A program made the translations under genes and the position numbers. From an uncultured Bacteroidales bacterium (GTDB lineage Bacteria; Bacteroidota; Bacteroidia; Bacteroidales; UBA1402): a stretch of DNA of 64,000 nucleotides. Where the stretch lies: positions 658,507 through 722,506 of the forward strand of contig OW818699.1 in assembly GCA_942493385.1 (NCBI GenBank), read 5' to 3'. Under the pieces are notes generated by a model that had not been told where the DNA came from, did no database searches, and saw nothing but the letters and a program-made list of their open reading frames with translations. This document shows, in pieces, positions 1 to 64,000 of this stretch. The stretch's first letter is position 1. The number at the start of each line of letters is the position of its first letter.

Positions 1-870
1 AAGGGTCTCCAGAAGGAATTCGGCGACAAGCGCGTTTTCAACGGACCAATAGCCGAAGACTACATCATCGGTACTGCCAATGGAATGAGCCGCTTTGACA
101 AAAAAATACGCATCGTTATTGAGGGTGCAGAGTTTGCCGATTATTTCTGGCCTGGCATTGAGCAGTTCATTGAATGTACTCACGATTACTGGCGCAGCAA
201 CGGGCAATACGTTCCAAATCTGACGGTGCGTCTTGCTTCTGGTGGCTATATTGGTGGTGGTTTGTACCATTCACAAAATCTCGAAGGAGCCTTAACAACA
301 CTTCCTGGTGTTCGCATCGTTTATCCTTCTTTTGCTGATGATGCAGCAGGTTTGTTGCGCACCAGCATGCGTTCCAAAGGCTTTACCATGTTTATGGAGC
401 CCAAGGCACTTTACAATGCGGTCGAGGCTGCCACGCCAATTCCCGATGATTTTGAGGTGCCCTTCGGCAAAGCGCGCATTCGCCGCGAAGGCGATGAATT
501 AAGCATCATCACGTATGGAAATACGACCCATCTTTGTCTCAGAGCAGCCGAACGACTCCAAAAGGAATTGAATAGGAATGTTGAAGTCATCGACTTGCGT
601 TCACTGATTCCGCTCGATAAGGAAACCATCTTTGAATCGGTTAAGAAAACAAGTAAAGTACTTATCGTGCACGAAGACAAAGTCTTTTCTGGGTTTGGCG
701 CTGAATTGGCAGCCATGATTGGTACGGAAATGTTCCAATACTTGGATGCACCCATTCAACGAGTTGGATCACCGTTCACGCCCGTCGGTTTTCACACCAA
801 TCTCGAAAAAGCGATTCTTCCGAACGAAGAAGGCATCTATAAAGCGGCACTCGAATTATTGACATATTGA
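1..870 (+). CDS. 2-oxo acid dehydrogenase E1 component, beta/transketolase-like C-terminal part (5' end lies outside the window)
   Basis: Frame 1 is open from base 1 (KGLQKEFGDKRVFNGPIAEDYIIGTANG) and runs into the 85..870 ORF. The PIAE motif and the C-terminal region resemble E1 beta subunits. Confidence 0.8.
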   Translation, partial: KGLQKEFGDKRVFNGPIAEDYIIGTANGMSRFDKKIRIVIEGAEFADYFWPGIEQFIECTHDYWRSNGQYVPNLTVRLASGGYIGGGLYHSQNLEGALTTLPGVRIVYPSFADDAAGLLRTSMRSKGFTMFMEPKALYNAVEAATPIPDDFEVPFGKARIRREGDELSIITYGNTTHLCLRAAERLQKELNRNVEVIDLRSLIPLDKETIFESVKKTSKVLIVHEDKVFSGFGAELAAMIGTEMFQYLDAPIQRVGSPFTPVGFHTNLEKAILPNEEGIYKAALELLTY

Positions 871-878
871 ATAAAAAG

Positions 879-1385
879 ATGAAAAAAATAGGATTATTTT
901 GCGGCACAAGTACGCATAAAACAGCCGCTGTGGCTAAAAAAATTCAAGAAGCTTTCGGAGAAGAAATGGTTGAACTCGTTTCGGTTGAAGACGCTTGGCA
1001 AAAAGAATTCGAATCGTACGACTTCATAATTGCTGGTGCTGCAACCTGGTTTGACGGCGAGTTGCCGACTTATTGGGATGAAATCATACCCAAACTGCTT
1101 ACCTTGAATCTGAAGGACAAGAAAGTTGCTATTTTCGGTTTGGGAGATCAGGTCAAATACCCCGACAACTTCGTGGACGGTATCGGTATCTTGGCAGAAG
1201 CCTTCATCACCACCGGTGCTACAATCGTCGGATTGACTTCCACCGAGGGTTACCAATTCAACAAATCTCAGGCAGCAATTGGCGGTAATTTTGCCGGTTT
1301 GGCCTTGGATATTGAGAACCAGCGGGACAAGTCGGATCAGCGTATACTGGATTGGGTGGAGGCACTAAAAAGAGAATTTGTATAA
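879..1385 (+). CDS. fldA: long-chain flavodoxin
   Basis: MKKIGLFCGTSTHKT phosphate-loop-like N-terminus and a GLGDQ..YPDNF motif. ATG 879 is preferred over the TTG at 867, which overlaps the upstream stop. Confidence 0.8.
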   Translation: MKKIGLFCGTSTHKTAAVAKKIQEAFGEEMVELVSVEDAWQKEFESYDFIIAGAATWFDGELPTYWDEIIPKLLTLNLKDKKVAIFGLGDQVKYPDNFVDGIGILAEAFITTGATIVGLTSTEGYQFNKSQAAIGGNFAGLALDIENQRDKSDQRILDWVEALKREFV

Positions 1386-1389
1386 AAGG

Positions 1390-2061
1390 TTATTTCGTGG
1401 CATTTTGAATGGCAGCTGCTTTCTTGGCTTTTGCGGCTTCAGAATACGCTTTATATAATGCTCTCCAATTGCGACCGTTTCCATTGAGGTACTGTTCATT
1501 CTTGGTTTTGTAAATATCAAAAATGGCTGATATCTGATTCATGCTTTTGTAGTCCACTGCGATTTCTCTGGCTTTTTTCAAATTGACGAGTATGACTTTT
1601 TCCTCCTCGGCAGTCAGATCGGTAACTATCGATTTGTAACCGTTCAAAGTAAAGGCGACCTTTCCAACAGTATACTTGTCGAGTATCAATTCCACTTGTT
1701 CTTCGGTTAGTTCCTTTCTCAAACCATCCATCAAATTCTGATGAACGGATGCAGGTTGGGACGAATCGATGATCATCTGACGATCCAAGGTGCTTAATTT
1801 ATCACCCGTACGGGGATTCATACCCTCAGGTACCAACGTATACGAATGCGTGTTGTGCCAATCGGTAATGGCCTTGAGGTGTGTGAACACAATCAGTTGA
1901 ACCCGTTGTTCTTTATCGGCGTCACTTAAATTCAGAGAAGAAACCCATTCCGTCACTTTCTTCTTCAAGGTCAGATTGGTCGAATCTGTGTTCGTAGTCT
2001 GACTTTGAATAGATGTGATTGTAAAGGTCATAAAAAGAAAAGCAACAAGTAATTTTTTCAT
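1390..2061 (-). CDS. signal-peptide protein of unknown function, helical and Lys/Glu-rich (possibly DUF3826-like)
   Basis: N-terminal MKKLLVAFLFMTFTITSIQSQ signal-like segment. The start overlaps the stop of the upstream radical SAM gene by 4 nt (ATGA at 2058-2061). Confidence 0.6.
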   Translation of the reverse strand: MKKLLVAFLFMTFTITSIQSQTTNTDSTNLTLKKKVTEWVSSLNLSDADKEQRVQLIVFTHLKAITDWHNTHSYTLVPEGMNPRTGDKLSTLDRQMIIDSSQPASVHQNLMDGLRKELTEEQVELILDKYTVGKVAFTLNGYKSIVTDLTAEEEKVILVNLKKAREIAVDYKSMNQISAIFDIYKTKNEQYLNGNGRNWRALYKAYSEAAKAKKAAAIQNATK

Positions 2062-3713
2062 ACGATTGGAGAATTAAATTTTGGATATCGGGTTAAGGAA
2101 CAAGCAGGCTGGTCTCCGTATTTGCTAAGCATAAAAAGAGCTTTTCCATAGAGGTGAATTCCAGCCAAAAGAGGAATTACTATCGGTGAAGCCAACAGGC
2201 TTACTGCAAATTGAAGCGGGAATGTCCTTGCAAAAAGAGTCGTGGTTTCTTTCCAACTTTTAGCGAAAACCTTTCCACGAATCAGGAAACGGGATGAAAA
2301 GGCCAATATGCAAACAGGGAAGATCATTTTGCGGTATTGGGAAGCCCTTTTAGCTAGAATCGGGTTGGTTTCATGCCTTAGATTCAGATACCCATTCAGC
2401 AGGTTGACGAACATTCTAAACGGCCATGGGCCACCCGTTTTAACTAGTTCGGAATAGGTGTCCGCCACAATCTCAAGCGCTTCTGAATGTGGAAAACTTC
2501 TGGATTCAAAGTTGAAATCGACAATACCGTCGGTCTCAAATTGGTAGTTTTCAGGAATTCTGTTCGACTTTTTCATTTGTTCCCAGAGAGCAGTTCCTGG
2601 AATAACGTGCAGTGGAATGGACTGATAAAAGGTCGGATTCAGCGCAATAAATCGAGTGGAATCGGCCTGAGCCATTGCTTTGCTTTGGTTGTCCCAACCG
2701 ACAATCAACGAGCCCAACGTATTGATGCCGTTGTCATGCAACCGCTTGAACAACAATTCGATGTCACTTTTGCGTTTGACCAGACCCTCGTTTGCGAGTA
2801 CTTCATCACTGAGGGATTCCACTCCGATAAAAATGGTGCCGATGCCGCAAGCGATTAATTCTTCGGTGGTGAAGTTGTTTACCGAACGGGCAGAAGCGAA
2901 GATGGTCAGTAGGAACGTGCGTTCCGCCAATGGGGATTCACTGAACAGTTTGATGAATTCCAGCACTTTGGGTCGATTGATCAGAAAATCTTCTTCGTAG
3001 ATGACTGCCGACTTTACCCCTGGATGCCGATTACTTTGTTTAACAAGGTTGTCAACCAAATCCTTGCTTCCAAATAAGGGGATGTATCGTTTGTTGAACA
3101 GGCTGGAAGTGGCACAAAAGGAACATCCGTACACACAGCCAAGTCCTCCGACCACGATGAATTGATTGAACAAATTAATTCGTGTCCTGAAAAGACTGTT
3201 GGTGGTTGGCAGCAAGTCCTGTGTCAGCGGTTTATTGTTTTCGATGCCCCATTTTTTGTAAATAAGATCGTTCATGAATTCCATGCCTTCGCCGTAACAA
3301 ATGTGGTGGACAAGGCTTTTCAATCGAACGGAAACATCGTATTCTTCCGTGAAAATGGCTGTTCCATAACCGCCTACCACGATTTCAACGGAAGGATGTT
3401 CTTCTCTGATCCATTCTGCCATTTCAAGTACCTTTCCAGACAGAAGAATCGTAAAACCAATGGCCACGATATCGTAATGACCCTTTCTGACTTCCTTTTT
3501 AAATCTGCTTTCTGAAGGGTTTTCGAGAACGACCGAATCCACCGCCACGTTTTGAGCCAAAAAATGCAGTGAATGCCAACTTTGGTAGGACCGTAGCTGA
3601 AAAACACCTTGCTTGAGGGTATTCCGATAGTAAAAATAATCGATTGGATCTTTTTCGACCGGTAGTTTCCTGTATTTACCCCAAGGGGAAGTAAATAAAA
3701 TTTTTGGTCTCAT
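2058..3713 (-). CDS. B12-binding domain radical SAM enzyme with hydrophobic C-terminal tail
   Basis: Rossmann-like N-terminal region (DIVAIGFT...VVGGYGTA), then a CxxxCxxC motif (GCVYGCSFCATSS). The last ~95 aa contain long hydrophobic stretches (FPVCILAFSSRFLI, LQFAVSLLASPIVIPLLAGIHLY). Confidence 0.8.
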   Translation of the reverse strand: MRPKILFTSPWGKYRKLPVEKDPIDYFYYRNTLKQGVFQLRSYQSWHSLHFLAQNVAVDSVVLENPSESRFKKEVRKGHYDIVAIGFTILLSGKVLEMAEWIREEHPSVEIVVGGYGTAIFTEEYDVSVRLKSLVHHICYGEGMEFMNDLIYKKWGIENNKPLTQDLLPTTNSLFRTRINLFNQFIVVGGLGCVYGCSFCATSSLFNKRYIPLFGSKDLVDNLVKQSNRHPGVKSAVIYEEDFLINRPKVLEFIKLFSESPLAERTFLLTIFASARSVNNFTTEELIACGIGTIFIGVESLSDEVLANEGLVKRKSDIELLFKRLHDNGINTLGSLIVGWDNQSKAMAQADSTRFIALNPTFYQSIPLHVIPGTALWEQMKKSNRIPENYQFETDGIVDFNFESRSFPHSEALEIVADTYSELVKTGGPWPFRMFVNLLNGYLNLRHETNPILAKRASQYRKMIFPVCILAFSSRFLIRGKVFAKSWKETTTLFARTFPLQFAVSLLASPIVIPLLAGIHLYGKALFMLSKYGDQPACSLTRYPKFNSPIV

Positions 3714-3719
3714 TTTTTT

Positions 3720-5018
3720 TTAAGTGCTGGTCGTTCTTATAATATGATTGAACCGAACATAGATCATGAAGTTCATTAGGTTTTTCATGTTGGTGTTTGG
3801 CTCGAATAGGCGCGAAGCAATGGAGGGGATTCCGTAAAATTCCTTGTTGGCTTTCATGGTAGCTTCACTTAATTGTTCTGGGGTCATGTTTTTTGGGATG
3901 AACGTTGCCATGTTGTAGCGGTAATCGGGATGATTCCACCATTCACCATTAAACAACAGCCGGTTTTCCGCTTTGAACTGATCGTACACTTTCGTTCCTG
4001 GATAGGGCATCAGTATGTGAAAGTAGGACAGGGCGAATTTGTTCTTGATGGCAAACTCCATCGTCTTTTCCAGGCTTTCCAAGGTGTCAAAATCGTTGCC
4101 CATGATAAAGCTGGCCCAAGTCATAAAACCATAATCGCGCAGAATTTCAATTGCTTCCGCGTAATTGTTGAAATCGCGAACGTTGGGCGATTTGTTGAAC
4201 CAATCCAACGAATTGATGTTGATGGACTCGAAGCCAATCAGGTTGCCAACACAGCCGCTGTCTGCCATCAATTGCAACAATTCCTTGTCTTTCACCATGT
4301 TGATGCTCGTTTGACTGGCCCATTTTACCTTCATGGGCGCTAGTTCCTTCAAGAATGTTTTAAGTTCCTTTTTGTCGGTGACCATGTTGTCGTCCACAAA
4401 CAAAATGGTTTTCAACTTGTTTTCGTCAATTTCCTTTAATACCTCTTCCCAAGGACGACAGTGGTAGGCTTTGTTGAAAAAACGTGAAACGGAGCAGAAG
4501 GTGCAATTGAAGGCACAACCTCTGCTGAATTGTACCAAGGAGATGGGTAAATATTTTTTCCCTTTGAAAATGCTTCGATCCGGGCTGCAATTTTCCTGAG
4601 GAATACCGAATGTACCTTGATAGACCTTTTGCAAGCTTGAGTTTTGGAGGTCTGTCATCAATTTCGCCCACACTGGCTCAGCATCTCCGATAACGATGGC
4701 ATCCGCATAGTTCTGGGCCTCATCGGGGAGTAACGAAACGTGCATTCCACCGAGTATGACTTTTACGTTTCGTTTACGGTATTCATCAGCAATCTGATAC
4801 GCTCTGCGTGCATTGAAGGTATCGACGGTGATGCATACCAAGTCGGTGTGACGTTCATACGGAATGATTTCCAGTCGGTCGTCGTACATGACTTTAGTAT
4901 CCGGGTCTTTTATCAAGCCAGCCAGAATGGCTAACGGCATGGGTTCCATACTTCCGTCATTCAGGCGGAATTCCTTATTGGCCTCACCCAAACTGGGTTT
5001 TATCAGTGTTATATGCAT
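3720..5018 (-). CDS. B12-binding domain radical SAM enzyme
   Basis: N-terminal B12-like region (LVCITVDT...VILGGMHVS) and CxxxCxxC (RGCAFNCTFCSV). The C-terminal region resembles the DUF4070-type extension. Confidence 0.85.
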   Translation of the reverse strand: MHITLIKPSLGEANKEFRLNDGSMEPMPLAILAGLIKDPDTKVMYDDRLEIIPYERHTDLVCITVDTFNARRAYQIADEYRKRNVKVILGGMHVSLLPDEAQNYADAIVIGDAEPVWAKLMTDLQNSSLQKVYQGTFGIPQENCSPDRSIFKGKKYLPISLVQFSRGCAFNCTFCSVSRFFNKAYHCRPWEEVLKEIDENKLKTILFVDDNMVTDKKELKTFLKELAPMKVKWASQTSINMVKDKELLQLMADSGCVGNLIGFESININSLDWFNKSPNVRDFNNYAEAIEILRDYGFMTWASFIMGNDFDTLESLEKTMEFAIKNKFALSYFHILMPYPGTKVYDQFKAENRLLFNGEWWNHPDYRYNMATFIPKNMTPEQLSEATMKANKEFYGIPSIASRLFEPNTNMKNLMNFMIYVRFNHIIRTTST

Positions 5019-5042
5019 AATGACAAGGCTTTAAGTGAATAA

Positions 5043-6365
5043 TTAGAAAATATTCGGCGTGATTTTTTTCTTGACATACGAACGGTAGTGAAAATTCACC
5101 CCCAGGGAAAAGAGCCACATCTCGGGATTCTTCCAAAGTTGTCGATTGAAAATGACCCGATGGAAGATGCTTTTGAGTGAAAAGACTTTGTTGTTGAGCC
5201 ACCAATACATTTCGGTGAGCTTGTCCGGATCAATCTTTTTCGGGATGTGCACGCAGCGAGTTCCGTCAAACAAGCGAAGGTCGTCGGTGAGCATTCGGCC
5301 TTGACTTTTCAACTCTTCATGCAAAGCAGTGCCGGGGATTGGTGTGAGGATGTAAAACCGAGGGATGGGCACCCTGTTCCGATAGATAAAGTCGTAGGTG
5401 TCCCGAATGGATTGCTCAGTGTCGTAATCCGTGCCTACAATCATTTCGGTACTGACTACGATGCCAGACTGTGTGAGAATCTTCATGTTCTCCTCATGTT
5501 CATCGGCTCGGAGCCAGGTTTTGTCGAGGCTGTCAATAGCGTCTTGTTGAATGCTTTCCACACCGAAACTCATGATGTCACAGCCGGAATCCCTCACTAT
5601 TTTAAGTAATTCGGCGTTTTTGGCAAGATGGATGGCGCACTGGCTGGCCCATTTCATTTTGAGGGGTGTGATTTTCGCGCAAAGTTCCCGCAGGTATTTC
5701 GGATTGGAAACGATGTTGTCGTCAATCAAGTAAAAGCGGTTGTAACCGAGTCTCTTTACTTCCTTGATGTCGCGTATGACCTCATCAACTGGACGAAAAA
5801 TGTATTTCCCTTCGTACAGACAAGCAATGGAACAGAACGAGCAAGTGAAGGTACACCCGCGGCCTGCCTGGACTGGCAACATCAAGCCAATTTTCTTGGA
5901 GGTGAGCAATTCGTACCGAGGTATCGGAAGGTTCTTTAGTTCCGATACCGGATTTTTGTACATGGGTTTGACCTTCCCGGTTGTTTCAAAATCATGCAAC
6001 AACATGGGGTAAGATATTTCTGCATCCCCTACAACGACAGAATCCACATGCTTCATGGCTTCTTCAAACTGGATGGAAGCCATATAACCACCCATAATGA
6101 CTATTTTACCCCGTTTTTTGAACTCCGCTGCAATCTCTAGTCCACGAAAAGTGGCATGCCCCATGGTCCCGATGGCTATGATATCGGCATCGGAGTTGTA
6201 GTCAATCTCGTCAACCACCTCAATGAGCAATTCCACGGTCCAATTCGATGGGGTATACGCCGCCAACAAGGGGAAGGCAAGACCGGGAAGGTTGATTCTT
6301 TTTTGCTTGCAAAGCTTGCCGCTCACAGCATATTGCGTTGGTTGTATGAATAGGATCTTAGGCAT
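5043..6365 (-). CDS. B12-binding domain radical SAM enzyme
   Basis: IIAIGTMG...VIMGGYMAS followed by GRGCTFTCSFCSI. Start chosen at MPKILFIQP (ATG 6365), which overlaps the upstream stop by 8 nt (ATGCCTAA). The ORF-track start 6425 is an in-gene extension. Confidence 0.85.
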   Translation of the reverse strand: MPKILFIQPTQYAVSGKLCKQKRINLPGLAFPLLAAYTPSNWTVELLIEVVDEIDYNSDADIIAIGTMGHATFRGLEIAAEFKKRGKIVIMGGYMASIQFEEAMKHVDSVVVGDAEISYPMLLHDFETTGKVKPMYKNPVSELKNLPIPRYELLTSKKIGLMLPVQAGRGCTFTCSFCSIACLYEGKYIFRPVDEVIRDIKEVKRLGYNRFYLIDDNIVSNPKYLRELCAKITPLKMKWASQCAIHLAKNAELLKIVRDSGCDIMSFGVESIQQDAIDSLDKTWLRADEHEENMKILTQSGIVVSTEMIVGTDYDTEQSIRDTYDFIYRNRVPIPRFYILTPIPGTALHEELKSQGRMLTDDLRLFDGTRCVHIPKKIDPDKLTEMYWWLNNKVFSLKSIFHRVIFNRQLWKNPEMWLFSLGVNFHYRSYVKKKITPNIF

Positions 6366-7728
6366 GTTTTCTGGCTTCTTTGATTTTTTTCTTGTACTGT
6401 TTTGCAACGCGTCCCCCGCCGGCAATCATTTTCCAAAGCAAGGTCGGTCGATAAGTGGTCAAATAACGCCACATCACTTTTGGTTGGTAAAGGATGGCAC
6501 TGTAGGCCTTGAGTATCTCCTGATAAAATTCAGGCACCGTCATTTTTTCCGGCTGAACGCTGATGTGAGCCAAATCCCATTTCTCATAGTCCTTTCTGGA
6601 AATGAGAAGCTGATCTTCGGGGTAGCTCACTTCGGTTTTTGGTAGGGGTGTCAACGGTTGAAGGTTCACATATTGGATGCCCAAAGATTTGACCACCGTC
6701 ACCATGTTCTTGAAATCGGATCGATCCCATTCGGGAGGGATGATGATGGTGGCGAAAACATCGATGTTGTCGCGTTTCAATACGGCCATGGTTTCAGCAT
6801 ACATGGCTACGGAGGTGTTTTTGTTGTACTTGGCCAATTCTTTGTCCGAGAAACTCTCGAAACCGACAATGACGGTTTTGAGTCCGATTTCGGCCATTTG
6901 GTGTATGATTTCGGGATTTCCTGCGATGAAATCGGCCCGTCCGTAAACCAAATAATGTTTGTGGATGTTCCGCCTTTTCACCTCATCGATAAACGATTGC
7001 AGGTATTTCCGATCAGCCAGAAAGTCGTCGTCCACGATGTAGATCTCTGTTTCGTGAATCCCCTCCAGCTCCTCCATGACTTCAGCAATAGGCCGCTGAT
7101 AATAAGCGCCATGGGTGATGACCCTGCAAAAACAAAAGGAACATTGATAGGGGCAGCCAAAGGAGGCTTTGAGCAATGCCACTTTCTCATGAAAGATGTA
7201 GAAATACTCCGAACGGTAATTGGAGACGGAGCTTCGATCGGGAATGGGTACCCGAAAATCGAAGGCAGGAAGGCTATACGTTTCCAACGTGTCTTCGCGT
7301 TTAAAAATTCCTTTAGGTAATTCTCGGCCGAACTCAATATGGTTGAGCAAATCGGTAAAGGTCACCGAAGCGTTGCGAACAACCCTGAAATCGATCGATT
7401 CGTCCTCGAAATCTTCTGGACAGACTTCGCAATGTACGCCACCGACAATGGTTTTGACGGAGGGAAGTATTTGTTTCGCTTTCTGACAATAATCGACCAT
7501 GATGCCCACGTTGGTAATGTATCCGGTCAGGCAAAGGACGTCCGGTTGATGTTTTTTTAGAAACCATTCGAAGGACTTTTTTTCCAGAATCAGATCGATG
7601 ATAATCGCGGAGTCCGAATCGCGTTTCAAGGTATATAGGATTTCCAGCTCCAGAGGTTCTACAATCATCACATGCTGCAAACCAATGGTTTCGGGAGAAG
7701 GTTTGGGTCGTACCAGAAGTATTTTCAT
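6358..7728 (-). CDS. B12-binding domain radical SAM enzyme
   Basis: MKILLVRPKP...CLTGYIT...IVGGVHCEV followed by SFGCPYQCSFCFC. There is a 4-nt start/stop overlap with the upstream gene. Confidence 0.85.
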   Translation of the reverse strand: MKILLVRPKPSPETIGLQHVMIVEPLELEILYTLKRDSDSAIIIDLILEKKSFEWFLKKHQPDVLCLTGYITNVGIMVDYCQKAKQILPSVKTIVGGVHCEVCPEDFEDESIDFRVVRNASVTFTDLLNHIEFGRELPKGIFKREDTLETYSLPAFDFRVPIPDRSSVSNYRSEYFYIFHEKVALLKASFGCPYQCSFCFCRVITHGAYYQRPIAEVMEELEGIHETEIYIVDDDFLADRKYLQSFIDEVKRRNIHKHYLVYGRADFIAGNPEIIHQMAEIGLKTVIVGFESFSDKELAKYNKNTSVAMYAETMAVLKRDNIDVFATIIIPPEWDRSDFKNMVTVVKSLGIQYVNLQPLTPLPKTEVSYPEDQLLISRKDYEKWDLAHISVQPEKMTVPEFYQEILKAYSAILYQPKVMWRYLTTYRPTLLWKMIAGGGRVAKQYKKKIKEARKHA

Positions 7729-8729
7729 GGGTTTGGTTTAAAGGCATTCGTGTTCTCAAGGTTGCGTTTGTAGGCCAGCAAAGGACTGGCAAAAATAAGC
7801 AATCGATTAAAGAAACGGTTGCTGTGGTGTGCTTGCATGTACAAGGTTTCGGGCAAACCGCCCATTCTCATTTTGGCGATTTCAGCCGTTTGGCCGAGTT
7901 CAATAATTTTAGCGTGTTTATCGATACCATCTCGAACCAATTGAGCGAGTAAACGAAGGTAGGTGTTGTTGGTTTTGTTCTGCTTGTAATTGATTCCTCC
8001 AAGAAAAAAGTAGTACGTTTCCTGATGCTCGAGTGCCAGGTTCCAACCAATCAACGCTTCATTCTTGTAACAAGCGGTCAGGATGAATTCCTCCGGCAGG
8101 TTTCTGAAGAAGTCAAAACTGAGTTTTTCCAGTTTGCCGTCACTTCGTTGGTATACTTCCAAATATTGATCGTATAGGAGTGTCGTGAAGCTGGAGCAGG
8201 TCATCTTGGCCAGTCGTAGGGTTGGATCCGCTGCGTTTACTTGTTTGAGTCGCCGACGATAGCCAGTGCGCAATGCGTTTTCATAACTTTTCCAATCGGC
8301 AAACTTGTTGGAAAGAACGATGGTCGGCAAGGTGCATCCTGTTGCATGCTCCTGGTTTGCAGGCTTTTCTGTCAAATTCAAAAAGACCAGCAGCCCTTTC
8401 TCTTTTTCGATGAGGTGCTTTTTCAAGGCTTCAATCGATTCGCGTTCTCCAAAAATGCCGGAACTGGAAACGGAGCAGGGTATGCCTACCAAGTGCATTT
8501 TCAAGGGGCTTTTGATTCGGAGGTAGGTGAGCAGGTCGAGTCGTAGGGTGTAAACAATGGCGGCAGAAGTGACCATTCCTTCTTTTAAGCATACGTAATA
8601 GCGCTGATCACACGGATTATAGCGTTCAGCATGTATCAAAAATTTCCGTTGTTGAAAATAGTGTTCCGCCAGGTTGTCCCAAGATTCTGGAAGGGCGGCG
8701 GCGCTTTCTATTTGAAGGAAGGTCGTCAT
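7725..8729 (-). CDS. FemAB-like / Acetyltransf_6-type GNAT superfamily protein
   Basis: The C-terminal half (YYFFLGGINYKQNKTNNTYLRLLAQLV...IIELGQT) resembles FemAB/BioF2-like acyltransferases. Judged by eye only. Confidence 0.55.
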   Translation of the reverse strand: MTTFLQIESAAALPESWDNLAEHYFQQRKFLIHAERYNPCDQRYYVCLKEGMVTSAAIVYTLRLDLLTYLRIKSPLKMHLVGIPCSVSSSGIFGERESIEALKKHLIEKEKGLLVFLNLTEKPANQEHATGCTLPTIVLSNKFADWKSYENALRTGYRRRLKQVNAADPTLRLAKMTCSSFTTLLYDQYLEVYQRSDGKLEKLSFDFFRNLPEEFILTACYKNEALIGWNLALEHQETYYFFLGGINYKQNKTNNTYLRLLAQLVRDGIDKHAKIIELGQTAEIAKMRMGGLPETLYMQAHHSNRFFNRLLIFASPLLAYKRNLENTNAFKPNP

Positions 8730-9817
8730 TTGAGTTGGGTTTCAAACGTTGCGTACTGTCTGTAAACCTCTGGATAACTCCCATAACTTCGTTTCAGAAG
8801 TCGATTGACAAAAGCCATGGATGCCAGGTTCTCTTCAAAAATGAAACCGCCTTCGCAGTATTCATAGCCATTGGAACGGACTGCCGGAAGTGCTTTGCTT
8901 AGCATGGCCAATGCTACGGAACTTCCTTGATATTCAGGAATGATGCCGATTTCTGTGAATCGATAGGCATTCGGTGTTTTGCCGAGTCGGTATCGAATCA
9001 CATCGAAGAGATTCAAATCACGCGAACCGGATACCAGTTGGTTGAAGTCGGCATACCATAGGAAAAAGCCCACAGGTTTGCCGTGAACCTCTGCAAATAT
9101 CAGGTTTTCATTATCCAGAAGGAATCGGAACGGGTAAAACAGATCCTGATCTTCTTCCGAATCACGTTTTGCCCAATAAGGGTGTTTCAAAAACGACTGG
9201 TTATTCAACTGAGTGTAAATGGCACTTTCCTCCTTGATCCGTTTCTTGTCCATGAAACGGACTGTCAAGCCATCGATGGGTCTGTTTGAAGCATAGGATC
9301 CAGCCCAAGCGGCATATACGTCCATTCGTAAACGAAACGTGAACATTTTACGGCATTCCAATTGACTGAAATAACCTGAGTAGTATTCCGGATTGTAAGG
9401 AAGTCCAAATACCGGAGGTTCGTCGAAGCGGTTCAGCAGGATGCCGGCACCATAGTTCAAGTGTCCGTTAAGGCCGACAACGACTTTGTTGCATTCGGGA
9501 AAATGGATTCGGATTTCTTTTTCGATGTATGCATAGAGGTCGCCAAGATTCGGCTGAGCTTCAAAAAAAGAAACCTGCACGTATTCTGCCAACCAAAAGT
9601 CGTGTATGAGTGCAAATCGGGCTACCAGGTCGTTTCCATCGCGAACGACGAACTTCAGAATTTTGGAGTGTTTGTTGAAAGCGCTTTCACCCTTCAGAAG
9701 CAAATGCTCCACACTGGTTTCTGTTCCTCGGAAATACGGATTTCCACGGTAAACATCGGCTTTGACTTTTTCAAAGGTTTTGTAGGCCGACTGTCCTTCC
9801 AACAATTCTGTCGTCAT
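8726..9817 (-). CDS. GNAT-like N-acyltransferase, double-domain type
   Basis: The C-terminal region IGIIPEYQGSSVALAMLSKAL...GGFIFEENLASMAFVNRL resembles GNAT motif A. There are 4-nt overlaps with both neighbouring genes. Confidence 0.5.
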   Translation of the reverse strand: MTTELLEGQSAYKTFEKVKADVYRGNPYFRGTETSVEHLLLKGESAFNKHSKILKFVVRDGNDLVARFALIHDFWLAEYVQVSFFEAQPNLGDLYAYIEKEIRIHFPECNKVVVGLNGHLNYGAGILLNRFDEPPVFGLPYNPEYYSGYFSQLECRKMFTFRLRMDVYAAWAGSYASNRPIDGLTVRFMDKKRIKEESAIYTQLNNQSFLKHPYWAKRDSEEDQDLFYPFRFLLDNENLIFAEVHGKPVGFFLWYADFNQLVSGSRDLNLFDVIRYRLGKTPNAYRFTEIGIIPEYQGSSVALAMLSKALPAVRSNGYEYCEGGFIFEENLASMAFVNRLLKRSYGSYPEVYRQYATFETQLK

Positions 9818-10962
9818 TCGATAAAATATTGTTCGGGTTTCGGAAAACCTAGAAATTGCATGTAGGAGGAGGCAGAATAAGAGCCGGCATTACCATAGAC
9901 GAGGATGTCACCTATGTGCAATTCAGGCAATTCCACTTCTTTGGAGAAAATATCGCGTGAATATGTGGAACAGCCGTAAACGGTGGTCGGAATGCCGGAT
10001 GTGTGGCGCATTTGTTCGCCGTTTCTGATGACAACAACCGGATGCCTGGCTGTGTCCGGATACATTAATGGCCTCGGAAATTGCACTGTTGAGGCGTTTA
10101 CTCCAGCCAGTAATTGCTGAGGCCTTTTTTTGATGTCGGTGACGCAACAGACAAAATATCCAGATGTGCCACCAATAATTCGGCCGGGTTCCAACATCAA
10201 TCGGATGCTCCTGCCGGACTTTTCCGAAAATTCATTCATCAGTTTGGTCACCGCTTCATCGTACGCCGAGATGTCAAAATGATTGTCTCCGTTTTCTGCT
10301 ACTCCGAAACCTCCACCAAAGTTCAAGTATTCGAGGTCGGGGAAGTCTAATGCCAATGCGATCAACTCTTTGTAGCAGGCTTTGAAGTAGTCGATGTCCA
10401 CAATGTCGGTGCCAACGTACAAATGCAAGCCTTTTACGAACGACTTGTCCGATAAATTATCCAATTCGGTTTCAGTGAATCCAAGTCTGCTTTCCTTGCC
10501 AATAAATGAACCGGCATGGTTGGAATAGGGTTTTACGCGATCGCCGATGTTGCAGCGTATTCCGACCCGTTTTTTGGGATACAATCTTTTCCATTGTTCC
10601 AGTTGGCTTGGTGAATCCAGATTGACCTGCACGCCATAGGATTCAATCCGTTTCATAGTCTTCTCCGTTAGTGCAGAAGAAGTGAAAATGATGTCATGTC
10701 CGCTGAAGCCTGCCTTTGTAACCTCTTCCAGATGGATGAGCGAGTTTACGAAGACATTCAACTTTTCCTCTTTGACTACTGCCAGAAACTCTGGATGGAC
10801 ATTGGCCATGGAGGCAAAATGGATGGACTTGTTGGGATAGGTGATTTGCCTGAACATACGGCATTTGGTTCTGATTTGCTCTTTGTCATAGACGTAAAAT
10901 GAATCAAATTCCTGTTCAGTATGGCTGTTTATGAAAGTGAGAATTTTGGATTCCAGGATCAT
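9814..10962 (-). CDS. Orn/DAP/Arg decarboxylase-fold (fold type III PLP) protein with a non-canonical lysine site
   Basis: NFGGGFGV, LEPGRIIGG and VYGCSTYSRD motifs. The N-terminal signature reads FASMAN where family members have F/Y-A-x-K-A-N. Start at MILESK (10962); the ORF-track extension to 11268 overlaps the divergent symporter gene. Confidence 0.8.
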   Translation of the reverse strand: MILESKILTFINSHTEQEFDSFYVYDKEQIRTKCRMFRQITYPNKSIHFASMANVHPEFLAVVKEEKLNVFVNSLIHLEEVTKAGFSGHDIIFTSSALTEKTMKRIESYGVQVNLDSPSQLEQWKRLYPKKRVGIRCNIGDRVKPYSNHAGSFIGKESRLGFTETELDNLSDKSFVKGLHLYVGTDIVDIDYFKACYKELIALALDFPDLEYLNFGGGFGVAENGDNHFDISAYDEAVTKLMNEFSEKSGRSIRLMLEPGRIIGGTSGYFVCCVTDIKKRPQQLLAGVNASTVQFPRPLMYPDTARHPVVVIRNGEQMRHTSGIPTTVYGCSTYSRDIFSKEVELPELHIGDILVYGNAGSYSASSYMQFLGFPKPEQYFIE

Positions 10963-10977
10963 ATGTTTGTTTTTGTT

Positions 10978-10985
10978 CAAAAGTA
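10978..10985 (-). promoter_or_regulatory. candidate Bacteroidota -7 box (TACTTTTG) for the radical SAM operon
   Basis: TAnnTTTG match on the minus strand, 16 nt upstream of the ATG at 10962. Confidence 0.4.
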
Positions 10986-10990
10986 TGGTA

Positions 10991-11030
10991 CCAAATGTAG
11001 GTTTTTTTGAATGAATCAACCTACATTTGG
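10991..11030. promoter_or_regulatory. perfect 13-bp inverted repeat (CCAAATGTAGGTT N14 AACCTACATTTGG) in a divergent promoter region
   Basis: The arms at 10991-11003 and 11018-11030 are exact reverse complements. Each arm carries an outward-facing TACATTTG (TAnnTTTG) box. Confidence 0.55.
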
Positions 11031-11047
11031 GACAAACTTTTGTAACC

Positions 11048-12499
11048 ATGAATAATACAGTCGATCGTTTTTTTGAACCCCTTGTCGAACAATTGAGTAA
11101 GATTCTTTTTTGGGATCCATTTGCAGCGGTCGGTTTGGATTTGGGCGCTAAAGTGCCATTCATTGTCGTCTGGCTCATTGCTGGAGGGCTTTTTTTCACG
11201 CTGTATCTCAAGTTTATCAATGTAAGGGGGCTTAAACATGGCGCCAAATTGGCACTTGGTTTGGACAAAAGGTCTCATGGTGGTGGTGAAACTTCCCATT
11301 TCCAGGCTGTTTCGCAAGCGCTTTCCTCAACTGTAGGGATGGGCAACATTGCCGGCGTGGCAGTTGCCATTACAATGGGTGGACCTGGTGCCACCTTATG
11401 GATGATCGCAGCCGGCTTTTTGGGGATGTCCTCCAAATTTGCCGAATGCACCTTGGGTGTCAAGTACCGGGTGGTAGACAAAAAGGGTGGAATCTCGGGT
11501 GGCCCAATGTATTACCTCAGGGATGGTCTGAAGGAACTCGGGTGGCCGCGTTTGGGTAAGTTTTTGGCGTATGTGTTTGCCATCTTCATTACTTTTGCAG
11601 CCTTTGGCATTGGGAATATGTTTCAATCCAACCAGGTTCATTCTCAACTTTCCATTATGTTTCCGTCAATTGCACCACATGGTTTCTGGGTTGGCCTTGG
11701 GCTGGCCATTATGACTGGCTTGGTCATTCTGGGAGGTATCAAGAGCATTGCCAGAGTCTGTGACAAATTGTTTCCATCCATGGCCATTCTTTATATCTCT
11801 ATGTGTCTGTTGATTATCTTCTCAAATATCTCACAGATTGGCAATGCGTTTCAGGTGATTTGGGATGGAGCTTTCACGCCCGATGCTGCCAAGGGTGGCA
11901 TAGTCGGAGTACTGATCATGGGTTTCCGCCGTGCCGCTTTTTCGAACGAAGCTGGCATCGGTTCTGCCGCCATTGCCCATTCCACCGTCAAAACGAACAA
12001 GCCTGTCACGGAGGGCTATGTAGCTTTGTTGGAGCCGTTTATAGATACTGTTGTCATTTGCACCATGACAGCCCTAACCTTGATTTTTTCCGGCGTTTAT
12101 CTGAATCCCAATCATTTGGAGGGAGCCCAGCTCACATCCGCTGCCTTCTCGACTTTTGCTCCCTGGGCACCGTATGTGCTTTTGCTCTGCATGTTCCTTT
12201 TTGTCTATTCGACGTTGATCGGTTGGTCTTACTACGGAGTGAAAGGCTTTGACTTTCTGTTCGGTGGCATCACTGAACGCTTAACTGGCAAACGGATTTA
12301 TGCAGAAAAGTTCTATCAAGTTGTTTTTTTGATCTTCATTATTGTGGGGACCACCACCAGCCTGACCGCAATCATTGATTTCTCTGACATGCTGGTGCTC
12401 ACCATGGCAGTGCCTAACATCATTGGTCTTTACATGCTTGCACCTGTATTAAAAAGAGAGGTCAAATCGTATCAGGAATCTTTGAAGAAGGCTTCATAA
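11048..12499 (+). CDS. alanine/glycine:cation symporter (AGCS family)
   Basis: Multi-pass membrane protein with AGCS-like motifs (ALSSTVGMGNIAGVA, FSNEAGIGSAAIAHS). ATG 11048 is preferred; the TTG at 11027 lies inside the inverted repeat. Confidence 0.85.
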   Translation: MNNTVDRFFEPLVEQLSKILFWDPFAAVGLDLGAKVPFIVVWLIAGGLFFTLYLKFINVRGLKHGAKLALGLDKRSHGGGETSHFQAVSQALSSTVGMGNIAGVAVAITMGGPGATLWMIAAGFLGMSSKFAECTLGVKYRVVDKKGGISGGPMYYLRDGLKELGWPRLGKFLAYVFAIFITFAAFGIGNMFQSNQVHSQLSIMFPSIAPHGFWVGLGLAIMTGLVILGGIKSIARVCDKLFPSMAILYISMCLLIIFSNISQIGNAFQVIWDGAFTPDAAKGGIVGVLIMGFRRAAFSNEAGIGSAAIAHSTVKTNKPVTEGYVALLEPFIDTVVICTMTALTLIFSGVYLNPNHLEGAQLTSAAFSTFAPWAPYVLLLCMFLFVYSTLIGWSYYGVKGFDFLFGGITERLTGKRIYAEKFYQVVFLIFIIVGTTTSLTAIIDFSDMLVLTMAVPNIIGLYMLAPVLKREVKSYQESLKKAS

Positions 12500-12503
12500 T
12501 CTC

Positions 12504-12511
12504 TATTTTTG
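12504..12511 (+). promoter_or_regulatory. candidate -7 box (TATTTTTG) for bcp
   Basis: TAnnTTTG match 26 nt upstream of ATG 12537. Confidence 0.45.
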
Positions 12512-12536
12512 TCAAACGAATTTAATAAATAAAACT

Positions 12537-12995
12537 ATGTTACAAACTGGTATACAAGCCCCTGCCTTCAAGGGCGTCAATCAAAAAGGTGAAACCATAT
12601 CCCTTTCCGATTTCAAAGGAAAGAAAGTCATTCTTTATTTTTATCCCAAGGACAATACCCCCGGATGTACGGCAGAAGCCTGCAGCCTAAACGACAAAAG
12701 CGTCTATTTCCTTGAAAAAGGCATCGTCGTGATTGGTGTCAGTGCAGACTCCGTACAATCTCATGTAAAATTTGCCGAAAAGTACGGTCTTTCATTCAAT
12801 CTCCTTGCCGATACGGAAAAGGAAATCCTTCAGGCTTACGAAGTTTGGGGCGAAAAGAAAAACTACGGCAAGTCCTACATGGGCATTATTCGTACGACGT
12901 ATGTCATCTCGGAAGAAGGCATCATCGAGGCTGTTTTCCCAAAGGTGGATACCAAAACTCATGCCGAACAAATCATAAAAGCGTTGGGGCTATAA
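12537..12995 (+). CDS. bcp: thioredoxin-dependent peroxiredoxin Bcp
   Basis: FYPKDNTPGCTAEAC active-site motif, 152 aa. Confidence 0.9.
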   Translation: MLQTGIQAPAFKGVNQKGETISLSDFKGKKVILYFYPKDNTPGCTAEACSLNDKSVYFLEKGIVVIGVSADSVQSHVKFAEKYGLSFNLLADTEKEILQAYEVWGEKKNYGKSYMGIIRTTYVISEEGIIEAVFPKVDTKTHAEQIIKALGL

Positions 12996-13059
12996 TTAGA
13001 AAGCATGATTGTTTAAGGGTTCAATTAGATCCTCGATCTGCTTGAGGAGGCTTTTCGAT

Positions 13060-13428
13060 TCAAGGAGCCGGATTCATAGCTTGATAGGAGATGGTATTGT
13101 AATTTTTCTGATAGAAATCGGTTGGTATAATCTCAAAAGTGATGTCCAGTGTTGCGTTTTCTGTTAGCGTTGGTAGTGAATAGTGGTTTTTCACCAACTC
13201 TAGTGTTACGTCAGAGCCATTTAAAAGGATACTATTGACATTAATAATGTCAAGTATTTTGAAGTAAATACTGATTGTTCCGTCAATTTCGTTTACTTGT
13301 TTAAAGCTTCCATTCTCTGACTGAAATGTCAAATACACCCGTTTGGGAGAAACATCTTTTCCAGACACCACATTTGGCATGCAAACGAGCAGAAATGAGA
13401 ATAGAATCTGAAAGTAAGTAGTTCGCAT
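13060..13428 (-). CDS. small signal-peptide protein, unknown function
   Basis: Start at MRTTYFQILFSFLLVCMPNVVSG (13428). A TACCTTTG box lies at 13463-13470 on the minus strand, 35 nt upstream. Confidence 0.45.
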   Translation of the reverse strand: MRTTYFQILFSFLLVCMPNVVSGKDVSPKRVYLTFQSENGSFKQVNEIDGTISIYFKILDIINVNSILLNGSDVTLELVKNHYSLPTLTENATLDITFEIIPTDFYQKNYNTISYQAMNPAP

Positions 13429-13462
13429 TTTTTTTAAGTAAAAGAATATCATTGTAATAGAA

Positions 13463-13470
13463 CAAAGGTA
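13463..13470 (-). promoter_or_regulatory. candidate -7 box (TACCTTTG)
   Basis: TAnnTTTG match upstream of the 13428 start. Confidence 0.4.
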
Positions 13471-13537
13471 AGGCTGTCCCACTTCCATTTTGTTACATGT
13501 TTTTTCATATGAATTGCATGTTTCATACTTTTCAATC

Positions 13538-13545
13538 TATCTTTG
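13538..13545 (+). promoter_or_regulatory. candidate -7 box (TATCTTTG)
   Basis: TAnnTTTG match 27 nt upstream of the GTG at 13572. It lies inside the ORF-track extension that starts at 13497. Confidence 0.4.
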
Positions 13546-13571
13546 TGCTTCTTGCAACTGTCGAACCTATC

Positions 13572-15428
13572 GTGAAAAAAATATACACCCTTCTAATTGG
13601 ATTATCCCTGTGCATGGCTTTACAGGCCAGGCAATTGTATTTGTCGCCAACAGGTCAGGACTTCAACGACGGCCTATCGCCTGACCATGCCTGGCAAAGC
13701 CCAAATACTGCCTTTCAAACACTGGTGGCTGGCGACACGCTATGGGTGAGCGGAGGTACGTATACCCTAGGTGCCACGGTGAAATCAAAAAACGCAGGGA
13801 CATCCACTTCTAAAATCAAGGTACTAGCCATTCGGGGAGAAAGACCCGTTTTCGATTGCTCATCGTTTCGGAACTATGGAACAGAAAGTTCCACCTATCG
13901 GGGAATGGATCTGCGTCAAGCATGGTGGCTGGTGCGTGGAATCAAAATCTATAAAGCCGGCCACAACGGCATCATCATAGCTGGTGAAAACATAACGGTA
14001 GAAGGCTGTATTGTCGAAGAATGCGGGCACGACGGCATCTCCATCGGTGCGGGTTCAGTCAATGCCAGAATCGTAAATTGTGATTCCTACCGAAACGTAG
14101 AGGCTTTAAGCAATGGAGAAAACGGCGACGGATTTGCAGCCAAGGAGGGTACGGGCACTATCTTTAAAGGTTGCAGAGCTTGGGAAAACGGGGATGATGG
14201 TTGGGATGTATATGGCGGAAACCAACCTGTTTTGGTGGACAGTTGTTGGTCTTGGGGTAATGGCGTGAACTATTGGCCAGCCTACATAACCAGTTATCAA
14301 GGTGACGGAAACGGCTTCAAACTAGGTGGTGGCGGAGGTGTGGACGGCAATGCGCCCAACGTGGTTCTACACAGTTTTGCCTTCAACAATGTGGGCAAAG
14401 GATTCGACCAGAACCACAATGCCTGGGGCGTGACATGCATCAATTGCACCGGTTACAATAACAATGGCTTGGGTAACTTTGCATTCAATGAAGTGCCGGC
14501 TCAAGGCAAACATGTGATGAAAAATAACCTTTCCTATGGAGGAACCGGACAGAATATTGCTGTCGGTAGTACGGAAACCACCAATAGCTGGAACCTTGGG
14601 CTAACTTTCACTGATAACTTATTTGAAAGCTTGAGCACAGTCGATGCGAAGTTGCCCCGCGATGACGATTATCGGCTTACGGATGCAAAATTGCAGGCCC
14701 TTTTTCGCTTGAAGTACGGTAATCCGGCAATTGACAAAGGTACCGTTCAGACATACCTCCTTTTGAAACCGTATTTTGCCATTCCATATTCCGGAAGCAA
14801 ACCAGACCTTGGCGGTAAGGAATTCGACGCGGGTAATTGGACGTTCCCTTTGCCCGATGAAACCCAACCGATCGATACCTCTGGTACGGTTGGTGGCGGA
14901 ACACGACCTTCTGGCATACAACAGCTTGTAGTCGATGCAGCTACGCAGTTCACTGTCAACTCCGGGGGTGGCGTCTCCTCGATTTGGGGGCCGTTTTCGT
15001 TGGCATCCTCGCTTTCGGCGGTCTTTGACATGCAGGCGGTGGGTTCTTCCAGCGGTGCTGTTATCCTGCAATATTCCAAAGACATGGTCGTTTGGGAACA
15101 AGTCGGTGCACAAGCCAAAAACGGAAGCACGAGCTGGGTTACCAACAAAGCCATCGATTTGAGTGCCGAAACTGTTCCTTGGGGGCCTGCCGTTTATATC
15201 CGATTCATCAATAACTCCACCAACAACGTCAACCTTAAGAACTTGAAGATTTCAGCCACCGTTTATACGGCTGTTTCAGTGCAAAATCCCAAAATGGAGG
15301 AGGTTTTAAGCACACAGTATTACAATTTGCAGGGGCAGAAAGTGGATATGAACCATCGAGGTTTTTTGATTCGAAAAGTCCTCTACGGTAACCGTAGTAC
15401 ACAGCTATTCAAACAATTCAACAAATAA
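13572..15428 (+). CDS. right-handed beta-helix (pectate lyase-like) protein with T9SS C-terminal sorting domain
   Basis: GTG start gives VKKIYTLLIGLSLCMALQA, a signal peptide. Repeated NGDGF / GDDGWD / GDGNGFKLGG beta-helix motifs. The C-terminus YYNLQGQKV...GFLIRK resembles a T9SS CTD. Confidence 0.7.
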   Translation: MKKIYTLLIGLSLCMALQARQLYLSPTGQDFNDGLSPDHAWQSPNTAFQTLVAGDTLWVSGGTYTLGATVKSKNAGTSTSKIKVLAIRGERPVFDCSSFRNYGTESSTYRGMDLRQAWWLVRGIKIYKAGHNGIIIAGENITVEGCIVEECGHDGISIGAGSVNARIVNCDSYRNVEALSNGENGDGFAAKEGTGTIFKGCRAWENGDDGWDVYGGNQPVLVDSCWSWGNGVNYWPAYITSYQGDGNGFKLGGGGGVDGNAPNVVLHSFAFNNVGKGFDQNHNAWGVTCINCTGYNNNGLGNFAFNEVPAQGKHVMKNNLSYGGTGQNIAVGSTETTNSWNLGLTFTDNLFESLSTVDAKLPRDDDYRLTDAKLQALFRLKYGNPAIDKGTVQTYLLLKPYFAIPYSGSKPDLGGKEFDAGNWTFPLPDETQPIDTSGTVGGGTRPSGIQQLVVDAATQFTVNSGGGVSSIWGPFSLASSLSAVFDMQAVGSSSGAVILQYSKDMVVWEQVGAQAKNGSTSWVTNKAIDLSAETVPWGPAVYIRFINNSTNNVNLKNLKISATVYTAVSVQNPKMEEVLSTQYYNLQGQKVDMNHRGFLIRKVLYGNRSTQLFKQFNK

Positions 15429-15494
15429 TACGGTTTGCAGAGATTCTATTCCATATTTGAATGATTTGTCGCAGTGGTTTTCTTTGGCAAAGAA

Positions 15495-15502
15495 TACCTT
15501 TG
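15495..15502 (+). promoter_or_regulatory. candidate -7 box (TACCTTTG)
   Basis: TAnnTTTG match 20 nt upstream of ATG 15522. Confidence 0.45.
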
Positions 15503-15521
15503 TACTTCAAATAAATCATAC

Positions 15522-18290
15522 ATGAGAAAAAGCGCATTATTCATTTCCCTCTTGATGTTGGTGCTCGGTTATTCCATTATTCAAGCACAATCAACGAATT
15601 TGATTGTACCTCAACCTGCAACAGACCGAACCGTCACGTTCAGCGTGTCCGACACTGGCGTGTACAAACCCATCGTCTGGGGGTTGGATCTGGCTTGGCT
15701 CAGCGAATCGAACATCAGACGTGGCATCGCTTTCATGGGGGCCGATCGAATCGATGTGATACGTGCTTCGTTTCAACCTACGCTTCCGTTGGTAAACGGA
15801 GATATTTCTGGTTCCCAAATCACAGATCTCAATACACGACTGGGCATTATCGATTTGACTGGTGTCAAAACCAAAGTGGTGCTCAATTGCGATCACCCGA
15901 GTGTGGATGCCTCTTACGTCGGAAATGCAGTGAATTGGGCAGCACTCATCGATGCTACCGCCAAACGGATTCAGGCGCGTGGTCGTACGATTGTTTCAGT
16001 TTCTCCCTTTAACGAACCTGATTTCGGTTGGAGCCAATACACCGGATCGAACGGTCAACGAGATTTCTTAAATATTTGCACTGAGTTACGAAAAAATACC
16101 CGCTTCGACGGAATCCGTCTTTGTGGTGCCAATACGCTGAACAGCGACCAAGCATTGCCCTGGTACAACGCCATTAAAACGGTTCTGGACGAAGGAAACA
16201 CCCACCAACTTGCCGGTAGTTTTGACAATTTTGCAGCTTTTTATCAAGCCGTGCGCGCCAACGGAGACATTGCCACCGGCGATGAACTGCATAATGTGAT
16301 GGAAGCCATGGTCGGTGTCGAATACGGCATGCAGACTGGTATTTGGTGGGGCACGGCGGAATACGCTCGCGGTGAGTTCGTCAAAGCCAGCGACGGCAGG
16401 CGGCTTGCATATGCCGAGCATCGGCCAAACTGGACGGCAGCATCCGTTTATCGAACCCTCGAAGGAAAAATTCAAGCTTTCGGTGGTACTTCCGAACGTC
16501 AAGCCGCTACCACCACCTATAAATTTGTAAGTAAGGACAAAGACGTATTTTTTGATGGTGTCGGTCCGCAACGTGAATACATCATGACTTTACCTGGAGG
16601 AACAGCCTATCAGACGGGTCAGACCAATGCCGAACGTGTAGTGAACATTACTTGGGGAGACGATGTTCAACCCGTCATCAACGGTCGATACGTGTTGGTG
16701 AATCGCAACAGTGGGAAAGTAGTGGAAGTTTCAGGTGGAGCAACCACCACTGGAGCAGCCATTAGGCAAAATGCAAATACGGGCGCTACCTATCAACAAT
16801 GGAACGTAACTCCAGTGGATTCCCGTGTGGGTGGCGATTTCAGCTATTATACAATGACTGCCGTGAACAGCGGTTTGGCTATGGATCTGAATAACTGGTC
16901 GTTATCTAATGGCGGAGGCTTTATTACTTGGAGCGATACCAAGGGAGGCAACCAACAGTGGTATCTGGAATATGCCTCGGACGGTTGGTTTTATATCCGA
17001 AACCGTCACAGTGGAAAATGCCTGGATGTTTCTGGATCCAGCGTTGCCAATACCGCTCTGCTCAATCATTGGGATTTCTTGGGCAGAACAAGCCAACAAT
17101 GGCGACTAATACCGGTTGGTGCACCTGTCGAATTTGTTGTGCCCAGCGCACCTGGCAATCTGGTTGCCACACCGAGTAATTCATCCGTACGCCTTGATTG
17201 GGCGGCGAGTCCTGAGACGGATGTTGTCGGTTACACCATTTACCGCTCCGATTCTACTGGAAAAGCATACAATACCATTGCTCGAAATGTGACGACCACT
17301 TCATTTGTTGACAATACGACTTCGACCGGAAAGAATTATTACTATGTGGTAAGAGCAGTGGACAAATCCTTGAATCGTTCCGTATACTCAAACGAAGCGA
17401 ATGTGATCCTTAGTAACAATCCTGACCAAGTCGTTCGCCTCCAGTTCGACGGAAATACATTGGACAGCACACTCAGCCTAAATCACAGTGCATCTTACGG
17501 CGGTGTTACCTATGTTACTGGCAAAGTGGGGACAAATGCAATCATGTTGAATGGTTCAACCTCTTTCCTTCAACTTCCGGTCAATGTCGCCAACTTGAAT
17601 GAGATGACCATCGCCACCTGGGTTTACTGGAATGGCATCACCACAGGGCAACGCATTTTTGATTTCGGAAACGGCTCAAACGAATCGATGTATTTAAGCC
17701 CGAGAGTGGCATTAGGTGGCATGAGGTTTGGTATCAAGAACAACGGAACCGAGCAACAATTGAACACGACCGTGCTTCCTACTTACAAATGGCAACACGT
17801 GGCAGTGACATTGGGCACTTCCGGTGCAACGTTGTATGTAAATGGTGTTCAGGCTTCTACTTCCAGTTCGGTCACCATCCGCCCTTTAGATTTCAAACCC
17901 GTGATGAACTACATCGGACGCAGCCAAAGCACCTATCCTTTATTCTATGGCATGATGGACGATTTCAGGATTTATAATTACGCATTGTCTGCAACTGAAG
18001 TGGCCGATTTGGCCGGCACCCTTTCCAGCCTGACTTCAAACAACTCTAACAAAAACTTGTCCATTTTTCCTGTTCCTGCAAACGACAAAGTGCAGATAAG
18101 CTATTCGAATGGAAATAGTGCTGAATTGACCACCTTAAGCCTCTATAACATGAAGGGACAGCAGATCGTGCATAAGCAGTTGTTTCAGGAAACCGATTTG
18201 GATGTCTCCTGTTTGCCTTCCGACATCTACGTGCTTAAGTTGACCAATCGGACTGAAACACTGGTCAGGAAATTGACCGTCAAGCATTGA
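15522..18290 (+). CDS. multidomain secreted protein: clan GH-A-like hydrolase region + ricin-type beta-trefoil + FN3 + LamG-like + T9SS CTD
   Basis: Signal peptide MRKSALFISLLMLVLGYSIIQAQ. SPFNEPD motif. Three QxW motifs (QQWNV, QQWYL, QQWRL). FN3-like VRLDWAAS...YYYVVRAVD. LamG-like MDDFRIYNYALS. C-terminal LSIFPVPANDKVQISY...YVLKLTN. Confidence 0.75.
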   Translation: MRKSALFISLLMLVLGYSIIQAQSTNLIVPQPATDRTVTFSVSDTGVYKPIVWGLDLAWLSESNIRRGIAFMGADRIDVIRASFQPTLPLVNGDISGSQITDLNTRLGIIDLTGVKTKVVLNCDHPSVDASYVGNAVNWAALIDATAKRIQARGRTIVSVSPFNEPDFGWSQYTGSNGQRDFLNICTELRKNTRFDGIRLCGANTLNSDQALPWYNAIKTVLDEGNTHQLAGSFDNFAAFYQAVRANGDIATGDELHNVMEAMVGVEYGMQTGIWWGTAEYARGEFVKASDGRRLAYAEHRPNWTAASVYRTLEGKIQAFGGTSERQAATTTYKFVSKDKDVFFDGVGPQREYIMTLPGGTAYQTGQTNAERVVNITWGDDVQPVINGRYVLVNRNSGKVVEVSGGATTTGAAIRQNANTGATYQQWNVTPVDSRVGGDFSYYTMTAVNSGLAMDLNNWSLSNGGGFITWSDTKGGNQQWYLEYASDGWFYIRNRHSGKCLDVSGSSVANTALLNHWDFLGRTSQQWRLIPVGAPVEFVVPSAPGNLVATPSNSSVRLDWAASPETDVVGYTIYRSDSTGKAYNTIARNVTTTSFVDNTTSTGKNYYYVVRAVDKSLNRSVYSNEANVILSNNPDQVVRLQFDGNTLDSTLSLNHSASYGGVTYVTGKVGTNAIMLNGSTSFLQLPVNVANLNEMTIATWVYWNGITTGQRIFDFGNGSNESMYLSPRVALGGMRFGIKNNGTEQQLNTTVLPTYKWQHVAVTLGTSGATLYVNGVQASTSSSVTIRPLDFKPVMNYIGRSQSTYPLFYGMMDDFRIYNYALSATEVADLAGTLSSLTSNNSNKNLSIFPVPANDKVQISYSNGNSAELTTLSLYNMKGQQIVHKQLFQETDLDVSCLPSDIYVLKLTNRTETLVRKLTVKH

Positions 18291-18300
18291 CTAAAATAAA

Positions 18301-18333
18301 AAACCCTAACCGACTCTTCATCAATTAGGGTTT
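18301..18333 (-). terminator. intrinsic terminator hairpin between convergent genes
   Basis: AAACCCTAA / TTAGGGTTT 9-bp stem, followed on the minus strand by a U-rich tract (TTTATTTTAG). Confidence 0.5.
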
Positions 18334-18352
18334 CAACTCCTATTAAACCTGC

Positions 18353-18568
18353 TTATTCAGCGATGGAATCGTTTGCCAAGGGGGCTTGAACCGTTTTGCT
18401 ATCGTCCCCACAGTGATTTTGATGATGCATCATCATGCAGCCATGTTCCCGTTCACACATCTTATGTCCACGGTTGAAATGCTCTGAACCCATACCAAAC
18501 CACAAACCTCCGAATGTTAAGACTGCAACTGCCAATCCTATTAAAAATCCGTTTCTTCTCTTACGCAT
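18353..18568 (-). CDS. small membrane-anchored His/Cys/Met-rich protein (71 aa)
   Basis: Start at MRKRRNGFLIGLAVAVLTFGGLWF (one TM helix), then HFNRGHKMCEREHGCMMMHHQNHC. The longer ORF-track version overlaps the upstream gene. Confidence 0.45.
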   Translation of the reverse strand: MRKRRNGFLIGLAVAVLTFGGLWFGMGSEHFNRGHKMCEREHGCMMMHHQNHCGDDSKTVQAPLANDSIAE

Positions 18569-18587
18569 TGTCTTATATTTTAAAGGA

Positions 18588-18929
18588 TTACTTACTTTGT
18601 TTGTCTGATTTGCAACATTCCTCGTCGCTAGCATGCGATCCACAGCAATGACCGTGGTGATGGTGCCCATTCGAACAGCAATCGTCACTAAAAACGGTTT
18701 TGAATTCTTCGAATTCTTCATCACTCATCTTGCGAATACGATCGGCCAGATAAAACATCTTCCTGGAACCGAAACGATGACCGCCGCAATGGTGTCTACC
18801 TCCACAACAATGAAATGCATGGATGATCATGAAAAAAATAATAAGTCCGAGCAATAACTTAGGCACGAAAAATGCCAAAGCACCTACCAAAATGCCGCCG
18901 ATGACGGCTCTTACAATTGTTCTTGTCAT
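18588..18929 (-). CDS. small membrane protein with an extremely Cys/His-rich tail (113 aa)
   Basis: Hydrophobic N-terminal ~35 aa. The last 77 aa contain 9 Cys (four CC pairs) and 11 His (HHHHGHCC). Confidence 0.55.
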   Translation of the reverse strand: MTRTIVRAVIGGILVGALAFFVPKLLLGLIIFFMIIHAFHCCGGRHHCGGHRFGSRKMFYLADRIRKMSDEEFEEFKTVFSDDCCSNGHHHHGHCCGSHASDEECCKSDKQSK

Positions 18930-18985
18930 TTGATACTTTTTTTAATTTATGTTAGTTTGAAAGTCTCCTAATGGGTAAGACGAAC

Positions 18986-19015
18986 AACGTCCGGTTTTAC
19001 TTTAAACCGGACGTT
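18986..19015. other. perfect 12-bp stem hairpin within the ECF operon
   Basis: AACGTCCGGTTT, a 6-nt loop, then AAACCGGACGTT. It lies between the stop at 19024 and the start at 18929. No U-tract follows on the coding (minus) strand. Confidence 0.5.
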
Positions 19016-19023
19016 ATTTTATT

Positions 19024-19356
19024 TTACTTGCAGCACCTTTGTTTCCATTGGTTCTTGAATTGTTGACGCTCATCGTCTGTCATCTCCATGAACTTATCCT
19101 TAAAAGGAGCATGTTGGCTGAAGTGTTGATGAACGGCATCCCGATGTTTTCGGAAACCGAACCGGAATCCGCCAAACAGGATGCGGCAGAGTACAAATAA
19201 TCCCATCGCCTGCCAATAGGTTAGGGCAGTCAACGTGCTGATGGACGGAATGATCCAATTCCAAAGCAGCGTCACCACGCCACTCACGGCAAACAGTCCA
19301 ACGGCCATCACCGGAATCATGAAGCAATTTCTTGCCCTGCAAAAAGGTTTTCTCAT
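19024..19356 (-). CDS. small membrane protein (110 aa), C-terminal MTDDERQQFK..CC motif
   Basis: Two predicted hydrophobic helices. The start lies 4 nt after the sigma factor stop. The C-terminus is paralogous to the middle of the 113-aa protein. Confidence 0.55.
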   Translation of the reverse strand: MRKPFCRARNCFMIPVMAVGLFAVSGVVTLLWNWIIPSISTLTALTYWQAMGLFVLCRILFGGFRFGFRKHRDAVHQHFSQHAPFKDKFMEMTDDERQQFKNQWKQRCCK

Positions 19357-19360
19357 ATCA

Positions 19361-19954
19361 TTACGTATTTAATTCTTCGTATAAATAATTCAGTTTGTTT
19401 CGCAAATGTTTCACTGCATAGCCTTTGCGGCTGATGATGGTCTTCAGATTTTCACCTTTCTGGTCGGCAATCTGCTGCAGCGTCATGTCCTCCATTTCGT
19501 TCAGCAAAAAGACCTCGCGTTGGTTTTCGGGCAACTCGTCCAAAGCCGTTTGGAATTCTTTCCAAAATAGTTCCTTGAAGAACGCCAACTCAGGATTGTT
19601 GGTGTCGTCCAGCAACAGTATTTCCTTAAAGTTGAAACCGCCATCCTCGTCCTCATAGGTGAATTCTTCGATGGAAAGGTTGGTTTTCTTCCTGGATTTG
19701 TCGGTAATCTTGTTGCGAGCCACTTCATACAACCAGGCGCTGACATTTTCCAGATCGCCAATGTTGCCCAAATTGCTAAGCTGCATCCATACGTCTTGTA
19801 GTATGTCCTCGGCATCCTCGTCGGATTTCACCCGCTTCCGCACAAAGCCAGACAACTTACGGTTGAATACCTTGATGGTCTCCGTGATGGATTTGGCTTT
19901 TTGCGCGCTCATTGGTAGTTGAAGTGCTGTCTCCATACTAATGAAGACGAACAT
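19361..19954 (-). CDS. ECF-type RNA polymerase sigma-70 family factor
   Basis: Region 2 (DAEDILQDVWMQL...WLYEVARNKITD) and region 4 (LQQIADQKGENLKTIISRKGYAVKHLR). The true start may be the internal Met at 19936 or 19912. Confidence 0.85.
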   Translation of the reverse strand: MFVFISMETALQLPMSAQKAKSITETIKVFNRKLSGFVRKRVKSDEDAEDILQDVWMQLSNLGNIGDLENVSAWLYEVARNKITDKSRKKTNLSIEEFTYEDEDGGFNFKEILLLDDTNNPELAFFKELFWKEFQTALDELPENQREVFLLNEMEDMTLQQIADQKGENLKTIISRKGYAVKHLRNKLNYLYEELNT

Positions 19955-19979
19955 AGTCTGATTTTACTTTACTAAAAGC

Positions 19980-21980
19980 TTATTTTTTTACGGAAATTTT
20001 CAGCGTTTGCCCGGTACTGGATTCCTTAGCCAAATAAATGCCAGTTTCTACCTTGACACCTTTTTGGTCGCAGAGGTCCCAATGGATGGTTCCTGAGCCT
20101 GAATTCTGCAGCGTTTTTACCTGCCTGCCCTTCAGATCGTAGATGATTACCTTTTGGCTGCCCAACCTAGTGGTTTCCAATCGGATGGTGGTGAAGTTCG
20201 TTGCTGGATTCGGCGAGCAGCTAATTCTTGTCTCGGTCGAAGCCGTGGTCGTCACCGGTACTGCACCACTCAGCGTCGGGTAAAACTTGAGCCCCTCCAC
20301 CCGGTTGCCTACAAAATCGACATTGGTCTCCACTTCGCAGATGTTCAGTGCGAAATCGTGGTTGCCAGTTGTTTGCAGCGTTTTTACCAACAGGGTGTTC
20401 ATGCCTTGGTTCAGGTGAATGGTCTTGGTTTCGGCAATGTAATTGTACAGGCGAACACCCGAATAATTGTACACCAAACTGTGATTCAAATACACGTACA
20501 TGCCTTCGTCCGAACCCACCTGAAGCAGCGCGTCGGTTTCTTTCGGAGCATACACATAGCTGAACGCATAAGCCACGATGTTGTTGGTGTAGCTGAAATA
20601 ATTGCCCAAGTCGATGTTGTCGTCAAAGAAGTACATTGGTACTGACCAACCTCCAACACTGGGTTTTGGTTCAACAGCCGATTCGTTGGATATGAAATTC
20701 TGGGTGATGGGGTTGCTGATGCTTCCTACTGGGTAAGCGCTTGAAACCAGCCATTTACGATTGGTCTGACCAAACATCAATCGCGGGTCACCAGTCAGTT
20801 TCTTCAACCTTTTAGCGACATGAGCCATCGGTGAACCGACCGTGGTGATGAGTTTGGGGTCGTTGGTGCCAAGGCCGGCCAGTTCAGCCAAGGCAATGTG
20901 ATCGACATCGTCCGGGTTGAAACCTGTAAGACGGGCACAGACATTATCAACGGCAACGGGATCGTTGCCAACCAAGATGGTGTTCATTCGCACTTGATTG
21001 GCTAAGGTTTTTGAGTACGACTTCTGTCGCTCCAAACACAAGGTGGCATCCACCACTACCAGGTCAATGCCATCCAACAGGCACAAGTCGACAATTTCCT
21101 CATCGGTCCAGTCTCGAGGGGCATCGGCGTTGTGAATCAGTTTGTTAACTGATCCTGCAGCCAAGACGCCCTTTACTTTGTTGAATCCGTATCGGTTTCC
21201 TGGTGCAGTGCCAATCTGATTCTTTAGTGCAACGGTGATGCCTGGGTTATGCACTTTCAACACCGGCACTGTAATGTAAACTTCGGCCGTGGTGATTGCG
21301 TTGTGAATGTAATATTTACCCTTTTGTGGTGTCGCGTAGCCCCCATTCGGAACAATTCTTTCGGTTAGGTTCTGTAACGGATTGGCAGAGAAGCCACCGT
21401 TCAGATTAACGGTATCAACATTGATGCCCAGTCCCTTCAGCTCATCAAGAGCAGCTGGATAACCAGTTTTGTCCCACAATTCAGTCCAAGCGGCCGTACC
21501 GCCACTATAGGTTGTTTCATAGGGCATAGGCCTGGGTGATCCTTCCCCAATTTTGATGGTGCAATTGCCAGCACATTTCCAATGAACATATTTGACAATG
21601 GCCTTGATGACCCGAGTATCGGTATTCTCACCGATTTGATCGGCAACGGCGCCTACAATGTTTGGTTTGATGAGTACCTTGACCCCAGGTTTCAGCAATT
21701 TAGCGGCCGAACCCTGCAGATCCAATGCCTTCCAAACCATGGAGTCGATTTGGCTCTGAGTCAACGTGGTGGTGAGGGGCACAGGCGAAGATAAACCGGA
21801 GAAGTCCGATCCGATGATTGCAACCCTTGTGCTGTCTCTTCTGGTTGAGTCTATGTCAGACAATTTTTTATATAGGGGGTAGCTTATCTGAACCTGCTTG
21901 ACCATGGCCAAATCCCAGGAAAACAGTCCTATTGCTACGATCCCAAAGAAGACATAACCCTTCCATTTCTTGATTTTCAT
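19980..21980 (-). CDS. DUF362-like domain protein with N-terminal membrane anchor/signal, a beta-sandwich region and a T9SS CTD
   Basis: VLIKPNIVGAV and downstream region resemble DUF362. The C-terminus CSPNPATNFTTIRLE...VIIYDLKGRQVKTL...GIYLAK is a typical T9SS sorting domain. Confidence 0.65.
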   Translation of the reverse strand: MKIKKWKGYVFFGIVAIGLFSWDLAMVKQVQISYPLYKKLSDIDSTRRDSTRVAIIGSDFSGLSSPVPLTTTLTQSQIDSMVWKALDLQGSAAKLLKPGVKVLIKPNIVGAVADQIGENTDTRVIKAIVKYVHWKCAGNCTIKIGEGSPRPMPYETTYSGGTAAWTELWDKTGYPAALDELKGLGINVDTVNLNGGFSANPLQNLTERIVPNGGYATPQKGKYYIHNAITTAEVYITVPVLKVHNPGITVALKNQIGTAPGNRYGFNKVKGVLAAGSVNKLIHNADAPRDWTDEEIVDLCLLDGIDLVVVDATLCLERQKSYSKTLANQVRMNTILVGNDPVAVDNVCARLTGFNPDDVDHIALAELAGLGTNDPKLITTVGSPMAHVAKRLKKLTGDPRLMFGQTNRKWLVSSAYPVGSISNPITQNFISNESAVEPKPSVGGWSVPMYFFDDNIDLGNYFSYTNNIVAYAFSYVYAPKETDALLQVGSDEGMYVYLNHSLVYNYSGVRLYNYIAETKTIHLNQGMNTLLVKTLQTTGNHDFALNICEVETNVDFVGNRVEGLKFYPTLSGAVPVTTTASTETRISCSPNPATNFTTIRLETTRLGSQKVIIYDLKGRQVKTLQNSGSGTIHWDLCDQKGVKVETGIYLAKESSTGQTLKISVKK

Positions 21981-21990
21981 GCTGTTTCAA

Positions 21991-22929
21991 TTAGAAATAA
22001 TGGTAAATAAGTCCCATCAAGATGGCGCCGATGATGGAAACCGAGAAATAAAGATAGACAATTTGTTTCTTATATACTGAAAGTATCAATACTACTGTCG
22101 CCACTTTGGTTGCCGGGCCTGAAATGAAGTAGGCCAGGATGGCTCCCTTGTCGGCACCTAAGTCGGCTAGTTGTTGTATGACAGGCAGTTCAGCCCCGCC
22201 GCAAGTATAAAATGGTACGCCAGCCAATGTCGCCGCAAAAATTGACACAACGTGGTTGCTTCCCAACATGGTCGAAAGCCAGGCAACGGGTATGAACACT
22301 TTGGTCAAAGCTGCAATAAATATGCCAATGAAGAAGTATTTGGAAATGTACTTTGTGTAAGCTAAGGCTTCATTCCAAAAGGTGCGTTTCTTGATGAGTG
22401 TGGAGGCATCGCCACTGGGTAGATTCTTAACAGCAGTTGTCAGATTCCGCATCCAATAATGTGTAATAAGTCCTGCGCTGATACCCAATACGAATGCACT
22501 TACAACGCGCATCACCGCCATCTCAAGACCCAATGCGCCCGTTGTGAGAAGAAACAAGCCCGGATTGATCAACGGGGAGGACACCATGAATGTAACGACA
22601 GGCGCTAGTGGTAAACCGGCTATGACCAAAGCTGCGGCCAAGGGAATGACCACATAACTTCCCAATGGAGAAACGATGCCAAGCACGGCTGCCAACACAA
22701 TGGAAAGGTGCACGTTCTTACCAGAAATGAACCGTTTCAGATTATCCGCTGTTGTGTATTGTTTGATTACCGTTGAAAGGAAAATGCTTATCACCAGATA
22801 AGGTAACAGCTGGAGGATCAACACATAGACTTGTTCAAGAACCCTCCAAGTATGACTCTGCAGAAATCGGTAATAAAGGTCGTTCCAGTTGACGTCCAGA
22901 TAGATTTTGTTGATAGCGAGATAAATCAT
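21991..22929 (-). CDS. permease, UPF0718/ArsP_1-like
   Basis: About 8 hydrophobic helices, with an SPLINPG motif and a FYTCGGAELPVIQQL motif resembling the predicted-permease family. Confidence 0.7.
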   Translation of the reverse strand: MIYLAINKIYLDVNWNDLYYRFLQSHTWRVLEQVYVLILQLLPYLVISIFLSTVIKQYTTADNLKRFISGKNVHLSIVLAAVLGIVSPLGSYVVIPLAAALVIAGLPLAPVVTFMVSSPLINPGLFLLTTGALGLEMAVMRVVSAFVLGISAGLITHYWMRNLTTAVKNLPSGDASTLIKKRTFWNEALAYTKYISKYFFIGIFIAALTKVFIPVAWLSTMLGSNHVVSIFAATLAGVPFYTCGGAELPVIQQLADLGADKGAILAYFISGPATKVATVVLILSVYKKQIVYLYFSVSIIGAILMGLIYHYF

Positions 22930-22957
22930 TCCGTAAATATATTGAACTTTTTTCTAA

Positions 22958-22965
22958 TACCTTTG
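22958..22965 (+). promoter_or_regulatory. candidate -7 box (TACCTTTG)
   Basis: TAnnTTTG match 25 nt upstream of ATG 22990. Confidence 0.45.
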
Positions 22966-22989
22966 TATCTATCACTAAGACATACTGAT

Positions 22990-23574
22990 ATGAATCCCAA
23001 AGTTGACCTTTTCCTCAGCAAGCTAACCAAGTGGCAGCTGGAGTTGGAACGTTTACGAATGATCCTTTTAGACAGCCCACTCACCGAAGAGGTAAAGTGG
23101 AGCGTCCCAATCTATACCTTCGATGGAAAAAACGTCATGGGTATTAACGGGATGAAGGATTATGTTTCACTCTCCTTTTTTAAGGGATCTTTGCTCCAAG
23201 ACAAGGCTGGTGTGCTACTACAAGCGTCTGAACATACCCACGGTGCTCGCAGTATCCACTTCACCAGTTTAGAAGAAATTGTGGAAAAAGAAGCACTGCT
23301 TAAAGCCTATGTGTTGGAAGCCATCGAAGTAGAGAAGACCGGTATGAAAGTGCAGGTGGAAAAGCCAGCCGACTTGCATGTTCCAGAAGAATTTCAAAAT
23401 AGATTGGACGAAGTCACCGGTCTAAAAGCGTCTTTTGAGGCCTTGACACCAGGAAGGCAGCGAGCTTACCTCCTATATTTCGCACAAGCCAAACAATCGG
23501 CAACCCGTGCCTCCAGGGTGGAGCAGTTCATTCCGCGCATTCTGATGGGAAAGGGACCAACCGACCCGATGTAA
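22990..23574 (+). CDS. YdeI/DUF1801-type protein
   Basis: MNPKVDLFLSKLTKWQLELERLRMILL...VKWSVPIYTFDGKNV and C-terminal PGRQRAYLLYFAQAK..TRASRVEQ motifs. Confidence 0.7.
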   Translation: MNPKVDLFLSKLTKWQLELERLRMILLDSPLTEEVKWSVPIYTFDGKNVMGINGMKDYVSLSFFKGSLLQDKAGVLLQASEHTHGARSIHFTSLEEIVEKEALLKAYVLEAIEVEKTGMKVQVEKPADLHVPEEFQNRLDEVTGLKASFEALTPGRQRAYLLYFAQAKQSATRASRVEQFIPRILMGKGPTDPM

Positions 23575-23586
23575 GATTTGTTAACT

Positions 23587-24390
23587 ATGTCAGAATCAAT
23601 TTATCAGGGTGGTCGAATGCCTGCGCTGTTTGTCGGACATGGAAGTCCGATGTATGCCATTGAGGAAAATGAATTTGTGCGTACGTGGCGAGAATTAGGT
23701 GCTGAATTGCCCAAGCCAAAAGCCATTTTGGCCGTTTCAGCACATTGGGAAACGCATGGCACTCAAGTAACTGCCATGCAGAAACCCCAAACCATACATG
23801 ATTTTGGCGGCTTTCCACAAGCTTTGTTCGATGTACAATATCCTGCTCCAGGTAGTCCTGAACTGGCTAATGATGCCATTCGGACTGTAAAAAGCAGTCC
23901 AGTAACAGCCGACGACCGCTGGGGGCTCGATCACGGGACTTGGAGCGTCATCCGACGCATCTATCCCAATGCTGACATCCCCATTGTCCAGTTGAGTCTG
24001 GATTATCATAAGACTCCCCAGCAGCATTACGACTTGGCCAAGGAATTGGCAACGTTTCGCGACAAAGGATGCCTTATCGTTGGGAGCGGTAACATCGTTC
24101 ACAACCTCCGCCAAGTAGCTTGGGACAAACCTGACGACGCTGAATACGGACATGATTGGGCGCTCGAAGCCAATGCCCTGCTGAAGAAACTAATTCTGGA
24201 AAACGACCACAAATCCCTTATAAACTATCAGTCCTTGGGTCGTGCCGTTCAATTGGCTGCTCCCACACCCGATCACTTCTTGCCCTTGCTTTACGCCTTG
24301 GCATTGAAGCAAAAAGACGAGGCACTCACTTTTTTCAATGATAAGGCGGTAATGGGCTCATTGACGATGACTTCGGTAAAAATCGGATGA
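23587..24390 (+). CDS. ygiD: 4,5-DOPA dioxygenase extradiol-like (LigB family, YgiD type)
   Basis: PALFVGHGSPMYA, AHWET, GSGNIVHNLR and PTPDHFLPLLY motifs. Confidence 0.85.
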   Translation: MSESIYQGGRMPALFVGHGSPMYAIEENEFVRTWRELGAELPKPKAILAVSAHWETHGTQVTAMQKPQTIHDFGGFPQALFDVQYPAPGSPELANDAIRTVKSSPVTADDRWGLDHGTWSVIRRIYPNADIPIVQLSLDYHKTPQQHYDLAKELATFRDKGCLIVGSGNIVHNLRQVAWDKPDDAEYGHDWALEANALLKKLILENDHKSLINYQSLGRAVQLAAPTPDHFLPLLYALALKQKDEALTFFNDKAVMGSLTMTSVKIG

Positions 24391-24501
24391 CTATTTTTTT
24401 ATAGCGGTGTTTTTATTTAATATTGCGAATGCTTTTACGCGGTTATTCACATAAAATCCGTTTAATTAGCAAAACTTAAGCTGTATTAAATTAAATACCA
24501 A

Positions 24502-26115
24502 ATGGTTAGTACTATTAAAAAGCATTTCCTGACTCCGATTAAGCTGCTATTTTTATTGCTGTTGCTTCTTCAAATCTCGTGTCAATCTCCTTCCAAAAAG
24601 GCACCAGCACCTGAAAAAGATTCTTTCAGATTTCTGGAGATGGACATAACTCAGATTCAACAAGGCTACAAGAACGGAAGTTTCACCATCAAGGAAGTGG
24701 TTCAAGCCTATCTGGACAGGATTGACGAATTAGACAAAAACGGCCCTGAGTTGAATTCCATCATTATGGTGAATCCGGATGCTCTACAAATTGCAGCAGC
24801 ATTGGACAAAGAGATGAAGCAGACGGGCAAGATTCGTGGACCCTTGTTCGGCATACCGGTTGTGCTGAAAGATAACATCGACACGCACGACAAGATGCCA
24901 TGCACTGCGGGTTCCAAAGCGCTTTCAAGTTCTTATCCGTTAAAGGATAGTTATGTAGCCAGTCAGTTGAGGGCTGCAGGTGCCATCATCCTAGCTAAAT
25001 CCAACTTGAGCGAGTGGGCCAATTTTCGAGGCCAAATGTCTACTAGCGGTTGGAGTGGAGTGGGTGGACTGACAAAAAATCCATACGAGTTGAGTCGGAA
25101 TGCATGCGGATCGAGTTCGGGTTCAGCGGTGGCGGTTTCAGCCAATTTAACAACGATAGCCATTGGAACCGAAACCGACGGCTCCATCGTTTGCCCGTCT
25201 CACATCAATGGCATTGTGGGATTAAAACCTACGGTTGGGCTTTTAAGTCGTACCGGAATCATCCCGATTTCATTTACGCAAGATACGCCGGGGCCGATGG
25301 GTCGAACGGTTCGAGATGTGGCCTTATGCCTCGGTGCGCTGGTGGGTGTTGATTCCACAGATGTAAAAACGCTGGTAAGTGAGGGTCATTTTTATAACGA
25401 TTATACGCAGTTTTTAAAGAAAGATGGGCTCAAGGGAAAGCGACTTGGTTTGTACAAAGCGCCTTATGGTATGAATTATAAGGTGGATACGTTGATGAAT
25501 CAGGCTGTGGCTTTTCTGAAAAGTCAGGGTGCGGAAATCGTTGAAATAGTAGAGATTTCAGGCTCAAGTGTTGGCCAAAATGAAATGGAGGTAATGCTTT
25601 ATGAATACAAGGATGGAATTAACAAGTATCTCCGTTCTCTCGGGTCAAAAGCTCCCGTCAAAAACATGTCTGATGTGATCGCATTTAATAAAGCAGATGC
25701 GTTGGAACTGCGATATTTCAATCAACATTTTCTAGAACAGGCCAACAAAAAGGGTGATTTGAATACCAAAGAATATAAGGAGGCTCTTGCTAACCTACTC
25801 AAAGGCAGCCGTCAAGAGGGTATCGACAAAGTGATGGATCAAAATAATCTGGACGCCATCATTGCCCCGACCGGTTCGCCTGCTTGGAAAACCGATCTGA
25901 TAAACGGTGACAGTTATGGGTTTGGAACCTCTTCGCCCGCCGCAACGGCGGGATACCCGAACATTACAGTCCCCATAGGCTTTGTGGATGAACTGCCGGT
26001 CGGCATTTCGTTTTTCGGCAGAGCATGGAGTGAGCCGGTATTGCTGGAGATAGCCTATTCCTACGAAATGGGTACCAAACATCGCAAGGCGCCAAAGTTT
26101 CTAACAGAGAATTAG
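24502..26115 (+). CDS. amidase signature family enzyme, secreted/lipoprotein
   Basis: Signal peptide with LQISC. Amidase signature GIPVVLKDNIDT and GSSSGSAVAVS. Confidence 0.85.
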   Translation: MVSTIKKHFLTPIKLLFLLLLLLQISCQSPSKKAPAPEKDSFRFLEMDITQIQQGYKNGSFTIKEVVQAYLDRIDELDKNGPELNSIIMVNPDALQIAAALDKEMKQTGKIRGPLFGIPVVLKDNIDTHDKMPCTAGSKALSSSYPLKDSYVASQLRAAGAIILAKSNLSEWANFRGQMSTSGWSGVGGLTKNPYELSRNACGSSSGSAVAVSANLTTIAIGTETDGSIVCPSHINGIVGLKPTVGLLSRTGIIPISFTQDTPGPMGRTVRDVALCLGALVGVDSTDVKTLVSEGHFYNDYTQFLKKDGLKGKRLGLYKAPYGMNYKVDTLMNQAVAFLKSQGAEIVEIVEISGSSVGQNEMEVMLYEYKDGINKYLRSLGSKAPVKNMSDVIAFNKADALELRYFNQHFLEQANKKGDLNTKEYKEALANLLKGSRQEGIDKVMDQNNLDAIIAPTGSPAWKTDLINGDSYGFGTSSPAATAGYPNITVPIGFVDELPVGISFFGRAWSEPVLLEIAYSYEMGTKHRKAPKFLTEN

Positions 26116-26807
26116 TTGTCTCCTTTAATACCGATTAAGCTGTAGAACCCTTCTTTGTAGCTGTCACTGATTGGTATCAGATTGTCTGGCATCTTGATGC
26201 GATGGCGTTCCACCGATGTGATTTTATTGATGGACACGATGTACGATTTGTGAACTCGGCAGAATAAGCTCTTTGGAAGTAGCTTCTCCAATTCGGAAAA
26301 GGTCTGAAGGGTCAGTATTTTCTTGGTAGTTGTCCGGATGTTTCGATAATCGCCCATGCCTTCAACGTAAAGAATATCATCAACGGCAATTCGTTCCAAA
26401 CGGTATTCTGTTTTGACAAAGATGTAGTCTTTATCGTCTTTGTGTTCTTTTTCGATGGCGTCGTACACCCGTTCTACAGAGCTTATAAAACGGTCAAAAC
26501 CAAATGGTTTCAGCAGATAGTCGGCCACATGGAGTTCGAATCCTTTCAGCGCGTATTTGTCGTAAGCCGTAGTGATGATTATTTGTGGCTTCTTGCTCAA
26601 GGATTCAATCAGCTCAATACCCGTGAATCCGTCCATTTCAATGTCCAGAAACATCAAGTCGATATCCCGAACTTTTACAAAACCGATGGCCTCAAAGCCG
26701 TTGGTGAAGGTTGCCAGCAGGTTCAGGTAGGGAACACGACTTACAAAATCGCTGGTTCGCTTTAGGGCAAGTGGCTCGTCTTCAACGATAATGCAGTTAA
26801 TGACCAT
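26112..26807 (-). CDS. LytTR-family response regulator
   Basis: Receiver domain (IIVEDEPLA...MFLDIEMDG) plus LytTR DNA-binding domain (FCRVHKSYIVSINKI). Confidence 0.9.
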   Translation of the reverse strand: MVINCIIVEDEPLALKRTSDFVSRVPYLNLLATFTNGFEAIGFVKVRDIDLMFLDIEMDGFTGIELIESLSKKPQIIITTAYDKYALKGFELHVADYLLKPFGFDRFISSVERVYDAIEKEHKDDKDYIFVKTEYRLERIAVDDILYVEGMGDYRNIRTTTKKILTLQTFSELEKLLPKSLFCRVHKSYIVSINKITSVERHRIKMPDNLIPISDSYKEGFYSLIGIKGDN

Positions 26808-27837
26808 TTTCCAGTTTTATTTTGAGTGAAACGGTAAACCAATTTTCCAATTCTTCAATAGTCAAAACGTGTCTTCTGGGATACAATAAATTCAACCGCT
26901 GTCGAATGGTCTCAATGCCCAGACCTTCGTTCTTGATAACGTTGAGATAATGCGACTCATAGTAGTTTTTACATTGCATGTGCATAGAATCCTTGGCGAC
27001 TTCAAACCGAATGACAATGGCGTGTTCAATGGATTTGTTTTTGGAGAACTTGAAGGCGTTTTCAATGAAGGGGAGGAAAATCATGGGCACGATTTTCTGG
27101 TCGCCAACTTCTCCAACGATTTCGAAATCGACGTACGAAACGTTGGCCGTCCTTATTTTCTGCAGCTCGATGTAATTCCTGATCTGTTCGATTTCGCGGG
27201 TTAAGGTTGTTTCGTCTTCCTTGGTTTCGTACAAGACGTAACGAAGTATGTCGGAGAGCTTTTTCAAATAGTCTGAAGCGATTTTGGGTGATTCTTCGAT
27301 GAGTATGTCGATGTTGTTGAGGGAGTTAAACAGGAAGTGGGGGTTGAGTTGCGCTTTCAGCAATAATAAGGCACTCTCACTTTCCAACTGCCTTTTTTGT
27401 AGTGCTCTTTTCTCTGAAATGTCGAGCAACCAGAGGATGATGCCTTTGAGGACACCGGCAAAGATACCCCAGGTCGAGACAATGATGAAATAGTAGGTTC
27501 CGAAAACATGGTAAACCACATAATCCTGTGAGCCAAGCAACACCATTGCCATTGGTATCATGATCAAGATGCTCCAGCCCAAAAACAAATAGGCGCGAAA
27601 CGATTTTTTCTGATGCAGGCTATAGGAGGTGACAAAATACAATAGGTAAAAAACAGCCATCAACACATACATTGGAGGATCAGTCCTTATTGGCTCATGT
27701 GTACTCCAAAAATTGAAAAAGGTAGTTCCGGTCATGTAACCGCCTTTCATGATGCCAATGTACCACACATAAGGCATCCCCACCAGAAAGGCAAACCAAA
27801 ATAAAAGATGCAAAACAACTTCAACGATTTTCTTCAT
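26797..27837 (-). CDS. LytS-type sensor histidine kinase
   Basis: N-terminal TM helices, then the His_kinase motif LKAQLNPHFLFNSLNNI and an ATPase region. It overlaps the response regulator gene by 11 nt. Confidence 0.85.
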   Translation of the reverse strand: MKKIVEVVLHLLFWFAFLVGMPYVWYIGIMKGGYMTGTTFFNFWSTHEPIRTDPPMYVLMAVFYLLYFVTSYSLHQKKSFRAYLFLGWSILIMIPMAMVLLGSQDYVVYHVFGTYYFIIVSTWGIFAGVLKGIILWLLDISEKRALQKRQLESESALLLLKAQLNPHFLFNSLNNIDILIEESPKIASDYLKKLSDILRYVLYETKEDETTLTREIEQIRNYIELQKIRTANVSYVDFEIVGEVGDQKIVPMIFLPFIENAFKFSKNKSIEHAIVIRFEVAKDSMHMQCKNYYESHYLNVIKNEGLGIETIRQRLNLLYPRRHVLTIEELENWFTVSLKIKLENGH

Positions 27838-27968
27838 GACCTCATCTTTAAATTGAATTTGAATTCAAAAGTCATCATTTTATTTTTCGTTGAAAAATGA
27901 AATCGTTGATTTGGCTTAAATATCCTTTGAAACAGCTGTAATTGGTTCTAACTGCCCATAAAAGTAAG

Positions 27969-28451
27969 CTAAAATACAGCGAAACCGACACTGGCATAGA
28001 TGCACTCTGGCCAACCTGCCCCAATCCTAAAGACGAAAGGCCCGTTTTGCTGGACATATCTGTATCCAAAATTGGCAACTGGTTGGACCTCAGTTTCATT
28101 GTTAAAATTCATTCGTTGAATATCAAACAAGTACGCTAATCCAAGACCAAACTCAACACGACTGGCGTTCAAGCCATAAATGAAATGCGTGCTGAGCAAT
28201 GCCATTTTCGCTATTCCCACTAGAGACTCATTACCTCCATAACCCAACCGAAGATTGATGGATGATTTGTAGCTTGAAGCGACCTGCCTTTCATAATTGA
28301 GGTCATAGACAATGTTCGGCATCGCTCCAACGGTTCCATAAATGAAATTTTTCTTGCTTTTGACAGAGGAGAAATTGTCGTCAGTGCTTTGGCCAACTGA
28401 AACTACTTGAAAAGCCATGAACAATACGAATGCAACGATACTTTTTTTCAT
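27969..28451 (-). CDS. small outer-membrane beta-barrel-like protein
   Basis: Start at MKKSIVAFVLFMAFQVVSVGQ (28451). Alternating hydrophobic pattern and a C-terminal ...SVGFAVF ending in Phe. Confidence 0.5.
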   Translation of the reverse strand: MKKSIVAFVLFMAFQVVSVGQSTDDNFSSVKSKKNFIYGTVGAMPNIVYDLNYERQVASSYKSSINLRLGYGGNESLVGIAKMALLSTHFIYGLNASRVEFGLGLAYLFDIQRMNFNNETEVQPVANFGYRYVQQNGPFVFRIGAGWPECIYASVGFAVF

Positions 28452-28455
28452 ACGA

Positions 28456-29394
28456 TCAAAATATGACATATTCGTCAATACAAACAAGGTTCTCATACTG
28501 CATTTGCAGCCCTTCGATGTTGAGTTGCAACGATGCTTCAGACATGTACTTTTTCCCTCTTGGGTTTTTAGACATGCTGTTTAAAGCTTTAAAAGCTGCT
28601 TTGAGCTTATAGCGTTCAGGATCAATAAACGCTCCTGTAGCAGCGGTTCTGACATGCCTGATCGAAATCTCAACGCTGTTTTGCTCTGAACTCGCTTTAA
28701 GTTGATATACATTCTCATCATTTTCTGGTTCCTGCCCTTCGGTCACTCCACTGATTAGGCGATATTCCACTTCAGAAAAATGAAATTGCCGGTTACTCCT
28801 AATTACAAAGCATCTTGCCCAATGTTTCTTTTCAGGTGTGATGACAACGCTGTAAGTTACAAGCATGTCCGGAAGCAGTATTCTTCCCCAAAACATTTTT
28901 GAAACAGGCATATTGAACGGCACGATGTCAGAAAAGACATGGTCGATATACACGGGTGATTGCTTTGCTTTCACCAAAATCCCATCCAGTTCTATCTTCC
29001 CCGTTCCTGTCATGAACAATGGCACCGCAAACCACTCAATTCTTTTGTTCTTAAGGGGTATGACAAAATTGTCAAAGGTTTCATAGTTGGAAAAAGGGCT
29101 AATTTTTAGATCGATTTTCAGGTCTTTGAAGTTGGTGTAAATGTTCAGTCCCTCGTTTTCCAAATGCATGTCAAGGTGCTTCCCTTTTAAGTTAAGATTC
29201 TTCCACTCTCCTTTGGCAATCGCAACTTTTACTGATTTTGATTTGGTGATGCTCCCATTGGTGGAATTGTAATAATGAAGGGTGAAATTCCGAATTTTAA
29301 AGAATCCGAATTTCAGTTCTACCAAAATAAAATAAACATAGGTTTCACGGTCTATGTTCAAATCGAAAAAGTACTTTCTAAAATAATACCACAT
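28456..29394 (-). CDS. hypothetical protein (312 aa), no signal peptide seen
   Basis: ORF tightly packed between neighbours (1-nt and 4-nt gaps). I recognise no motif. Confidence 0.5.
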   Translation of the reverse strand: MWYYFRKYFFDLNIDRETYVYFILVELKFGFFKIRNFTLHYYNSTNGSITKSKSVKVAIAKGEWKNLNLKGKHLDMHLENEGLNIYTNFKDLKIDLKISPFSNYETFDNFVIPLKNKRIEWFAVPLFMTGTGKIELDGILVKAKQSPVYIDHVFSDIVPFNMPVSKMFWGRILLPDMLVTYSVVITPEKKHWARCFVIRSNRQFHFSEVEYRLISGVTEGQEPENDENVYQLKASSEQNSVEISIRHVRTAATGAFIDPERYKLKAAFKALNSMSKNPRGKKYMSEASLQLNIEGLQMQYENLVCIDEYVIF

Positions 29395-29395
29395 T

Positions 29396-31045
29396 TTATC
29401 TATTATTTACTAACCTGCTTGTTTTCAGATAGATGGCTGAAGTTATAATATCCTGCCATTGCAGGACAGAACTTTTTTCAAACTGAAGTTGATAGAGTTG
29501 ACCTTTTGAGTGGTAGAGCTGCAATTTATTATTGCTCTCTGTGGTTGCGGAATTAATGTCTGAAAACAGAAAGGAACAAGTTCCCTGATTATTCTGACAA
29601 ACAATGCGGTCTTCTGTCAAACGCAAATGACCCGTAAGTACAGGTTCGAAAACGATGCCATGTTCCATAGACAAGTTGCATATGCCCGACTCGTGCAAAT
29701 CAACTAAGAATTCATTTTTCTCAAGGTTCGCATCTGACTCATAAAATAAGTTGTCGTCGGCTGTAACCCGGATGGATTTATAGTATTCGGCTATTGACAT
29801 TTGTTTTAGGATTTCTTTCTTTTGAAAGCTAATAGACAAGTCATCAGCAATATGTATGGAAAAGCCGCATTTCTGACAAGTCAAATTGTTTTCCTTTGGT
29901 ACAAAAGAATTAAACTCAAAACATTCTGAACATCGGTAAAATACTTTCTCAAGTCCTTCACCTATACCCTTAATTCTGGGGGGGATTTTTTCAGCCTTTT
30001 CGGAATCACCCAACCGTTTAAGGATGCTATTCTCCAATTCCTCCATCGTGAAATCCGAATTCGCAAAGAACGGTTCTTTAATCTCTAGGACTACTTTGTA
30101 CCTTCTGAAACCTTTTGCCCATCGAGGCCAAGCAGCATAATTCCCTTGAATTTTTACCGGTACGATTGGGATATCATTTTTTTTAAGCAACAATTTCAAT
30201 ACCTCTGGTTTGAAATGTTGCGTTTCTCCAGTCCAGGATCGTTCGCCTTCCGGGAAAATGCCTATGACAGCACCTTTATCCAATGCTTCAAGCATTCGTT
30301 TATTTAAGCCGAAATCAGGCTTGAATCGCTTTCTGGGTATATTGCTGAGCAATTTCATCAACTTGATCATAAAAGAAGACCGAAACATTTCGTAGGTAGT
30401 GAGATAAGATATTGGATGTTGAATTGCAAATCCAATTAAAATGGGGTCGGAATAATTTTTGTGTTCGGAAATTACAAAATAGGGCGGCGATAAAGGTATA
30501 CGCTCTTTGTGTCGGATTTGGAAATGGTATAACAGTTTCATTAACAACAGTCCCGGATACCGTAACAATTGATATAAGATAGGAAATACTAGCCCTGTAC
30601 GGTTCTTGTAATAGAGGTAGGCTTTTCCAAACCGTTTGGTGAGTAGCTTTTCTTCGTAGTGGATGTAAAGCCATGTAAGTAACGTGAATGCAGGCAAAAC
30701 AATCAGTAACATCGCTTTAGAGCCTAGAATCAAGGCTATGCCAAAAAAGGAGCTAATGTAGAATAAGTAGATTGGATGGCGCCAATAGTTGTAAACTCCA
30801 CGGCGTAGGATCGTTTTGGGTGGATAGGCCGATACCGGTAGTTCACCACTGTATTTGAAATATTGAACAATTGTAATAAACAGTAATGGGGTTGATAACA
30901 GCAGCACGATGATCCCAGCAACTGGATGTGGTGAAAACCCTGATTCCCAAAGTATTTCAAGACGACTTGAGCCAATTAGGATTAATGCAGGAATAATGCC
31001 CCAGAATACGATAATGTAACTTAATATGGTTGATATTTTCCTCAT
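29396..31045 (-). CDS. fusion protein: ICMT/PEMT-like membrane methyltransferase domain + PlsC-type acyltransferase + CxxC..CxxC zinc-ribbon C-terminal domain
   Basis: N-terminus: GVYNYWRHPIYLFYISSF...YIHYEEKLLTKRFGKAYLYY (ICMT-family signature). Middle: ISEHKNYSDP (HX4D), FPEGERS, IPIVPV. C-terminus: YRCSECFEF...LTCQKCGF. Confidence 0.75.
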   Translation of the reverse strand: MRKISTILSYIIVFWGIIPALILIGSSRLEILWESGFSPHPVAGIIVLLLSTPLLFITIVQYFKYSGELPVSAYPPKTILRRGVYNYWRHPIYLFYISSFFGIALILGSKAMLLIVLPAFTLLTWLYIHYEEKLLTKRFGKAYLYYKNRTGLVFPILYQLLRYPGLLLMKLLYHFQIRHKERIPLSPPYFVISEHKNYSDPILIGFAIQHPISYLTTYEMFRSSFMIKLMKLLSNIPRKRFKPDFGLNKRMLEALDKGAVIGIFPEGERSWTGETQHFKPEVLKLLLKKNDIPIVPVKIQGNYAAWPRWAKGFRRYKVVLEIKEPFFANSDFTMEELENSILKRLGDSEKAEKIPPRIKGIGEGLEKVFYRCSECFEFNSFVPKENNLTCQKCGFSIHIADDLSISFQKKEILKQMSIAEYYKSIRVTADDNLFYESDANLEKNEFLVDLHESGICNLSMEHGIVFEPVLTGHLRLTEDRIVCQNNQGTCSFLFSDINSATTESNNKLQLYHSKGQLYQLQFEKSSVLQWQDIITSAIYLKTSRLVNNR

Positions 31046-31126
31046 ACTATTAAGTTTAATAGTCGAATATACAACGGAAAATAAAGTTTACGATAGTATG
31101 AACAACAAAATTTGATAAAAAATGAA

Positions 31127-31160
31127 AAACCCTAATCGATTCGAAAATCAATTAGGGTTT
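31127..31160 (-). terminator. intrinsic terminator downstream of tRNA-Leu
   Basis: Long hairpin AAACCCTAAT..ATTAGGGTTT, followed on the minus strand by TTCATTTTTTATC. Confidence 0.6.
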
Positions 31161-31168
31161 AACTTTGT

Positions 31169-31255
31169 TGGTACCCAGACCCGGGATCGAACCGGGATGG
31201 AAGTGAATCCACTGGTGTTTGAGACCAGCGCGTCTACCAATTCCGCCATCTGGGC
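31169..31255 (-). tRNA. tRNA-Leu (anticodon CAA)
   Basis: The reverse complement reads GCCCAGATGGCGGAATTGGTAGACGCGCTGGTCTCAAACACCAG...GGTTCGATCCCGGGTCTGGGTACCA. It has the anticodon loop CTCAAAC, a long variable arm, a T-loop GGTTCGATCC and an encoded CCA. Confidence 0.9.
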
Positions 31256-31267
31256 GAACAGCGGGTG

Positions 31268-31275
31268 CAAAAGTA
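31268..31275 (-). promoter_or_regulatory. candidate -7 box (TACTTTTG) for tRNA-Leu
   Basis: TAnnTTTG match ending 13 nt upstream of the mature tRNA 5' end. Confidence 0.45.
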
Positions 31276-31369
31276 CAATCTTTTTTGGAATTTGCAAGGC
31301 GGAGGGAGTGATTTTGTTTTGTTTTACAGCTTTTAACCGATGGAAATTGGCTGGATAGGTTTTTTGGGT

Positions 31370-31377
31370 TACTTTTG
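31370..31377 (+). promoter_or_regulatory. candidate -7 box (TACTTTTG)
   Basis: TAnnTTTG match about 35 nt upstream of ATG 31412. Confidence 0.45.
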
Positions 31378-31411
31378 CTCCACTTCAAATTAAAGCAAAC
31401 CAAAATATAGC

Positions 31412-32074
31412 ATGAAGAAACTTACATTCCTGGTCGTTTTGATCGCGTTGACCATCGGAGTCCCACAAGCGCAAGTACGTTTTGGTGTCAAGACGGGAGC
31501 AAATGCCTCCATGCTTTTCAACATTTCGTCAGTGGTGAATGACCATTCGCCTGCAGCCAATTTTCAGATTGGTGGAATCATGCAATATGATTTTTGGATT
31601 TTCACCCTGCAACCGGAATTGAATATGGTACGAAAAACGGTCAAACTCAATAATGCGTACGACAAATACTACCTGCAGCAATACGCAGAATTGACGGCGG
31701 ATGCACCAGCGTTGGATTATAAGTCTACCCATATTGAACTGCCCATCAATTTGATGTACAAGGTGAACGTTGGAAAGACCAAGATTTTTGCCGAAATGGG
31801 CCCGTTTGTTTCATTCAATTTGGGAGGTTCCTTCAATGATGACGGTGATTATTATCGAAACTATGCGAAACACATGCCTTTCCATTGGATTGATTACGGT
31901 GCTGGTGCAGGTCTTGGATTGGAATACAAGAAATTCCAGCTGAACGCAAAATGGAATTGGAACTTCAATTGGATTGGTTCGAAAGTGCCAAACATCAACG
32001 GCACAGGCAACATCAACGTTTTCAACGATATGAAATACATGAACCTCAGCCTGTCGGTGGGTTACTTTTTCTAA
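31412..32074 (+). CDS. outer-membrane beta-barrel protein (porin-family, OMP_b-brl_2-like)
   Basis: Signal peptide, N-terminal FGVKTGANAS motif and C-terminal LSLSVGYFF. Confidence 0.75.
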   Translation: MKKLTFLVVLIALTIGVPQAQVRFGVKTGANASMLFNISSVVNDHSPAANFQIGGIMQYDFWIFTLQPELNMVRKTVKLNNAYDKYYLQQYAELTADAPALDYKSTHIELPINLMYKVNVGKTKIFAEMGPFVSFNLGGSFNDDGDYYRNYAKHMPFHWIDYGAGAGLGLEYKKFQLNAKWNWNFNWIGSKVPNINGTGNINVFNDMKYMNLSLSVGYFF

Positions 32075-32088
32075 ACGCTTCCAACCGT

Positions 32089-32760
32089 ATGAAAAAACTG
32101 ATTGTCATTTTGTTGCTATTCAGCGTGGCTTTGGCCTCCAACGCTCAATTTCGTTATGGCATCAAGGCTGGTGCCAATTATTCAGACCTGTCCGTTGCAG
32201 CTGCTGGAGCGTCTTCGGCGACTATGATCAAAGTGGTCGATGCCATTCCTTCTTGGAGAGCTGGTATCATGGCACAGTACCAACTGGGTGACTTCGCTAT
32301 TCAATCGGAGCTGATGTACAGTGTGGAAGGTGGCGATTTGCTGAACTCCAATCCGGGCAGTGCCAAACTCACAACGATGGTGGGTTCAGGTGCAACAGTC
32401 GCCTATCGAAGCCAGAACCTGGTGATACCCCTAAATTTTCAATACGGTCGAGATCTCGGACCTGTCCATTTGTATGCTTTGGCAGGCCCGTATGTCAGCT
32501 TTTTGCTGAATGGTACACTGAATGGTGAGAAAAGTTTTTGGACGGCCGTTCAGGACGAGTGGGGATTCAATAAAGTGGACTTGGGTTTTGGAGCAGGTAT
32601 TGGTGCAGAACTTAAAAACCTGCAATTGACGCTCCGTTACGATTTCGGTGGTACCGAAATTGGAAAGAAAGCAACCAATTCCCATGTAACGACCAATCTG
32701 AATCCGTTTTTTGATATGAAGGGAAGAAATTTAAGCGTATCGCTTGGGTATTTTTTCTAA
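32089..32760 (+). CDS. outer-membrane beta-barrel protein, paralog of the upstream gene
   Basis: Start at MKKLIVILLLFSVALASNAQ (32089). YGIKAGANYS motif and C-terminal LSVSLGYFF. Confidence 0.75.
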   Translation: MKKLIVILLLFSVALASNAQFRYGIKAGANYSDLSVAAAGASSATMIKVVDAIPSWRAGIMAQYQLGDFAIQSELMYSVEGGDLLNSNPGSAKLTTMVGSGATVAYRSQNLVIPLNFQYGRDLGPVHLYALAGPYVSFLLNGTLNGEKSFWTAVQDEWGFNKVDLGFGAGIGAELKNLQLTLRYDFGGTEIGKKATNSHVTTNLNPFFDMKGRNLSVSLGYFF

Positions 32761-32780
32761 TTCAATCATACGATATGGAA

Positions 32781-32810
32781 AACCGGAAGTAGCTGCTTCC
32801 GGTTTTTTTA
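32781..32810. terminator. bidirectional intrinsic terminator
   Basis: AACCGGAAG / CTTCCGGTT stem followed by a T-run. It lies between convergent genes. Confidence 0.65.
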
Positions 32811-33464
32811 TGCCAATAGGGAAAGCAACTCCAACGGTTTGTCGATGATGGTTTTAGCGCCGTTTTCCAGCAATTCATCTTTGGTACGGAAACCCCAAGT
32901 GACGCCTACTGGGTACATGCCTGCGGCAATAGCGGTTTGCATGTCGGTGCTGGTGTCGCCAATGTACAGAAAATCAGAGGGCCCGATTTGTAGGGCTTCG
33001 CACAGCATCAATGCGCCAGTGGGGTCCGGCTTGCGGGGAACATCGCCACCAGAGCCGAGCACGACTTCGAAAGGCCATTGTTTCAAGAGTTCAGCCGCTA
33101 TTTTCTTGGTGAAATTGTCGGCTTTGTTGGAGAGGATTGTCAGCTTTATCCCTTTGGAAACCAACGCATCGAGCAATTCGGGTATCCCTCGGTATAAGAC
33201 GGTTGTTTGTAGCAGGTTCACTTCGTAATCGCGAAGCAGTTCCTGATACAGGTTTCGCATGTTTTGTTCGGTCTTCTCCGACTCGGGTAGGGTTCGGCCA
33301 ACCAAATTGTACAAACCGCGGCCGACGAAGTAACGGTATGCATCGTAATCGTGTGTCTGATAGCCTTTTTTCTCCAGAACACGGTTCATGGAGTCCGCGA
33401 TGTCGTGCAAGGAATTGATGAGGGTGCCGTCCAGATCGAAAAGGACCGCCTTATAGGAGTGCAT
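32808..33464 (-). CDS. HAD-superfamily phosphatase (phosphoglycolate phosphatase-like)
   Basis: Start at MHSYKAVLFDLDGTLINS (DxDGT motif). SNK and GDTSTD motifs. Confidence 0.85.
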   Translation of the reverse strand: MHSYKAVLFDLDGTLINSLHDIADSMNRVLEKKGYQTHDYDAYRYFVGRGLYNLVGRTLPESEKTEQNMRNLYQELLRDYEVNLLQTTVLYRGIPELLDALVSKGIKLTILSNKADNFTKKIAAELLKQWPFEVVLGSGGDVPRKPDPTGALMLCEALQIGPSDFLYIGDTSTDMQTAIAAGMYPVGVTWGFRTKDELLENGAKTIIDKPLELLSLLA

Positions 33465-33504
33465 GTTGGCGTTCTTGGTTTTATTAAAAATCGGTAATTG
33501 GGCG

Positions 33505-33512
33505 CAAAGGTA
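33505..33512 (-). promoter_or_regulatory. candidate -7 box (TACCTTTG)
   Basis: TAnnTTTG match 41 nt upstream of ATG 33464. Confidence 0.4.
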
Positions 33513-33547
33513 GGACATTTTTGTTTGGCTGAGTGGGCATTTTCCCG

Positions 33548-33555
33548 TAAATTTG
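33548..33555 (+). promoter_or_regulatory. candidate -7 box (TAAATTTG)
   Basis: TAnnTTTG match 51 nt upstream of ATG 33606. Confidence 0.4.
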
Positions 33556-33605
33556 TGAAACATTTCCTACTGCAACGATCCTTAAACAAACCATATTCCA
33601 GAAAG

Positions 33606-34397
33606 ATGAACAAGATTGTGCGAAAAATTGATTTTTCGGATTTGGTGGTCCGATTTGACATCGAGGCCCCCAAAATCGCGAAAGCCCGTAAAGCCGGCCA
33701 TTTTGTGATGGTCCGTGTCTCCGAGAAGGGTGAACGGATACCATTGACAATTGCTGAGGCTGATGTTGAAAAAGGTACCATCACACTGGTGATCCAAAGG
33801 GTGGGAGCTTCTTCGCGGAAATTGTGCGCACTCAACGAAGGTGATTTCATTCTGGATGTGGTAGGTCCGTTGGGCAAAGCAACGCATGTTGAGAACTTTG
33901 GAACGGTGGTTTGTGCCGGTGGTGGTGTGGGTGTTGCTCCGCTGCTTCCCATCGTACAGGCCATGAAAGCTGCAGGAAACCGCGTCATCACTGTTTTGGC
34001 CGCCCGTACCAAAGACCTTATCATTTTGGAAGAGGAAATGAGAGCAAGTTCGGACGAAGTGATTCTAATGACGGATGACGGATCTTCTGGCAGGCAGGGT
34101 TTAGTGACCAACGGCATCGAAGAAGTGATTCAGCGTGAAAAGGTTGACCTATGTGTGACCATCGGTCCTGCCATCATGATGAAATTCGTTTCCATTTTGA
34201 CTAAAAAATACGAAGTGCCAACGATGGCCTCCTTGAACACCATCATGGTGGACGGAACCGGAATGTGCGGAGCCTGCCGCGTAACGGTGGGTGGCAAAAC
34301 AAAATTTGTCTGTGTGGACGGTCCCGAATTCGACGCCCATCAGGTGGATTTTGATGAGATGATTCAGCGCCTCCGGGCTTATAAAGATGTCGAATAA
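33606..34397 (+). CDS. nfnA: PyrK-like FAD/NAD(P)-binding [2Fe-2S] subunit (NfnA/SudB-like)
   Basis: Start at MNKIVRKIDFS. RIPLTIA FAD motif, GGGVGVAP nucleotide motif and a C-terminal GMCGACRV..C cluster. Confidence 0.7.
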   Translation: MNKIVRKIDFSDLVVRFDIEAPKIAKARKAGHFVMVRVSEKGERIPLTIAEADVEKGTITLVIQRVGASSRKLCALNEGDFILDVVGPLGKATHVENFGTVVCAGGGVGVAPLLPIVQAMKAAGNRVITVLAARTKDLIILEEEMRASSDEVILMTDDGSSGRQGLVTNGIEEVIQREKVDLCVTIGPAIMMKFVSILTKKYEVPTMASLNTIMVDGTGMCGACRVTVGGKTKFVCVDGPEFDAHQVDFDEMIQRLRAYKDVE

Positions 34398-34414
34398 GAT
34401 TAAACCGAACGATA

Positions 34415-35872
34415 ATGTCAACATTTGAAGAAAGCCGCAAACTGCCCTGGCGTGAAGCGTTGCGCAAAAGCATGAAAGCCAAGGAACGCACCGACCTGCC
34501 TCGTGTCCACATGAACGAACAGGATGCCGAAGTCCGCAGCCACAACAACATCGAAGTCAATCTTGGATTGAGAGCTGAACAAGCCATGGTGGAAGCCAAG
34601 CGTTGTCTGGACTGTGCCAACCCGACTTGCACGACAGGTTGCCCGGTAAGCATCGACATCCCTGGATTCATCAAAAATATCGAACGGGGCGAATTTCTGG
34701 AAGCTGCTATCAAATTGAAAGAAACCTCGGCCTTGCCAGCAGTATGCGGACGTGTTTGCCCGCAGGAAAAGCAATGCGAGGAACAGTGTTTCTATACGCT
34801 GAAATTAAATAAGGACGCCGTTGCCATCGGTCACCTGGAACGTTTCGCCGCCGATTTCGAGCGTGAGAGCGGACAGATTTCCATTCCGGCTTGTGCACCA
34901 TCCAACGGTCGAAAAGTGGCAGTCGTGGGTTCAGGCCCTGCCGGCTTGTCTTTCGCAGGTGATATGGCCAAACTTGGTTACAAAGTCATGGTTTTTGAAG
35001 CCCTGCACGAAATTGGCGGAGTGCTTAAATATGGTATTCCAGAATTCCGCCTTCCCAACACCATTGTGGATGTGGAAATCGAGAACTTGAAACAAATGGG
35101 TGTGGAATTCATTCTGGACTGTGTGGTCGGTAAGACGATGACTTTCGAAGACTTGACCGAAGAGGACTATGAAGGAGTCTTCGTAGCCAGCGGTGCCGGT
35201 CTGCCCAATTTTATGAACATACCGGGCGAAAACCTCATCAACGTCCTGTCCTCCAACGAATACCTTACCCGCGTCAACTTGATGGATGCAGCCAATCCTG
35301 AATCGGATACGCCTGTGCCATTTGGTAAAAACATCGCCATCATTGGTGGTGGAAATACAGCCATGGACTCTGTTCGTACTGCCAAACGTTTGGGTGCAGA
35401 TCGCGCCATGATCGTGTATCGCCGTTCCGAAGAAGAAATGCCTGCCCGTCTGGAGGAAGTGAAGCATGCCAAGGAAGAAGGCATCGAATTCATGACCCTG
35501 CACAATCCCATCGAATACATCGGTGATGAACGTGGTTTCCTCAAGCAAATGCGTCTCCAAAAAATGACCCTGGGCGAACCGGATGCTTCCGGCCGTCGCA
35601 AACCGGTAGAGATACCAGGCGCGGTCGAACTGGTCGATGTGGACATCGTCGTAGTGAGCATCGGTGTTTCTCCGAATCCGCTGGTTCCAAGCTCTGTAAG
35701 CGGACTGGACGTAAGCCGATGGGGCACCATCGTGGTCAATGATGGCATGCAGTCGTCCATCCCGACCATTTTTGCAGGTGGCGACATCGTACGTGGAGGT
35801 GCCACGGTGATTTTGGCAATGGGTGACGGCAGGAAGGCTGCTGCTTCCATGCATGAATTCCTCAATAAATAA
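34415..35872 (+). CDS. nfnB: GltD-like NADPH oxidoreductase subunit with two N-terminal [4Fe-4S] motifs (NfnB/SudA-like; often annotated glutamate synthase small chain)
   Basis: CLDCANPTCTTGCP and CGRVCPQEKQCEEQC motifs. VAVVGSGPAGL and IIGGGNTAMD dinucleotide folds. Confidence 0.75.
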   Translation: MSTFEESRKLPWREALRKSMKAKERTDLPRVHMNEQDAEVRSHNNIEVNLGLRAEQAMVEAKRCLDCANPTCTTGCPVSIDIPGFIKNIERGEFLEAAIKLKETSALPAVCGRVCPQEKQCEEQCFYTLKLNKDAVAIGHLERFAADFERESGQISIPACAPSNGRKVAVVGSGPAGLSFAGDMAKLGYKVMVFEALHEIGGVLKYGIPEFRLPNTIVDVEIENLKQMGVEFILDCVVGKTMTFEDLTEEDYEGVFVASGAGLPNFMNIPGENLINVLSSNEYLTRVNLMDAANPESDTPVPFGKNIAIIGGGNTAMDSVRTAKRLGADRAMIVYRRSEEEMPARLEEVKHAKEEGIEFMTLHNPIEYIGDERGFLKQMRLQKMTLGEPDASGRRKPVEIPGAVELVDVDIVVVSIGVSPNPLVPSSVSGLDVSRWGTIVVNDGMQSSIPTIFAGGDIVRGGATVILAMGDGRKAAASMHEFLNK

Positions 35873-35892
35873 TTGCTTTCCAAGACTTTTCG

Positions 35893-36555
35893 ATGAAGAA
35901 ACTTCTAGCCGCCCTCCTGCTGATGCTGTGCAGCCTCAATGGCTTTGCCCAGTTTACCATCAACGGTGCAGATGATTATCTGAGGCAAAAGGCAGAGGCT
36001 ACCGAGAAACTCCGCATTCAGGACAGTCTGCGACAGGTTCAGCTTGAATACCAGCAATTGATGTCAACGGATATCCGTTACCGAATCAAGTGGGTGAATA
36101 TGATTACGTATCGCCAGTCCATCGGTTACATCGAAAACACCTACAACTTGTCTTACTACGGTTACATGGTGACCAAGGACGATTGGACTTTCCCCATCAG
36201 TTTGCGATTGACCGGGGCCCAAAAATACAATGAACGTAACATGACTTCAGGCTTTTCTAGTTGGTCGCAGCATTTGACGGATTTTGGGATGTCCGGATTT
36301 AGAAGGATCAAGGGCAATGAATATGTTTCACTTGGATTGCATCTTCCAATTGGATACGAAAAATACAGATTGATCGGTTCCACCGACAAGCATGTTCGAT
36401 TGTTGATCGGTACCAGCGTGGAAGAGCGGTTGATGTACATCTCGCCCAACAAGTCGGGTTTGGTCATGAGTGTTGGATTCTATCAACTCTTAATGAGTTC
36501 GAAGAGATACACCGTTGATGCCGGTTTTTCCCTCGAGGTTGGCGTGAAATTTTAA
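35893..36555 (+). CDS. hypothetical outer-membrane protein
   Basis: Signal peptide MKKLLAALLLMLCSLNGFAQ. C-terminal SLEVGVKF ending in Phe. Confidence 0.5.
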   Translation: MKKLLAALLLMLCSLNGFAQFTINGADDYLRQKAEATEKLRIQDSLRQVQLEYQQLMSTDIRYRIKWVNMITYRQSIGYIENTYNLSYYGYMVTKDDWTFPISLRLTGAQKYNERNMTSGFSSWSQHLTDFGMSGFRRIKGNEYVSLGLHLPIGYEKYRLIGSTDKHVRLLIGTSVEERLMYISPNKSGLVMSVGFYQLLMSSKRYTVDAGFSLEVGVKF

Positions 36556-36596
36556 GCATCAAAAAAGCCCGCATTTCAACGGGCTTTTTTGATGCT
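36556..36596. terminator. bidirectional intrinsic terminator
   Basis: Palindrome GCATCAAAAAAGCCCG..CGGGCTTTTTTGATGC between convergent genes. Confidence 0.8.
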
Positions 36597-36597
36597 T

Positions 36598-38637
36598 TTA
36601 TTTCACTGATGAACCGTTTACCAACGTTTTTGAAGGCTCAACAAACTCCAGCTTGCCATCCGAATTCTCAGCCATCAGGATCATGCCCTGAGATTCAATG
36701 CCCCGCAAAGTGCGCGGTTCCAAGTTCACCAGGATACTGACCTGGCGCCCCACGACCTCTTCTGGTTTGAAATGTTCGGCAATACCAGAAACGACCGTCC
36801 GTTGGTCGAATCCGGTGTCGATTTTCAGCTTCATCAACTTGCTGGTTTTTGGAACCAGTTCAGCCTCCAAAACGGTTCCGATTCGAATGTCCATGGCGGC
36901 AAATTGCTCGTAGGTGATGTTTTCCTTGGCAGGTGCAGCTTTCCAACTGCTGGCCTCGTTCGCCTTTTTGGTATCCAATAGCTTCTGAACTTGAGCCTCA
37001 ATGGCAGCGTCTTCGATCTTATCGAACAACAGTTCAGGTGTTGGTGTTTGTTGACCTTCTTTCAACAAATCGATGCGACCCAGCTTTTCCCATTTAAAGT
37101 CGCTCATGCCCAACATGGTGCGGAGTTTATCGGAGGTGAACGGCAGGAAAGGCTCGAATGCAATGGCCAAGTTGGCCGAAATCTGCAAGCTCAGGTGCAA
37201 AATGGTGGCTACACGATCCATATCCGTCTTGGCCACTTTCCAAGGTTCGGTGTCGGCCAAGTATTTATTACCGATGCGGGCCAAGTTCATGGCTTCCTTC
37301 TGCGCATCGCGGAAACGGAACACATCCAGATAGGCTTCAACATCCTTTTTCACACTGACGAACTCCTCGATGGTGGCCAGATCGTATTCAGTCAAAACAC
37401 CTTTCGGCGGAACTTTGCCTTCGAAGTATTTGTGTGTCAGTACCATGGTTCGGTTGATGAAGTTTCCGAACACTGCCACCAGCTCGTTGTTGTTGCGAGC
37501 CTGGAAGTCTTTCCAGGTGAAGTCGTTGTCCTTGGTTTCAGGAGCGTTGGCGGTGAGCACGTAACGCAAAACGTCCTGTTTACCAGGGAAATCCAATAAG
37601 TATTCGTGCAGCCAAACCGCCCAATTGCGGGAGGTGGAGATTTTGTCGCCTTCCAGGTTCAGAAATTCGTTGGCCGGTACGTTTTCAGGCAGGATGAAAC
37701 TTCCTTCCGCTTTCAACATAGCTGGGAACACGATGCAGTGAAACACGATGTTGTCTTTGCCAATGAAGTGCAAGAGGCGGGTGTCTTCGTCCTTCCACCA
37801 TTTTTCCCAACTGTCGGGCAGCAATTCAACGGTGTTGGAAATATAACCGATGGGTGCATCAAACCAGACATACAATACTTTACCCTCAGCACCAGCCACC
37901 GGGACAGGAATGCCCCAGTCCAGGTCACGACTAACAGCACGAGGCTGTAGACCCATGTCTAGCCAGCTTTTGCATTGGCCATAGACATTGGATTTCCATT
38001 CCTTGTGCTCTTCCAAAATCCATTGGCGCAGGAACGGTTCGTGTTTGTCCAACGGGAGGTACCAATGCTTGGTTTCGCGTAAGACAGGAGCGTTTCCGCT
38101 GATCATCGAATGCGGATTGATCAGGTCGGTCGCATTTAGGGAGGTGCCACATGCTTCGCACTGGTCGCCGTAGGCCCGTTCGTTTTTGCAATGCGGGCAA
38201 GTGCCTACGATGTAGCGGTCGGCGAGAAATTGTTTGGCTTCCTCGTCGTAATATTGTTCGGTGGTTTTCTCGATGAATTCACCCTTTTCGTAGAGTTTCA
38301 GGAAGAAATCCGAGGCTACTTTGTGGTGCGTTTTGGAGGTGGTGCGCGAGTAAATGTCGAAGGATATGCCGAAATCCACGAATGCTTTTTTAATGATGCC
38401 GTGGTATCGATCCACAATGACTTGGGGGCTCACGCCTTCGTTTTTGGCCTTCAACGTGATGGGAACACCGTGCTCATCGGATCCTCCGATAAATAGGACA
38501 TCCTGATTTTTCAGGCGCAGGTAGCGCACATAAATATCGGCAGGCACATAGACTCCAGCCAGATGCCCGATGTGCACTGGGCCGTTGGCATAAGGCAATG
38601 CAGCGGTGACGGTTGTCCGTTTAAAACTTTTGCTCAT
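36598..38637 (-). CDS. metG: methionine--tRNA ligase
   Basis: Start at [28 protein letters not shown] (HIGH motif). Zinc knuckle CPHCKN..CEACG, KISTSRN (KMSKS-like) and a C-terminal tRNA-binding domain. Confidence 0.95.
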
Positions 38638-38739
38638 GTTTGTTCGAATATTATAAACAGTCGTTTTTCGTGATTCGGCATAGTCGAAGCAAGCTTCGCC
38701 TCTGCACTCGCTACTTAAAACGTTCTTTAAATTTGAACG

Positions 38740-38747
38740 CAAAAGTA
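38740..38747 (-). promoter_or_regulatory. candidate -7 box (TACTTTTG) for metG
   Basis: TAnnTTTG match 103 nt upstream of ATG 38637, which implies a leader of about 95 nt. Confidence 0.3.
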
Positions 38748-38762
38748 CCAAAAAAAATGGTT

Positions 38763-39719
38763 TTAGGCTATTCGGACACCCCTGACTTTAAGGTCCTCGA
38801 TGTAGGTTCCAATGTGACGGTCGATTTTATCTTCAAAAATATCGTCCACATTGATCATGATGCCGGTTTCCTCCACATCTCCAAGAACATCGTGCACACA
38901 GGTACCGAACACACGCATGGTGGGAGAAAGATTCATGTACGCGTTTACCAACGGCGGTATGTTTCTACTCAGATTTCGAACGTGTGTATTCAAAATCTTG
39001 TAGTTTTCCTTAAAGTCCGAACCGGTGAAAATTGTGCTCAGTTTGGCCAGGTCCATCTTGGTGTTCAGTGAAATGCGCGGATAGATGAGTCGCTCTGGAT
39101 CTGGGAAGTGGCGGTGTAAAAAATACAGGATCATGTTTCGTCCCTCTTCTCCGAAGTCCGGGTACATGGTCACTTTGCCGAAGAAATATTTCAAGCCTGG
39201 GTATTCAATAATCAGTGCGCCGAGACCATCCCATAGGTTGTCCATCACAAACAAGGCCTTGGAACCTGCTTCAGAAGATTGATAACCCACTGCGACAAAG
39301 GAGCGACCGAGTTCGATGGTGTACGGAAGGTATTCCTGAATGAAGAGTTTGGAATAGTAGAACAAATGAGAGGAAGAGAACAGCAAACCACCGTCATCCA
39401 TGCGAGGAACCTCTTTGCCGTGGATGAAACGATATCCACCCATGATTTCTTGACGCTCAGGATTCCAAACGATCAACTGCTTATAGGGTTGATCCATGGT
39501 ATCGAATTCGTCGATATCCACCGCTTCACCAGTGCCTCCGCCCGAATGTCGGTAGGCTTCTTCGCGGAGACGACCAATTTCCTGCATGGTATTGGGCGCA
39601 TTCTGATGCGTTACGATGTATAATTCGTTGTTGGCCTTGTTGGTGCTCCGGAAGAATCGATCCTTTGTCAATTCGGCGCAAATCAGATCTTTGGAAACGG
39701 GAGGAATTATGGTTGTCAT
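38763..39719 (-). CDS. glsB: hemolysin-like GNAT N-acyltransferase (GlsB/OlsB-type, N-acyl amino acid lipid synthesis)
   Basis: [17 protein letters not shown]...[17 protein letters not shown] resembles the Acetyltransf_5 family. It is adjacent to a PlsC-type acyltransferase gene, as in the Bacteroides glycine-lipid locus. Confidence 0.75.
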
Positions 39720-39724
39720 AAGAG

Positions 39725-40645
39725 TTATTTTTTTAAACCGAGAGCCAGAGTTTCATTCCTGACATAATCGGCCCATTCTTGGTGGGTTTTACTAGAATCG
39801 AACGTGGAGCAGGGGATGGGCTTTCCGAATTTGATTTTGAAAGTTTTGCCACGTTGTTTGAACATTTCGTCCGAAAGGTACAACATTTCAAAGTTGGTCT
39901 TGACGCCGAGAAATGTTCTAAGACTGGCCAGGTTGTAAAAAAAATTGGAATTTCGTCCTTCAAAATAGACAGGAACAACGTCCCGGTTGGATTCGATGGA
40001 CTTTGGAATGAATGATTTCTGCCATTTCAATTCGGTGATTACTCCTTTCACTCGTCGGGAGCAAATTCCGGCAGGAAAAATGACCATTTGCTCGTCGGAT
40101 GCATACGCTTCGCTCAGACGTTGAGGCAAGGAGCGTTGTTGGGACTTATTTCCAATTTTATTGACTTCAACAAACACGGGTCGAAGGTTTTCAATATTGG
40201 TAAGCAAGTCGTTTGAAATGAAGCGGATTCCTTGCTTCGGGTACCGTTTGTATACTTCAAATCCAGTTGCCAAGCCATCGATACCGCCCAAGGGATGGTT
40301 GCCTACAAAGGTGAAACGTCCTTCTGGTAATTCTTCCAGACCTTCACAGGTGACTTCCAAACCGATAAACTTGACAGATGCTTCGACAAACTCGATTCCA
40401 GAAACTCCTTCTTGTTCATTTAGAAAGATGTTGATTTCATCCTGGTGAGCGATGCGTTCCAAATAGCGAATCAGGAATTCGGGAACTTTTTTATTCGGTG
40501 CTTTGGAATGCAATATTTCCCGAACGTTGATTTTCAACACTTTACTTTGAACCTCTTTTTCCAATAGTTCCTCTTTTTTGATTTTATACCCTGCAAAAGT
40601 ACCGAAATTTGGAGTAATAAAAAAATGACTTGCTTCAAATGACAT
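39725..40645 (-). CDS. glsA: lysophospholipid/PlsC-type O-acyltransferase (GlsA-like)
   Basis: FVGNHPLGGIDG (HX4D-like NHxxxxD) and VIFPAGICSR motifs. ATG 40645 is preferred over the TTG at 40672. Confidence 0.7.
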   Translation of the reverse strand: MSFEASHFFITPNFGTFAGYKIKKEELLEKEVQSKVLKINVREILHSKAPNKKVPEFLIRYLERIAHQDEINIFLNEQEGVSGIEFVEASVKFIGLEVTCEGLEELPEGRFTFVGNHPLGGIDGLATGFEVYKRYPKQGIRFISNDLLTNIENLRPVFVEVNKIGNKSQQRSLPQRLSEAYASDEQMVIFPAGICSRRVKGVITELKWQKSFIPKSIESNRDVVPVYFEGRNSNFFYNLASLRTFLGVKTNFEMLYLSDEMFKQRGKTFKIKFGKPIPCSTFDSSKTHQEWADYVRNETLALGLKK

Positions 40646-40787
40646 TAAATCTTCAAGACAAAAACAAGACAAAAATCGCCCCTTTTAATTATTAACAATA
40701 CAGTTTTAAAAAAACAGTTGAAAACTTAGTTAAGATTCAATGGACTAAGTAGATAGCATGTTGATAACTAGTTGATAACACCTTCAT

Positions 40788-40795
40788 TACTTTTG
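40788..40795 (+). promoter_or_regulatory. candidate distal -7 box (TACTTTTG) of the dcw operon
   Basis: TAnnTTTG match 86 nt upstream of the mraZ ATG, just upstream of the GTG-repeat operator. Confidence 0.35.
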
Positions 40796-40807
40796 TTGAT
40801 AAAAATT

Positions 40808-40833
40808 GTGGGGAAATGTGTGGTAAAGTGGAG
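40808..40833 (+). promoter_or_regulatory. candidate MraZ operator: three GTG(G/T)(G/A)G direct repeats at exact 10-bp spacing
   Basis: GTGGGG at 40808, GTGTGG at 40818 and GTGGAG at 40828. This is the same repeat type and periodicity as described for MraZ boxes upstream of mraZ in other bacteria. Confidence 0.55.
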
Positions 40834-40842
40834 TGTATTCTG

Positions 40843-40850
40843 TATTTTTG
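40843..40850 (+). promoter_or_regulatory. candidate proximal -7 box (TATTTTTG) of the dcw operon
   Basis: TAnnTTTG match 31 nt upstream of the mraZ ATG. The extended TGTATTTTTGTAC is identical to the box at 59446-59458. Confidence 0.45.
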
Positions 40851-40880
40851 TACGAATTTAACTAGCATAAACAGCAGCAA

Positions 40881-41324
40881 ATGCGATTCTTAGGGAACAT
40901 AGTAGCAAAATTGGATGTCAAGAACCGGGTTTTCATACCTGCGGCATTTAGAAAACAGCTTCTTCAGGTCGAAGGACAGAAGTTGTATTTGCGAAAGGAT
41001 GTTTTCCAAAATTGCATCACGGTATATACCCTTGACGTTTGGGAAGAAGAGTTGCTCAACCTGCGGGCCAGTCTCAACCGTTGGGAACCAGAGCAACAGG
41101 AACTGTACCGGCAGTTTATGATTGACGCGGAGGAAGTAATCCCTGACAGTAGCGGCCGGATACTGATATCCAAACAGTTGCTCAACTTGGTCGGTATCGA
41201 AACAGAAGTCCGCTTTCTTGGAGTGGACAATACCTTGGAAATTTGGCCCAAAGAGGCTTTGGAAAAGCCCCGTGTTGCTCCGGAAGTGTTCGGGCAAAAG
41301 ATGCGGGAACTCCTGACAAAATAA
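40881..41324 (+). CDS. mraZ: transcriptional regulator MraZ
   Basis: MRFLGNIVAKLDVKNRVFIPAAFRKQL and a second SpoVT/AbrB-like repeat (DSSGRILISKQL). First gene of the dcw cluster. Confidence 0.9.
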   Translation: MRFLGNIVAKLDVKNRVFIPAAFRKQLLQVEGQKLYLRKDVFQNCITVYTLDVWEEELLNLRASLNRWEPEQQELYRQFMIDAEEVIPDSSGRILISKQLLNLVGIETEVRFLGVDNTLEIWPKEALEKPRVAPEVFGQKMRELLTK

Positions 41325-41339
41325 CTAATCAACTTTACC

Positions 41340-42242
41340 ATGAGTGAATACCATGTCCCCGTAATGCTTCAGGCGTGTATGGACGGTTTGGCCATCAAGC
41401 CGAACGGCGTCTATGTGGATGTGACCTTCGGTGGTGGAGGGCATTCCAAGGAAATCATCAAATACCTCAAAAAGGGCAAGCTCTATGGTTTCGACCAGGA
41501 CGAGGATGCCGAACAGAACATACCCGACGATCCACGATTTATCTTTGTTCGGAGCAATTTCCGATACCTCAGCAATTTTCTGAAATTTCACGGAGAAACA
41601 CAGGTGGACGGCATACTGGCTGACCTTGGCGTTTCCTCCCACCACTTTGACGACAACGAACGGGGCTTCTCCTTCCGCTTTGAAGATGGTGCCCTGGATA
41701 TGCGTATGAACCAAAAGGCAGGCATGAAAGCTTCCGATGTGGTGAATCGTTATACCGAGGAACAGTTGGCTAACGTTTTCTACCAATACGGCGAATTGAA
41801 AAATTCGAGGAGAATTGCTTCGGCACTGGTTCAAGCGCGTATGGAAGAACCAATTGAAACTGTCGCTGATTTTCTGCAAATCATACGTCCATTTTTCTTT
41901 CGTGAAAAGGAGAAAAAAGACATGGCAAGAGTCTTTCAGGCCTTGCGCATCGAGGTGAACCAAGAAATGCAGGCACTGGAAGAAATGTTGCTTCAGTCGC
42001 TGGAAGCCTTAAAGCCTGGTGGCCGCATGGTGGTGATGACCTATCATTCGCTCGAGGACCGATTGGTGAAGAACTTCTTCAAGACCGGCAATTTTGAAGG
42101 CAAAAGCGAACAGGATTTCTACGGAAATTTCCTGACTCCTTTCAAGCTCATCAACAACAAAGTGATCATAGCCGACGAGCAGGAGCAGGCGCTGAATCCA
42201 AGATCCAGAAGTGCCAAATTACGCATCGTCGAAAAGAAATAG
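41340..42242 (+). CDS. rsmH: 16S rRNA (cytosine1402-N4)-methyltransferase
   Basis: HVPVML, DVTFGGGGHS and DLGVSSHHFD motifs. Confidence 0.95.
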   Translation: MSEYHVPVMLQACMDGLAIKPNGVYVDVTFGGGGHSKEIIKYLKKGKLYGFDQDEDAEQNIPDDPRFIFVRSNFRYLSNFLKFHGETQVDGILADLGVSSHHFDDNERGFSFRFEDGALDMRMNQKAGMKASDVVNRYTEEQLANVFYQYGELKNSRRIASALVQARMEEPIETVADFLQIIRPFFFREKEKKDMARVFQALRIEVNQEMQALEEMLLQSLEALKPGGRMVVMTYHSLEDRLVKNFFKTGNFEGKSEQDFYGNFLTPFKLINNKVIIADEQEQALNPRSRSAKLRIVEKK

Positions 42243-42243
42243 T

Positions 42244-42627
42244 ATGGACAACGATAAAACTGCCAAAAAACTCCAGAAAAAAGGTAACCGCAAGGCGTCT
42301 TACCGAGTATTTCTGAACGATATGCTGGACGGCTCCTTCCTAACGAAGGATGTCATGCGCAGGAATGCAGGGTTACTGCTGTTGATGGTCGGTTTGATCA
42401 TTGTTTACATCAGCAATCATTATGCCGTCATCATGCGTTTGTCCGAGATTGATTCCCTCCAGAAGGAACTGACCGAAGCCAAATACGAAGCGCTTACCCG
42501 CACCTCCGACCTGATGCGCGAAAGCAGACAGTCGTTTGTGCAGGACTTGATGACTCAAAAGGGAATGACGCTGGAAGTTTCAAAGACCCCACCTTTTACG
42601 ATTGCATTGGACATTGAGGAAAAATAA
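42244..42627 (+). CDS. ftsL: FtsL-like cell division protein
   Basis: Start at MDNDKTAKK (42244). Single TM helix (AGLLLLMVGLIIVYISNHY) followed by a coiled-coil-like segment. Position between rsmH and ftsI. Confidence 0.7.
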   Translation: MDNDKTAKKLQKKGNRKASYRVFLNDMLDGSFLTKDVMRRNAGLLLLMVGLIIVYISNHYAVIMRLSEIDSLQKELTEAKYEALTRTSDLMRESRQSFVQDLMTQKGMTLEVSKTPPFTIALDIEEK

Positions 42628-42628
42628 A

Positions 42629-44797
42629 ATGGACGAACAACCAAAAAACAACCAGCAGAACGAGGAAATCCGCAAGGAAATCCGAAATCGGTATACCATC
42701 CTGGTGGTGTTGTTTGTCATACCCGTGATCCTGATTTTGTACAATGTCGCCAAAATCCAGTTTGTTGAGGGCAAAGCCTGGAACAAAGAAGCGTTCAAGG
42801 ACAGACAGGAAAACAGAGATGTGCCTGCCAACCGAGGCAACATCCTTTCCTGCGACGGTCAGCTGATGGCCAGCACGGTCCCAAATTATACGCTTCTGAT
42901 GGATTTCAAGACCGTTGATGAAGATACGTTGATGAAGTATCTGCTCCCGTTGAGCTCCCGTCTTGCCGCAAAGCTGAAGGACAAATCCCCATTCCAGTAC
43001 CAGCAACACCTCATCAAAGGGTTAAGAAAGCAGAGTACCGCCTGGCAGGTGAGTCGAGTAAAAATAAACTATCTGGATATGAAGGAAATCTATACGTTTC
43101 CATTATTCAGTAAAGGACAATACAAGAGTGGTTTGTACGTGCGTAAATACCTGCAACGTAAGAAACCGTTCGGATCGCTGGCTTCGAGAACTATCGGAGA
43201 TATTTACGGTGATTTCACCAAAGGCGGTAAAAACGGTTTGGAACTTCAATACGATACCCTGCTGAAAGGGCAGTCCGGCAAATGCGTGAACAGGAAGATC
43301 GCCGGCAAGTACATGGACGTCAACGAAGTGAACCCGGTAGATGGCATCGATTTGGTAACGACCATTGATGTCACCATGCAGGATATTGCAGAAACGGCTC
43401 TTCGTCGCGAGTTGAATCGAATTCATGGTTCCTCGGGTACGGTGGTCTTGATGGAAGTCGCCACGGGCGAAGTCAAAGCCATCAGCAACTTAGGATTGAC
43501 CACTTCCGGCGAGTATGCCGAAACCAAGAATTTTGCCGTTTCCGACCAAAGCGAACCGGGTTCCACGTTCAAGACGTTCTCCATGATCGTTGGATTGGAA
43601 GACGGGTACATTCATCCGGACGACCCAGTGGATGCGGAAGGTGGAGTGGTGGTGATGTACAAACAGTTCATGCGCGACCACAATGCCGACAAGGGTGGTT
43701 ACGGTATGATTACAGCAAAAAAAGCAATCTGGGTTTCGTCCAACATCGGTGTTTCCAAACTGATTGACCGGTATTACCATTCGCAGCCGATGAAGTACAT
43801 AGAAGGACTGAAGCGGTTGGGCTTGTTTGACAAGATGAAGCTGGAGATTCCGGGTTCAGCCAGTCCGAGAATTCCTTATCCAGGTTGTAAATTTTACTAT
43901 TGGTCGCCGGGTTCATTGCCTTGGATGTCCATCGGTTATGTGGCGACGGTGCCTCCCATTTATACCTTGTCCCTCTACAATGCCATTGCCAACAACGGGA
44001 AACTCATTCGACCTTTCTTTGTAAAAGGCTTCTCCAGAGACGGCCAAATGGTACAGGAATTCACGACTGAAACCATTCGCGAGAAGATTTGCTCTGACAA
44101 CACCCTGACGCAGATTCGCCTGATGCTGGACAGCGTGGTTGGTGGCCCTGGAACGGGTAAATTCATAAAGACAGACGTGGTTACCATTGCTGGAAAAACT
44201 GGAACGGCGCAATTAAATTACGGTGCAGGAGGAGGTTTGAGCCATCAGGTTTCTTTTTGTGGATATTTTCCAGCCGATAAGCCCAAATACAGCGGCATAG
44301 TCGTAATTCGTGACCCCAAGGGCGAAAAGCCTTCTGGCGGACATCAGGCAGGTGGTGTTTATAAAGAAATGGCTGAACGGATTTATGCAAGAGCTTTGAG
44401 GCTTCAGCCGGGAGATCCAACTCCGAATGAGAAGAAAAAAACTGCGAAGGCAGATTCCCTGAAACCACTTTACCCGCTTGTAAAAGCAGGAAGCCGTTCC
44501 GCAATGAAGGTAGCACTGACGACCATGAACGTGCCTGTCACTGGCATTTCGTCCAAAGGTTCAGAGTGGGTGGAGCTGCAAACTGCGGGACGCTCCGTTC
44601 AATTGATTTCGCGTCCCATCACTGGCAAATTCATGCCGAATGTCTTGAACATGGGCGCCAGGGATGCTGTTTATTTGTTGGGAAATATGGGCTTGGATAT
44701 TGTATTGAGCGGACACGGAAAGGTCTGCAAGCAATCCATACAGCCTGGAACATACATACGCAAGGGCCAGCGCATCGGCCTTACATTGGAAAATTAA
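42629..44797 (+). CDS. ftsI: penicillin-binding protein 3-like transpeptidase
   Basis: TM anchor, PBP dimerisation region, transpeptidase motifs STFK (GSTFKTFS), SSN (VSSNIG) and KTGT (AGKTGTAQ), and C-terminal PASTA-like repeats. Confidence 0.9.
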   Translation: MDEQPKNNQQNEEIRKEIRNRYTILVVLFVIPVILILYNVAKIQFVEGKAWNKEAFKDRQENRDVPANRGNILSCDGQLMASTVPNYTLLMDFKTVDEDTLMKYLLPLSSRLAAKLKDKSPFQYQQHLIKGLRKQSTAWQVSRVKINYLDMKEIYTFPLFSKGQYKSGLYVRKYLQRKKPFGSLASRTIGDIYGDFTKGGKNGLELQYDTLLKGQSGKCVNRKIAGKYMDVNEVNPVDGIDLVTTIDVTMQDIAETALRRELNRIHGSSGTVVLMEVATGEVKAISNLGLTTSGEYAETKNFAVSDQSEPGSTFKTFSMIVGLEDGYIHPDDPVDAEGGVVVMYKQFMRDHNADKGGYGMITAKKAIWVSSNIGVSKLIDRYYHSQPMKYIEGLKRLGLFDKMKLEIPGSASPRIPYPGCKFYYWSPGSLPWMSIGYVATVPPIYTLSLYNAIANNGKLIRPFFVKGFSRDGQMVQEFTTETIREKICSDNTLTQIRLMLDSVVGGPGTGKFIKTDVVTIAGKTGTAQLNYGAGGGLSHQVSFCGYFPADKPKYSGIVVIRDPKGEKPSGGHQAGGVYKEMAERIYARALRLQPGDPTPNEKKKTAKADSLKPLYPLVKAGSRSAMKVALTTMNVPVTGISSKGSEWVELQTAGRSVQLISRPITGKFMPNVLNMGARDAVYLLGNMGLDIVLSGHGKVCKQSIQPGTYIRKGQRIGLTLEN

Positions 44798-44808
44798 AAT
44801 AATTGGGC

Positions 44809-46260
44809 ATGATACTCAGCGACCTAATCAAGGACCTGGTCCTCAAAAACTGCATCGGAACGACGAATGTAGAAATCACGAACCTGTGCTTCGATTCCCG
44901 TAAAGCGGAACAAGGTTCCCTTTTTGTGGCTCAAAAAGGAACCCAATCGGATGGACATCAATACATTCTTCAAGTCATTGAAAAAGGAGCTGTTGCCATC
45001 GTGTGTCAGGATCTTCCCTTGATCCAACCTACCGGCATTTGTTTCCTTCAGGTGGAAAGTAGTGATGAGGCACTCGGCATTCTTGCCTGCAATTGGTTTG
45101 GAAATCCTTCCAAAAAACTGCAACTGGTCGGTGTGACCGGAACCAACGGTAAAACCACCATTGCGTCACTTTTGTACGAAGTCTTCCGTAAGTTCGGCCA
45201 CAAAGCCGGCTTGCTCTCTACCGTTTGCAATTATGTGGACGATGAGGCAATTCACGCGACTCACACCACGCCCGATGCTTTGGCAATCAACGAGCTGCTG
45301 GCCAGAATGGTTTCAGCCGGTTGTGACTATGCCTTTATGGAAGTGAGCTCGCACGCGGTCGATCAACGCCGTATTGCCGGATTGCAATTTGTTGGGGGCA
45401 TCTTTACCAATCTGACGCGCGACCATCTGGATTACCATTTGACGGTGGAAAATTACCTGAAAGCCAAAAAACGCTTTTTCGATGACCTTCCCAAGGACGC
45501 TTTTGCTTTGACCAACGCCGACGACAAAAACGGTTCGGTGATGCTTCAGAATACCAAAGCGAGCAAGTACGATTATTCCACGCGGACACTGGCCGATTTC
45601 AAGGCGCGTGTGCTGGAAAACCATTTCGAAGGCATGCAGCTTGAAATCAACGGACGGGAAGTAAGTGTCCAATTCATCGGGCTTTTCAACGTGTCCAACC
45701 TGCTGGCCATTTATGGAGCAGCTTGTTTGTTGGGCAAAGATCCGGAAGAGGTGCTCGTGGTTTTGAGTACACTGAAACCGGTTTCGGGCCGTCTTGAATT
45801 CTTGCGTTCGCCCAACGGATTCCTCGCCATCGTCGATTATGCACATACGCCAGATGCCCTCAAAAATGTTTTGAAAAGCATCAATGAACTGGTGGAAGGC
45901 GAAGTCATCACGGTGGTGGGTGCCGGTGGAAACCGCGACAAGGGCAAGCGACCCATCATGGCCAAGGAAGCGCTGGCAGGCAGTCATAAGGTGATATTGA
46001 CTTCGGACAATCCTCGTTTTGAAGAACCACAGGACATTCTGAACGATATGTACGAGGGCGTCGATGCTGGTGATCGGACCAGAGTGCTTTGCATTGTGGA
46101 TCGCAAGGAAGCCATTCGCACCGCTTGCATGCTGGCCAAGCCGGGTGATGTGATACTTGTCGCCGGCAAGGGACATGAGGATTATCAAGACATCAAGGGT
46201 ACCAAATATCCCTTTGACGATAAGAAAGTGATTGCAGAAGTTTACTCCACCATGAAATAA
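44809..46260 (+). CDS. murE: UDP-N-acetylmuramoyl-L-alanyl-D-glutamate--2,6-diaminopimelate ligase
   Basis: [11 protein letters not shown]-loop and a DNPR motif (TSDNPRFE) typical of meso-DAP-adding MurE. ATG 44809. Confidence 0.9.
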
Positions 46261-46270
46261 CACCAGAGCC

Positions 46271-47530
46271 ATGTTTGTAGAACTTTTCAGATACTTGGAT
46301 TCACTGGATTTCCCCGGAGCCGGGATGTTCCAGTACATTTCATTCCGATCAGCATTGGCCTTTATCCTGTCCATGTTCATCGCAACGACCATCGGCAAGA
46401 AAATCATAGCCAAACTGCAAATGAAGCAGATCGGGGAAACCATCCGCGATCTCGATTTGGAAGGCCAGATGAGTAAGAGAGGTACACCGACCATGGGTGG
46501 AATCATCATCCTTTTGGCCATACTCATCCCAGTGTTGTTGCTGACCAAACTGAACAACATTTACATCATTCTGATGGTGGCTTCCACCGTTTGGTTGGGC
46601 ATCATCGGCTTTACAGACGACTACATCAAGGTTTTCAAAAAAGACAAGGAAGGGCTGAAAGGCGTTTTCAAGATCCTTGGACAGGTTGGTATTGGTCTAA
46701 TTGTCGGGATGGTCCTTTACTTAAGTCCGCAAGTGGTGATTCGTGAGAATGTGGAAGTGTTCCGCAACGAAAAGGTTCAAAATGTGAATTACAATCAGGA
46801 CGAGGTGAAATCTACAAAAACTACGATTCCTTTCTTCAAGAACAACAACATGGATTATGCCGGTTTGTTCAACAAGATGAAAGAGCACAAACAAGCAGCA
46901 GGTTGGATTCTATTCATAGTGGTGGTTATCTTTATTGTTACCGCTGTTTCCAATGGAGCAAATTTGACCGACGGTTTGGATGGGTTGGCCACAGGTTCTT
47001 CGGCCATAATCGGGGTGGTACTCTTGGTGTTGGCATATGTGTCGTCCAACATCGTGTGGGCTTCTTACCTGAACATCATGTACATACCCGGGACGGAAGA
47101 ACTGGTGGTCTATGCAGCCGCCTTTATCGGGGCAACCATCGGTTTCCTTTGGTACAACTCGTATCCGGCGCAGGTATTTATGGGTGATACGGGTAGCTTG
47201 ATGCTGGGTGGTGTCATTGCCATATTCTCCATCATCATCCGCAAGGAATTGCTCATACCAATATTCTGCGGCATCTTTCTGGTGGAAGCTCTGTCGGTGA
47301 TGATGCAGCGTTACTACTTCAAATACACGAAATTACGGTTTGGGGTGGGAAAACGAATTCTCAAGATGGCACCCTTGCACCACCATTTTCAAAAACAAGG
47401 ATTTGCCGGTATCGATGCTCTCATTCAAAAACCATCCAGAGCCATTCCCGAATCAAAAATCACCATTCGTTTCTGGATTGTGGGCATGATTTTGGCTGTT
47501 CTGGCTATTGCAACCCTTAAAATGCGTTGA
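46271..47530 (+). CDS. mraY: phospho-N-acetylmuramoyl-pentapeptide transferase
   Basis: GTPTMGG, NGANLTDGLDGLA, MGDTGSL and PLHHHF motifs. Confidence 0.95.
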   Translation: MFVELFRYLDSLDFPGAGMFQYISFRSALAFILSMFIATTIGKKIIAKLQMKQIGETIRDLDLEGQMSKRGTPTMGGIIILLAILIPVLLLTKLNNIYIILMVASTVWLGIIGFTDDYIKVFKKDKEGLKGVFKILGQVGIGLIVGMVLYLSPQVVIRENVEVFRNEKVQNVNYNQDEVKSTKTTIPFFKNNNMDYAGLFNKMKEHKQAAGWILFIVVVIFIVTAVSNGANLTDGLDGLATGSSAIIGVVLLVLAYVSSNIVWASYLNIMYIPGTEELVVYAAAFIGATIGFLWYNSYPAQVFMGDTGSLMLGGVIAIFSIIIRKELLIPIFCGIFLVEALSVMMQRYYFKYTKLRFGVGKRILKMAPLHHHFQKQGFAGIDALIQKPSRAIPESKITIRFWIVGMILAVLAIATLKMR

Positions 47531-47532
47531 TC

Positions 47533-48867
47533 ATGAAGCGATTGGTAATCCTGGGTGCGGGGGAAAGCGGCACTGGAGCGGCAATTCTGGCCCAAAAGGA
47601 AGGCTACAACGTCTTCGTTTCGGATCTATCAGAAATAAAGCCGCAGTACAAAGCTGAACTGGACCAACGAGGCATCGCCTGGGAAGAAAAGCAACATACG
47701 GAAAGCCTCATTCTGAATGCGGACGAAGTGGTGAAAAGCCCAGGTATTCCTGACAAAGCTCCACTTATCAAGGCTTTGAAGGAAAAAGGCATTCACATCA
47801 TTTCCGAAATCGAATTCGCAGGCCGTTACACCAAGGCCAAGATGATCTGCATCACTGGCAGCAATGGAAAAACGACTACGACCTTGCTGACGTATCACAT
47901 CCTAAAAGGAGGTGGCTTGAACGTCGGTTTGGCTGGCAACATCGGAAACAGTTTCGCTTGGCAGGTGGCAGAAAAGCAGTTTGATTATTATGTGCTCGAA
48001 CTAAGCAGTTTCCAACTTGACAACATGTACGATTTCAAGGCGGATGTGGCCATTATGCTCAATATCACGCCTGACCATCTGGACCGTTACAACTACAACA
48101 TGCAGGAATATGTGGACGCTAAGTTCCGCATTCTTCAGAATATGACCGAAGCCGATTCCTTTATTTATTGGAACGACGATCCTTTGATTCGTGCCGAAGT
48201 GGCCAAACGCGAGATTCGAGCCCGCAAATTTCCATTCTCACTGAAGCGAGGTTCTGGCATCAAGGCATTCATCGAAAACCACTTGCTCGTAATCGATACG
48301 CCGGAGCAGCAATTCCAAATTGAGCAGGACGAACTATCGCTGATGGGCACGCACAACCTTTACAACTCCTTGGCAGCAGCGGTTTCGGCCAACATCACAA
48401 AGATTCGCAAGGAAAACATACGCGAAGCACTCAACAGCTTCGAAGGGGTGGAACATCGGCTCGAAAAAGTGGCCGTAGTCCGTGGCGTTACCTACATCAA
48501 CGATTCCAAGGCTACGAACGTGAATTCCTGCTGGTACGCGTTGGAATCGATGACCACACCGGTTGTGCTCATCCTAGGTGGCACAGACAAAGGAAACGAT
48601 TATACGGAGATTGAGCATTTGGTCATGGAGAAATGCCATACGCTCATTTATATGGGAGTAGACAACGACAAACTTCACCAATTCTTCGATGCCAAAGTGC
48701 CTGCTGCTTTTGATGCACGGTCCATGGAGGAAGCGTTGCAGCTTTCGTATGAACACGCTCAAAAGGGGGATACGGTTTTGCTTTCGCCCTGTTGCGCTAG
48801 TTTCGATTTGTTCCAAAACTACGAAGACCGAGGTGATCAGTTCAAACGGGGCGTATTAAAACTATAG
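47533..48867 (+). CDS. murD: UDP-N-acetylmuramoylalanine--D-glutamate ligase
   Basis: ILGAGESG Rossmann motif, ITGSNGKTTT P-loop, DSKATN. Confidence 0.95.
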   Translation: MKRLVILGAGESGTGAAILAQKEGYNVFVSDLSEIKPQYKAELDQRGIAWEEKQHTESLILNADEVVKSPGIPDKAPLIKALKEKGIHIISEIEFAGRYTKAKMICITGSNGKTTTTLLTYHILKGGGLNVGLAGNIGNSFAWQVAEKQFDYYVLELSSFQLDNMYDFKADVAIMLNITPDHLDRYNYNMQEYVDAKFRILQNMTEADSFIYWNDDPLIRAEVAKREIRARKFPFSLKRGSGIKAFIENHLLVIDTPEQQFQIEQDELSLMGTHNLYNSLAAAVSANITKIRKENIREALNSFEGVEHRLEKVAVVRGVTYINDSKATNVNSCWYALESMTTPVVLILGGTDKGNDYTEIEHLVMEKCHTLIYMGVDNDKLHQFFDAKVPAAFDARSMEEALQLSYEHAQKGDTVLLSPCCASFDLFQNYEDRGDQFKRGVLKL

Positions 48868-48871
48868 AAGC

Positions 48872-50095
48872 ATGGAAAAGGTCTATCAACTGTTTAAGGG
48901 AGACAAGATTGTCTGGATATTGTACGCTGTACTCTGTATTATTTCGCTGATTGAGGTTTACAGCGCTTCAAGTACCCTGACGTACCGCTCCCACAACACG
49001 ACGGGACCGATTATGAGGCACGCTATGTTTTTGCTGTTGGGTACTTTGGTGGTGATTATCATCCACAACATCAATTACAAACATGCTTCGGTACTTGGAT
49101 TCATCACGCTTTTCGTTGCGGTTATCCTATTGATACTCACGCCCATCATTGGAGTCAGGGTCAACGATGCCTCCCGTTGGATCGAATTTTTTGGCATCCA
49201 GTTCCAGCCTTCGGAGTTTGCGAAATTGTCGATGGTGATTTTGACGGCTTTTATCTTGAGTAAAAGCCAACGATCGCAGGAACAACTCAAGATTTCCTTT
49301 TGGATTATCTTGGTTTTGACCGGTGGTTTTGCCGTTCTCATCATTGGTGAAAACCTTTCCACCGCTTTGTTGCTTTGCATTGTGGTCTATGTCCTGATGA
49401 TTTTCGGACGGGTACCTTGGAGGCAAATGGGGAGATTGTTGCTGGCGGTTGCTGTGGCCGGAGGATTGTTCTTCTTTATCTTGTTTCTGATACCCAAGAT
49501 TGACAAGGTGCCTCGCTGGGAAACTTGGCACAACCGTGTTTACCTGCATGAACCTGGTGTGATGGAGGCCGGTTTCGAAATAACCAAAGCCAATTACCAG
49601 CCGGCACATGCTAAAATGGCCATTGCTAATGGTTCGGTCACTGGCGTTTTCCCAGGAAACAGTACGCAGCGGGATTATTTGCCACAGGCATATTCCGACT
49701 TTATTTATGCCATTATCATCGAAGAGATGGGCTGGTTTGGAGCTTTGCTCATACCATTTCTCTATTTGGTTTTGATGTATCGAGGGTTGCGGATCGCCAA
49801 AAAGTGTACCAAGATATTCCCCATGCTTTTGGTGATGGGCTCTACCATGATGATTGGTCTACAGGCTTTTATAAACATGCTGGTGGCCGTAGGCGCCGGT
49901 CCGGTCACGGGGCAGCCAATGCCGCTGATCAGTCGAGGAGGAACATCGACCATCATCACCTGCATCTATTTTGGAATCATTCTGAGCGTGAGCCGTTTTG
50001 CGGTTTCCGACGAAAATAATTCGAACGAGGTTACTCCCGAGGAAGAAGCACTTCAAGTGGAGGAACACGATGTCTCTAAAGAATACGGCGTATAA
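48872..50095 (+). CDS. ftsW: SEDS-family peptidoglycan glycosyltransferase FtsW
   Basis: Ten-TM SEDS pattern with QPSEFAK, DFIYAIIIEE and PLISRGGTS motifs. Confidence 0.9.
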   Translation: MEKVYQLFKGDKIVWILYAVLCIISLIEVYSASSTLTYRSHNTTGPIMRHAMFLLLGTLVVIIIHNINYKHASVLGFITLFVAVILLILTPIIGVRVNDASRWIEFFGIQFQPSEFAKLSMVILTAFILSKSQRSQEQLKISFWIILVLTGGFAVLIIGENLSTALLLCIVVYVLMIFGRVPWRQMGRLLLAVAVAGGLFFFILFLIPKIDKVPRWETWHNRVYLHEPGVMEAGFEITKANYQPAHAKMAIANGSVTGVFPGNSTQRDYLPQAYSDFIYAIIIEEMGWFGALLIPFLYLVLMYRGLRIAKKCTKIFPMLLVMGSTMMIGLQAFINMLVAVGAGPVTGQPMPLISRGGTSTIITCIYFGIILSVSRFAVSDENNSNEVTPEEEALQVEEHDVSKEYGV

Positions 50096-50106
50096 AAAAT
50101 AAAGCT

Positions 50107-51216
50107 ATGGACGAAATTCGCATCATTGTTTCAGGCGGTGGCACCGGTGGCCACATCTTTCCAGCCATTTCCATCGCGAATGCCTTAAGAGATCGTTATC
50201 CAGAGCGGGTCAAGATCCTATTTGTCGGTGCGGAAGGCCGCATGGAGATGGACAGGGTGCCTGCAGCAGGATACGAAATCGTGGGTCTGCCCATTCGTGG
50301 GTTCGACCGTGCCCATCTTTTTAACAACATCAAGATCTTGTATTTGCTTTTTAAAAGCTTGATCAAGGCCAGAAAAATCATTAAAACATTTAAACCGCAG
50401 GTGGCTGTCGGTGTCGGCGGTTATGCCAGCGGACCGCTTTTGAGGGCTGCCGCTGCGAAGGGAGTACCCACCGTGATTCAGGAACAGAATTCGTATGCTG
50501 GGGTCACGAACAAGTTATTGGCCTCCAAAGCTGCTAAAATTTGCGTGGCCTATCCGGGCATGGAACGTTTCTTTCCTGCGGAAAAGATCTTGCTGACCGG
50601 AAATCCAGTCCGTCAGGATTTGCTTGCAGGAGAAGATCTCAGAGCCAAGGGCCAAGCATTCTACCAATTGGATCCAGCCAAAAAGACCTTGTTGGTGATA
50701 GGTGGTAGTCTTGGAGCCCGAACCTTGAACGAAAGCATGATGGTTTATTTGGACGAACTGGAAGCGGCCACCGATTTGCAGGTGATTTGGCAAACGGGCA
50801 ATTATTATTTCCAGAAAATTCAGGAACGCCTTGCCGGTAGGACGTTGAAAAACGTGAAGGTGGTCGAATTCGTCCATCTGATGAATCTGGCTTACGCTGC
50901 CGCCGACCTGATTATTTCCAGAGCCGGTGCCAGTTCCATTTCTGAACTCTGTCTGTTGCAGAAGGCGGTTATTCTGGTGCCTTCGCCCAATGTGGCCGAA
51001 GATCATCAGACCAAAAATGCTGAGGCCTTGGTTAAGGAAGATGCAGCAATCATGGTAAAGGACGCTGAAGCTCGATCAACCCTGATTCCAAGGGCATTGT
51101 CATTGATCAGGCAACCCGAGAGACTTGCCACGTTGAGATCCAACATTCTGAAACTGGCTCAACACGACTCGGCTGAACGCATCGCCGATGAAATTTTCAA
51201 ACTGATTAAAATATAA
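50107..51216 (+). CDS. murG: undecaprenyldiphospho-muramoylpentapeptide beta-N-acetylglucosaminyltransferase
   Basis: SGGGTGGHIFPA, GGYASGP, GGSLGA and RAGASSISE motifs. Confidence 0.95.
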   Translation: MDEIRIIVSGGGTGGHIFPAISIANALRDRYPERVKILFVGAEGRMEMDRVPAAGYEIVGLPIRGFDRAHLFNNIKILYLLFKSLIKARKIIKTFKPQVAVGVGGYASGPLLRAAAAKGVPTVIQEQNSYAGVTNKLLASKAAKICVAYPGMERFFPAEKILLTGNPVRQDLLAGEDLRAKGQAFYQLDPAKKTLLVIGGSLGARTLNESMMVYLDELEAATDLQVIWQTGNYYFQKIQERLAGRTLKNVKVVEFVHLMNLAYAAADLIISRAGASSISELCLLQKAVILVPSPNVAEDHQTKNAEALVKEDAAIMVKDAEARSTLIPRALSLIRQPERLATLRSNILKLAQHDSAERIADEIFKLIKI

Positions 51217-52589
51217 TGGCTTACCACTACTCCCATATTTATTTCGTCGGCATAGGCGGCATCGGCATGAGCAATTTGGCCAGGTATTTCCGTACCAGAG
51301 GCAAGGCAGTGGCTGGATACGACCGCACCGAAACGCCGCTGACCCAGCAATTGGAGTCGGAAGGCATCGAGGTGCATTATACGGAGGATTCAGCCGCCAT
51401 ACCCATCGATTTCCTTAACGCTGCCACGACGCTGGTTGTGCGAACACCCGCTGTTCCCGAAGACCATGCCGAACTTCGCTTTTTCCGGAAGAACGGCTAT
51501 AAGATTCTGAAACGCGCTCAAGTGCTTGGTGCCGTTTCGCAGGACAGCCGCAGCCTCTGCATCGCCGGAACTCACGGAAAAACCACTACGACTACGCTGA
51601 CGGCACATCTTTTAAGGCAGTCTCATGTAGATTGCAATGCTTTTTTGGGAGGCATTTCCAACAATTACGACACCAACCTGCTGTTGAGCGACAAGAGCGA
51701 CCTGACGGTAATCGAAGCCGATGAATACGACCGTTCCTTTCACCAACTCACGCCCTACATGGCCGTCATTACCTCGGTGGATGCCGACCATCTGGATATT
51801 TACAACACGCATACCGAGTACCTGGAAAGTTTTGCCCATTTCACGGAATTGATTCGCCCCGACGGCTGTTTGGTCATTAAAAAGGGACTCCCGCTGAAAT
51901 ACCGCCTGCAAAAAGGCGCCAAAGCCTATACCTACAGCGTCGAGGAACATGCCGATTTCTACGGTGAAAAGGTGCATTATGAGAACGGTCGCTTGTTTTT
52001 CGATTTCTATTACCCTAGCGGAAGCATTCTGAATATGGAGTTGGGCGTTCCCATCCGCATCAACGTGGAAAATGCGGTGGCAGCCATGGCTCTGGCACAT
52101 CTCAGCGGTGTAACTGATGAGGAATTGCGCGCAGGCCTGGCTTGTTTCAAAGGCAGCAAGCGCCGGTTCGACTTCAGGGTTCGTCGGGACGATTTCGTTT
52201 ACATCGACGATTACGCCCATCACCCCGAAGAATTACGCGCCAGCATCCATTCCATCAAGGAACTGTACCCGGGCAAAAAGGTGACCGGCATTTTTCAGCC
52301 ACACCTTTACAGTCGAACTCAAGATTTTGCCGATGCGTTCGCAGAAGTACTGTCAGAACTCGACGATTTGATCCTTTTGGACATTTATCCGGCACGTGAA
52401 TTACCTATACCTGGAGTCACTTCCGAGATGATTCTTAAGAAAGTGACGAGTCGCTCAAAAACAGTTACTTCGCTCGATAAAGTTTTTGACCTATTAACCC
52501 AAAAGAAACCAGAAATCTTGGTAACTTTGGGGGCCGGAAGTATTGATACGCTGGTGCCTGAGCTCACAAAACGCTACGACGCATGCTAA
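51216..52589 (+). CDS. murC: UDP-N-acetylmuramate--L-alanine ligase
   Basis: FVGIGGIGMS, AGTHGKTTTT and DDYAHHPEE motifs. Confidence 0.95.
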   Translation: MAYHYSHIYFVGIGGIGMSNLARYFRTRGKAVAGYDRTETPLTQQLESEGIEVHYTEDSAAIPIDFLNAATTLVVRTPAVPEDHAELRFFRKNGYKILKRAQVLGAVSQDSRSLCIAGTHGKTTTTTLTAHLLRQSHVDCNAFLGGISNNYDTNLLLSDKSDLTVIEADEYDRSFHQLTPYMAVITSVDADHLDIYNTHTEYLESFAHFTELIRPDGCLVIKKGLPLKYRLQKGAKAYTYSVEEHADFYGEKVHYENGRLFFDFYYPSGSILNMELGVPIRINVENAVAAMALAHLSGVTDEELRAGLACFKGSKRRFDFRVRRDDFVYIDDYAHHPEELRASIHSIKELYPGKKVTGIFQPHLYSRTQDFADAFAEVLSELDDLILLDIYPARELPIPGVTSEMILKKVTSRSKTVTSLDKVFDLLTQKKPEILVTLGAGSIDTLVPELTKRYDAC

Positions 52590-53320
52590 AAAAGATACTT
52601 GGAATATTGGCGGCCTTGGCTATGCTGGCTTATCTGATTTTTGCCATCGTGCAATTTTCGGCAGTGCCAGGCGAGCAAAAATGCAGGGAAGTCGTTATCC
52701 AAGTGATGGACAGTACGGATCGTGCCTATGTGAGCACACCTGAAGTCAGGCAATTGATGAAACTGAACAGCCTTGAACTGATCGGGCAGCGGCTCGATGA
52801 AATCCGTTACAGGAGGGTTGAGTACGTGGTTTCGGTCATGCGCATGGTTCGTAGGGTTGACTGTTTTTCCACCAATTCGGGCAAGGTCATCGTCCGGATT
52901 TGGCAATATTCGCCGGTTTTGAGGATCATGCAGGAGCAGGGCAACTTTTACGTCGATGCTACCGGACAGCGCCTCGAGATTAGTTTCAATTCGGCAGCCA
53001 ACGTGCTGGTGGCATCCGGTTCCATCCGTGATTCCGTTCACATCAGGCGGTTGTATCGAATGGCAATGTTGCTCCGTCAAGATCCGTTTTGGGATGCTCA
53101 GATTGTTCAGATCTTTGTGAAACCGAACGGAGAATGGATTTTGGTACCAAGGGTTGGAGGCTATGAAATTGAGTTCGGCCTTCCAAACGAAGTGGAAGAT
53201 AAACTCATGAGGCTTAAGCTTTTTTATCAGAAAGCGTTGCCGAAAGCAGGCTGGGAAAAGTATTCCAGCATAAACGTCAAATACAGGAAACAGATAATAT
53301 GCACCAAAAAAGTGGAATGA
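52583..53320 (+). CDS. ftsQ: cell division protein FtsQ
   Basis: N-terminal TM helix followed by a POTRA-like region. Position between murC and ftsA. Confidence 0.75.
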   Translation: MLKKILGILAALAMLAYLIFAIVQFSAVPGEQKCREVVIQVMDSTDRAYVSTPEVRQLMKLNSLELIGQRLDEIRYRRVEYVVSVMRMVRRVDCFSTNSGKVIVRIWQYSPVLRIMQEQGNFYVDATGQRLEISFNSAANVLVASGSIRDSVHIRRLYRMAMLLRQDPFWDAQIVQIFVKPNGEWILVPRVGGYEIEFGLPNEVEDKLMRLKLFYQKALPKAGWEKYSSINVKYRKQIICTKKVE

Positions 53321-53321
53321 A

Positions 53322-54674
53322 ATGAATGGAACAGCCGATTATGTAATGGCGATCGATCTTGGAAGTTCAAGAATCGTTGCGGGTCTGGGTAAAAGGGACG
53401 CGGAAGGAGCAATCCGTATCATCGCCCTCAAGCAGATGCCTTCCGATTCGGAGATTCGTCGCGGCATCGTACACAATATTGAAGATGTAGCCGGAACTGT
53501 CCGTAAACTCAAGGAAGACCTGAGCAATTCACAAACCCCACCGTTGGTTGTGAACCACGTTTATGTCGGGATAAATGGTTATACACTTCGGACCAAAGAC
53601 GTGCATGTGTTCTCACAATTTGCAGGAACCGAGTTGTTTACCGAAAAGGAACTCGATGAGTTGACGGATCAGATTCCCGAAAACCTGCCCGAAGATTTTT
53701 ACCCGATCAACGTCTATCAACAAGAATTCTTGGTGGATGGAAAGCTCGATCGCAGCCCCATCGGTACCACTCCGAAACAAGTGGACGCCCATTTCAAGGT
53801 TATTGGAGGTATTGAGGATGTAGCCAGAAAGACCGAAACCGCTTTCGAAAGCATCAAACTGAGCGCGAATCTGGAACTCGGGCCCATCGCTTCCGCAGAA
53901 GCCGTTCTGATGCCTGAAGAAAAATCGAAGGGTGTCGTTTGCGTGGATTTCGGTGCTGAAACTACTTCCATCTGCATTTATAAAAACGAATTGGTCCGCT
54001 ACGTTTCCGTTCTTCCTTTCGGCGGTCGGAACCTAACGCTTGATTTGTTGCAACTCAATCTCGATGAGGAAGATGCCGAAAGCTTGAAACTGCTGAAAGG
54101 TACTGCCCTGCATTATACGGATTTCGAAGCGCAAGAAGGCGAGGAGCCTTTCACCAAGGAAGACCAAGAAGTCAATGAGATTCTGGTGGCCCGCATCGAG
54201 GAAATCGTCGAAAATATTTGGGCGCAGATCAACCGTTCAGGCATTGAAACCAACAAATTGCTTTCCGGCATTGTCATAACCGGTGGTGCATCCAAGTTGC
54301 CCGATTTAGAAAAACTGCTGGCACGCAAAACAGGTTTGCCAGTCCGCAAGGGTGATTCTTCCATGTATTTGGATGCGAATTCAGCAGCTGTGTTTGGAAA
54401 GCCTGAATATGCCAGATGCATCGGTTTGATTTTGCTGGGTAAAGATGGCTGCTTTGCCATTGTCGAAAAAGAACCTGTCGTTGAAGTGGTAAAAACGCCT
54501 GTGGTTCACGAACAAACCTTGGAGGGTTTCCCTGAAGAAAAGCCAATCATGCAACCTAGAAAACCGGTCAAAGAAAAGCACGTTAAGCCCCCAAAACCGC
54601 CCAAAGAACCTAAAACCGGCGGATTAAAGAATATTTTTGGTAGCATTACCGACTTCCTCAACAACGATAACTGA
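53322..54674 (+). CDS. ftsA: cell division protein FtsA
   Basis: Actin-fold motifs (AIDLGSSRIV, VDFGAETTSI, VITGGASKLP). Pro/Lys-rich linker and C-terminal amphipathic GLKNIFGSITDFL. Confidence 0.9.
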   Translation: MNGTADYVMAIDLGSSRIVAGLGKRDAEGAIRIIALKQMPSDSEIRRGIVHNIEDVAGTVRKLKEDLSNSQTPPLVVNHVYVGINGYTLRTKDVHVFSQFAGTELFTEKELDELTDQIPENLPEDFYPINVYQQEFLVDGKLDRSPIGTTPKQVDAHFKVIGGIEDVARKTETAFESIKLSANLELGPIASAEAVLMPEEKSKGVVCVDFGAETTSICIYKNELVRYVSVLPFGGRNLTLDLLQLNLDEEDAESLKLLKGTALHYTDFEAQEGEEPFTKEDQEVNEILVARIEEIVENIWAQINRSGIETNKLLSGIVITGGASKLPDLEKLLARKTGLPVRKGDSSMYLDANSAAVFGKPEYARCIGLILLGKDGCFAIVEKEPVVEVVKTPVVHEQTLEGFPEEKPIMQPRKPVKEKHVKPPKPPKEPKTGGLKNIFGSITDFLNNDN

Positions 54675-54688
54675 TCAACCCTACGACT

Positions 54689-55915
54689 ATGGACGATATA
54701 ATGGATTTCGATTTTCCAACGGTGGCAAAGACCATCATCAAGGTCATCGGTGTTGGTGGCGGCGGTAGCAATGCCGTGAACCACATGTACAAGGAAGGCA
54801 TTCAGGATGTGACCTTCATGCTTTGCAATACCGACAATCAGGCTTTGCTTCATTCCTCCGTACCCACGCGGCTTCAGCTCGGTATTGAGACAACCAAAGG
54901 CCTTGGTGCAGGGAATGACCCAGTCAAAGCACGCCAGGCAGCCGAAGAAAGCTTGGAAGACATTCGCAAGGCATTGAACGATGATACCCGCATGGTATTC
55001 ATCACGGCTGGTATGGGTGGCGGAACCGGAACCGGTGCTGCTCCAGTCGTAGCCGAAGTGGCTAAAGGCATGGACATCTTGACGGTTGGCATCGTGACCA
55101 TTCCGTTCGAATGGGAGGGCGATTCCAAAATTGACCAGGCCTTGGACGGTGTGGAAGAAATGAGCAAGCACGTAGATGCGTTGTTGGTGATCAACAACGA
55201 GCAACTTCGCCGCATTTACCCGGATCTCGAAATTAAGGATGCTTTCAAAAAAGCCGACGATACCCTAACCATCGCTGCCAAGAGCATAGCCGAAATCATC
55301 ACCGTTCCTGGTCACATCAACTTGGACTTTGCCGACGTAAGCCGTGTGATGAAAGACGGTGGCGTTGCCATCATGAGTACAGGCTACGGAGTAGGCGAAA
55401 CACGTGTTTCCGATGCCATGACCGATGCCATGAACTCACCGCTGCTCAACAACAACGACGTGTTCAATGCTAAGAAAGTATTGTTCAACATTTCCTGCAG
55501 CGAAACCAAAGGTCTGTTCATGCACGAAATGGGCCAGATCAACGAATTTATGAAGAAATTCACTTCCCGCTTGGAAGTGATCTGGGGTATATCCTTCGAC
55601 AATTCTTTGGGCGATCAACTCAAAGTGACGCTGTTGGCTACTGGTTTCAACATCCAGAATATTCCTCACGCAGGTGAACGGACTCAGAAAATGTCGGATG
55701 ATGAGCTTCGTAAAGTGCAGGAAGCCAACCAGAAACGCGACGAATGGAAGCGCACGCTTTACAAAAACAAACTCGAAAAAACACCGCGCTACAAAAAGTA
55801 CGAACCCTACGTGCTAACCGATGAGCAAATGGACAACGATGCGGTGATCGATTTGCTGATTCAAGAGCCGGCCAACAAGCGGGACAGCAATTTTCTGTCG
55901 CGAGTGAATTTTTAA
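54689..55915 (+). CDS. ftsZ: cell division GTPase FtsZ
   Basis: VIGVGGGGSNAVN, the tubulin signature GGGTGTGAAP and the NLDFADV motif. Confidence 0.95.
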   Translation: MDDIMDFDFPTVAKTIIKVIGVGGGGSNAVNHMYKEGIQDVTFMLCNTDNQALLHSSVPTRLQLGIETTKGLGAGNDPVKARQAAEESLEDIRKALNDDTRMVFITAGMGGGTGTGAAPVVAEVAKGMDILTVGIVTIPFEWEGDSKIDQALDGVEEMSKHVDALLVINNEQLRRIYPDLEIKDAFKKADDTLTIAAKSIAEIITVPGHINLDFADVSRVMKDGGVAIMSTGYGVGETRVSDAMTDAMNSPLLNNNDVFNAKKVLFNISCSETKGLFMHEMGQINEFMKKFTSRLEVIWGISFDNSLGDQLKVTLLATGFNIQNIPHAGERTQKMSDDELRKVQEANQKRDEWKRTLYKNKLEKTPRYKKYEPYVLTDEQMDNDAVIDLLIQEPANKRDSNFLSRVNF

Positions 55916-55985
55916 ACAATTTTTCCCTTCATGTATGGGAATTGTAAAGAGCAGTCTTAGTATATTTGAGGCTGCTTTTTGTATT

Positions 55986-55993
55986 TATTTTTG
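55986..55993 (+). promoter_or_regulatory. candidate -7 box (TATTTTTG)
   Basis: TAnnTTTG match 47 nt upstream of ATG 56040. Confidence 0.4.
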
Positions 55994-56039
55994 TAGCAAG
56001 TGTTTTTCATTTTATTTTCGAACATTAAAATAAGTATTT

Positions 56040-59000
56040 ATGAGAAAATTTACCTTAACGCTTTTGAGTTTGCTTTTAATTGCAGGCTTAGAGATGTTCG
56101 GTGCCAGTTTGCCTTTGAAAGGCGGCTATTATCGAATTCGGAATTTTACAGCCAACACCTTTATTGGTGGGACAGGCACCGGTAGCGGCTCGGTTATCCA
56201 CCAGTTGCCATCTGTTGACTCACTTTTTCAAATTTTCAAGGTGACACTAAACAGCACCAACGGCTATTACAGCTTTCAACAGAAAGAGAGCGGCTTGTAC
56301 ATCACCCACGACAATTCATGGAATGGTTCCTTTGCCGCCAAAGTTGCAACGACTCGTCAGAGCTGGTTCATTGACAATGTAACTTCGGTGGATTATTGCA
56401 CCATCAACCGTGTTAAGGATGACAATTCCCATACTGCTGGAATTGGATATGATAATGCAGTTGCTGGTAATTCACTTTACATGGATAAGACCATCAGCAG
56501 GCAAAACAAATGGATTTTCGAGCCCATTATCTCGTTGGATCTGGCAGATCTTCAAACCTTGGTCAATCAGGCCACTGCTTTGAGCGCCACTGCTTTGGCA
56601 AGTCAGATTTCCGCAGCTTCAGCCTTATTGACCAGCACCATCGAAGCAGATATCCTCACTGCAACGTCAACCTTACAAACCGCCATCGACAATTACAAGA
56701 TCACAGCTTTGCTAGAAAGTGCTGCTAATGCAACGCAGGAGTCACCTGTTGATGTCACTGGACTTTTAGCCAACCCCTCTTTCGAAGATGGATTAACTGG
56801 ATGGACCAATACTGGTTTTGCCCTTCAGAGCAATGCATGGCCCAAGAAAACAGGCACTTATTTTACGGAGAAATACATTACTTCCTCTTCCACAACCGTT
56901 CAAGGTGTAGCCAATGCCTCCATTGTTCAAACTCTGAAAATGTCTGTTCCGAACGGAAAATACAAACTCATCGCAGTGGCTCAGGGTCTTCAGCAAGCAT
57001 TCCTACCTCCACTTGCAATATCCCCGACGGGTGTGTCGCTCTTTGGCAACCTCGCTTCCATTGAAGTTGGTGATTCCGCTCTATATACTTTGGAAAACAT
57101 CATCGTAGTTGACAAAACATTGACAATTGGTCTTAAAACCATAAGCGCAACCGCCAATTGGGTTGCTGCTGATAATTTCCAATTGCTCTATCAAGGTGTC
57201 GATTTGAACGCACTTGCCAATACGCTGAGCGGATTGGTTACAACAGGTAGCAGCATTACTGGTGTCATTCAAACGGCTGCTTCTGCCGAACTTGCAGCTG
57301 CCATTGCCGAAGCCAACACCGTATTGAGCAATAGGACGGAGGCAACTTTGAATGCTTCCATTACGCGCATTAATGCAGCCATCATTGCTGTAAACGCTTC
57401 AAAAACGACGTATATAGATCTGAACAACAGCGTTATAGCTGCTAAAGCTGCCGTTGCCCTGTACGATGACCCTCAAATCAATAAAACAGTCGTCAATGCT
57501 GATATTGCGCTAGCACAAGGTATTTATGACACCCACCTTTTGGATGTGACCGGCACCAATGCCGCCAAGGATTCATTAGTTAAGGCTGTTTTAAATTTTC
57601 AAATGGATAATGCCTCGCTAAATATTCCTGTCGTGCTGACATCACTGATAGTCAATCCAGGATTTAGCACAAACTCCGGTACCGGTTGGACGGGAGCAAA
57701 CGGCGCGGGTAATTTTTCTGAATATGAGCTTTATAATAAATCCACGATTGATTTTTATCAAACCATCACTGGCTTGCGCAAGGGTCAATACATGGTTACC
57801 GTTCAAGGGTACCATCGTCCAGGCGACCATTCGGATGCAAAAGTTGCGGCACATAATGATGGTTCAGAAGTCATTCCGGTCGCTTTGTATGCCAATACCA
57901 AAACATCTCCTTTGCTTTCAATCTATTCAGACCCAACGTGTACTTCTACCACAGGCACTTGGATAGCTGGTGACGGTGTCATTTATCCCAACAATATGGA
58001 AACTGTAAGTATCATGTTCGCGGCAGGTAAATATAGTGGGAATTCGGTCATCGGTTATGTCGGCGACGACGGAATATTGAAGTTAGGTATTAAGACGATC
58101 GGAACCCCTGCAGCCAACAGTTGGAGCATTTTTGACAACTTCAAATTGAGCTATGTGGGATTGCCGGAATTGGAAGGTTACTTGATCGATCTTGAAACAA
58201 TTTCCATTGCTGCCAAGGAGTTTATGGGCGGAATTGATTCAATAACTCAAGTTTCTCCCAAAGGCGAGAAGGTCATTGGAAAATACCTCAACAGTGATTG
58301 GACTAAACTTGACAGTTTATTAATTGTTGTCGATAATGTCATTAACAGTTATGTTGATCAGTTATATACTGGAACGGTTTCTGATGTATTGAATCTTCAA
58401 AGTGCGGTTGTTTCTGCAAGAAATGCGTTGGTGCGCTATTTACCCATGAACGAACTGCCCAATGGTGAGTATTACATCAAAATTGCCGATATGTTCTACT
58501 GGAACAATCCTGGCATCGATGTCCTTGTGGATGGTACAAATCCGAGTGTCGGAAATTCTGGTTTGGTCATGGATTTGAACGTAACCACCGGCGCACAGAT
58601 TGTCAAAGTGGCCAAACTTTCTGGCGTGGATAACATAACTGCCATTACCAGGTATTCCATGTTCAGCCTCCTTGATGGTCGTAACATCACCGAAAGATGT
58701 GTATTCCAATCGACTTGGGGCACCTGGGACGGCGGTAGCGATGACGAATGGCGCACCCATAACATTTATTACAATGGCACCGGGTATGCTGTACAAGCTG
58801 CTGGTAGCTCCTCCAATAGAGGTTACTGGGCGTACATGACAAATGATCAGACAATAGCTGCTTCCAACATCGGAACCGCTTCAGATACCAATTATGTATT
58901 TAAGTTCATTCCTGTTAAAACCATCTTTGCAGATGAAGTTGTAAAAGGAAGAACATCCTTCAACAGTGCTGTCGTTGGTCCTGAAGCCAGTCAGTATTCT

Positions 59001-59348
59001 CAAGCTGTTTACTATGCCTTCAAAACGGCTCTGGAAGCTGCAGAAGCTGTTGTTACGGCTGGAACCGCCGGCTCCAGTAACTTGTTTGCCTATGAAACTG
59101 CTTTGAAATCGTTCTTGAAGAACAGCGAAGTTGCCGTTGATCGTGTCGCGAATGCGACTCCTTCAGTTATTGGTGGGAAACAAAAGATCGTCGTGAAGTC
59201 GGAGTCCAATCAACTGGTTTCCATCTACTCCCTGACCGGCGTTGTTGTCTCTTCACAGGTTTCTGCAGGTGTGTATGAAATCTCGGTTGATCCTGGCTAT
59301 TATTTGGTTCGAATCAATAACAGAGTCACGAAAGTTGTTGTGAAGTAG
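56040..59348 (+). CDS. 1102-aa secreted multidomain protein with T9SS CTD (unknown function)
   Basis: Signal peptide. Two regions beginning NPSFEDGLTGW / NPGFSTNSGTGW and ending DNFQLLYQG / DNFKLSYVG (galactose-binding-like/CBM-like). Ala/Thr-rich helical spacers. C-terminal LVSIYSLTGVVV...GYYLVRINN. Confidence 0.7.
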   Translation: MRKFTLTLLSLLLIAGLEMFGASLPLKGGYYRIRNFTANTFIGGTGTGSGSVIHQLPSVDSLFQIFKVTLNSTNGYYSFQQKESGLYITHDNSWNGSFAAKVATTRQSWFIDNVTSVDYCTINRVKDDNSHTAGIGYDNAVAGNSLYMDKTISRQNKWIFEPIISLDLADLQTLVNQATALSATALASQISAASALLTSTIEADILTATSTLQTAIDNYKITALLESAANATQESPVDVTGLLANPSFEDGLTGWTNTGFALQSNAWPKKTGTYFTEKYITSSSTTVQGVANASIVQTLKMSVPNGKYKLIAVAQGLQQAFLPPLAISPTGVSLFGNLASIEVGDSALYTLENIIVVDKTLTIGLKTISATANWVAADNFQLLYQGVDLNALANTLSGLVTTGSSITGVIQTAASAELAAAIAEANTVLSNRTEATLNASITRINAAIIAVNASKTTYIDLNNSVIAAKAAVALYDDPQINKTVVNADIALAQGIYDTHLLDVTGTNAAKDSLVKAVLNFQMDNASLNIPVVLTSLIVNPGFSTNSGTGWTGANGAGNFSEYELYNKSTIDFYQTITGLRKGQYMVTVQGYHRPGDHSDAKVAAHNDGSEVIPVALYANTKTSPLLSIYSDPTCTSTTGTWIAGDGVIYPNNMETVSIMFAAGKYSGNSVIGYVGDDGILKLGIKTIGTPAANSWSIFDNFKLSYVGLPELEGYLIDLETISIAAKEFMGGIDSITQVSPKGEKVIGKYLNSDWTKLDSLLIVVDNVINSYVDQLYTGTVSDVLNLQSAVVSARNALVRYLPMNELPNGEYYIKIADMFYWNNPGIDVLVDGTNPSVGNSGLVMDLNVTTGAQIVKVAKLSGVDNITAITRYSMFSLLDGRNITERCVFQSTWGTWDGGSDDEWRTHNIYYNGTGYAVQAAGSSSNRGYWAYMTNDQTIAASNIGTASDTNYVFKFIPVKTIFADEVVKGRTSFNSAVVGPEASQYSQAVYYAFKTALEAAEAVVTAGTAGSSNLFAYETALKSFLKNSEVAVDRVANATPSVIGGKQKIVVKSESNQLVSIYSLTGVVVSSQVSAGVYEISVDPGYYLVRINNRVTKVVVK

Positions 59349-59370
59349 TATTTCTCAATCCATAAAAAAG

Positions 59371-59401
59371 CGGAGGTCTTTCATAGAAGGACCTCCGTTT
59401 T
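59371..59401 (+). terminator. intrinsic terminator
   Basis: CGGAGGTC / GACCTCCG 8-bp stem followed by TTTTCG. Confidence 0.65.
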
Positions 59402-59447
59402 CGCTTAAATAACGGCTACTTGGAACACTTATCCACTCATTTTTTTG

Positions 59448-59455
59448 TATTTTTG
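59448..59455 (+). promoter_or_regulatory. candidate -7 box (TATTTTTG)
   Basis: TAnnTTTG match 35 nt upstream of ATG 59490. Confidence 0.45.
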
Positions 59456-59489
59456 TACCACCGATAACTATAACCAACACCTTTTGAAC

Positions 59490-59945
59490 ATGAACTTAGC
59501 TGAACAAATAGATGCCGACCTGAAGGCTGCCATGATAGCCAGGGACGAAGTCCGCAAACTGACGGTTCGCGGCATCAAAAAAGAAATCATCGAAGCCAAA
59601 ACCGCTCCCGGTGCGAATGGTGAAATCACGGACGACATGATTCTCAAGATTGTGACCAAACTGCTCAAACAACGCAAGGATTCCGCTGCCATCTATGTGC
59701 AACAGAACCGCCCGGAATTAGCAGAAAATGAGATGCTTGAAGCGGCCATTTTGGAATCGTACCTGCCCAAACAGATGAGCGCCGAAGAATTGGAAGCTGC
59801 TGTAAAAGCCGTTGTTGTTGAAACCGGCGCTACCGGCCCCAAGGATATGGGCAAGGTGATGGGCGTGGCCAGCAAGCAATTGGCTGGCAAGGCGGAAGGA
59901 AGATTGATTTCGGAAATGGTAAAAACAGTGCTGAATAGTTTGTAA
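59490..59945 (+). CDS. GatB/YqeY domain protein
   Basis: Start at MNLAEQIDADLKAAMIARDEVRKLTVRGIK. C-terminal GPKDMGKVMGVASKQLAGKAEGRLISEMVK. Confidence 0.85.
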   Translation: MNLAEQIDADLKAAMIARDEVRKLTVRGIKKEIIEAKTAPGANGEITDDMILKIVTKLLKQRKDSAAIYVQQNRPELAENEMLEAAILESYLPKQMSAEELEAAVKAVVVETGATGPKDMGKVMGVASKQLAGKAEGRLISEMVKTVLNSL

Positions 59946-59966
59946 AGATTCTCCGTCATATAAAAA

Positions 59967-59999
59967 TTAGGCTGCTCGTTTTCGGGCAGCCTAACTTTT
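59967..59999. terminator. bidirectional intrinsic terminator
   Basis: TTAGGCTGCTCG / CGGGCAGCCTAA stem (one mismatch) followed by a T-run. It lies between convergent genes. Confidence 0.7.
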
Positions 60000-60000
60000 T

Positions 60001-60768
60001 TTATAGGACTCTGGTTCCGCCACCCTTCAAAAGATTGTCCGACTTGGTGATGATGACTTCCTTCACCCCGGCATCGATGGCTTCGTAGGCATTTTCCAGT
60101 TTGGGTATCATACCACCCTGAATGATACCGCTTTCCACATAGTTGGCAAAGATTTCACGGGTAATTTTTGGAATGACGCTGCTGTCGTCGTCGGCATCCA
60201 TGAGCACGCCTTCTTTTTCGAAGCAGTACATCAGGGTAACGTCAAAATGTTTGGCCAGTGCTTTGGCGGCTTCTCCAGCGATGGTGTCAGCGTTGGTGTT
60301 CAGCATGTTGCCTTTTTTATCGTGGGTTAGAGGAGCCAAAACGGGAACCACCCCTTGATGGATCAAGCTGGCTAAAATTTCCGAATGCACTTCTTTAACG
60401 TCACCGACATAACCGTAATCCACTTCACCAACTGGACGTTTTTCGGAACGCATGTAGTTGAGGTCGGCACCAGTGAGGCCTAGTGCATTGACATTCAATG
60501 CCTGCAATCCGGCTACAATGTTTTTATTCACCAAGCCTGCATAGACCATGGTCACCACTTTCAGCGTTTCCAGGTCGGTGATGCGACGTCCGTTCACCAT
60601 TTGGCTTTCGATGCCCAGCTTGGCGGCAACTTGCGTGGCAGATCTGCCTCCGCCGTGAACCAATACTTTGTGGCCTTCGAGTTGTGCGAAGTCCTTTAAA
60701 AGGGCGAGCAAGGATTCGGGTTCCTCAACGATTTTTCCTCCGACTTTGATGACGATTAGTTTTTCCAT
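60001..60768 (-). CDS. argB: acetylglutamate kinase
   Basis: IKVGGK, VHGGG and NTNADT motifs, 255 aa. Confidence 0.9.
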   Translation of the reverse strand: MEKLIVIKVGGKIVEEPESLLALLKDFAQLEGHKVLVHGGGRSATQVAAKLGIESQMVNGRRITDLETLKVVTMVYAGLVNKNIVAGLQALNVNALGLTGADLNYMRSEKRPVGEVDYGYVGDVKEVHSEILASLIHQGVVPVLAPLTHDKKGNMLNTNADTIAGEAAKALAKHFDVTLMYCFEKEGVLMDADDDSSVIPKITREIFANYVESGIIQGGMIPKLENAYEAIDAGVKEVIITKSDNLLKGGGTRVL

Positions 60769-60771
60769 GGT

Positions 60772-62427
60772 TTATTGGGCATCTCTTTGACGGATTTCCA
60801 CACGACGGATTTTTCCGCTGATGGTTTTGGGCAGTTCGTCCACGAATTCGATGATGCGTGGGTATTTGTATGGGGCGGTCACTTCTTTGACGTGGTCTTG
60901 AATTTCTTTGACGAGTGCGTCGCCGGCTTTATCCTTCCAATCTTTGGCTAGGATGACAGTGGCTTTGACGATTTGGCCGCGGATTTCGTCCGGAACGCCG
61001 GTGATGGCGCATTCCACGACGGCCGGATGGGTCATCAGTGCGCTTTCCACTTCGAACGGACCGATGCGGTAACCTGAACTCTTGATGACATCGTCAGCGC
61101 GTCCGACGAACCAGTAGTATCCATCTTCGTCCTTGTAGGCCAAGTCACCAGTGTAGTAGATGCCGTCTTGCATAGCTTCGTCCGTGAGCTGTTTGTTGCG
61201 GTAGTAGCCTTTGAACATGCCGACCGGGTATTTTTTGTCGTAGCGAATCACGATTTGACCTTGTTCACCGGCTTCGGCAGAGCGACCGTCTGGGGTAAGT
61301 AGGTCCACGTCGTAGTGCGGGTTCGGCAAGCCCATGGAACCGGGTTTGGGCTCCACCCAAGGCGTGGTGAGCACGGTGGGGGTGGTTTCGCTTTGGCCGT
61401 AACCTTCGCGGAGCTTGATGCCGGTGAGGTTGTAGAACTGTTCATAAACCGCTGGATTCAACGCTTCGCCGGCGATGGTGCACCATTCGAGGCTTGAAAG
61501 GTCGTATTTGGTGAGGTCTTCGCGAATAAGGAAGCGGAAAATGGTGGGCGGTGCGCAGAGTGAGGTCACCTTGTGTTTGGCAAGAATGGCCAGCATTTCT
61601 GAAGGGGTGAATTTCTCGTGGTCATAGACAAAGACGGTGGTGCCGGCTATCCATTGGCCGTAGAGTTTGCCCCAGACGGCTTTGAGCCAGCCGGTGTCGG
61701 CGATGGTAAGGTGGATGCTTTCTTCGTGTAGGTTGTGCCAGTAACTGGCTGTAACAATGTGACCAAGCGGATAGGCGCAGTCCAAGAACACCATTTTGGG
61801 ATTGCCGGTGGTGCCGGAGGTGAAACTGACGATGAGCGGGTCGCTGTTCTTGGTAGGCTCTAATGGGCGTTCAAAGGGTTTGGCAGTAGCGATACCTTTG
61901 TGGAAGTCGTTCCAACCTTCGGGGATGAACGGGCCGATGGAAACTAGGGTTTTAAGCGAGGGGGATTCTGGCAGGGCAGCATTGATGTGGCCAATCACCA
62001 ATTCGTCGCCGTCGCAAACGATGGCTTTGATATCGGCTGCGTTGTTGCGGTAGATGATGTCTTTTTTAGTGAGAAGGTGTGTTGCCGGTATGATGACGGC
62101 GCCGATTTTGTGAAGTGCCAGGATGGTGAACCAGAATTCAGCCCGACGTTTGAGAATGGCCATGACCATATCGCCCTTGACAATACCGAGGGAACTCAGG
62201 TAGCCTGCCGTACGGTCGGATAATTCTTTGAGTTCGCCAAAAGTATAGGTCTTGCTGGCTCCTTGGTCGTTGGTCCAAAGCAAAGCTCTTTTGTTCGGCT
62301 GAATTCGAGCCCATTCGTCCACGACGTCGTAGGCAAAATTAAAATCTTCGGGGACGATGAGTTCGTAGTTCTTCTTAAAGTCCTCGAAATCGGTAAATTT
62401 CGTTTGTTTGAGATACTTCTCTATCAT
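60772..62427 (-). CDS. AMP-forming acyl-CoA synthetase (medium-chain/ACSM-like)
   Basis: FTSGTTGNPK AMP-binding motif, YGQSET, YYTGD and a C-terminal SGKIRR. Confidence 0.85.
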   Translation of the reverse strand: MIEKYLKQTKFTDFEDFKKNYELIVPEDFNFAYDVVDEWARIQPNKRALLWTNDQGASKTYTFGELKELSDRTAGYLSSLGIVKGDMVMAILKRRAEFWFTILALHKIGAVIIPATHLLTKKDIIYRNNAADIKAIVCDGDELVIGHINAALPESPSLKTLVSIGPFIPEGWNDFHKGIATAKPFERPLEPTKNSDPLIVSFTSGTTGNPKMVFLDCAYPLGHIVTASYWHNLHEESIHLTIADTGWLKAVWGKLYGQWIAGTTVFVYDHEKFTPSEMLAILAKHKVTSLCAPPTIFRFLIREDLTKYDLSSLEWCTIAGEALNPAVYEQFYNLTGIKLREGYGQSETTPTVLTTPWVEPKPGSMGLPNPHYDVDLLTPDGRSAEAGEQGQIVIRYDKKYPVGMFKGYYRNKQLTDEAMQDGIYYTGDLAYKDEDGYYWFVGRADDVIKSSGYRIGPFEVESALMTHPAVVECAITGVPDEIRGQIVKATVILAKDWKDKAGDALVKEIQDHVKEVTAPYKYPRIIEFVDELPKTISGKIRRVEIRQRDAQ

Positions 62428-62446
62428 TGTTTTGCAGGTGTATCGG

Positions 62447-63001
62447 TTAAAAAATGATGGCCAGGAATTTTACGGGAGCATCGTTAAGTGCTTTCATGCC
62501 ATGTGGTTTGGTGGCATCGAAATAGAGGCTGTCGCCAGCATTTAATTGAAGGTCCTTGCCGTCAATGCTGATGTGCATGCTGCCATCGAGCACGTAATTG
62601 AATTCTTGCCCGTCGTGGCTGTTCAGGTGGATGGGCGTGCCTTCGGGTTTGGGATCCACCGTAACTACAAACGGATCGGCTTTGCGGTGGGCGAATTCGG
62701 CTGCAAGCGACTGGTATTTGTAGGAGCTGGTACGTTCCATGGCGGTGCCTTGACCGGCGCGGGTCAGAAAATAGGTGGAAACGTTGGGTTCAGCACCAAA
62801 AAGCAGAGCGGTGAGTTCCACGTTGAAATGTCGGGAAATGTTTTGGAGGGCGCTCACCGGAATGTCCTTCTTTCCGCTCTCGTAGCCGATGTATTCTTCT
62901 ACGGGAATGTGACAGACTTCAGCCATTTCTGAAACGCTGATTTCCAGTATGTCACGCAAACCGCCGAGGCGCTGGGCGATTTCTTCAATCTGCTTGTTCA
63001 T
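62447..63001 (-). CDS. XRE-family HTH regulator with C-terminal cupin domain
   Basis: Start at MNKQIEEIAQRLGGLRDILEISVSEMAEV (HTH_3-like). Cupin motif GQEFNYVLDGSM...GDSLYFDATKPHG. Confidence 0.8.
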   Translation of the reverse strand: MNKQIEEIAQRLGGLRDILEISVSEMAEVCHIPVEEYIGYESGKKDIPVSALQNISRHFNVELTALLFGAEPNVSTYFLTRAGQGTAMERTSSYKYQSLAAEFAHRKADPFVVTVDPKPEGTPIHLNSHDGQEFNYVLDGSMHISIDGKDLQLNAGDSLYFDATKPHGMKALNDAPVKFLAIIF

Positions 63002-63091
63002 AATATTTTGGTGTTTAAGTACCGATTTGTAAGCAAAGGTACATTTTTCACTACAAAATCCGTAGTTTTGCAGGTACAAATACATCGCTCC

Positions 63092-63652
63092 ATGAAGATT
63101 CTAATAACCTACGCTTTGGAGGCTGAACGCGGTAGCTGGCAGATTTCCGGTCACGAACTTTTTTTCTGTAAAACTGGTGTTGGAAAGGTTTCTGCCGCGT
63201 TACACACCTATGAAAAAGCGCTTGCGCTCAAACCAGATTTGGTGTTGGCTGTCGGCACGGCCGGAACGTTGCACCATCAGGTTGGCGACATCGTAGTGGC
63301 GGATTATTTTGTAGACAGGGATCTCGAAAAGATTGCGCACTTGGGCGTACCTTTTCAGCTTAATTTCTCCGATGAATTGGTTGCTTTTCCCTTTAAGAAG
63401 GTGGTTGACGGGACGGTTTCAACCGGGGATACGTTTCAGGAAAATGCCGATGATTCTGCTGCCGGTGAACGTGCCGATGTATTCGATATGGAGGCGATTG
63501 GCGGTGCACAGGCGTGTAAAATGCTGGGCATACCCTTCGTGGCGGTAAAATACATTACGGATGTGATTGGACAGAATTCCATCAAGCATTGGGAGGAAAA
63601 GTTGGAGGATGCCAGAATTGGGCTCGAAGACTATTTAAAGACTTTATTGTAG
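63092..63652 (+). CDS. PNP_UDP_1 family nucleosidase (MTA/SAH nucleosidase-like)
   Basis: Start at MKILITYALEAE. GVGKVSAA, VGTAG and DMEAIGGAQAC motifs. Confidence 0.7.
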   Translation: MKILITYALEAERGSWQISGHELFFCKTGVGKVSAALHTYEKALALKPDLVLAVGTAGTLHHQVGDIVVADYFVDRDLEKIAHLGVPFQLNFSDELVAFPFKKVVDGTVSTGDTFQENADDSAAGERADVFDMEAIGGAQACKMLGIPFVAVKYITDVIGQNSIKHWEEKLEDARIGLEDYLKTLL

Positions 63653-63664
63653 TCAACCCAACGA

Positions 63665-64000
63665 CTATTCCAGCAGGCGGTTTTCAAGAATCCGATCTGG
63701 GCCGAAATCTTTGATTTGAAGGTACTGTACCGTCGTGCCTTCCAACGCAGCCTTGGGCAGCATGCCGATGACCTCGCTATAAGCGATACTAACGTTCCTA
63801 GCTGCAGCTTCTTCGCGGATGCAGTCAAATACTTGACGCATGGATGTTTGTGAGAAGTCGGTCAAATTCATGGAAACCTGAGCCTGGCCTTTGTCCGCCA
63901 AATAAATGCCCAAAGCCTTGACGCAGGGAAATCCTCCACTAGAAAATCGAATTTTCCGAGCAATGGCCTTGGCAATTTCCAAATTGTCTGTATTCAGATT
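63665..64000 (-). CDS. ftcD: glutamate formimidoyltransferase, C-terminal part (5' end outside the window)
   Basis: The frame is open to base 64000. FPCVKALGIYLADKGQAQVSMNLTDF resembles the formiminotransferase subdomain. The ORF-track start at 63982 is an internal TTG. Confidence 0.75.
   Translation of the reverse strand, partial: NLNTDNLEIAKAIARKIRFSSGGFPCVKALGIYLADKGQAQVSMNLTDFSQTSMRQVFDCIREEAAARNVSIAYSEVIGMLPKAALEGTTVQYLQIKDFGPDRILENRLLE

Follow-up and report, generated by a model that had tools for sequence, protein, structure and literature searches.

A conserved cassette of B12-type radical SAM enzymes, GNAT-fold proteins and a lysine-less decarboxylase-fold protein, with a putative role in biosynthesis

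The operon analysed here, in a 64-kb stretch of DNA (the window), belongs, judged from synteny, to a biosynthetic cassette that is conserved and has spread by lateral transfer. It is a real, uncharacterised biosynthetic operon. Its gene structure, coupling and conservation, the folds of its proteins, the loss of a lysine in g1 and the linkage of the g1 family to radical SAM enzymes are demonstrated. As the best reading of these genes we propose, with about even chances of being right, a cassette whose enzymes aminoacylate and N-acylate an amine derived from an amino acid and alkylate its carbons repeatedly. The initial annotation had recognised no characterised pathway in this gene combination, and this was borne out by searches of curated family models, solved structures and the literature, none of which gives a product.

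On re-reading the sequence, the eight minus-strand genes described earlier, with all their junctions and four CxxxCxxC motifs, were matched exactly (Table 1). At the level of sequence, the genes are supported as a single co-oriented, translationally coupled unit: ATGA overlaps join g1 to g2 (9814-9817), g2 to g3 (8726-8729), g3 to g4 (7725-7728) and g7 to g8 (2058-2061), g4 and g5 share the overlap ATGCCTAA at 6358-6365, and gaps of 24 nt and 6 nt separate g5 from g6 and g6 from g7. The proteins read from the chosen start codons occur with identical sequences on a 4.12-Mb contig of a public assembly at NCBI, and an ORF check of the operon interior found no extra coding ORF that fits. The gene content also stood as first described: one protein of PLP fold, two of the GNAT superfamily (one of them FemAB/FemX-like) and four radical SAM enzymes that belong to the B12-binding class and diverge from each other. 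Upstream, a TAnnTTTG-like element, TACTTTTG, lies about 17 nt before the g1 ATG; TAnnTTTG is the -7 promoter element of Bacteroidota. A 29-nt imperfect inverted repeat (10975-11003 / 11018-11046) has a perfect 12-bp core, and the 12-mer of this core has only these two occurrences within the window.

Table 1. Genes of the operon and the intergenic region upstream of it
Feature	Coordinates	Strand	Description
g1	9814-10962	minus	382 aa, Orn/DAP/Arg-decarboxylase fold (fold-type III PLP), without Schiff-base lysine
g2	8726-9817	minus	363 aa, predicted tandem-GNAT N-acyltransferase
g3	7725-8729	minus	334 aa, FemX-like double-GNAT, putative aminoacyl-tRNA-dependent aminoacyl transferase
g4	6358-7728	minus	456 aa, B12-binding-domain radical SAM, g4/HpnR-like subfamily, core
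g5	5043-6365	minus	440 aa, radical SAM with B12-like N-domain, g5 subfamily, core
g6	3720-5018	minus	432 aa, B12-binding radical SAM, g5 paralogue, accessory
g7	2058-3713	minus	551 aa, divergent radical SAM with C-terminal membrane helix, accessory
g8	1390-2061	minus	223 aa, DUF3826, signal-peptide-like N-terminus, local passenger
Intergenic region	10963-11047		between g1 and divergent Na:alanine symporter gene; promoter-like element and inverted repeat

The operon had been called an orphan, which its distribution contradicts. The core g1-g5 recurs in the same order and with the same overlaps in about 60 species-level genomes, and the synteny comparison that the initial annotation had suggested found both features kept across phyla. 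Dozens of independent genomes repeat this order and its overlapping junctions, far more than chance could give. The carriers are mostly uncultured anaerobes, most of them Bacteroidota, with a few Ignavibacteria, Krumholzibacteriia, Spirochaetes and Armatimonadota. Rare overall, the cassette was matched in 59 of 185,579 species genomes; these matches and two loci looked up individually, one a duplicate, make up the 60 non-redundant loci compared. Among them g1 is present in 39, g2 in 54, g3 in 57, g4 in 56 and g5 in 53, with g6 in 17, g7 in seven and g8 in none, so that the proposed eight-gene unit gives way to a five-gene core with g6 and g7 as accessory genes. Extra g4-type paralogues (X) occur in 14 loci, the highest number of g4-type paralogues being three, in L063, and a class I SAM methyltransferase is an accessory gene in the cassettes of other genomes. 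Seven loci carry a divergent form, g3-g4-g5-g2', that has no g1; g1 is therefore dispensable for the core chemistry, which counts against our best reading. Since the flanking genes vary from genome to genome, the cassette is self-contained.

The last gene, g8, matches PF12875 (DUF3826) at 220 bits and has no match in the 60 related loci; with DUF3826 carried by none of them, the exported protein was rejected both as a member of the conserved cassette and as a clue to an envelope product. The alanine/glycine symporter, previously taken as a clue to amino-acid supply, was rejected as well, being never conserved with the cluster. As a separate observation, DUF3826 and g7-type proteins occur together on one 21,935-bp contig of a close relative.

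The first gene, g1, matches PF02784 (79 bits) and PF00278 (49 bits) and reaches 169 bits against the lysA model, whose cut-off is 298. Aligned to three solved DAP decarboxylases, it has Met opposite the PLP Schiff-base lysine, with the motifs HFASMAN and, where GxxCESGD is expected, GCSTYSRD. Among the 40 orthologues covering the Schiff-base position, 38 have Met, two have Gln and none has Lys, and the catalytic Cys-Glu is changed to Thr-Tyr in all 40 that cover that site. The retained elements are GGG, EPGR, RPxxY, the phosphate-binding Tyr and, from the HxH motif, its His; contacts to the PLP phosphate and to the ring are preserved. The invariance of the motifs shows strong purifying selection on g1. 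Of the earlier assignment as a PLP-fold protein the fold stands; a canonical PLP decarboxylase is ruled out by the missing Schiff-base lysine and Cys-Glu.

By alignment and gene neighbourhood, g1 belongs to a large, overlooked lysine-less family that is usually encoded beside radical SAM enzymes, mostly of the B12 type. Under a strict test, a radical SAM gene lies directly upstream in 36 of the 59 loci of Met-type relatives whose upstream region is present on the contig, and 12 more have one in the locus; the same scan found such a neighbour in 0 of 18 K-type LysA loci. Other lysine-less relatives partner radical SAM enzymes of ~680 aa, whose nearest relative in the window is g5. Within the window g1 adjoins no radical SAM gene, a point against our best reading; in one cassette architecture (L041, L043, L102-104, L121-126) a g5-type radical SAM gene lies directly upstream of it. 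Public annotations label g1 relatives 'diaminopimelate decarboxylase', as would suit a housekeeping lysA next to miscellaneous radical SAM genes, or a row of unrelated neighbours. We give this explanation a negligible chance, contradicted as it is by the conservation of order and overlaps across phyla and by the active site of g1, which lacks the catalytic lysine and Cys-Glu, together with its score under the lysA cut-off.

The radical SAM enzymes g4 to g7 carry the motifs GCPYQCSFC, GCTFTCSFC, GCAFNCTFC and GCVYGCSFC, respectively, read directly from the sequence. They differ as strongly as had been stated (pairwise identity only 21-29%) and by our comparisons form two subfamilies. The N-terminal cobalamin-binding region originally assigned to all four exceeds the PF02310 cut-off of 32.1 bits in g4 (49.6 bits; PF04055, 60.2 bits) and g6 (33.9 bits; PF04055, 63.6 bits). 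It is sub-threshold in g5 (20.9 bits; PF04055, 56.7 bits) and supported there by profile comparison, the N-domains of g5 and g6 matching at 99.7% hhalign probability. For g7 (PF04055, 40.2 bits) no Pfam B12-domain match was found, and its N-domain is weakly like that of g4 (hhalign 30% probability, E 5.5e-4). A B12-like domain is no proof of cobalamin use, and the role of cobalamin in g4-g7 is one that we infer. The paralogue g6 aligns to g5 with 29% identity and 192 bits. The most conserved core gene is g5, with 52-90% identity across loci and one outlier at 39%; its closest solved relative, AprD4 (PDB 6fd2, E 1.4e-10), is a dehydratase, not a methylase.

The best curated model for g4 is HpnR, the hopanoid C-3 methylase, which it matches over its full length at 174 bits. 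This would suit membrane-lipid tailoring, with a lipid head group as the amine or a fatty acyl chain as the acyl donor, and with radical SAM enzymes that methylate lipid carbons or couple them, like HpnR, HpnP and the tetraether-modifying enzymes; the score is, however, far under the cut-off of 650. A hydrophobic segment of g7 (residues ~497-530) is kept in 5 of 5 orthologues, and g7 is predicted to be the sole membrane-anchored radical SAM enzyme of the four. By eye, the X paralogue also ends in a hydrophobic tail; a windowed scan found none at its C-terminus. The tails on g7 and X would be easier to reconcile with a membrane substrate than with a soluble one and count against our best reading, but no membrane segments are predicted in g1-g5 and the anchored proteins are accessory (7/60 and 14/60 loci); the tail of the last radical SAM enzyme, earlier taken to hint at the product, is thus not a property of the core pathway. 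The resemblance of g3 to the synthase domain of MprF, an aminoacyl-phosphatidylglycerol synthase (E ~1e-7, TM ~0.5), the lack of an exporter in the cassette and a Lipase_3 gene after the cluster in Saccharicrinis FJH62 also speak for lipids. Against them, the proteins closest in structure to g2 and g3 work on soluble substrates, the flank comparison found no lipid-synthesis gene conserved beside the cassette, and nothing of such composition appears in a 2026 review on lipid-modifying radical SAM enzymes. We consider lipid tailoring unlikely, though a serious candidate; the data give a lipid or envelope product no advantage over a soluble metabolite derived from an amine.

The match of g3 to PF13480 is 23.2 bits (cut-off 22). 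Its model (mean pLDDT 89.6) has Weissella FemX as top PDB match (E 2e-10, TM 0.57) and also matches the aminoacyl-tRNA-dependent peptide synthases Sbb17/Sba18 (TM 0.63) and FemA. The sequence profile of its family against solved structures gave nothing at E<=1. It models as a putative FemX-like aminoacyl-tRNA transferase. PF00583 matches g2 at residues 213-339 (23 bits, cut-off 20.7), and its AlphaFold model (mean pLDDT 77, with a poorly modelled insert at residues 117-140) has as top PDB matches glucosamine N-acetyltransferase 5kf1 (E 2e-12), the tandem GNAT MAB_4324, the clavulanate tandem GNAT and MshD; histidine acyltransferase is matched as well. YQxSxVA, at the usual CoA pyrophosphate site of g2, is atypical. 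Modelling makes g2 a tandem GNAT that resembles MshD and glucosamine N-acetyltransferase, with acyl-CoA as putative donor. A profile comparison of g2 with g3 detected no relationship, and the fold matches of both (TM ~0.55-0.63, identity 10-13%) indicate the fold class, not the donor. That the top matches are FemX and amide synthases on small amines for g3, and acyl-CoA-dependent tandem GNATs on small amines for g2, counts for our best reading.

FemX itself acts on UDP-MurNAc-pentapeptide, and g1 keeps the LysA-type RPxxY, a motif that binds the distal end of DAP. The cassette might accordingly modify peptidoglycan precursors, with g3 extending the stem peptide FemX-like, g1 recognising diaminopimelate and the radical SAM enzymes alkylating the stem. 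We hold this to be very improbable for a cassette that is rare, mobile and unlinked to the mur/fts genes, ~32 kb off in the window (42602-55915); the g1-less variants argue against central DAP recognition, and the alkylation of peptidoglycan precursors by radical SAM enzymes has no precedent known to us.

Macromolecules, either a RiPP whose precursor is distant or went unrecognised or a cellular protein that is aminoacylated, acetylated and methylated, are improbable targets. Among B12 radical SAM enzymes, PoyC and Mmp10 methylate peptides and proteins, FemX-fold L/F-transferases aminoacylate proteins, and other lysine-less g1 relatives have PqqD, a SPASM radical SAM enzyme and a CPBP-type protease as neighbours in RiPP-like cassettes. 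The 93 bits of g5 against the RiPP enzyme model ApyD point the same way, but this and every other RiPP family score is far under its cut-off. Family-model searches of the operon gave no match to NRPS/PKS, precursor peptides, recognition elements or defence systems; no PqqD/recognition element, protease or precursor lies within or beside the cassette, no small ORF upstream of g1 is conserved among the 39 loci compared, and the flanks vary between genomes. The original statement that the operon encloses no precursor peptide, NRPS/PKS, glycosyltransferase or transporter is upheld by the family-model and upstream-ORF searches.

For the preferred reading, the modification of an amino-acid-derived amine, we infer all substrates, the order of steps, the use of PLP and the dependence on tRNA. 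The substrate would most likely be an amine-bearing primary metabolite carrying, or derived from, an alpha-amino-acid moiety; it is not deducible from sequence, and no transporter or regulator was identified in the cassette. First, g3 would transfer an aminoacyl group from aminoacyl-tRNA, and g2 would then use acyl-CoA to cap an amine with an acyl or acetyl group, following the ligate-then-acetylate logic of MshC/MshD in mycothiol synthesis. Radical chemistry on unactivated carbons, chiefly methylation, would be the part of g4 and g5. The PLP-type pocket of g1, incapable of an internal aldimine, may bind the alpha-amino-acid end of the substrate, on which g1 and a g5-type radical SAM enzyme would act together. 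Finally, g6, g7, the extra g4-type paralogues and the class I SAM methyltransferase would vary the decoration; the multiple g4-type paralogues and the accessory methyltransferase fit variable methyl decoration.

Among known systems, LysA, BtrK and carboxynorspermidine decarboxylase share with g1 two domains, a TIM barrel and a C-terminal sheet domain. Compared with LysA, g1 has Met for the Schiff-base Lys, Thr-Tyr for Cys-Glu and a score under the lysA cut-off, and the gene neighbourhoods of its family link it to radical SAM enzymes, a linkage that LysA-type genes lack. Lysine 5,6-aminomutase and ornithine 4,5-aminomutase combine a TIM-barrel PLP site that has no Schiff-base lysine of its own with a B12-binding Rossmann module, and apply radical chemistry to an amino acid that is bound as its PLP aldimine. 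Their likeness to g1 is a mechanistic analogy only, with no evidence of homology, and in the cassette a radical SAM enzyme would take the part of radical initiator.

FemX/FemAB and Sbb17/Sba18, the latter from streptothricin-type pathways, have the same double-GNAT fold as the g3 model and a similar length, but identity is 10-13% at TM ~0.6, without a sequence-level match to a solved structure. The tandem-GNAT fold of MshD, glucosamine N-acetyltransferase and MAB_4324 is that of g2, whose C-terminal half has a recognisable GNAT motif, although sequence similarity to MshD and other tandem GNATs is very low and the CoA-site motif atypical. In MshC/MshD a tandem GNAT is paired with an amino-acid-adding enzyme, as g2 is with g3.

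Sinefungin biosynthesis has a B12-dependent radical SAM enzyme that works on a free amino acid, followed by aminoacylation of the small-molecule product by tRNA-dependent enzymes (bioRxiv 10.64898/2026.05.21.726688). The cassette would resemble it in joining putative B12 radical SAM chemistry on an amino acid with a predicted tRNA-dependent aminoacylation. The tRNA-dependent enzymes there are, however, PEARLs and not FemX-like, the organisms and remaining genes are unrelated, and the cluster has, according to its authors, no proteins predicted to use PLP (bioRxiv 10.64898/2026.05.21.726688). HpnR, BchE, PhpK, ApyD, TokK, CysS and AprD4 have in common with g4-g7 a CxxxCxxC radical SAM core and an N-terminal B12-type Rossmann domain, the latter not clear in g7. 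None of g4-g7 reaches any curated cut-off, the best being g4 against HpnR, and the cassette has no hopanoid, phosphonate, chlorophyll or RiPP genes beside them; its several paralogues per cluster recall the iterative or regiospecific methylation systems of class B radical SAM enzymes.

The window carries a radical-SAM-rich tailoring cassette with an unusual and more widely relevant part, a decarboxylase-fold partner that lacks the lysine of its active site. The cassette belongs to a run of eight packed minus-strand genes (g1 to g8, g1 being the first), and we found these exactly where the initial annotation had placed them (table). All the junctions it had described are there, namely four ATGA overlaps, the ATGCCTAA overlap and gaps of 24 nt and 6 nt, as are the motifs GCPYQCSFC, GCTFTCSFC, GCAFNCTFC and GCVYGCSFC in the four radical SAM genes, and the strong divergence noted for their products is borne out by pairwise identities of only 21-29%. 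Identical sequences and starts for the eight proteins are recorded in a public NCBI assembly, on a contig of 4.12 Mb. The window is ordinary chromosome, and the nucleotide composition of the operon is not distinguishable from that of its flanks.

Features of the window, with the occurrence of cassette genes among 60 non-redundant loci and the best NCBIfam models of g4 to g6
Feature	Position	Strand	Length	Loci with gene	Best NCBIfam model	Score (bits)	Cut-off (bits)
g1, DAP-decarboxylase fold	9814-10962	-	382 aa	39/60
g2, tandem GNAT	8726-9817	-	363 aa	54/60
g3, FemX-like	7725-8729	-	334 aa	57/60
g4, radical SAM	6358-7728	-	456 aa	56/60	HpnR (TIGR04367)	174.4	650
g5, radical SAM	5043-6365	-	440 aa	53/60	PhpK / ApyD	about 94	600 / 750
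g6, radical SAM	3720-5018	-	432 aa	17/60	BchE	104	481
g7, radical SAM	2058-3713	-	551 aa	7/60
g8, DUF3826	1390-2061	-	223 aa	0/60
X, extra g4-type radical SAM paralogue				14/60
Class I SAM methyltransferase			205 aa	12/60
Flavodoxin gene	867-1385	+
Imperfect inverted repeat	10975-11046		29 nt
ORF	13060-13488	-	142 aa
Pectate-lyase-like and lectin-domain proteins	13497-18290, 19980-21980
PEMT/ICMT-PlsC fusion	29396-31045	-	549 aa
Cell-wall gene run	42.6-55.9 kb
ORF	56040-59348	+	1102 aa

The family of g3 has 297 relatives in a large protein collection; the few of these with a named organism belong to Bacteroidota (e.g. Paludibacter, Prolixibacteraceae and Saccharicrinis), and the g3 of the window is 63-66% identical to the closest of these, from Paludibacter. 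On this evidence, and from its T9SS sorting domains, the genome of the window belongs to Bacteroidota. A scan of 185,579 species, with one genome per species, recovered 59 loci. Mapped onto these loci, the proteins of the window give a five-gene core in the constant order g1-g2-g3-g4-g5, with junctions that mostly overlap. This core was found in Bacteroidales, Saprospiraceae, Chitinophagaceae, Ignavibacteria, Krumholzibacteriia, Spirochaetes and Armatimonadota. The best-conserved protein is g5, with 52-90% identity across loci and one outlier at 39%. The complete g1-g7 form seen in the window is present in five genomes, including that of the isolate Saccharicrinis sp. FJH62. Other forms are a divergent one without g1 (g3-g4-g5-g2') and one with a g5-type radical SAM gene immediately before g1 (L041, L043, L102-104, L121-126).

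Only the cassette genes, X and the 205-aa methyltransferase recurred in a search of neighbouring genes at related loci, and the flanks vary between genomes; we therefore regard the unit as a mobile, self-contained cassette. Two members of the initial scheme fall outside it. The product of g8, a strong DUF3826 match that had been counted in the eight-gene unit, and the alanine symporter, which had been suggested as a pathway partner, are local neighbours only, the symporter gene not recurring beside related loci.

Several further features lie around the operon. The genes for g1 and the Na:alanine symporter diverge from an 85-nt region that contains an imperfect inverted repeat with a perfect 12-bp core, CCAAATGTAGGT / ACCTACATTTGG; this 12-mer is absent elsewhere in the window, and the repeat could be an operator or hairpin common to both divergent promoters. 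On the other side, a flavodoxin gene converges with the operon, with 4 nt between its end and that of g8. Radical SAM enzymes usually take their electrons from flavodoxin; no such gene recurs beside the cassette in other genomes. An Rfam scan of all 64 kb on both strands gave no family at the gathering score, with no tRNA, riboswitch or small RNA, and hence no cobalamin or SAM riboswitch in the window. Sigma-70 promoters and terminators were not predicted above the counts in shuffled sequence, by a scan that is ill-suited to Bacteroidota promoters.

The operon adjoins genes for pectate-lyase-like and lectin-domain proteins, which carry T9SS sorting tails, and a DUF362 protein of the window matches the T9SS sorting domain just under the Pfam cut-off. 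The cassette of Saccharicrinis FJH62 is also found among pectin-degrading genes (rhamnosidase, GH28 and Pel9A-like; L001 1494-7604 and 18053-19585), and common descent of the region, not function, may account for this neighbourhood. Elsewhere in the window are a methionyl-tRNA synthetase gene, a run of cell-wall genes (the two scanned being a penicillin-binding protein and a Mur ligase), and an unusual fusion of PEMT/ICMT-type membrane methyltransferase and PlsC-type acyltransferase domains, which may act on phospholipids. Two ORFs have no Pfam match, the 1102-aa one at E<=1e-5 and the 142-aa one at E<=0.001.

The profile searches gave Pfam domains for all eight proteins, and none of the eight reached the cut-off of an NCBIfam model. 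Both Orn/DAP/Arg decarboxylase domains (PF02784 and PF00278) score above their cut-offs in g1, which obtained 169.2 bits against the LysA model TIGR01048 and so falls below the 297.9 bits needed for membership. In alignments with three solved DAP decarboxylases (2yxx, 1knw and 2qgh), the methionine of its HFASMAN motif stands opposite the lysine that forms the Schiff base with PLP (K54 in E. coli, motif AxKA; FAVKAN / FAQKAC), and the Thr-Tyr of its GCSTYSRD stands opposite the catalytic Cys-Glu of GxxCESGD. Among 40 orthologues covering the site, the Schiff-base column holds Met in 38 and Gln in two. The LysA-type fold and the contacts to the phosphate and ring of PLP (GGG, EPGR, Tyr and His) are retained in g1, and GCSTYSRD, GGG, EPGR, the phosphate-binding Tyr and RPxxY are invariant or nearly so in its orthologues. 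The protein is under strong selection. Judged from its sequence, it retains a PLP-type pocket that is predicted to be incapable of forming an internal aldimine, and it is not a canonical decarboxylase. A conserved lysine six residues upstream of the methionine was considered as a substitute and rejected: one orthologue has Arg there, and the residue would be placed at the other end of strand one of the barrel.

Against 1.84 billion representatives, a full HMMER search returned 4,732 relatives of g1. The Schiff-base column in the best 150 of these is Met in 67, Lys in 51, Phe in six, Val in five and Ile or Ala in one each, with 19 fragments that lack the site. Within these 150, the canonical C-E-[ST]-x-D occurs only alongside Lys; the Met class has G-x-[ST]-T-[YF]-S-x-D or other non-canonical variants at that motif. 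Distant members with Met at the column (Met-type) are encoded directly downstream of a ~680-aa B12-domain radical SAM gene in six of seven contigs, whose sources include Hymenobacter perfusus, Vicinamibacterales and Rhodospirillaceae. Five of the six share the arrangement SnoaL-like / QueA-like / (PqqD) / SPASM radical SAM / B12 radical SAM / Met-type protein, PqqD being called in three of the five and a CPBP-type protease coming next in three; the sixth is joined to an NRPS condensation domain and a carrier/thioesterase protein.

A metagenome scan, with a narrow alignment as the query, added 80 loci to these seven; the resulting sample of 87 includes near-duplicates, and its counts are not independent events. 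A strict test placed a radical SAM gene immediately upstream in 36 of the Met-type loci whose upstream sequence is available, and a further 12 carry one elsewhere in the locus. The remaining 11 lack one; for at least two of these, an ORF-level listing shows a partial radical SAM ORF. In contrast, none of the 18 Lys-type (LysA-like) loci from the same scan has a radical SAM gene, so that the two classes clearly differ in this linkage. The ~680-aa partners are nearest to the g5/g6 subfamily (78-101 bits). Two of the Met-type proteins carry an additional fused domain, from spermidine synthase in P0282 (707 aa) and from class I SAM methyltransferases in P0287 (731 aa), which suggests a link of the family to SAM-derived aminopropyl or aminocarboxypropyl chemistry.

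A cassette of the order SnoaL_3-like small protein / QueA-like (PF02547) / PqqD (in the loci where it is detected) / SPASM radical SAM / ~685-aa B12 radical SAM / lysine-less DAP-decarboxylase-fold protein, often with a CPBP (Rce1-like) protease, recurs among loci of other genomes and metagenomes (L064, L066, L067, L069, L070, L078, L079, L083, L084, L087, L089, L093, L094) and appears to be undescribed. At L066 the genes that come next are those for a TonB receptor, PepSY_TM, SCO1/SenC and a PCuAC-like protein, which hints at a copper-related peptide. At L065, from a Vicinamibacterales MAG, the pair of B12 radical SAM and lysine-less decarboxylase-fold genes precedes those for an NRPS condensation-domain protein, a carrier/thioesterase protein, an amino-acid permease, a penicillin amidase and a TauD-family gene, and it may make a non-proteinogenic amino-acid building block.

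The initial annotation had described g4 to g7 as four B12-radical SAM enzymes. The radical SAM assignment stands for all of them, with CxxxCxxC inside a Radical_SAM domain that scores 40-64 bits (PF04055, curated cut-off 29.5 bits). The B12-binding domain PF02310 (curated cut-off 32.1 bits) is above the cut-off in g4 (49.6 bits) and g6 (33.9 bits) and below it in g5 (20.9 bits), and gives no match in g7. When the N-terminal domains were compared as profiles, hhalign probabilities were 99.7% for g5 and g6, 97.5% for g6 and g4, 65% for g5 and g4, and 30% (E 5.5e-4) for g7 and g4. These comparisons point to one type of N-terminal domain in g4, g5 and g6, to which that of g7 would be related at best distantly. 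The enzymes group as a g4 type, a g5/g6 type and a separate g7. The closest solved relative of g5 is AprD4, which has a B12-like domain and, to our knowledge, does not use cobalamin.

The two GNAT/FemAB-like acyltransferases claimed for the operon were upheld at the level of fold class, on predicted models. The C-terminal half of g2 matches PF00583 marginally (23.0 bits, cut-off 20.7), and its model (pLDDT 77; residues 117-140 form a disordered insert) is most similar to acyl-CoA-dependent tandem GNATs, namely glucosamine N-acetyltransferase, MAB_4324, the clavulanate tandem GNAT and MshD (5kf1, 7q3a, 2wpw, 1ozp). At the expected CoA-pyrophosphate site (Q/RxxGxG/A) the family consensus is YQRSPVA, with Q and A kept and the central Gly replaced. 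The match of g3 to Acetyltransf_6 is also marginal; its model (pLDDT 89.6) has the double-GNAT fold of FemX, the top PDB entries being Weissella FemX, the aminoacyl-tRNA-dependent peptide synthases Sbb17/Sba18, and FemA (E 2e-10 to 2e-8), with MprF synthase domains also found. With 10-13% identity and TM-scores of about 0.55-0.63, these modelled matches establish the fold class of g2 and g3 only. Searched by sequence, the PDB gave no match to the g3 family, and g2, g3 and g8 had no NCBIfam match. Profile comparison detected no relation between g2 and g3, which are therefore not recent duplicates.

The evidence best supports a pathway whose starting point is a primary metabolite that has a free amine and an alpha-amino-acid moiety; modification of peptidoglycan is a less likely reading. 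In the proposed pathway, g3 would add an aminoacyl group, presumably from aminoacyl-tRNA, and g2 would N-acylate or N-acetylate. Radical C-H functionalisation, probably methylation, would be carried out by g4 and g5; g1 and a g5-type enzyme would act on the amino-acid end, and the variable paralogues and the SAM methyltransferase would alter the decoration. A RiPP pathway is less likely, given that no conserved small ORF that could be a precursor lies upstream of g1 in 39 loci, beyond close relatives, and that a PqqD-type recognition element was found in no protein of the cluster. The same holds for an anti-phage defence system: PADLOC returned no match to known defence, only generic weak radical SAM matches (<=35 bits, candidate model PDC-M51A).

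The initial annotation had also proposed an envelope or lipid product from a hydrophobic tail. The conserved membrane helix of g7 (about residues 497-530) and the hydrophobic C-terminal tail of X, seen by eye, make a membrane-associated product possible; both proteins are accessory, however, and the core proteins g1 to g5 have no membrane segments. The cassette is compact and self-contained, with two to five radical SAM and two amide-forming enzymes and no scaffold synthase, and its spread takes in uncultured anaerobes from sediments and wetlands. Accordingly, the product is probably an amine or aminolipid with heavy C-methylation that has gone unrecognised and is made straight from primary metabolites. 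Since a cultured carrier of g1 to g7 exists in Saccharicrinis sp. FJH62, experiments are feasible.

The lysine-less proteins form a large family that is labelled 'diaminopimelate decarboxylase' everywhere and yet, by its residues, should be unable to work as one; it has a genomic tie to radical SAM enzymes, mostly with B12-binding domains. The finding corrects a widespread annotation and offers radical-SAM enzymology a testable idea, that of a PLP-fold partner protein. Speculatively, and with the odds well against it, lysine-less DAP-decarboxylase-fold proteins such as g1 could serve B12-type radical SAM enzymes as dedicated partners, holding the alpha-amino-acid end of the substrate as a PLP aldimine while the partner abstracts hydrogen and alkylates or rearranges the neighbouring carbon. 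A TIM-barrel protein with no internal aldimine of its own would then serve reactions at an unactivated carbon with three cofactor sets (PLP, cobalamin and Fe-S/SAM), and would do so in RiPP-like and NRPS-like cassettes as well as in stand-alone ones like that of the window.

NCBIfam, the PDB sequence set and the part of the literature covered contain no description of the gene combination, which is not proof of absence; within the same scope, including a recent review of lipid-modifying radical SAM enzymes, the lysine-less family and the pair of a lysine-less DAP-decarboxylase homologue and a B12 radical SAM enzyme are likewise absent. The cassette differs from PEP-CTERM/exosortase systems, as g1 reaches 102.5 bits against the 478 of the decarboxylase model TIGR03099 and g3 has no NCBIfam match at E<=0.01, the FemAB model TIGR03019 included. 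It differs also from hopanoid C-3 methylation, since g4 is far under the HpnR cut-off and hopanoid biosynthesis genes do not recur near related loci. The dedicated-partner idea is analogous to the B12/PLP aminomutases, which would provide the mechanistic analogy for g1 with a B12-domain partner. In the sinefungin pathway, the substrate of a B12 radical SAM enzyme is a free amino acid, and the small molecule is afterwards aminoacylated in a tRNA-dependent manner; according to its authors, the cluster has no proteins predicted to use PLP (bioRxiv 10.64898/2026.05.21.726688). With enzymes unrelated to those described here, that pathway is a conceptual parallel to the cassette.
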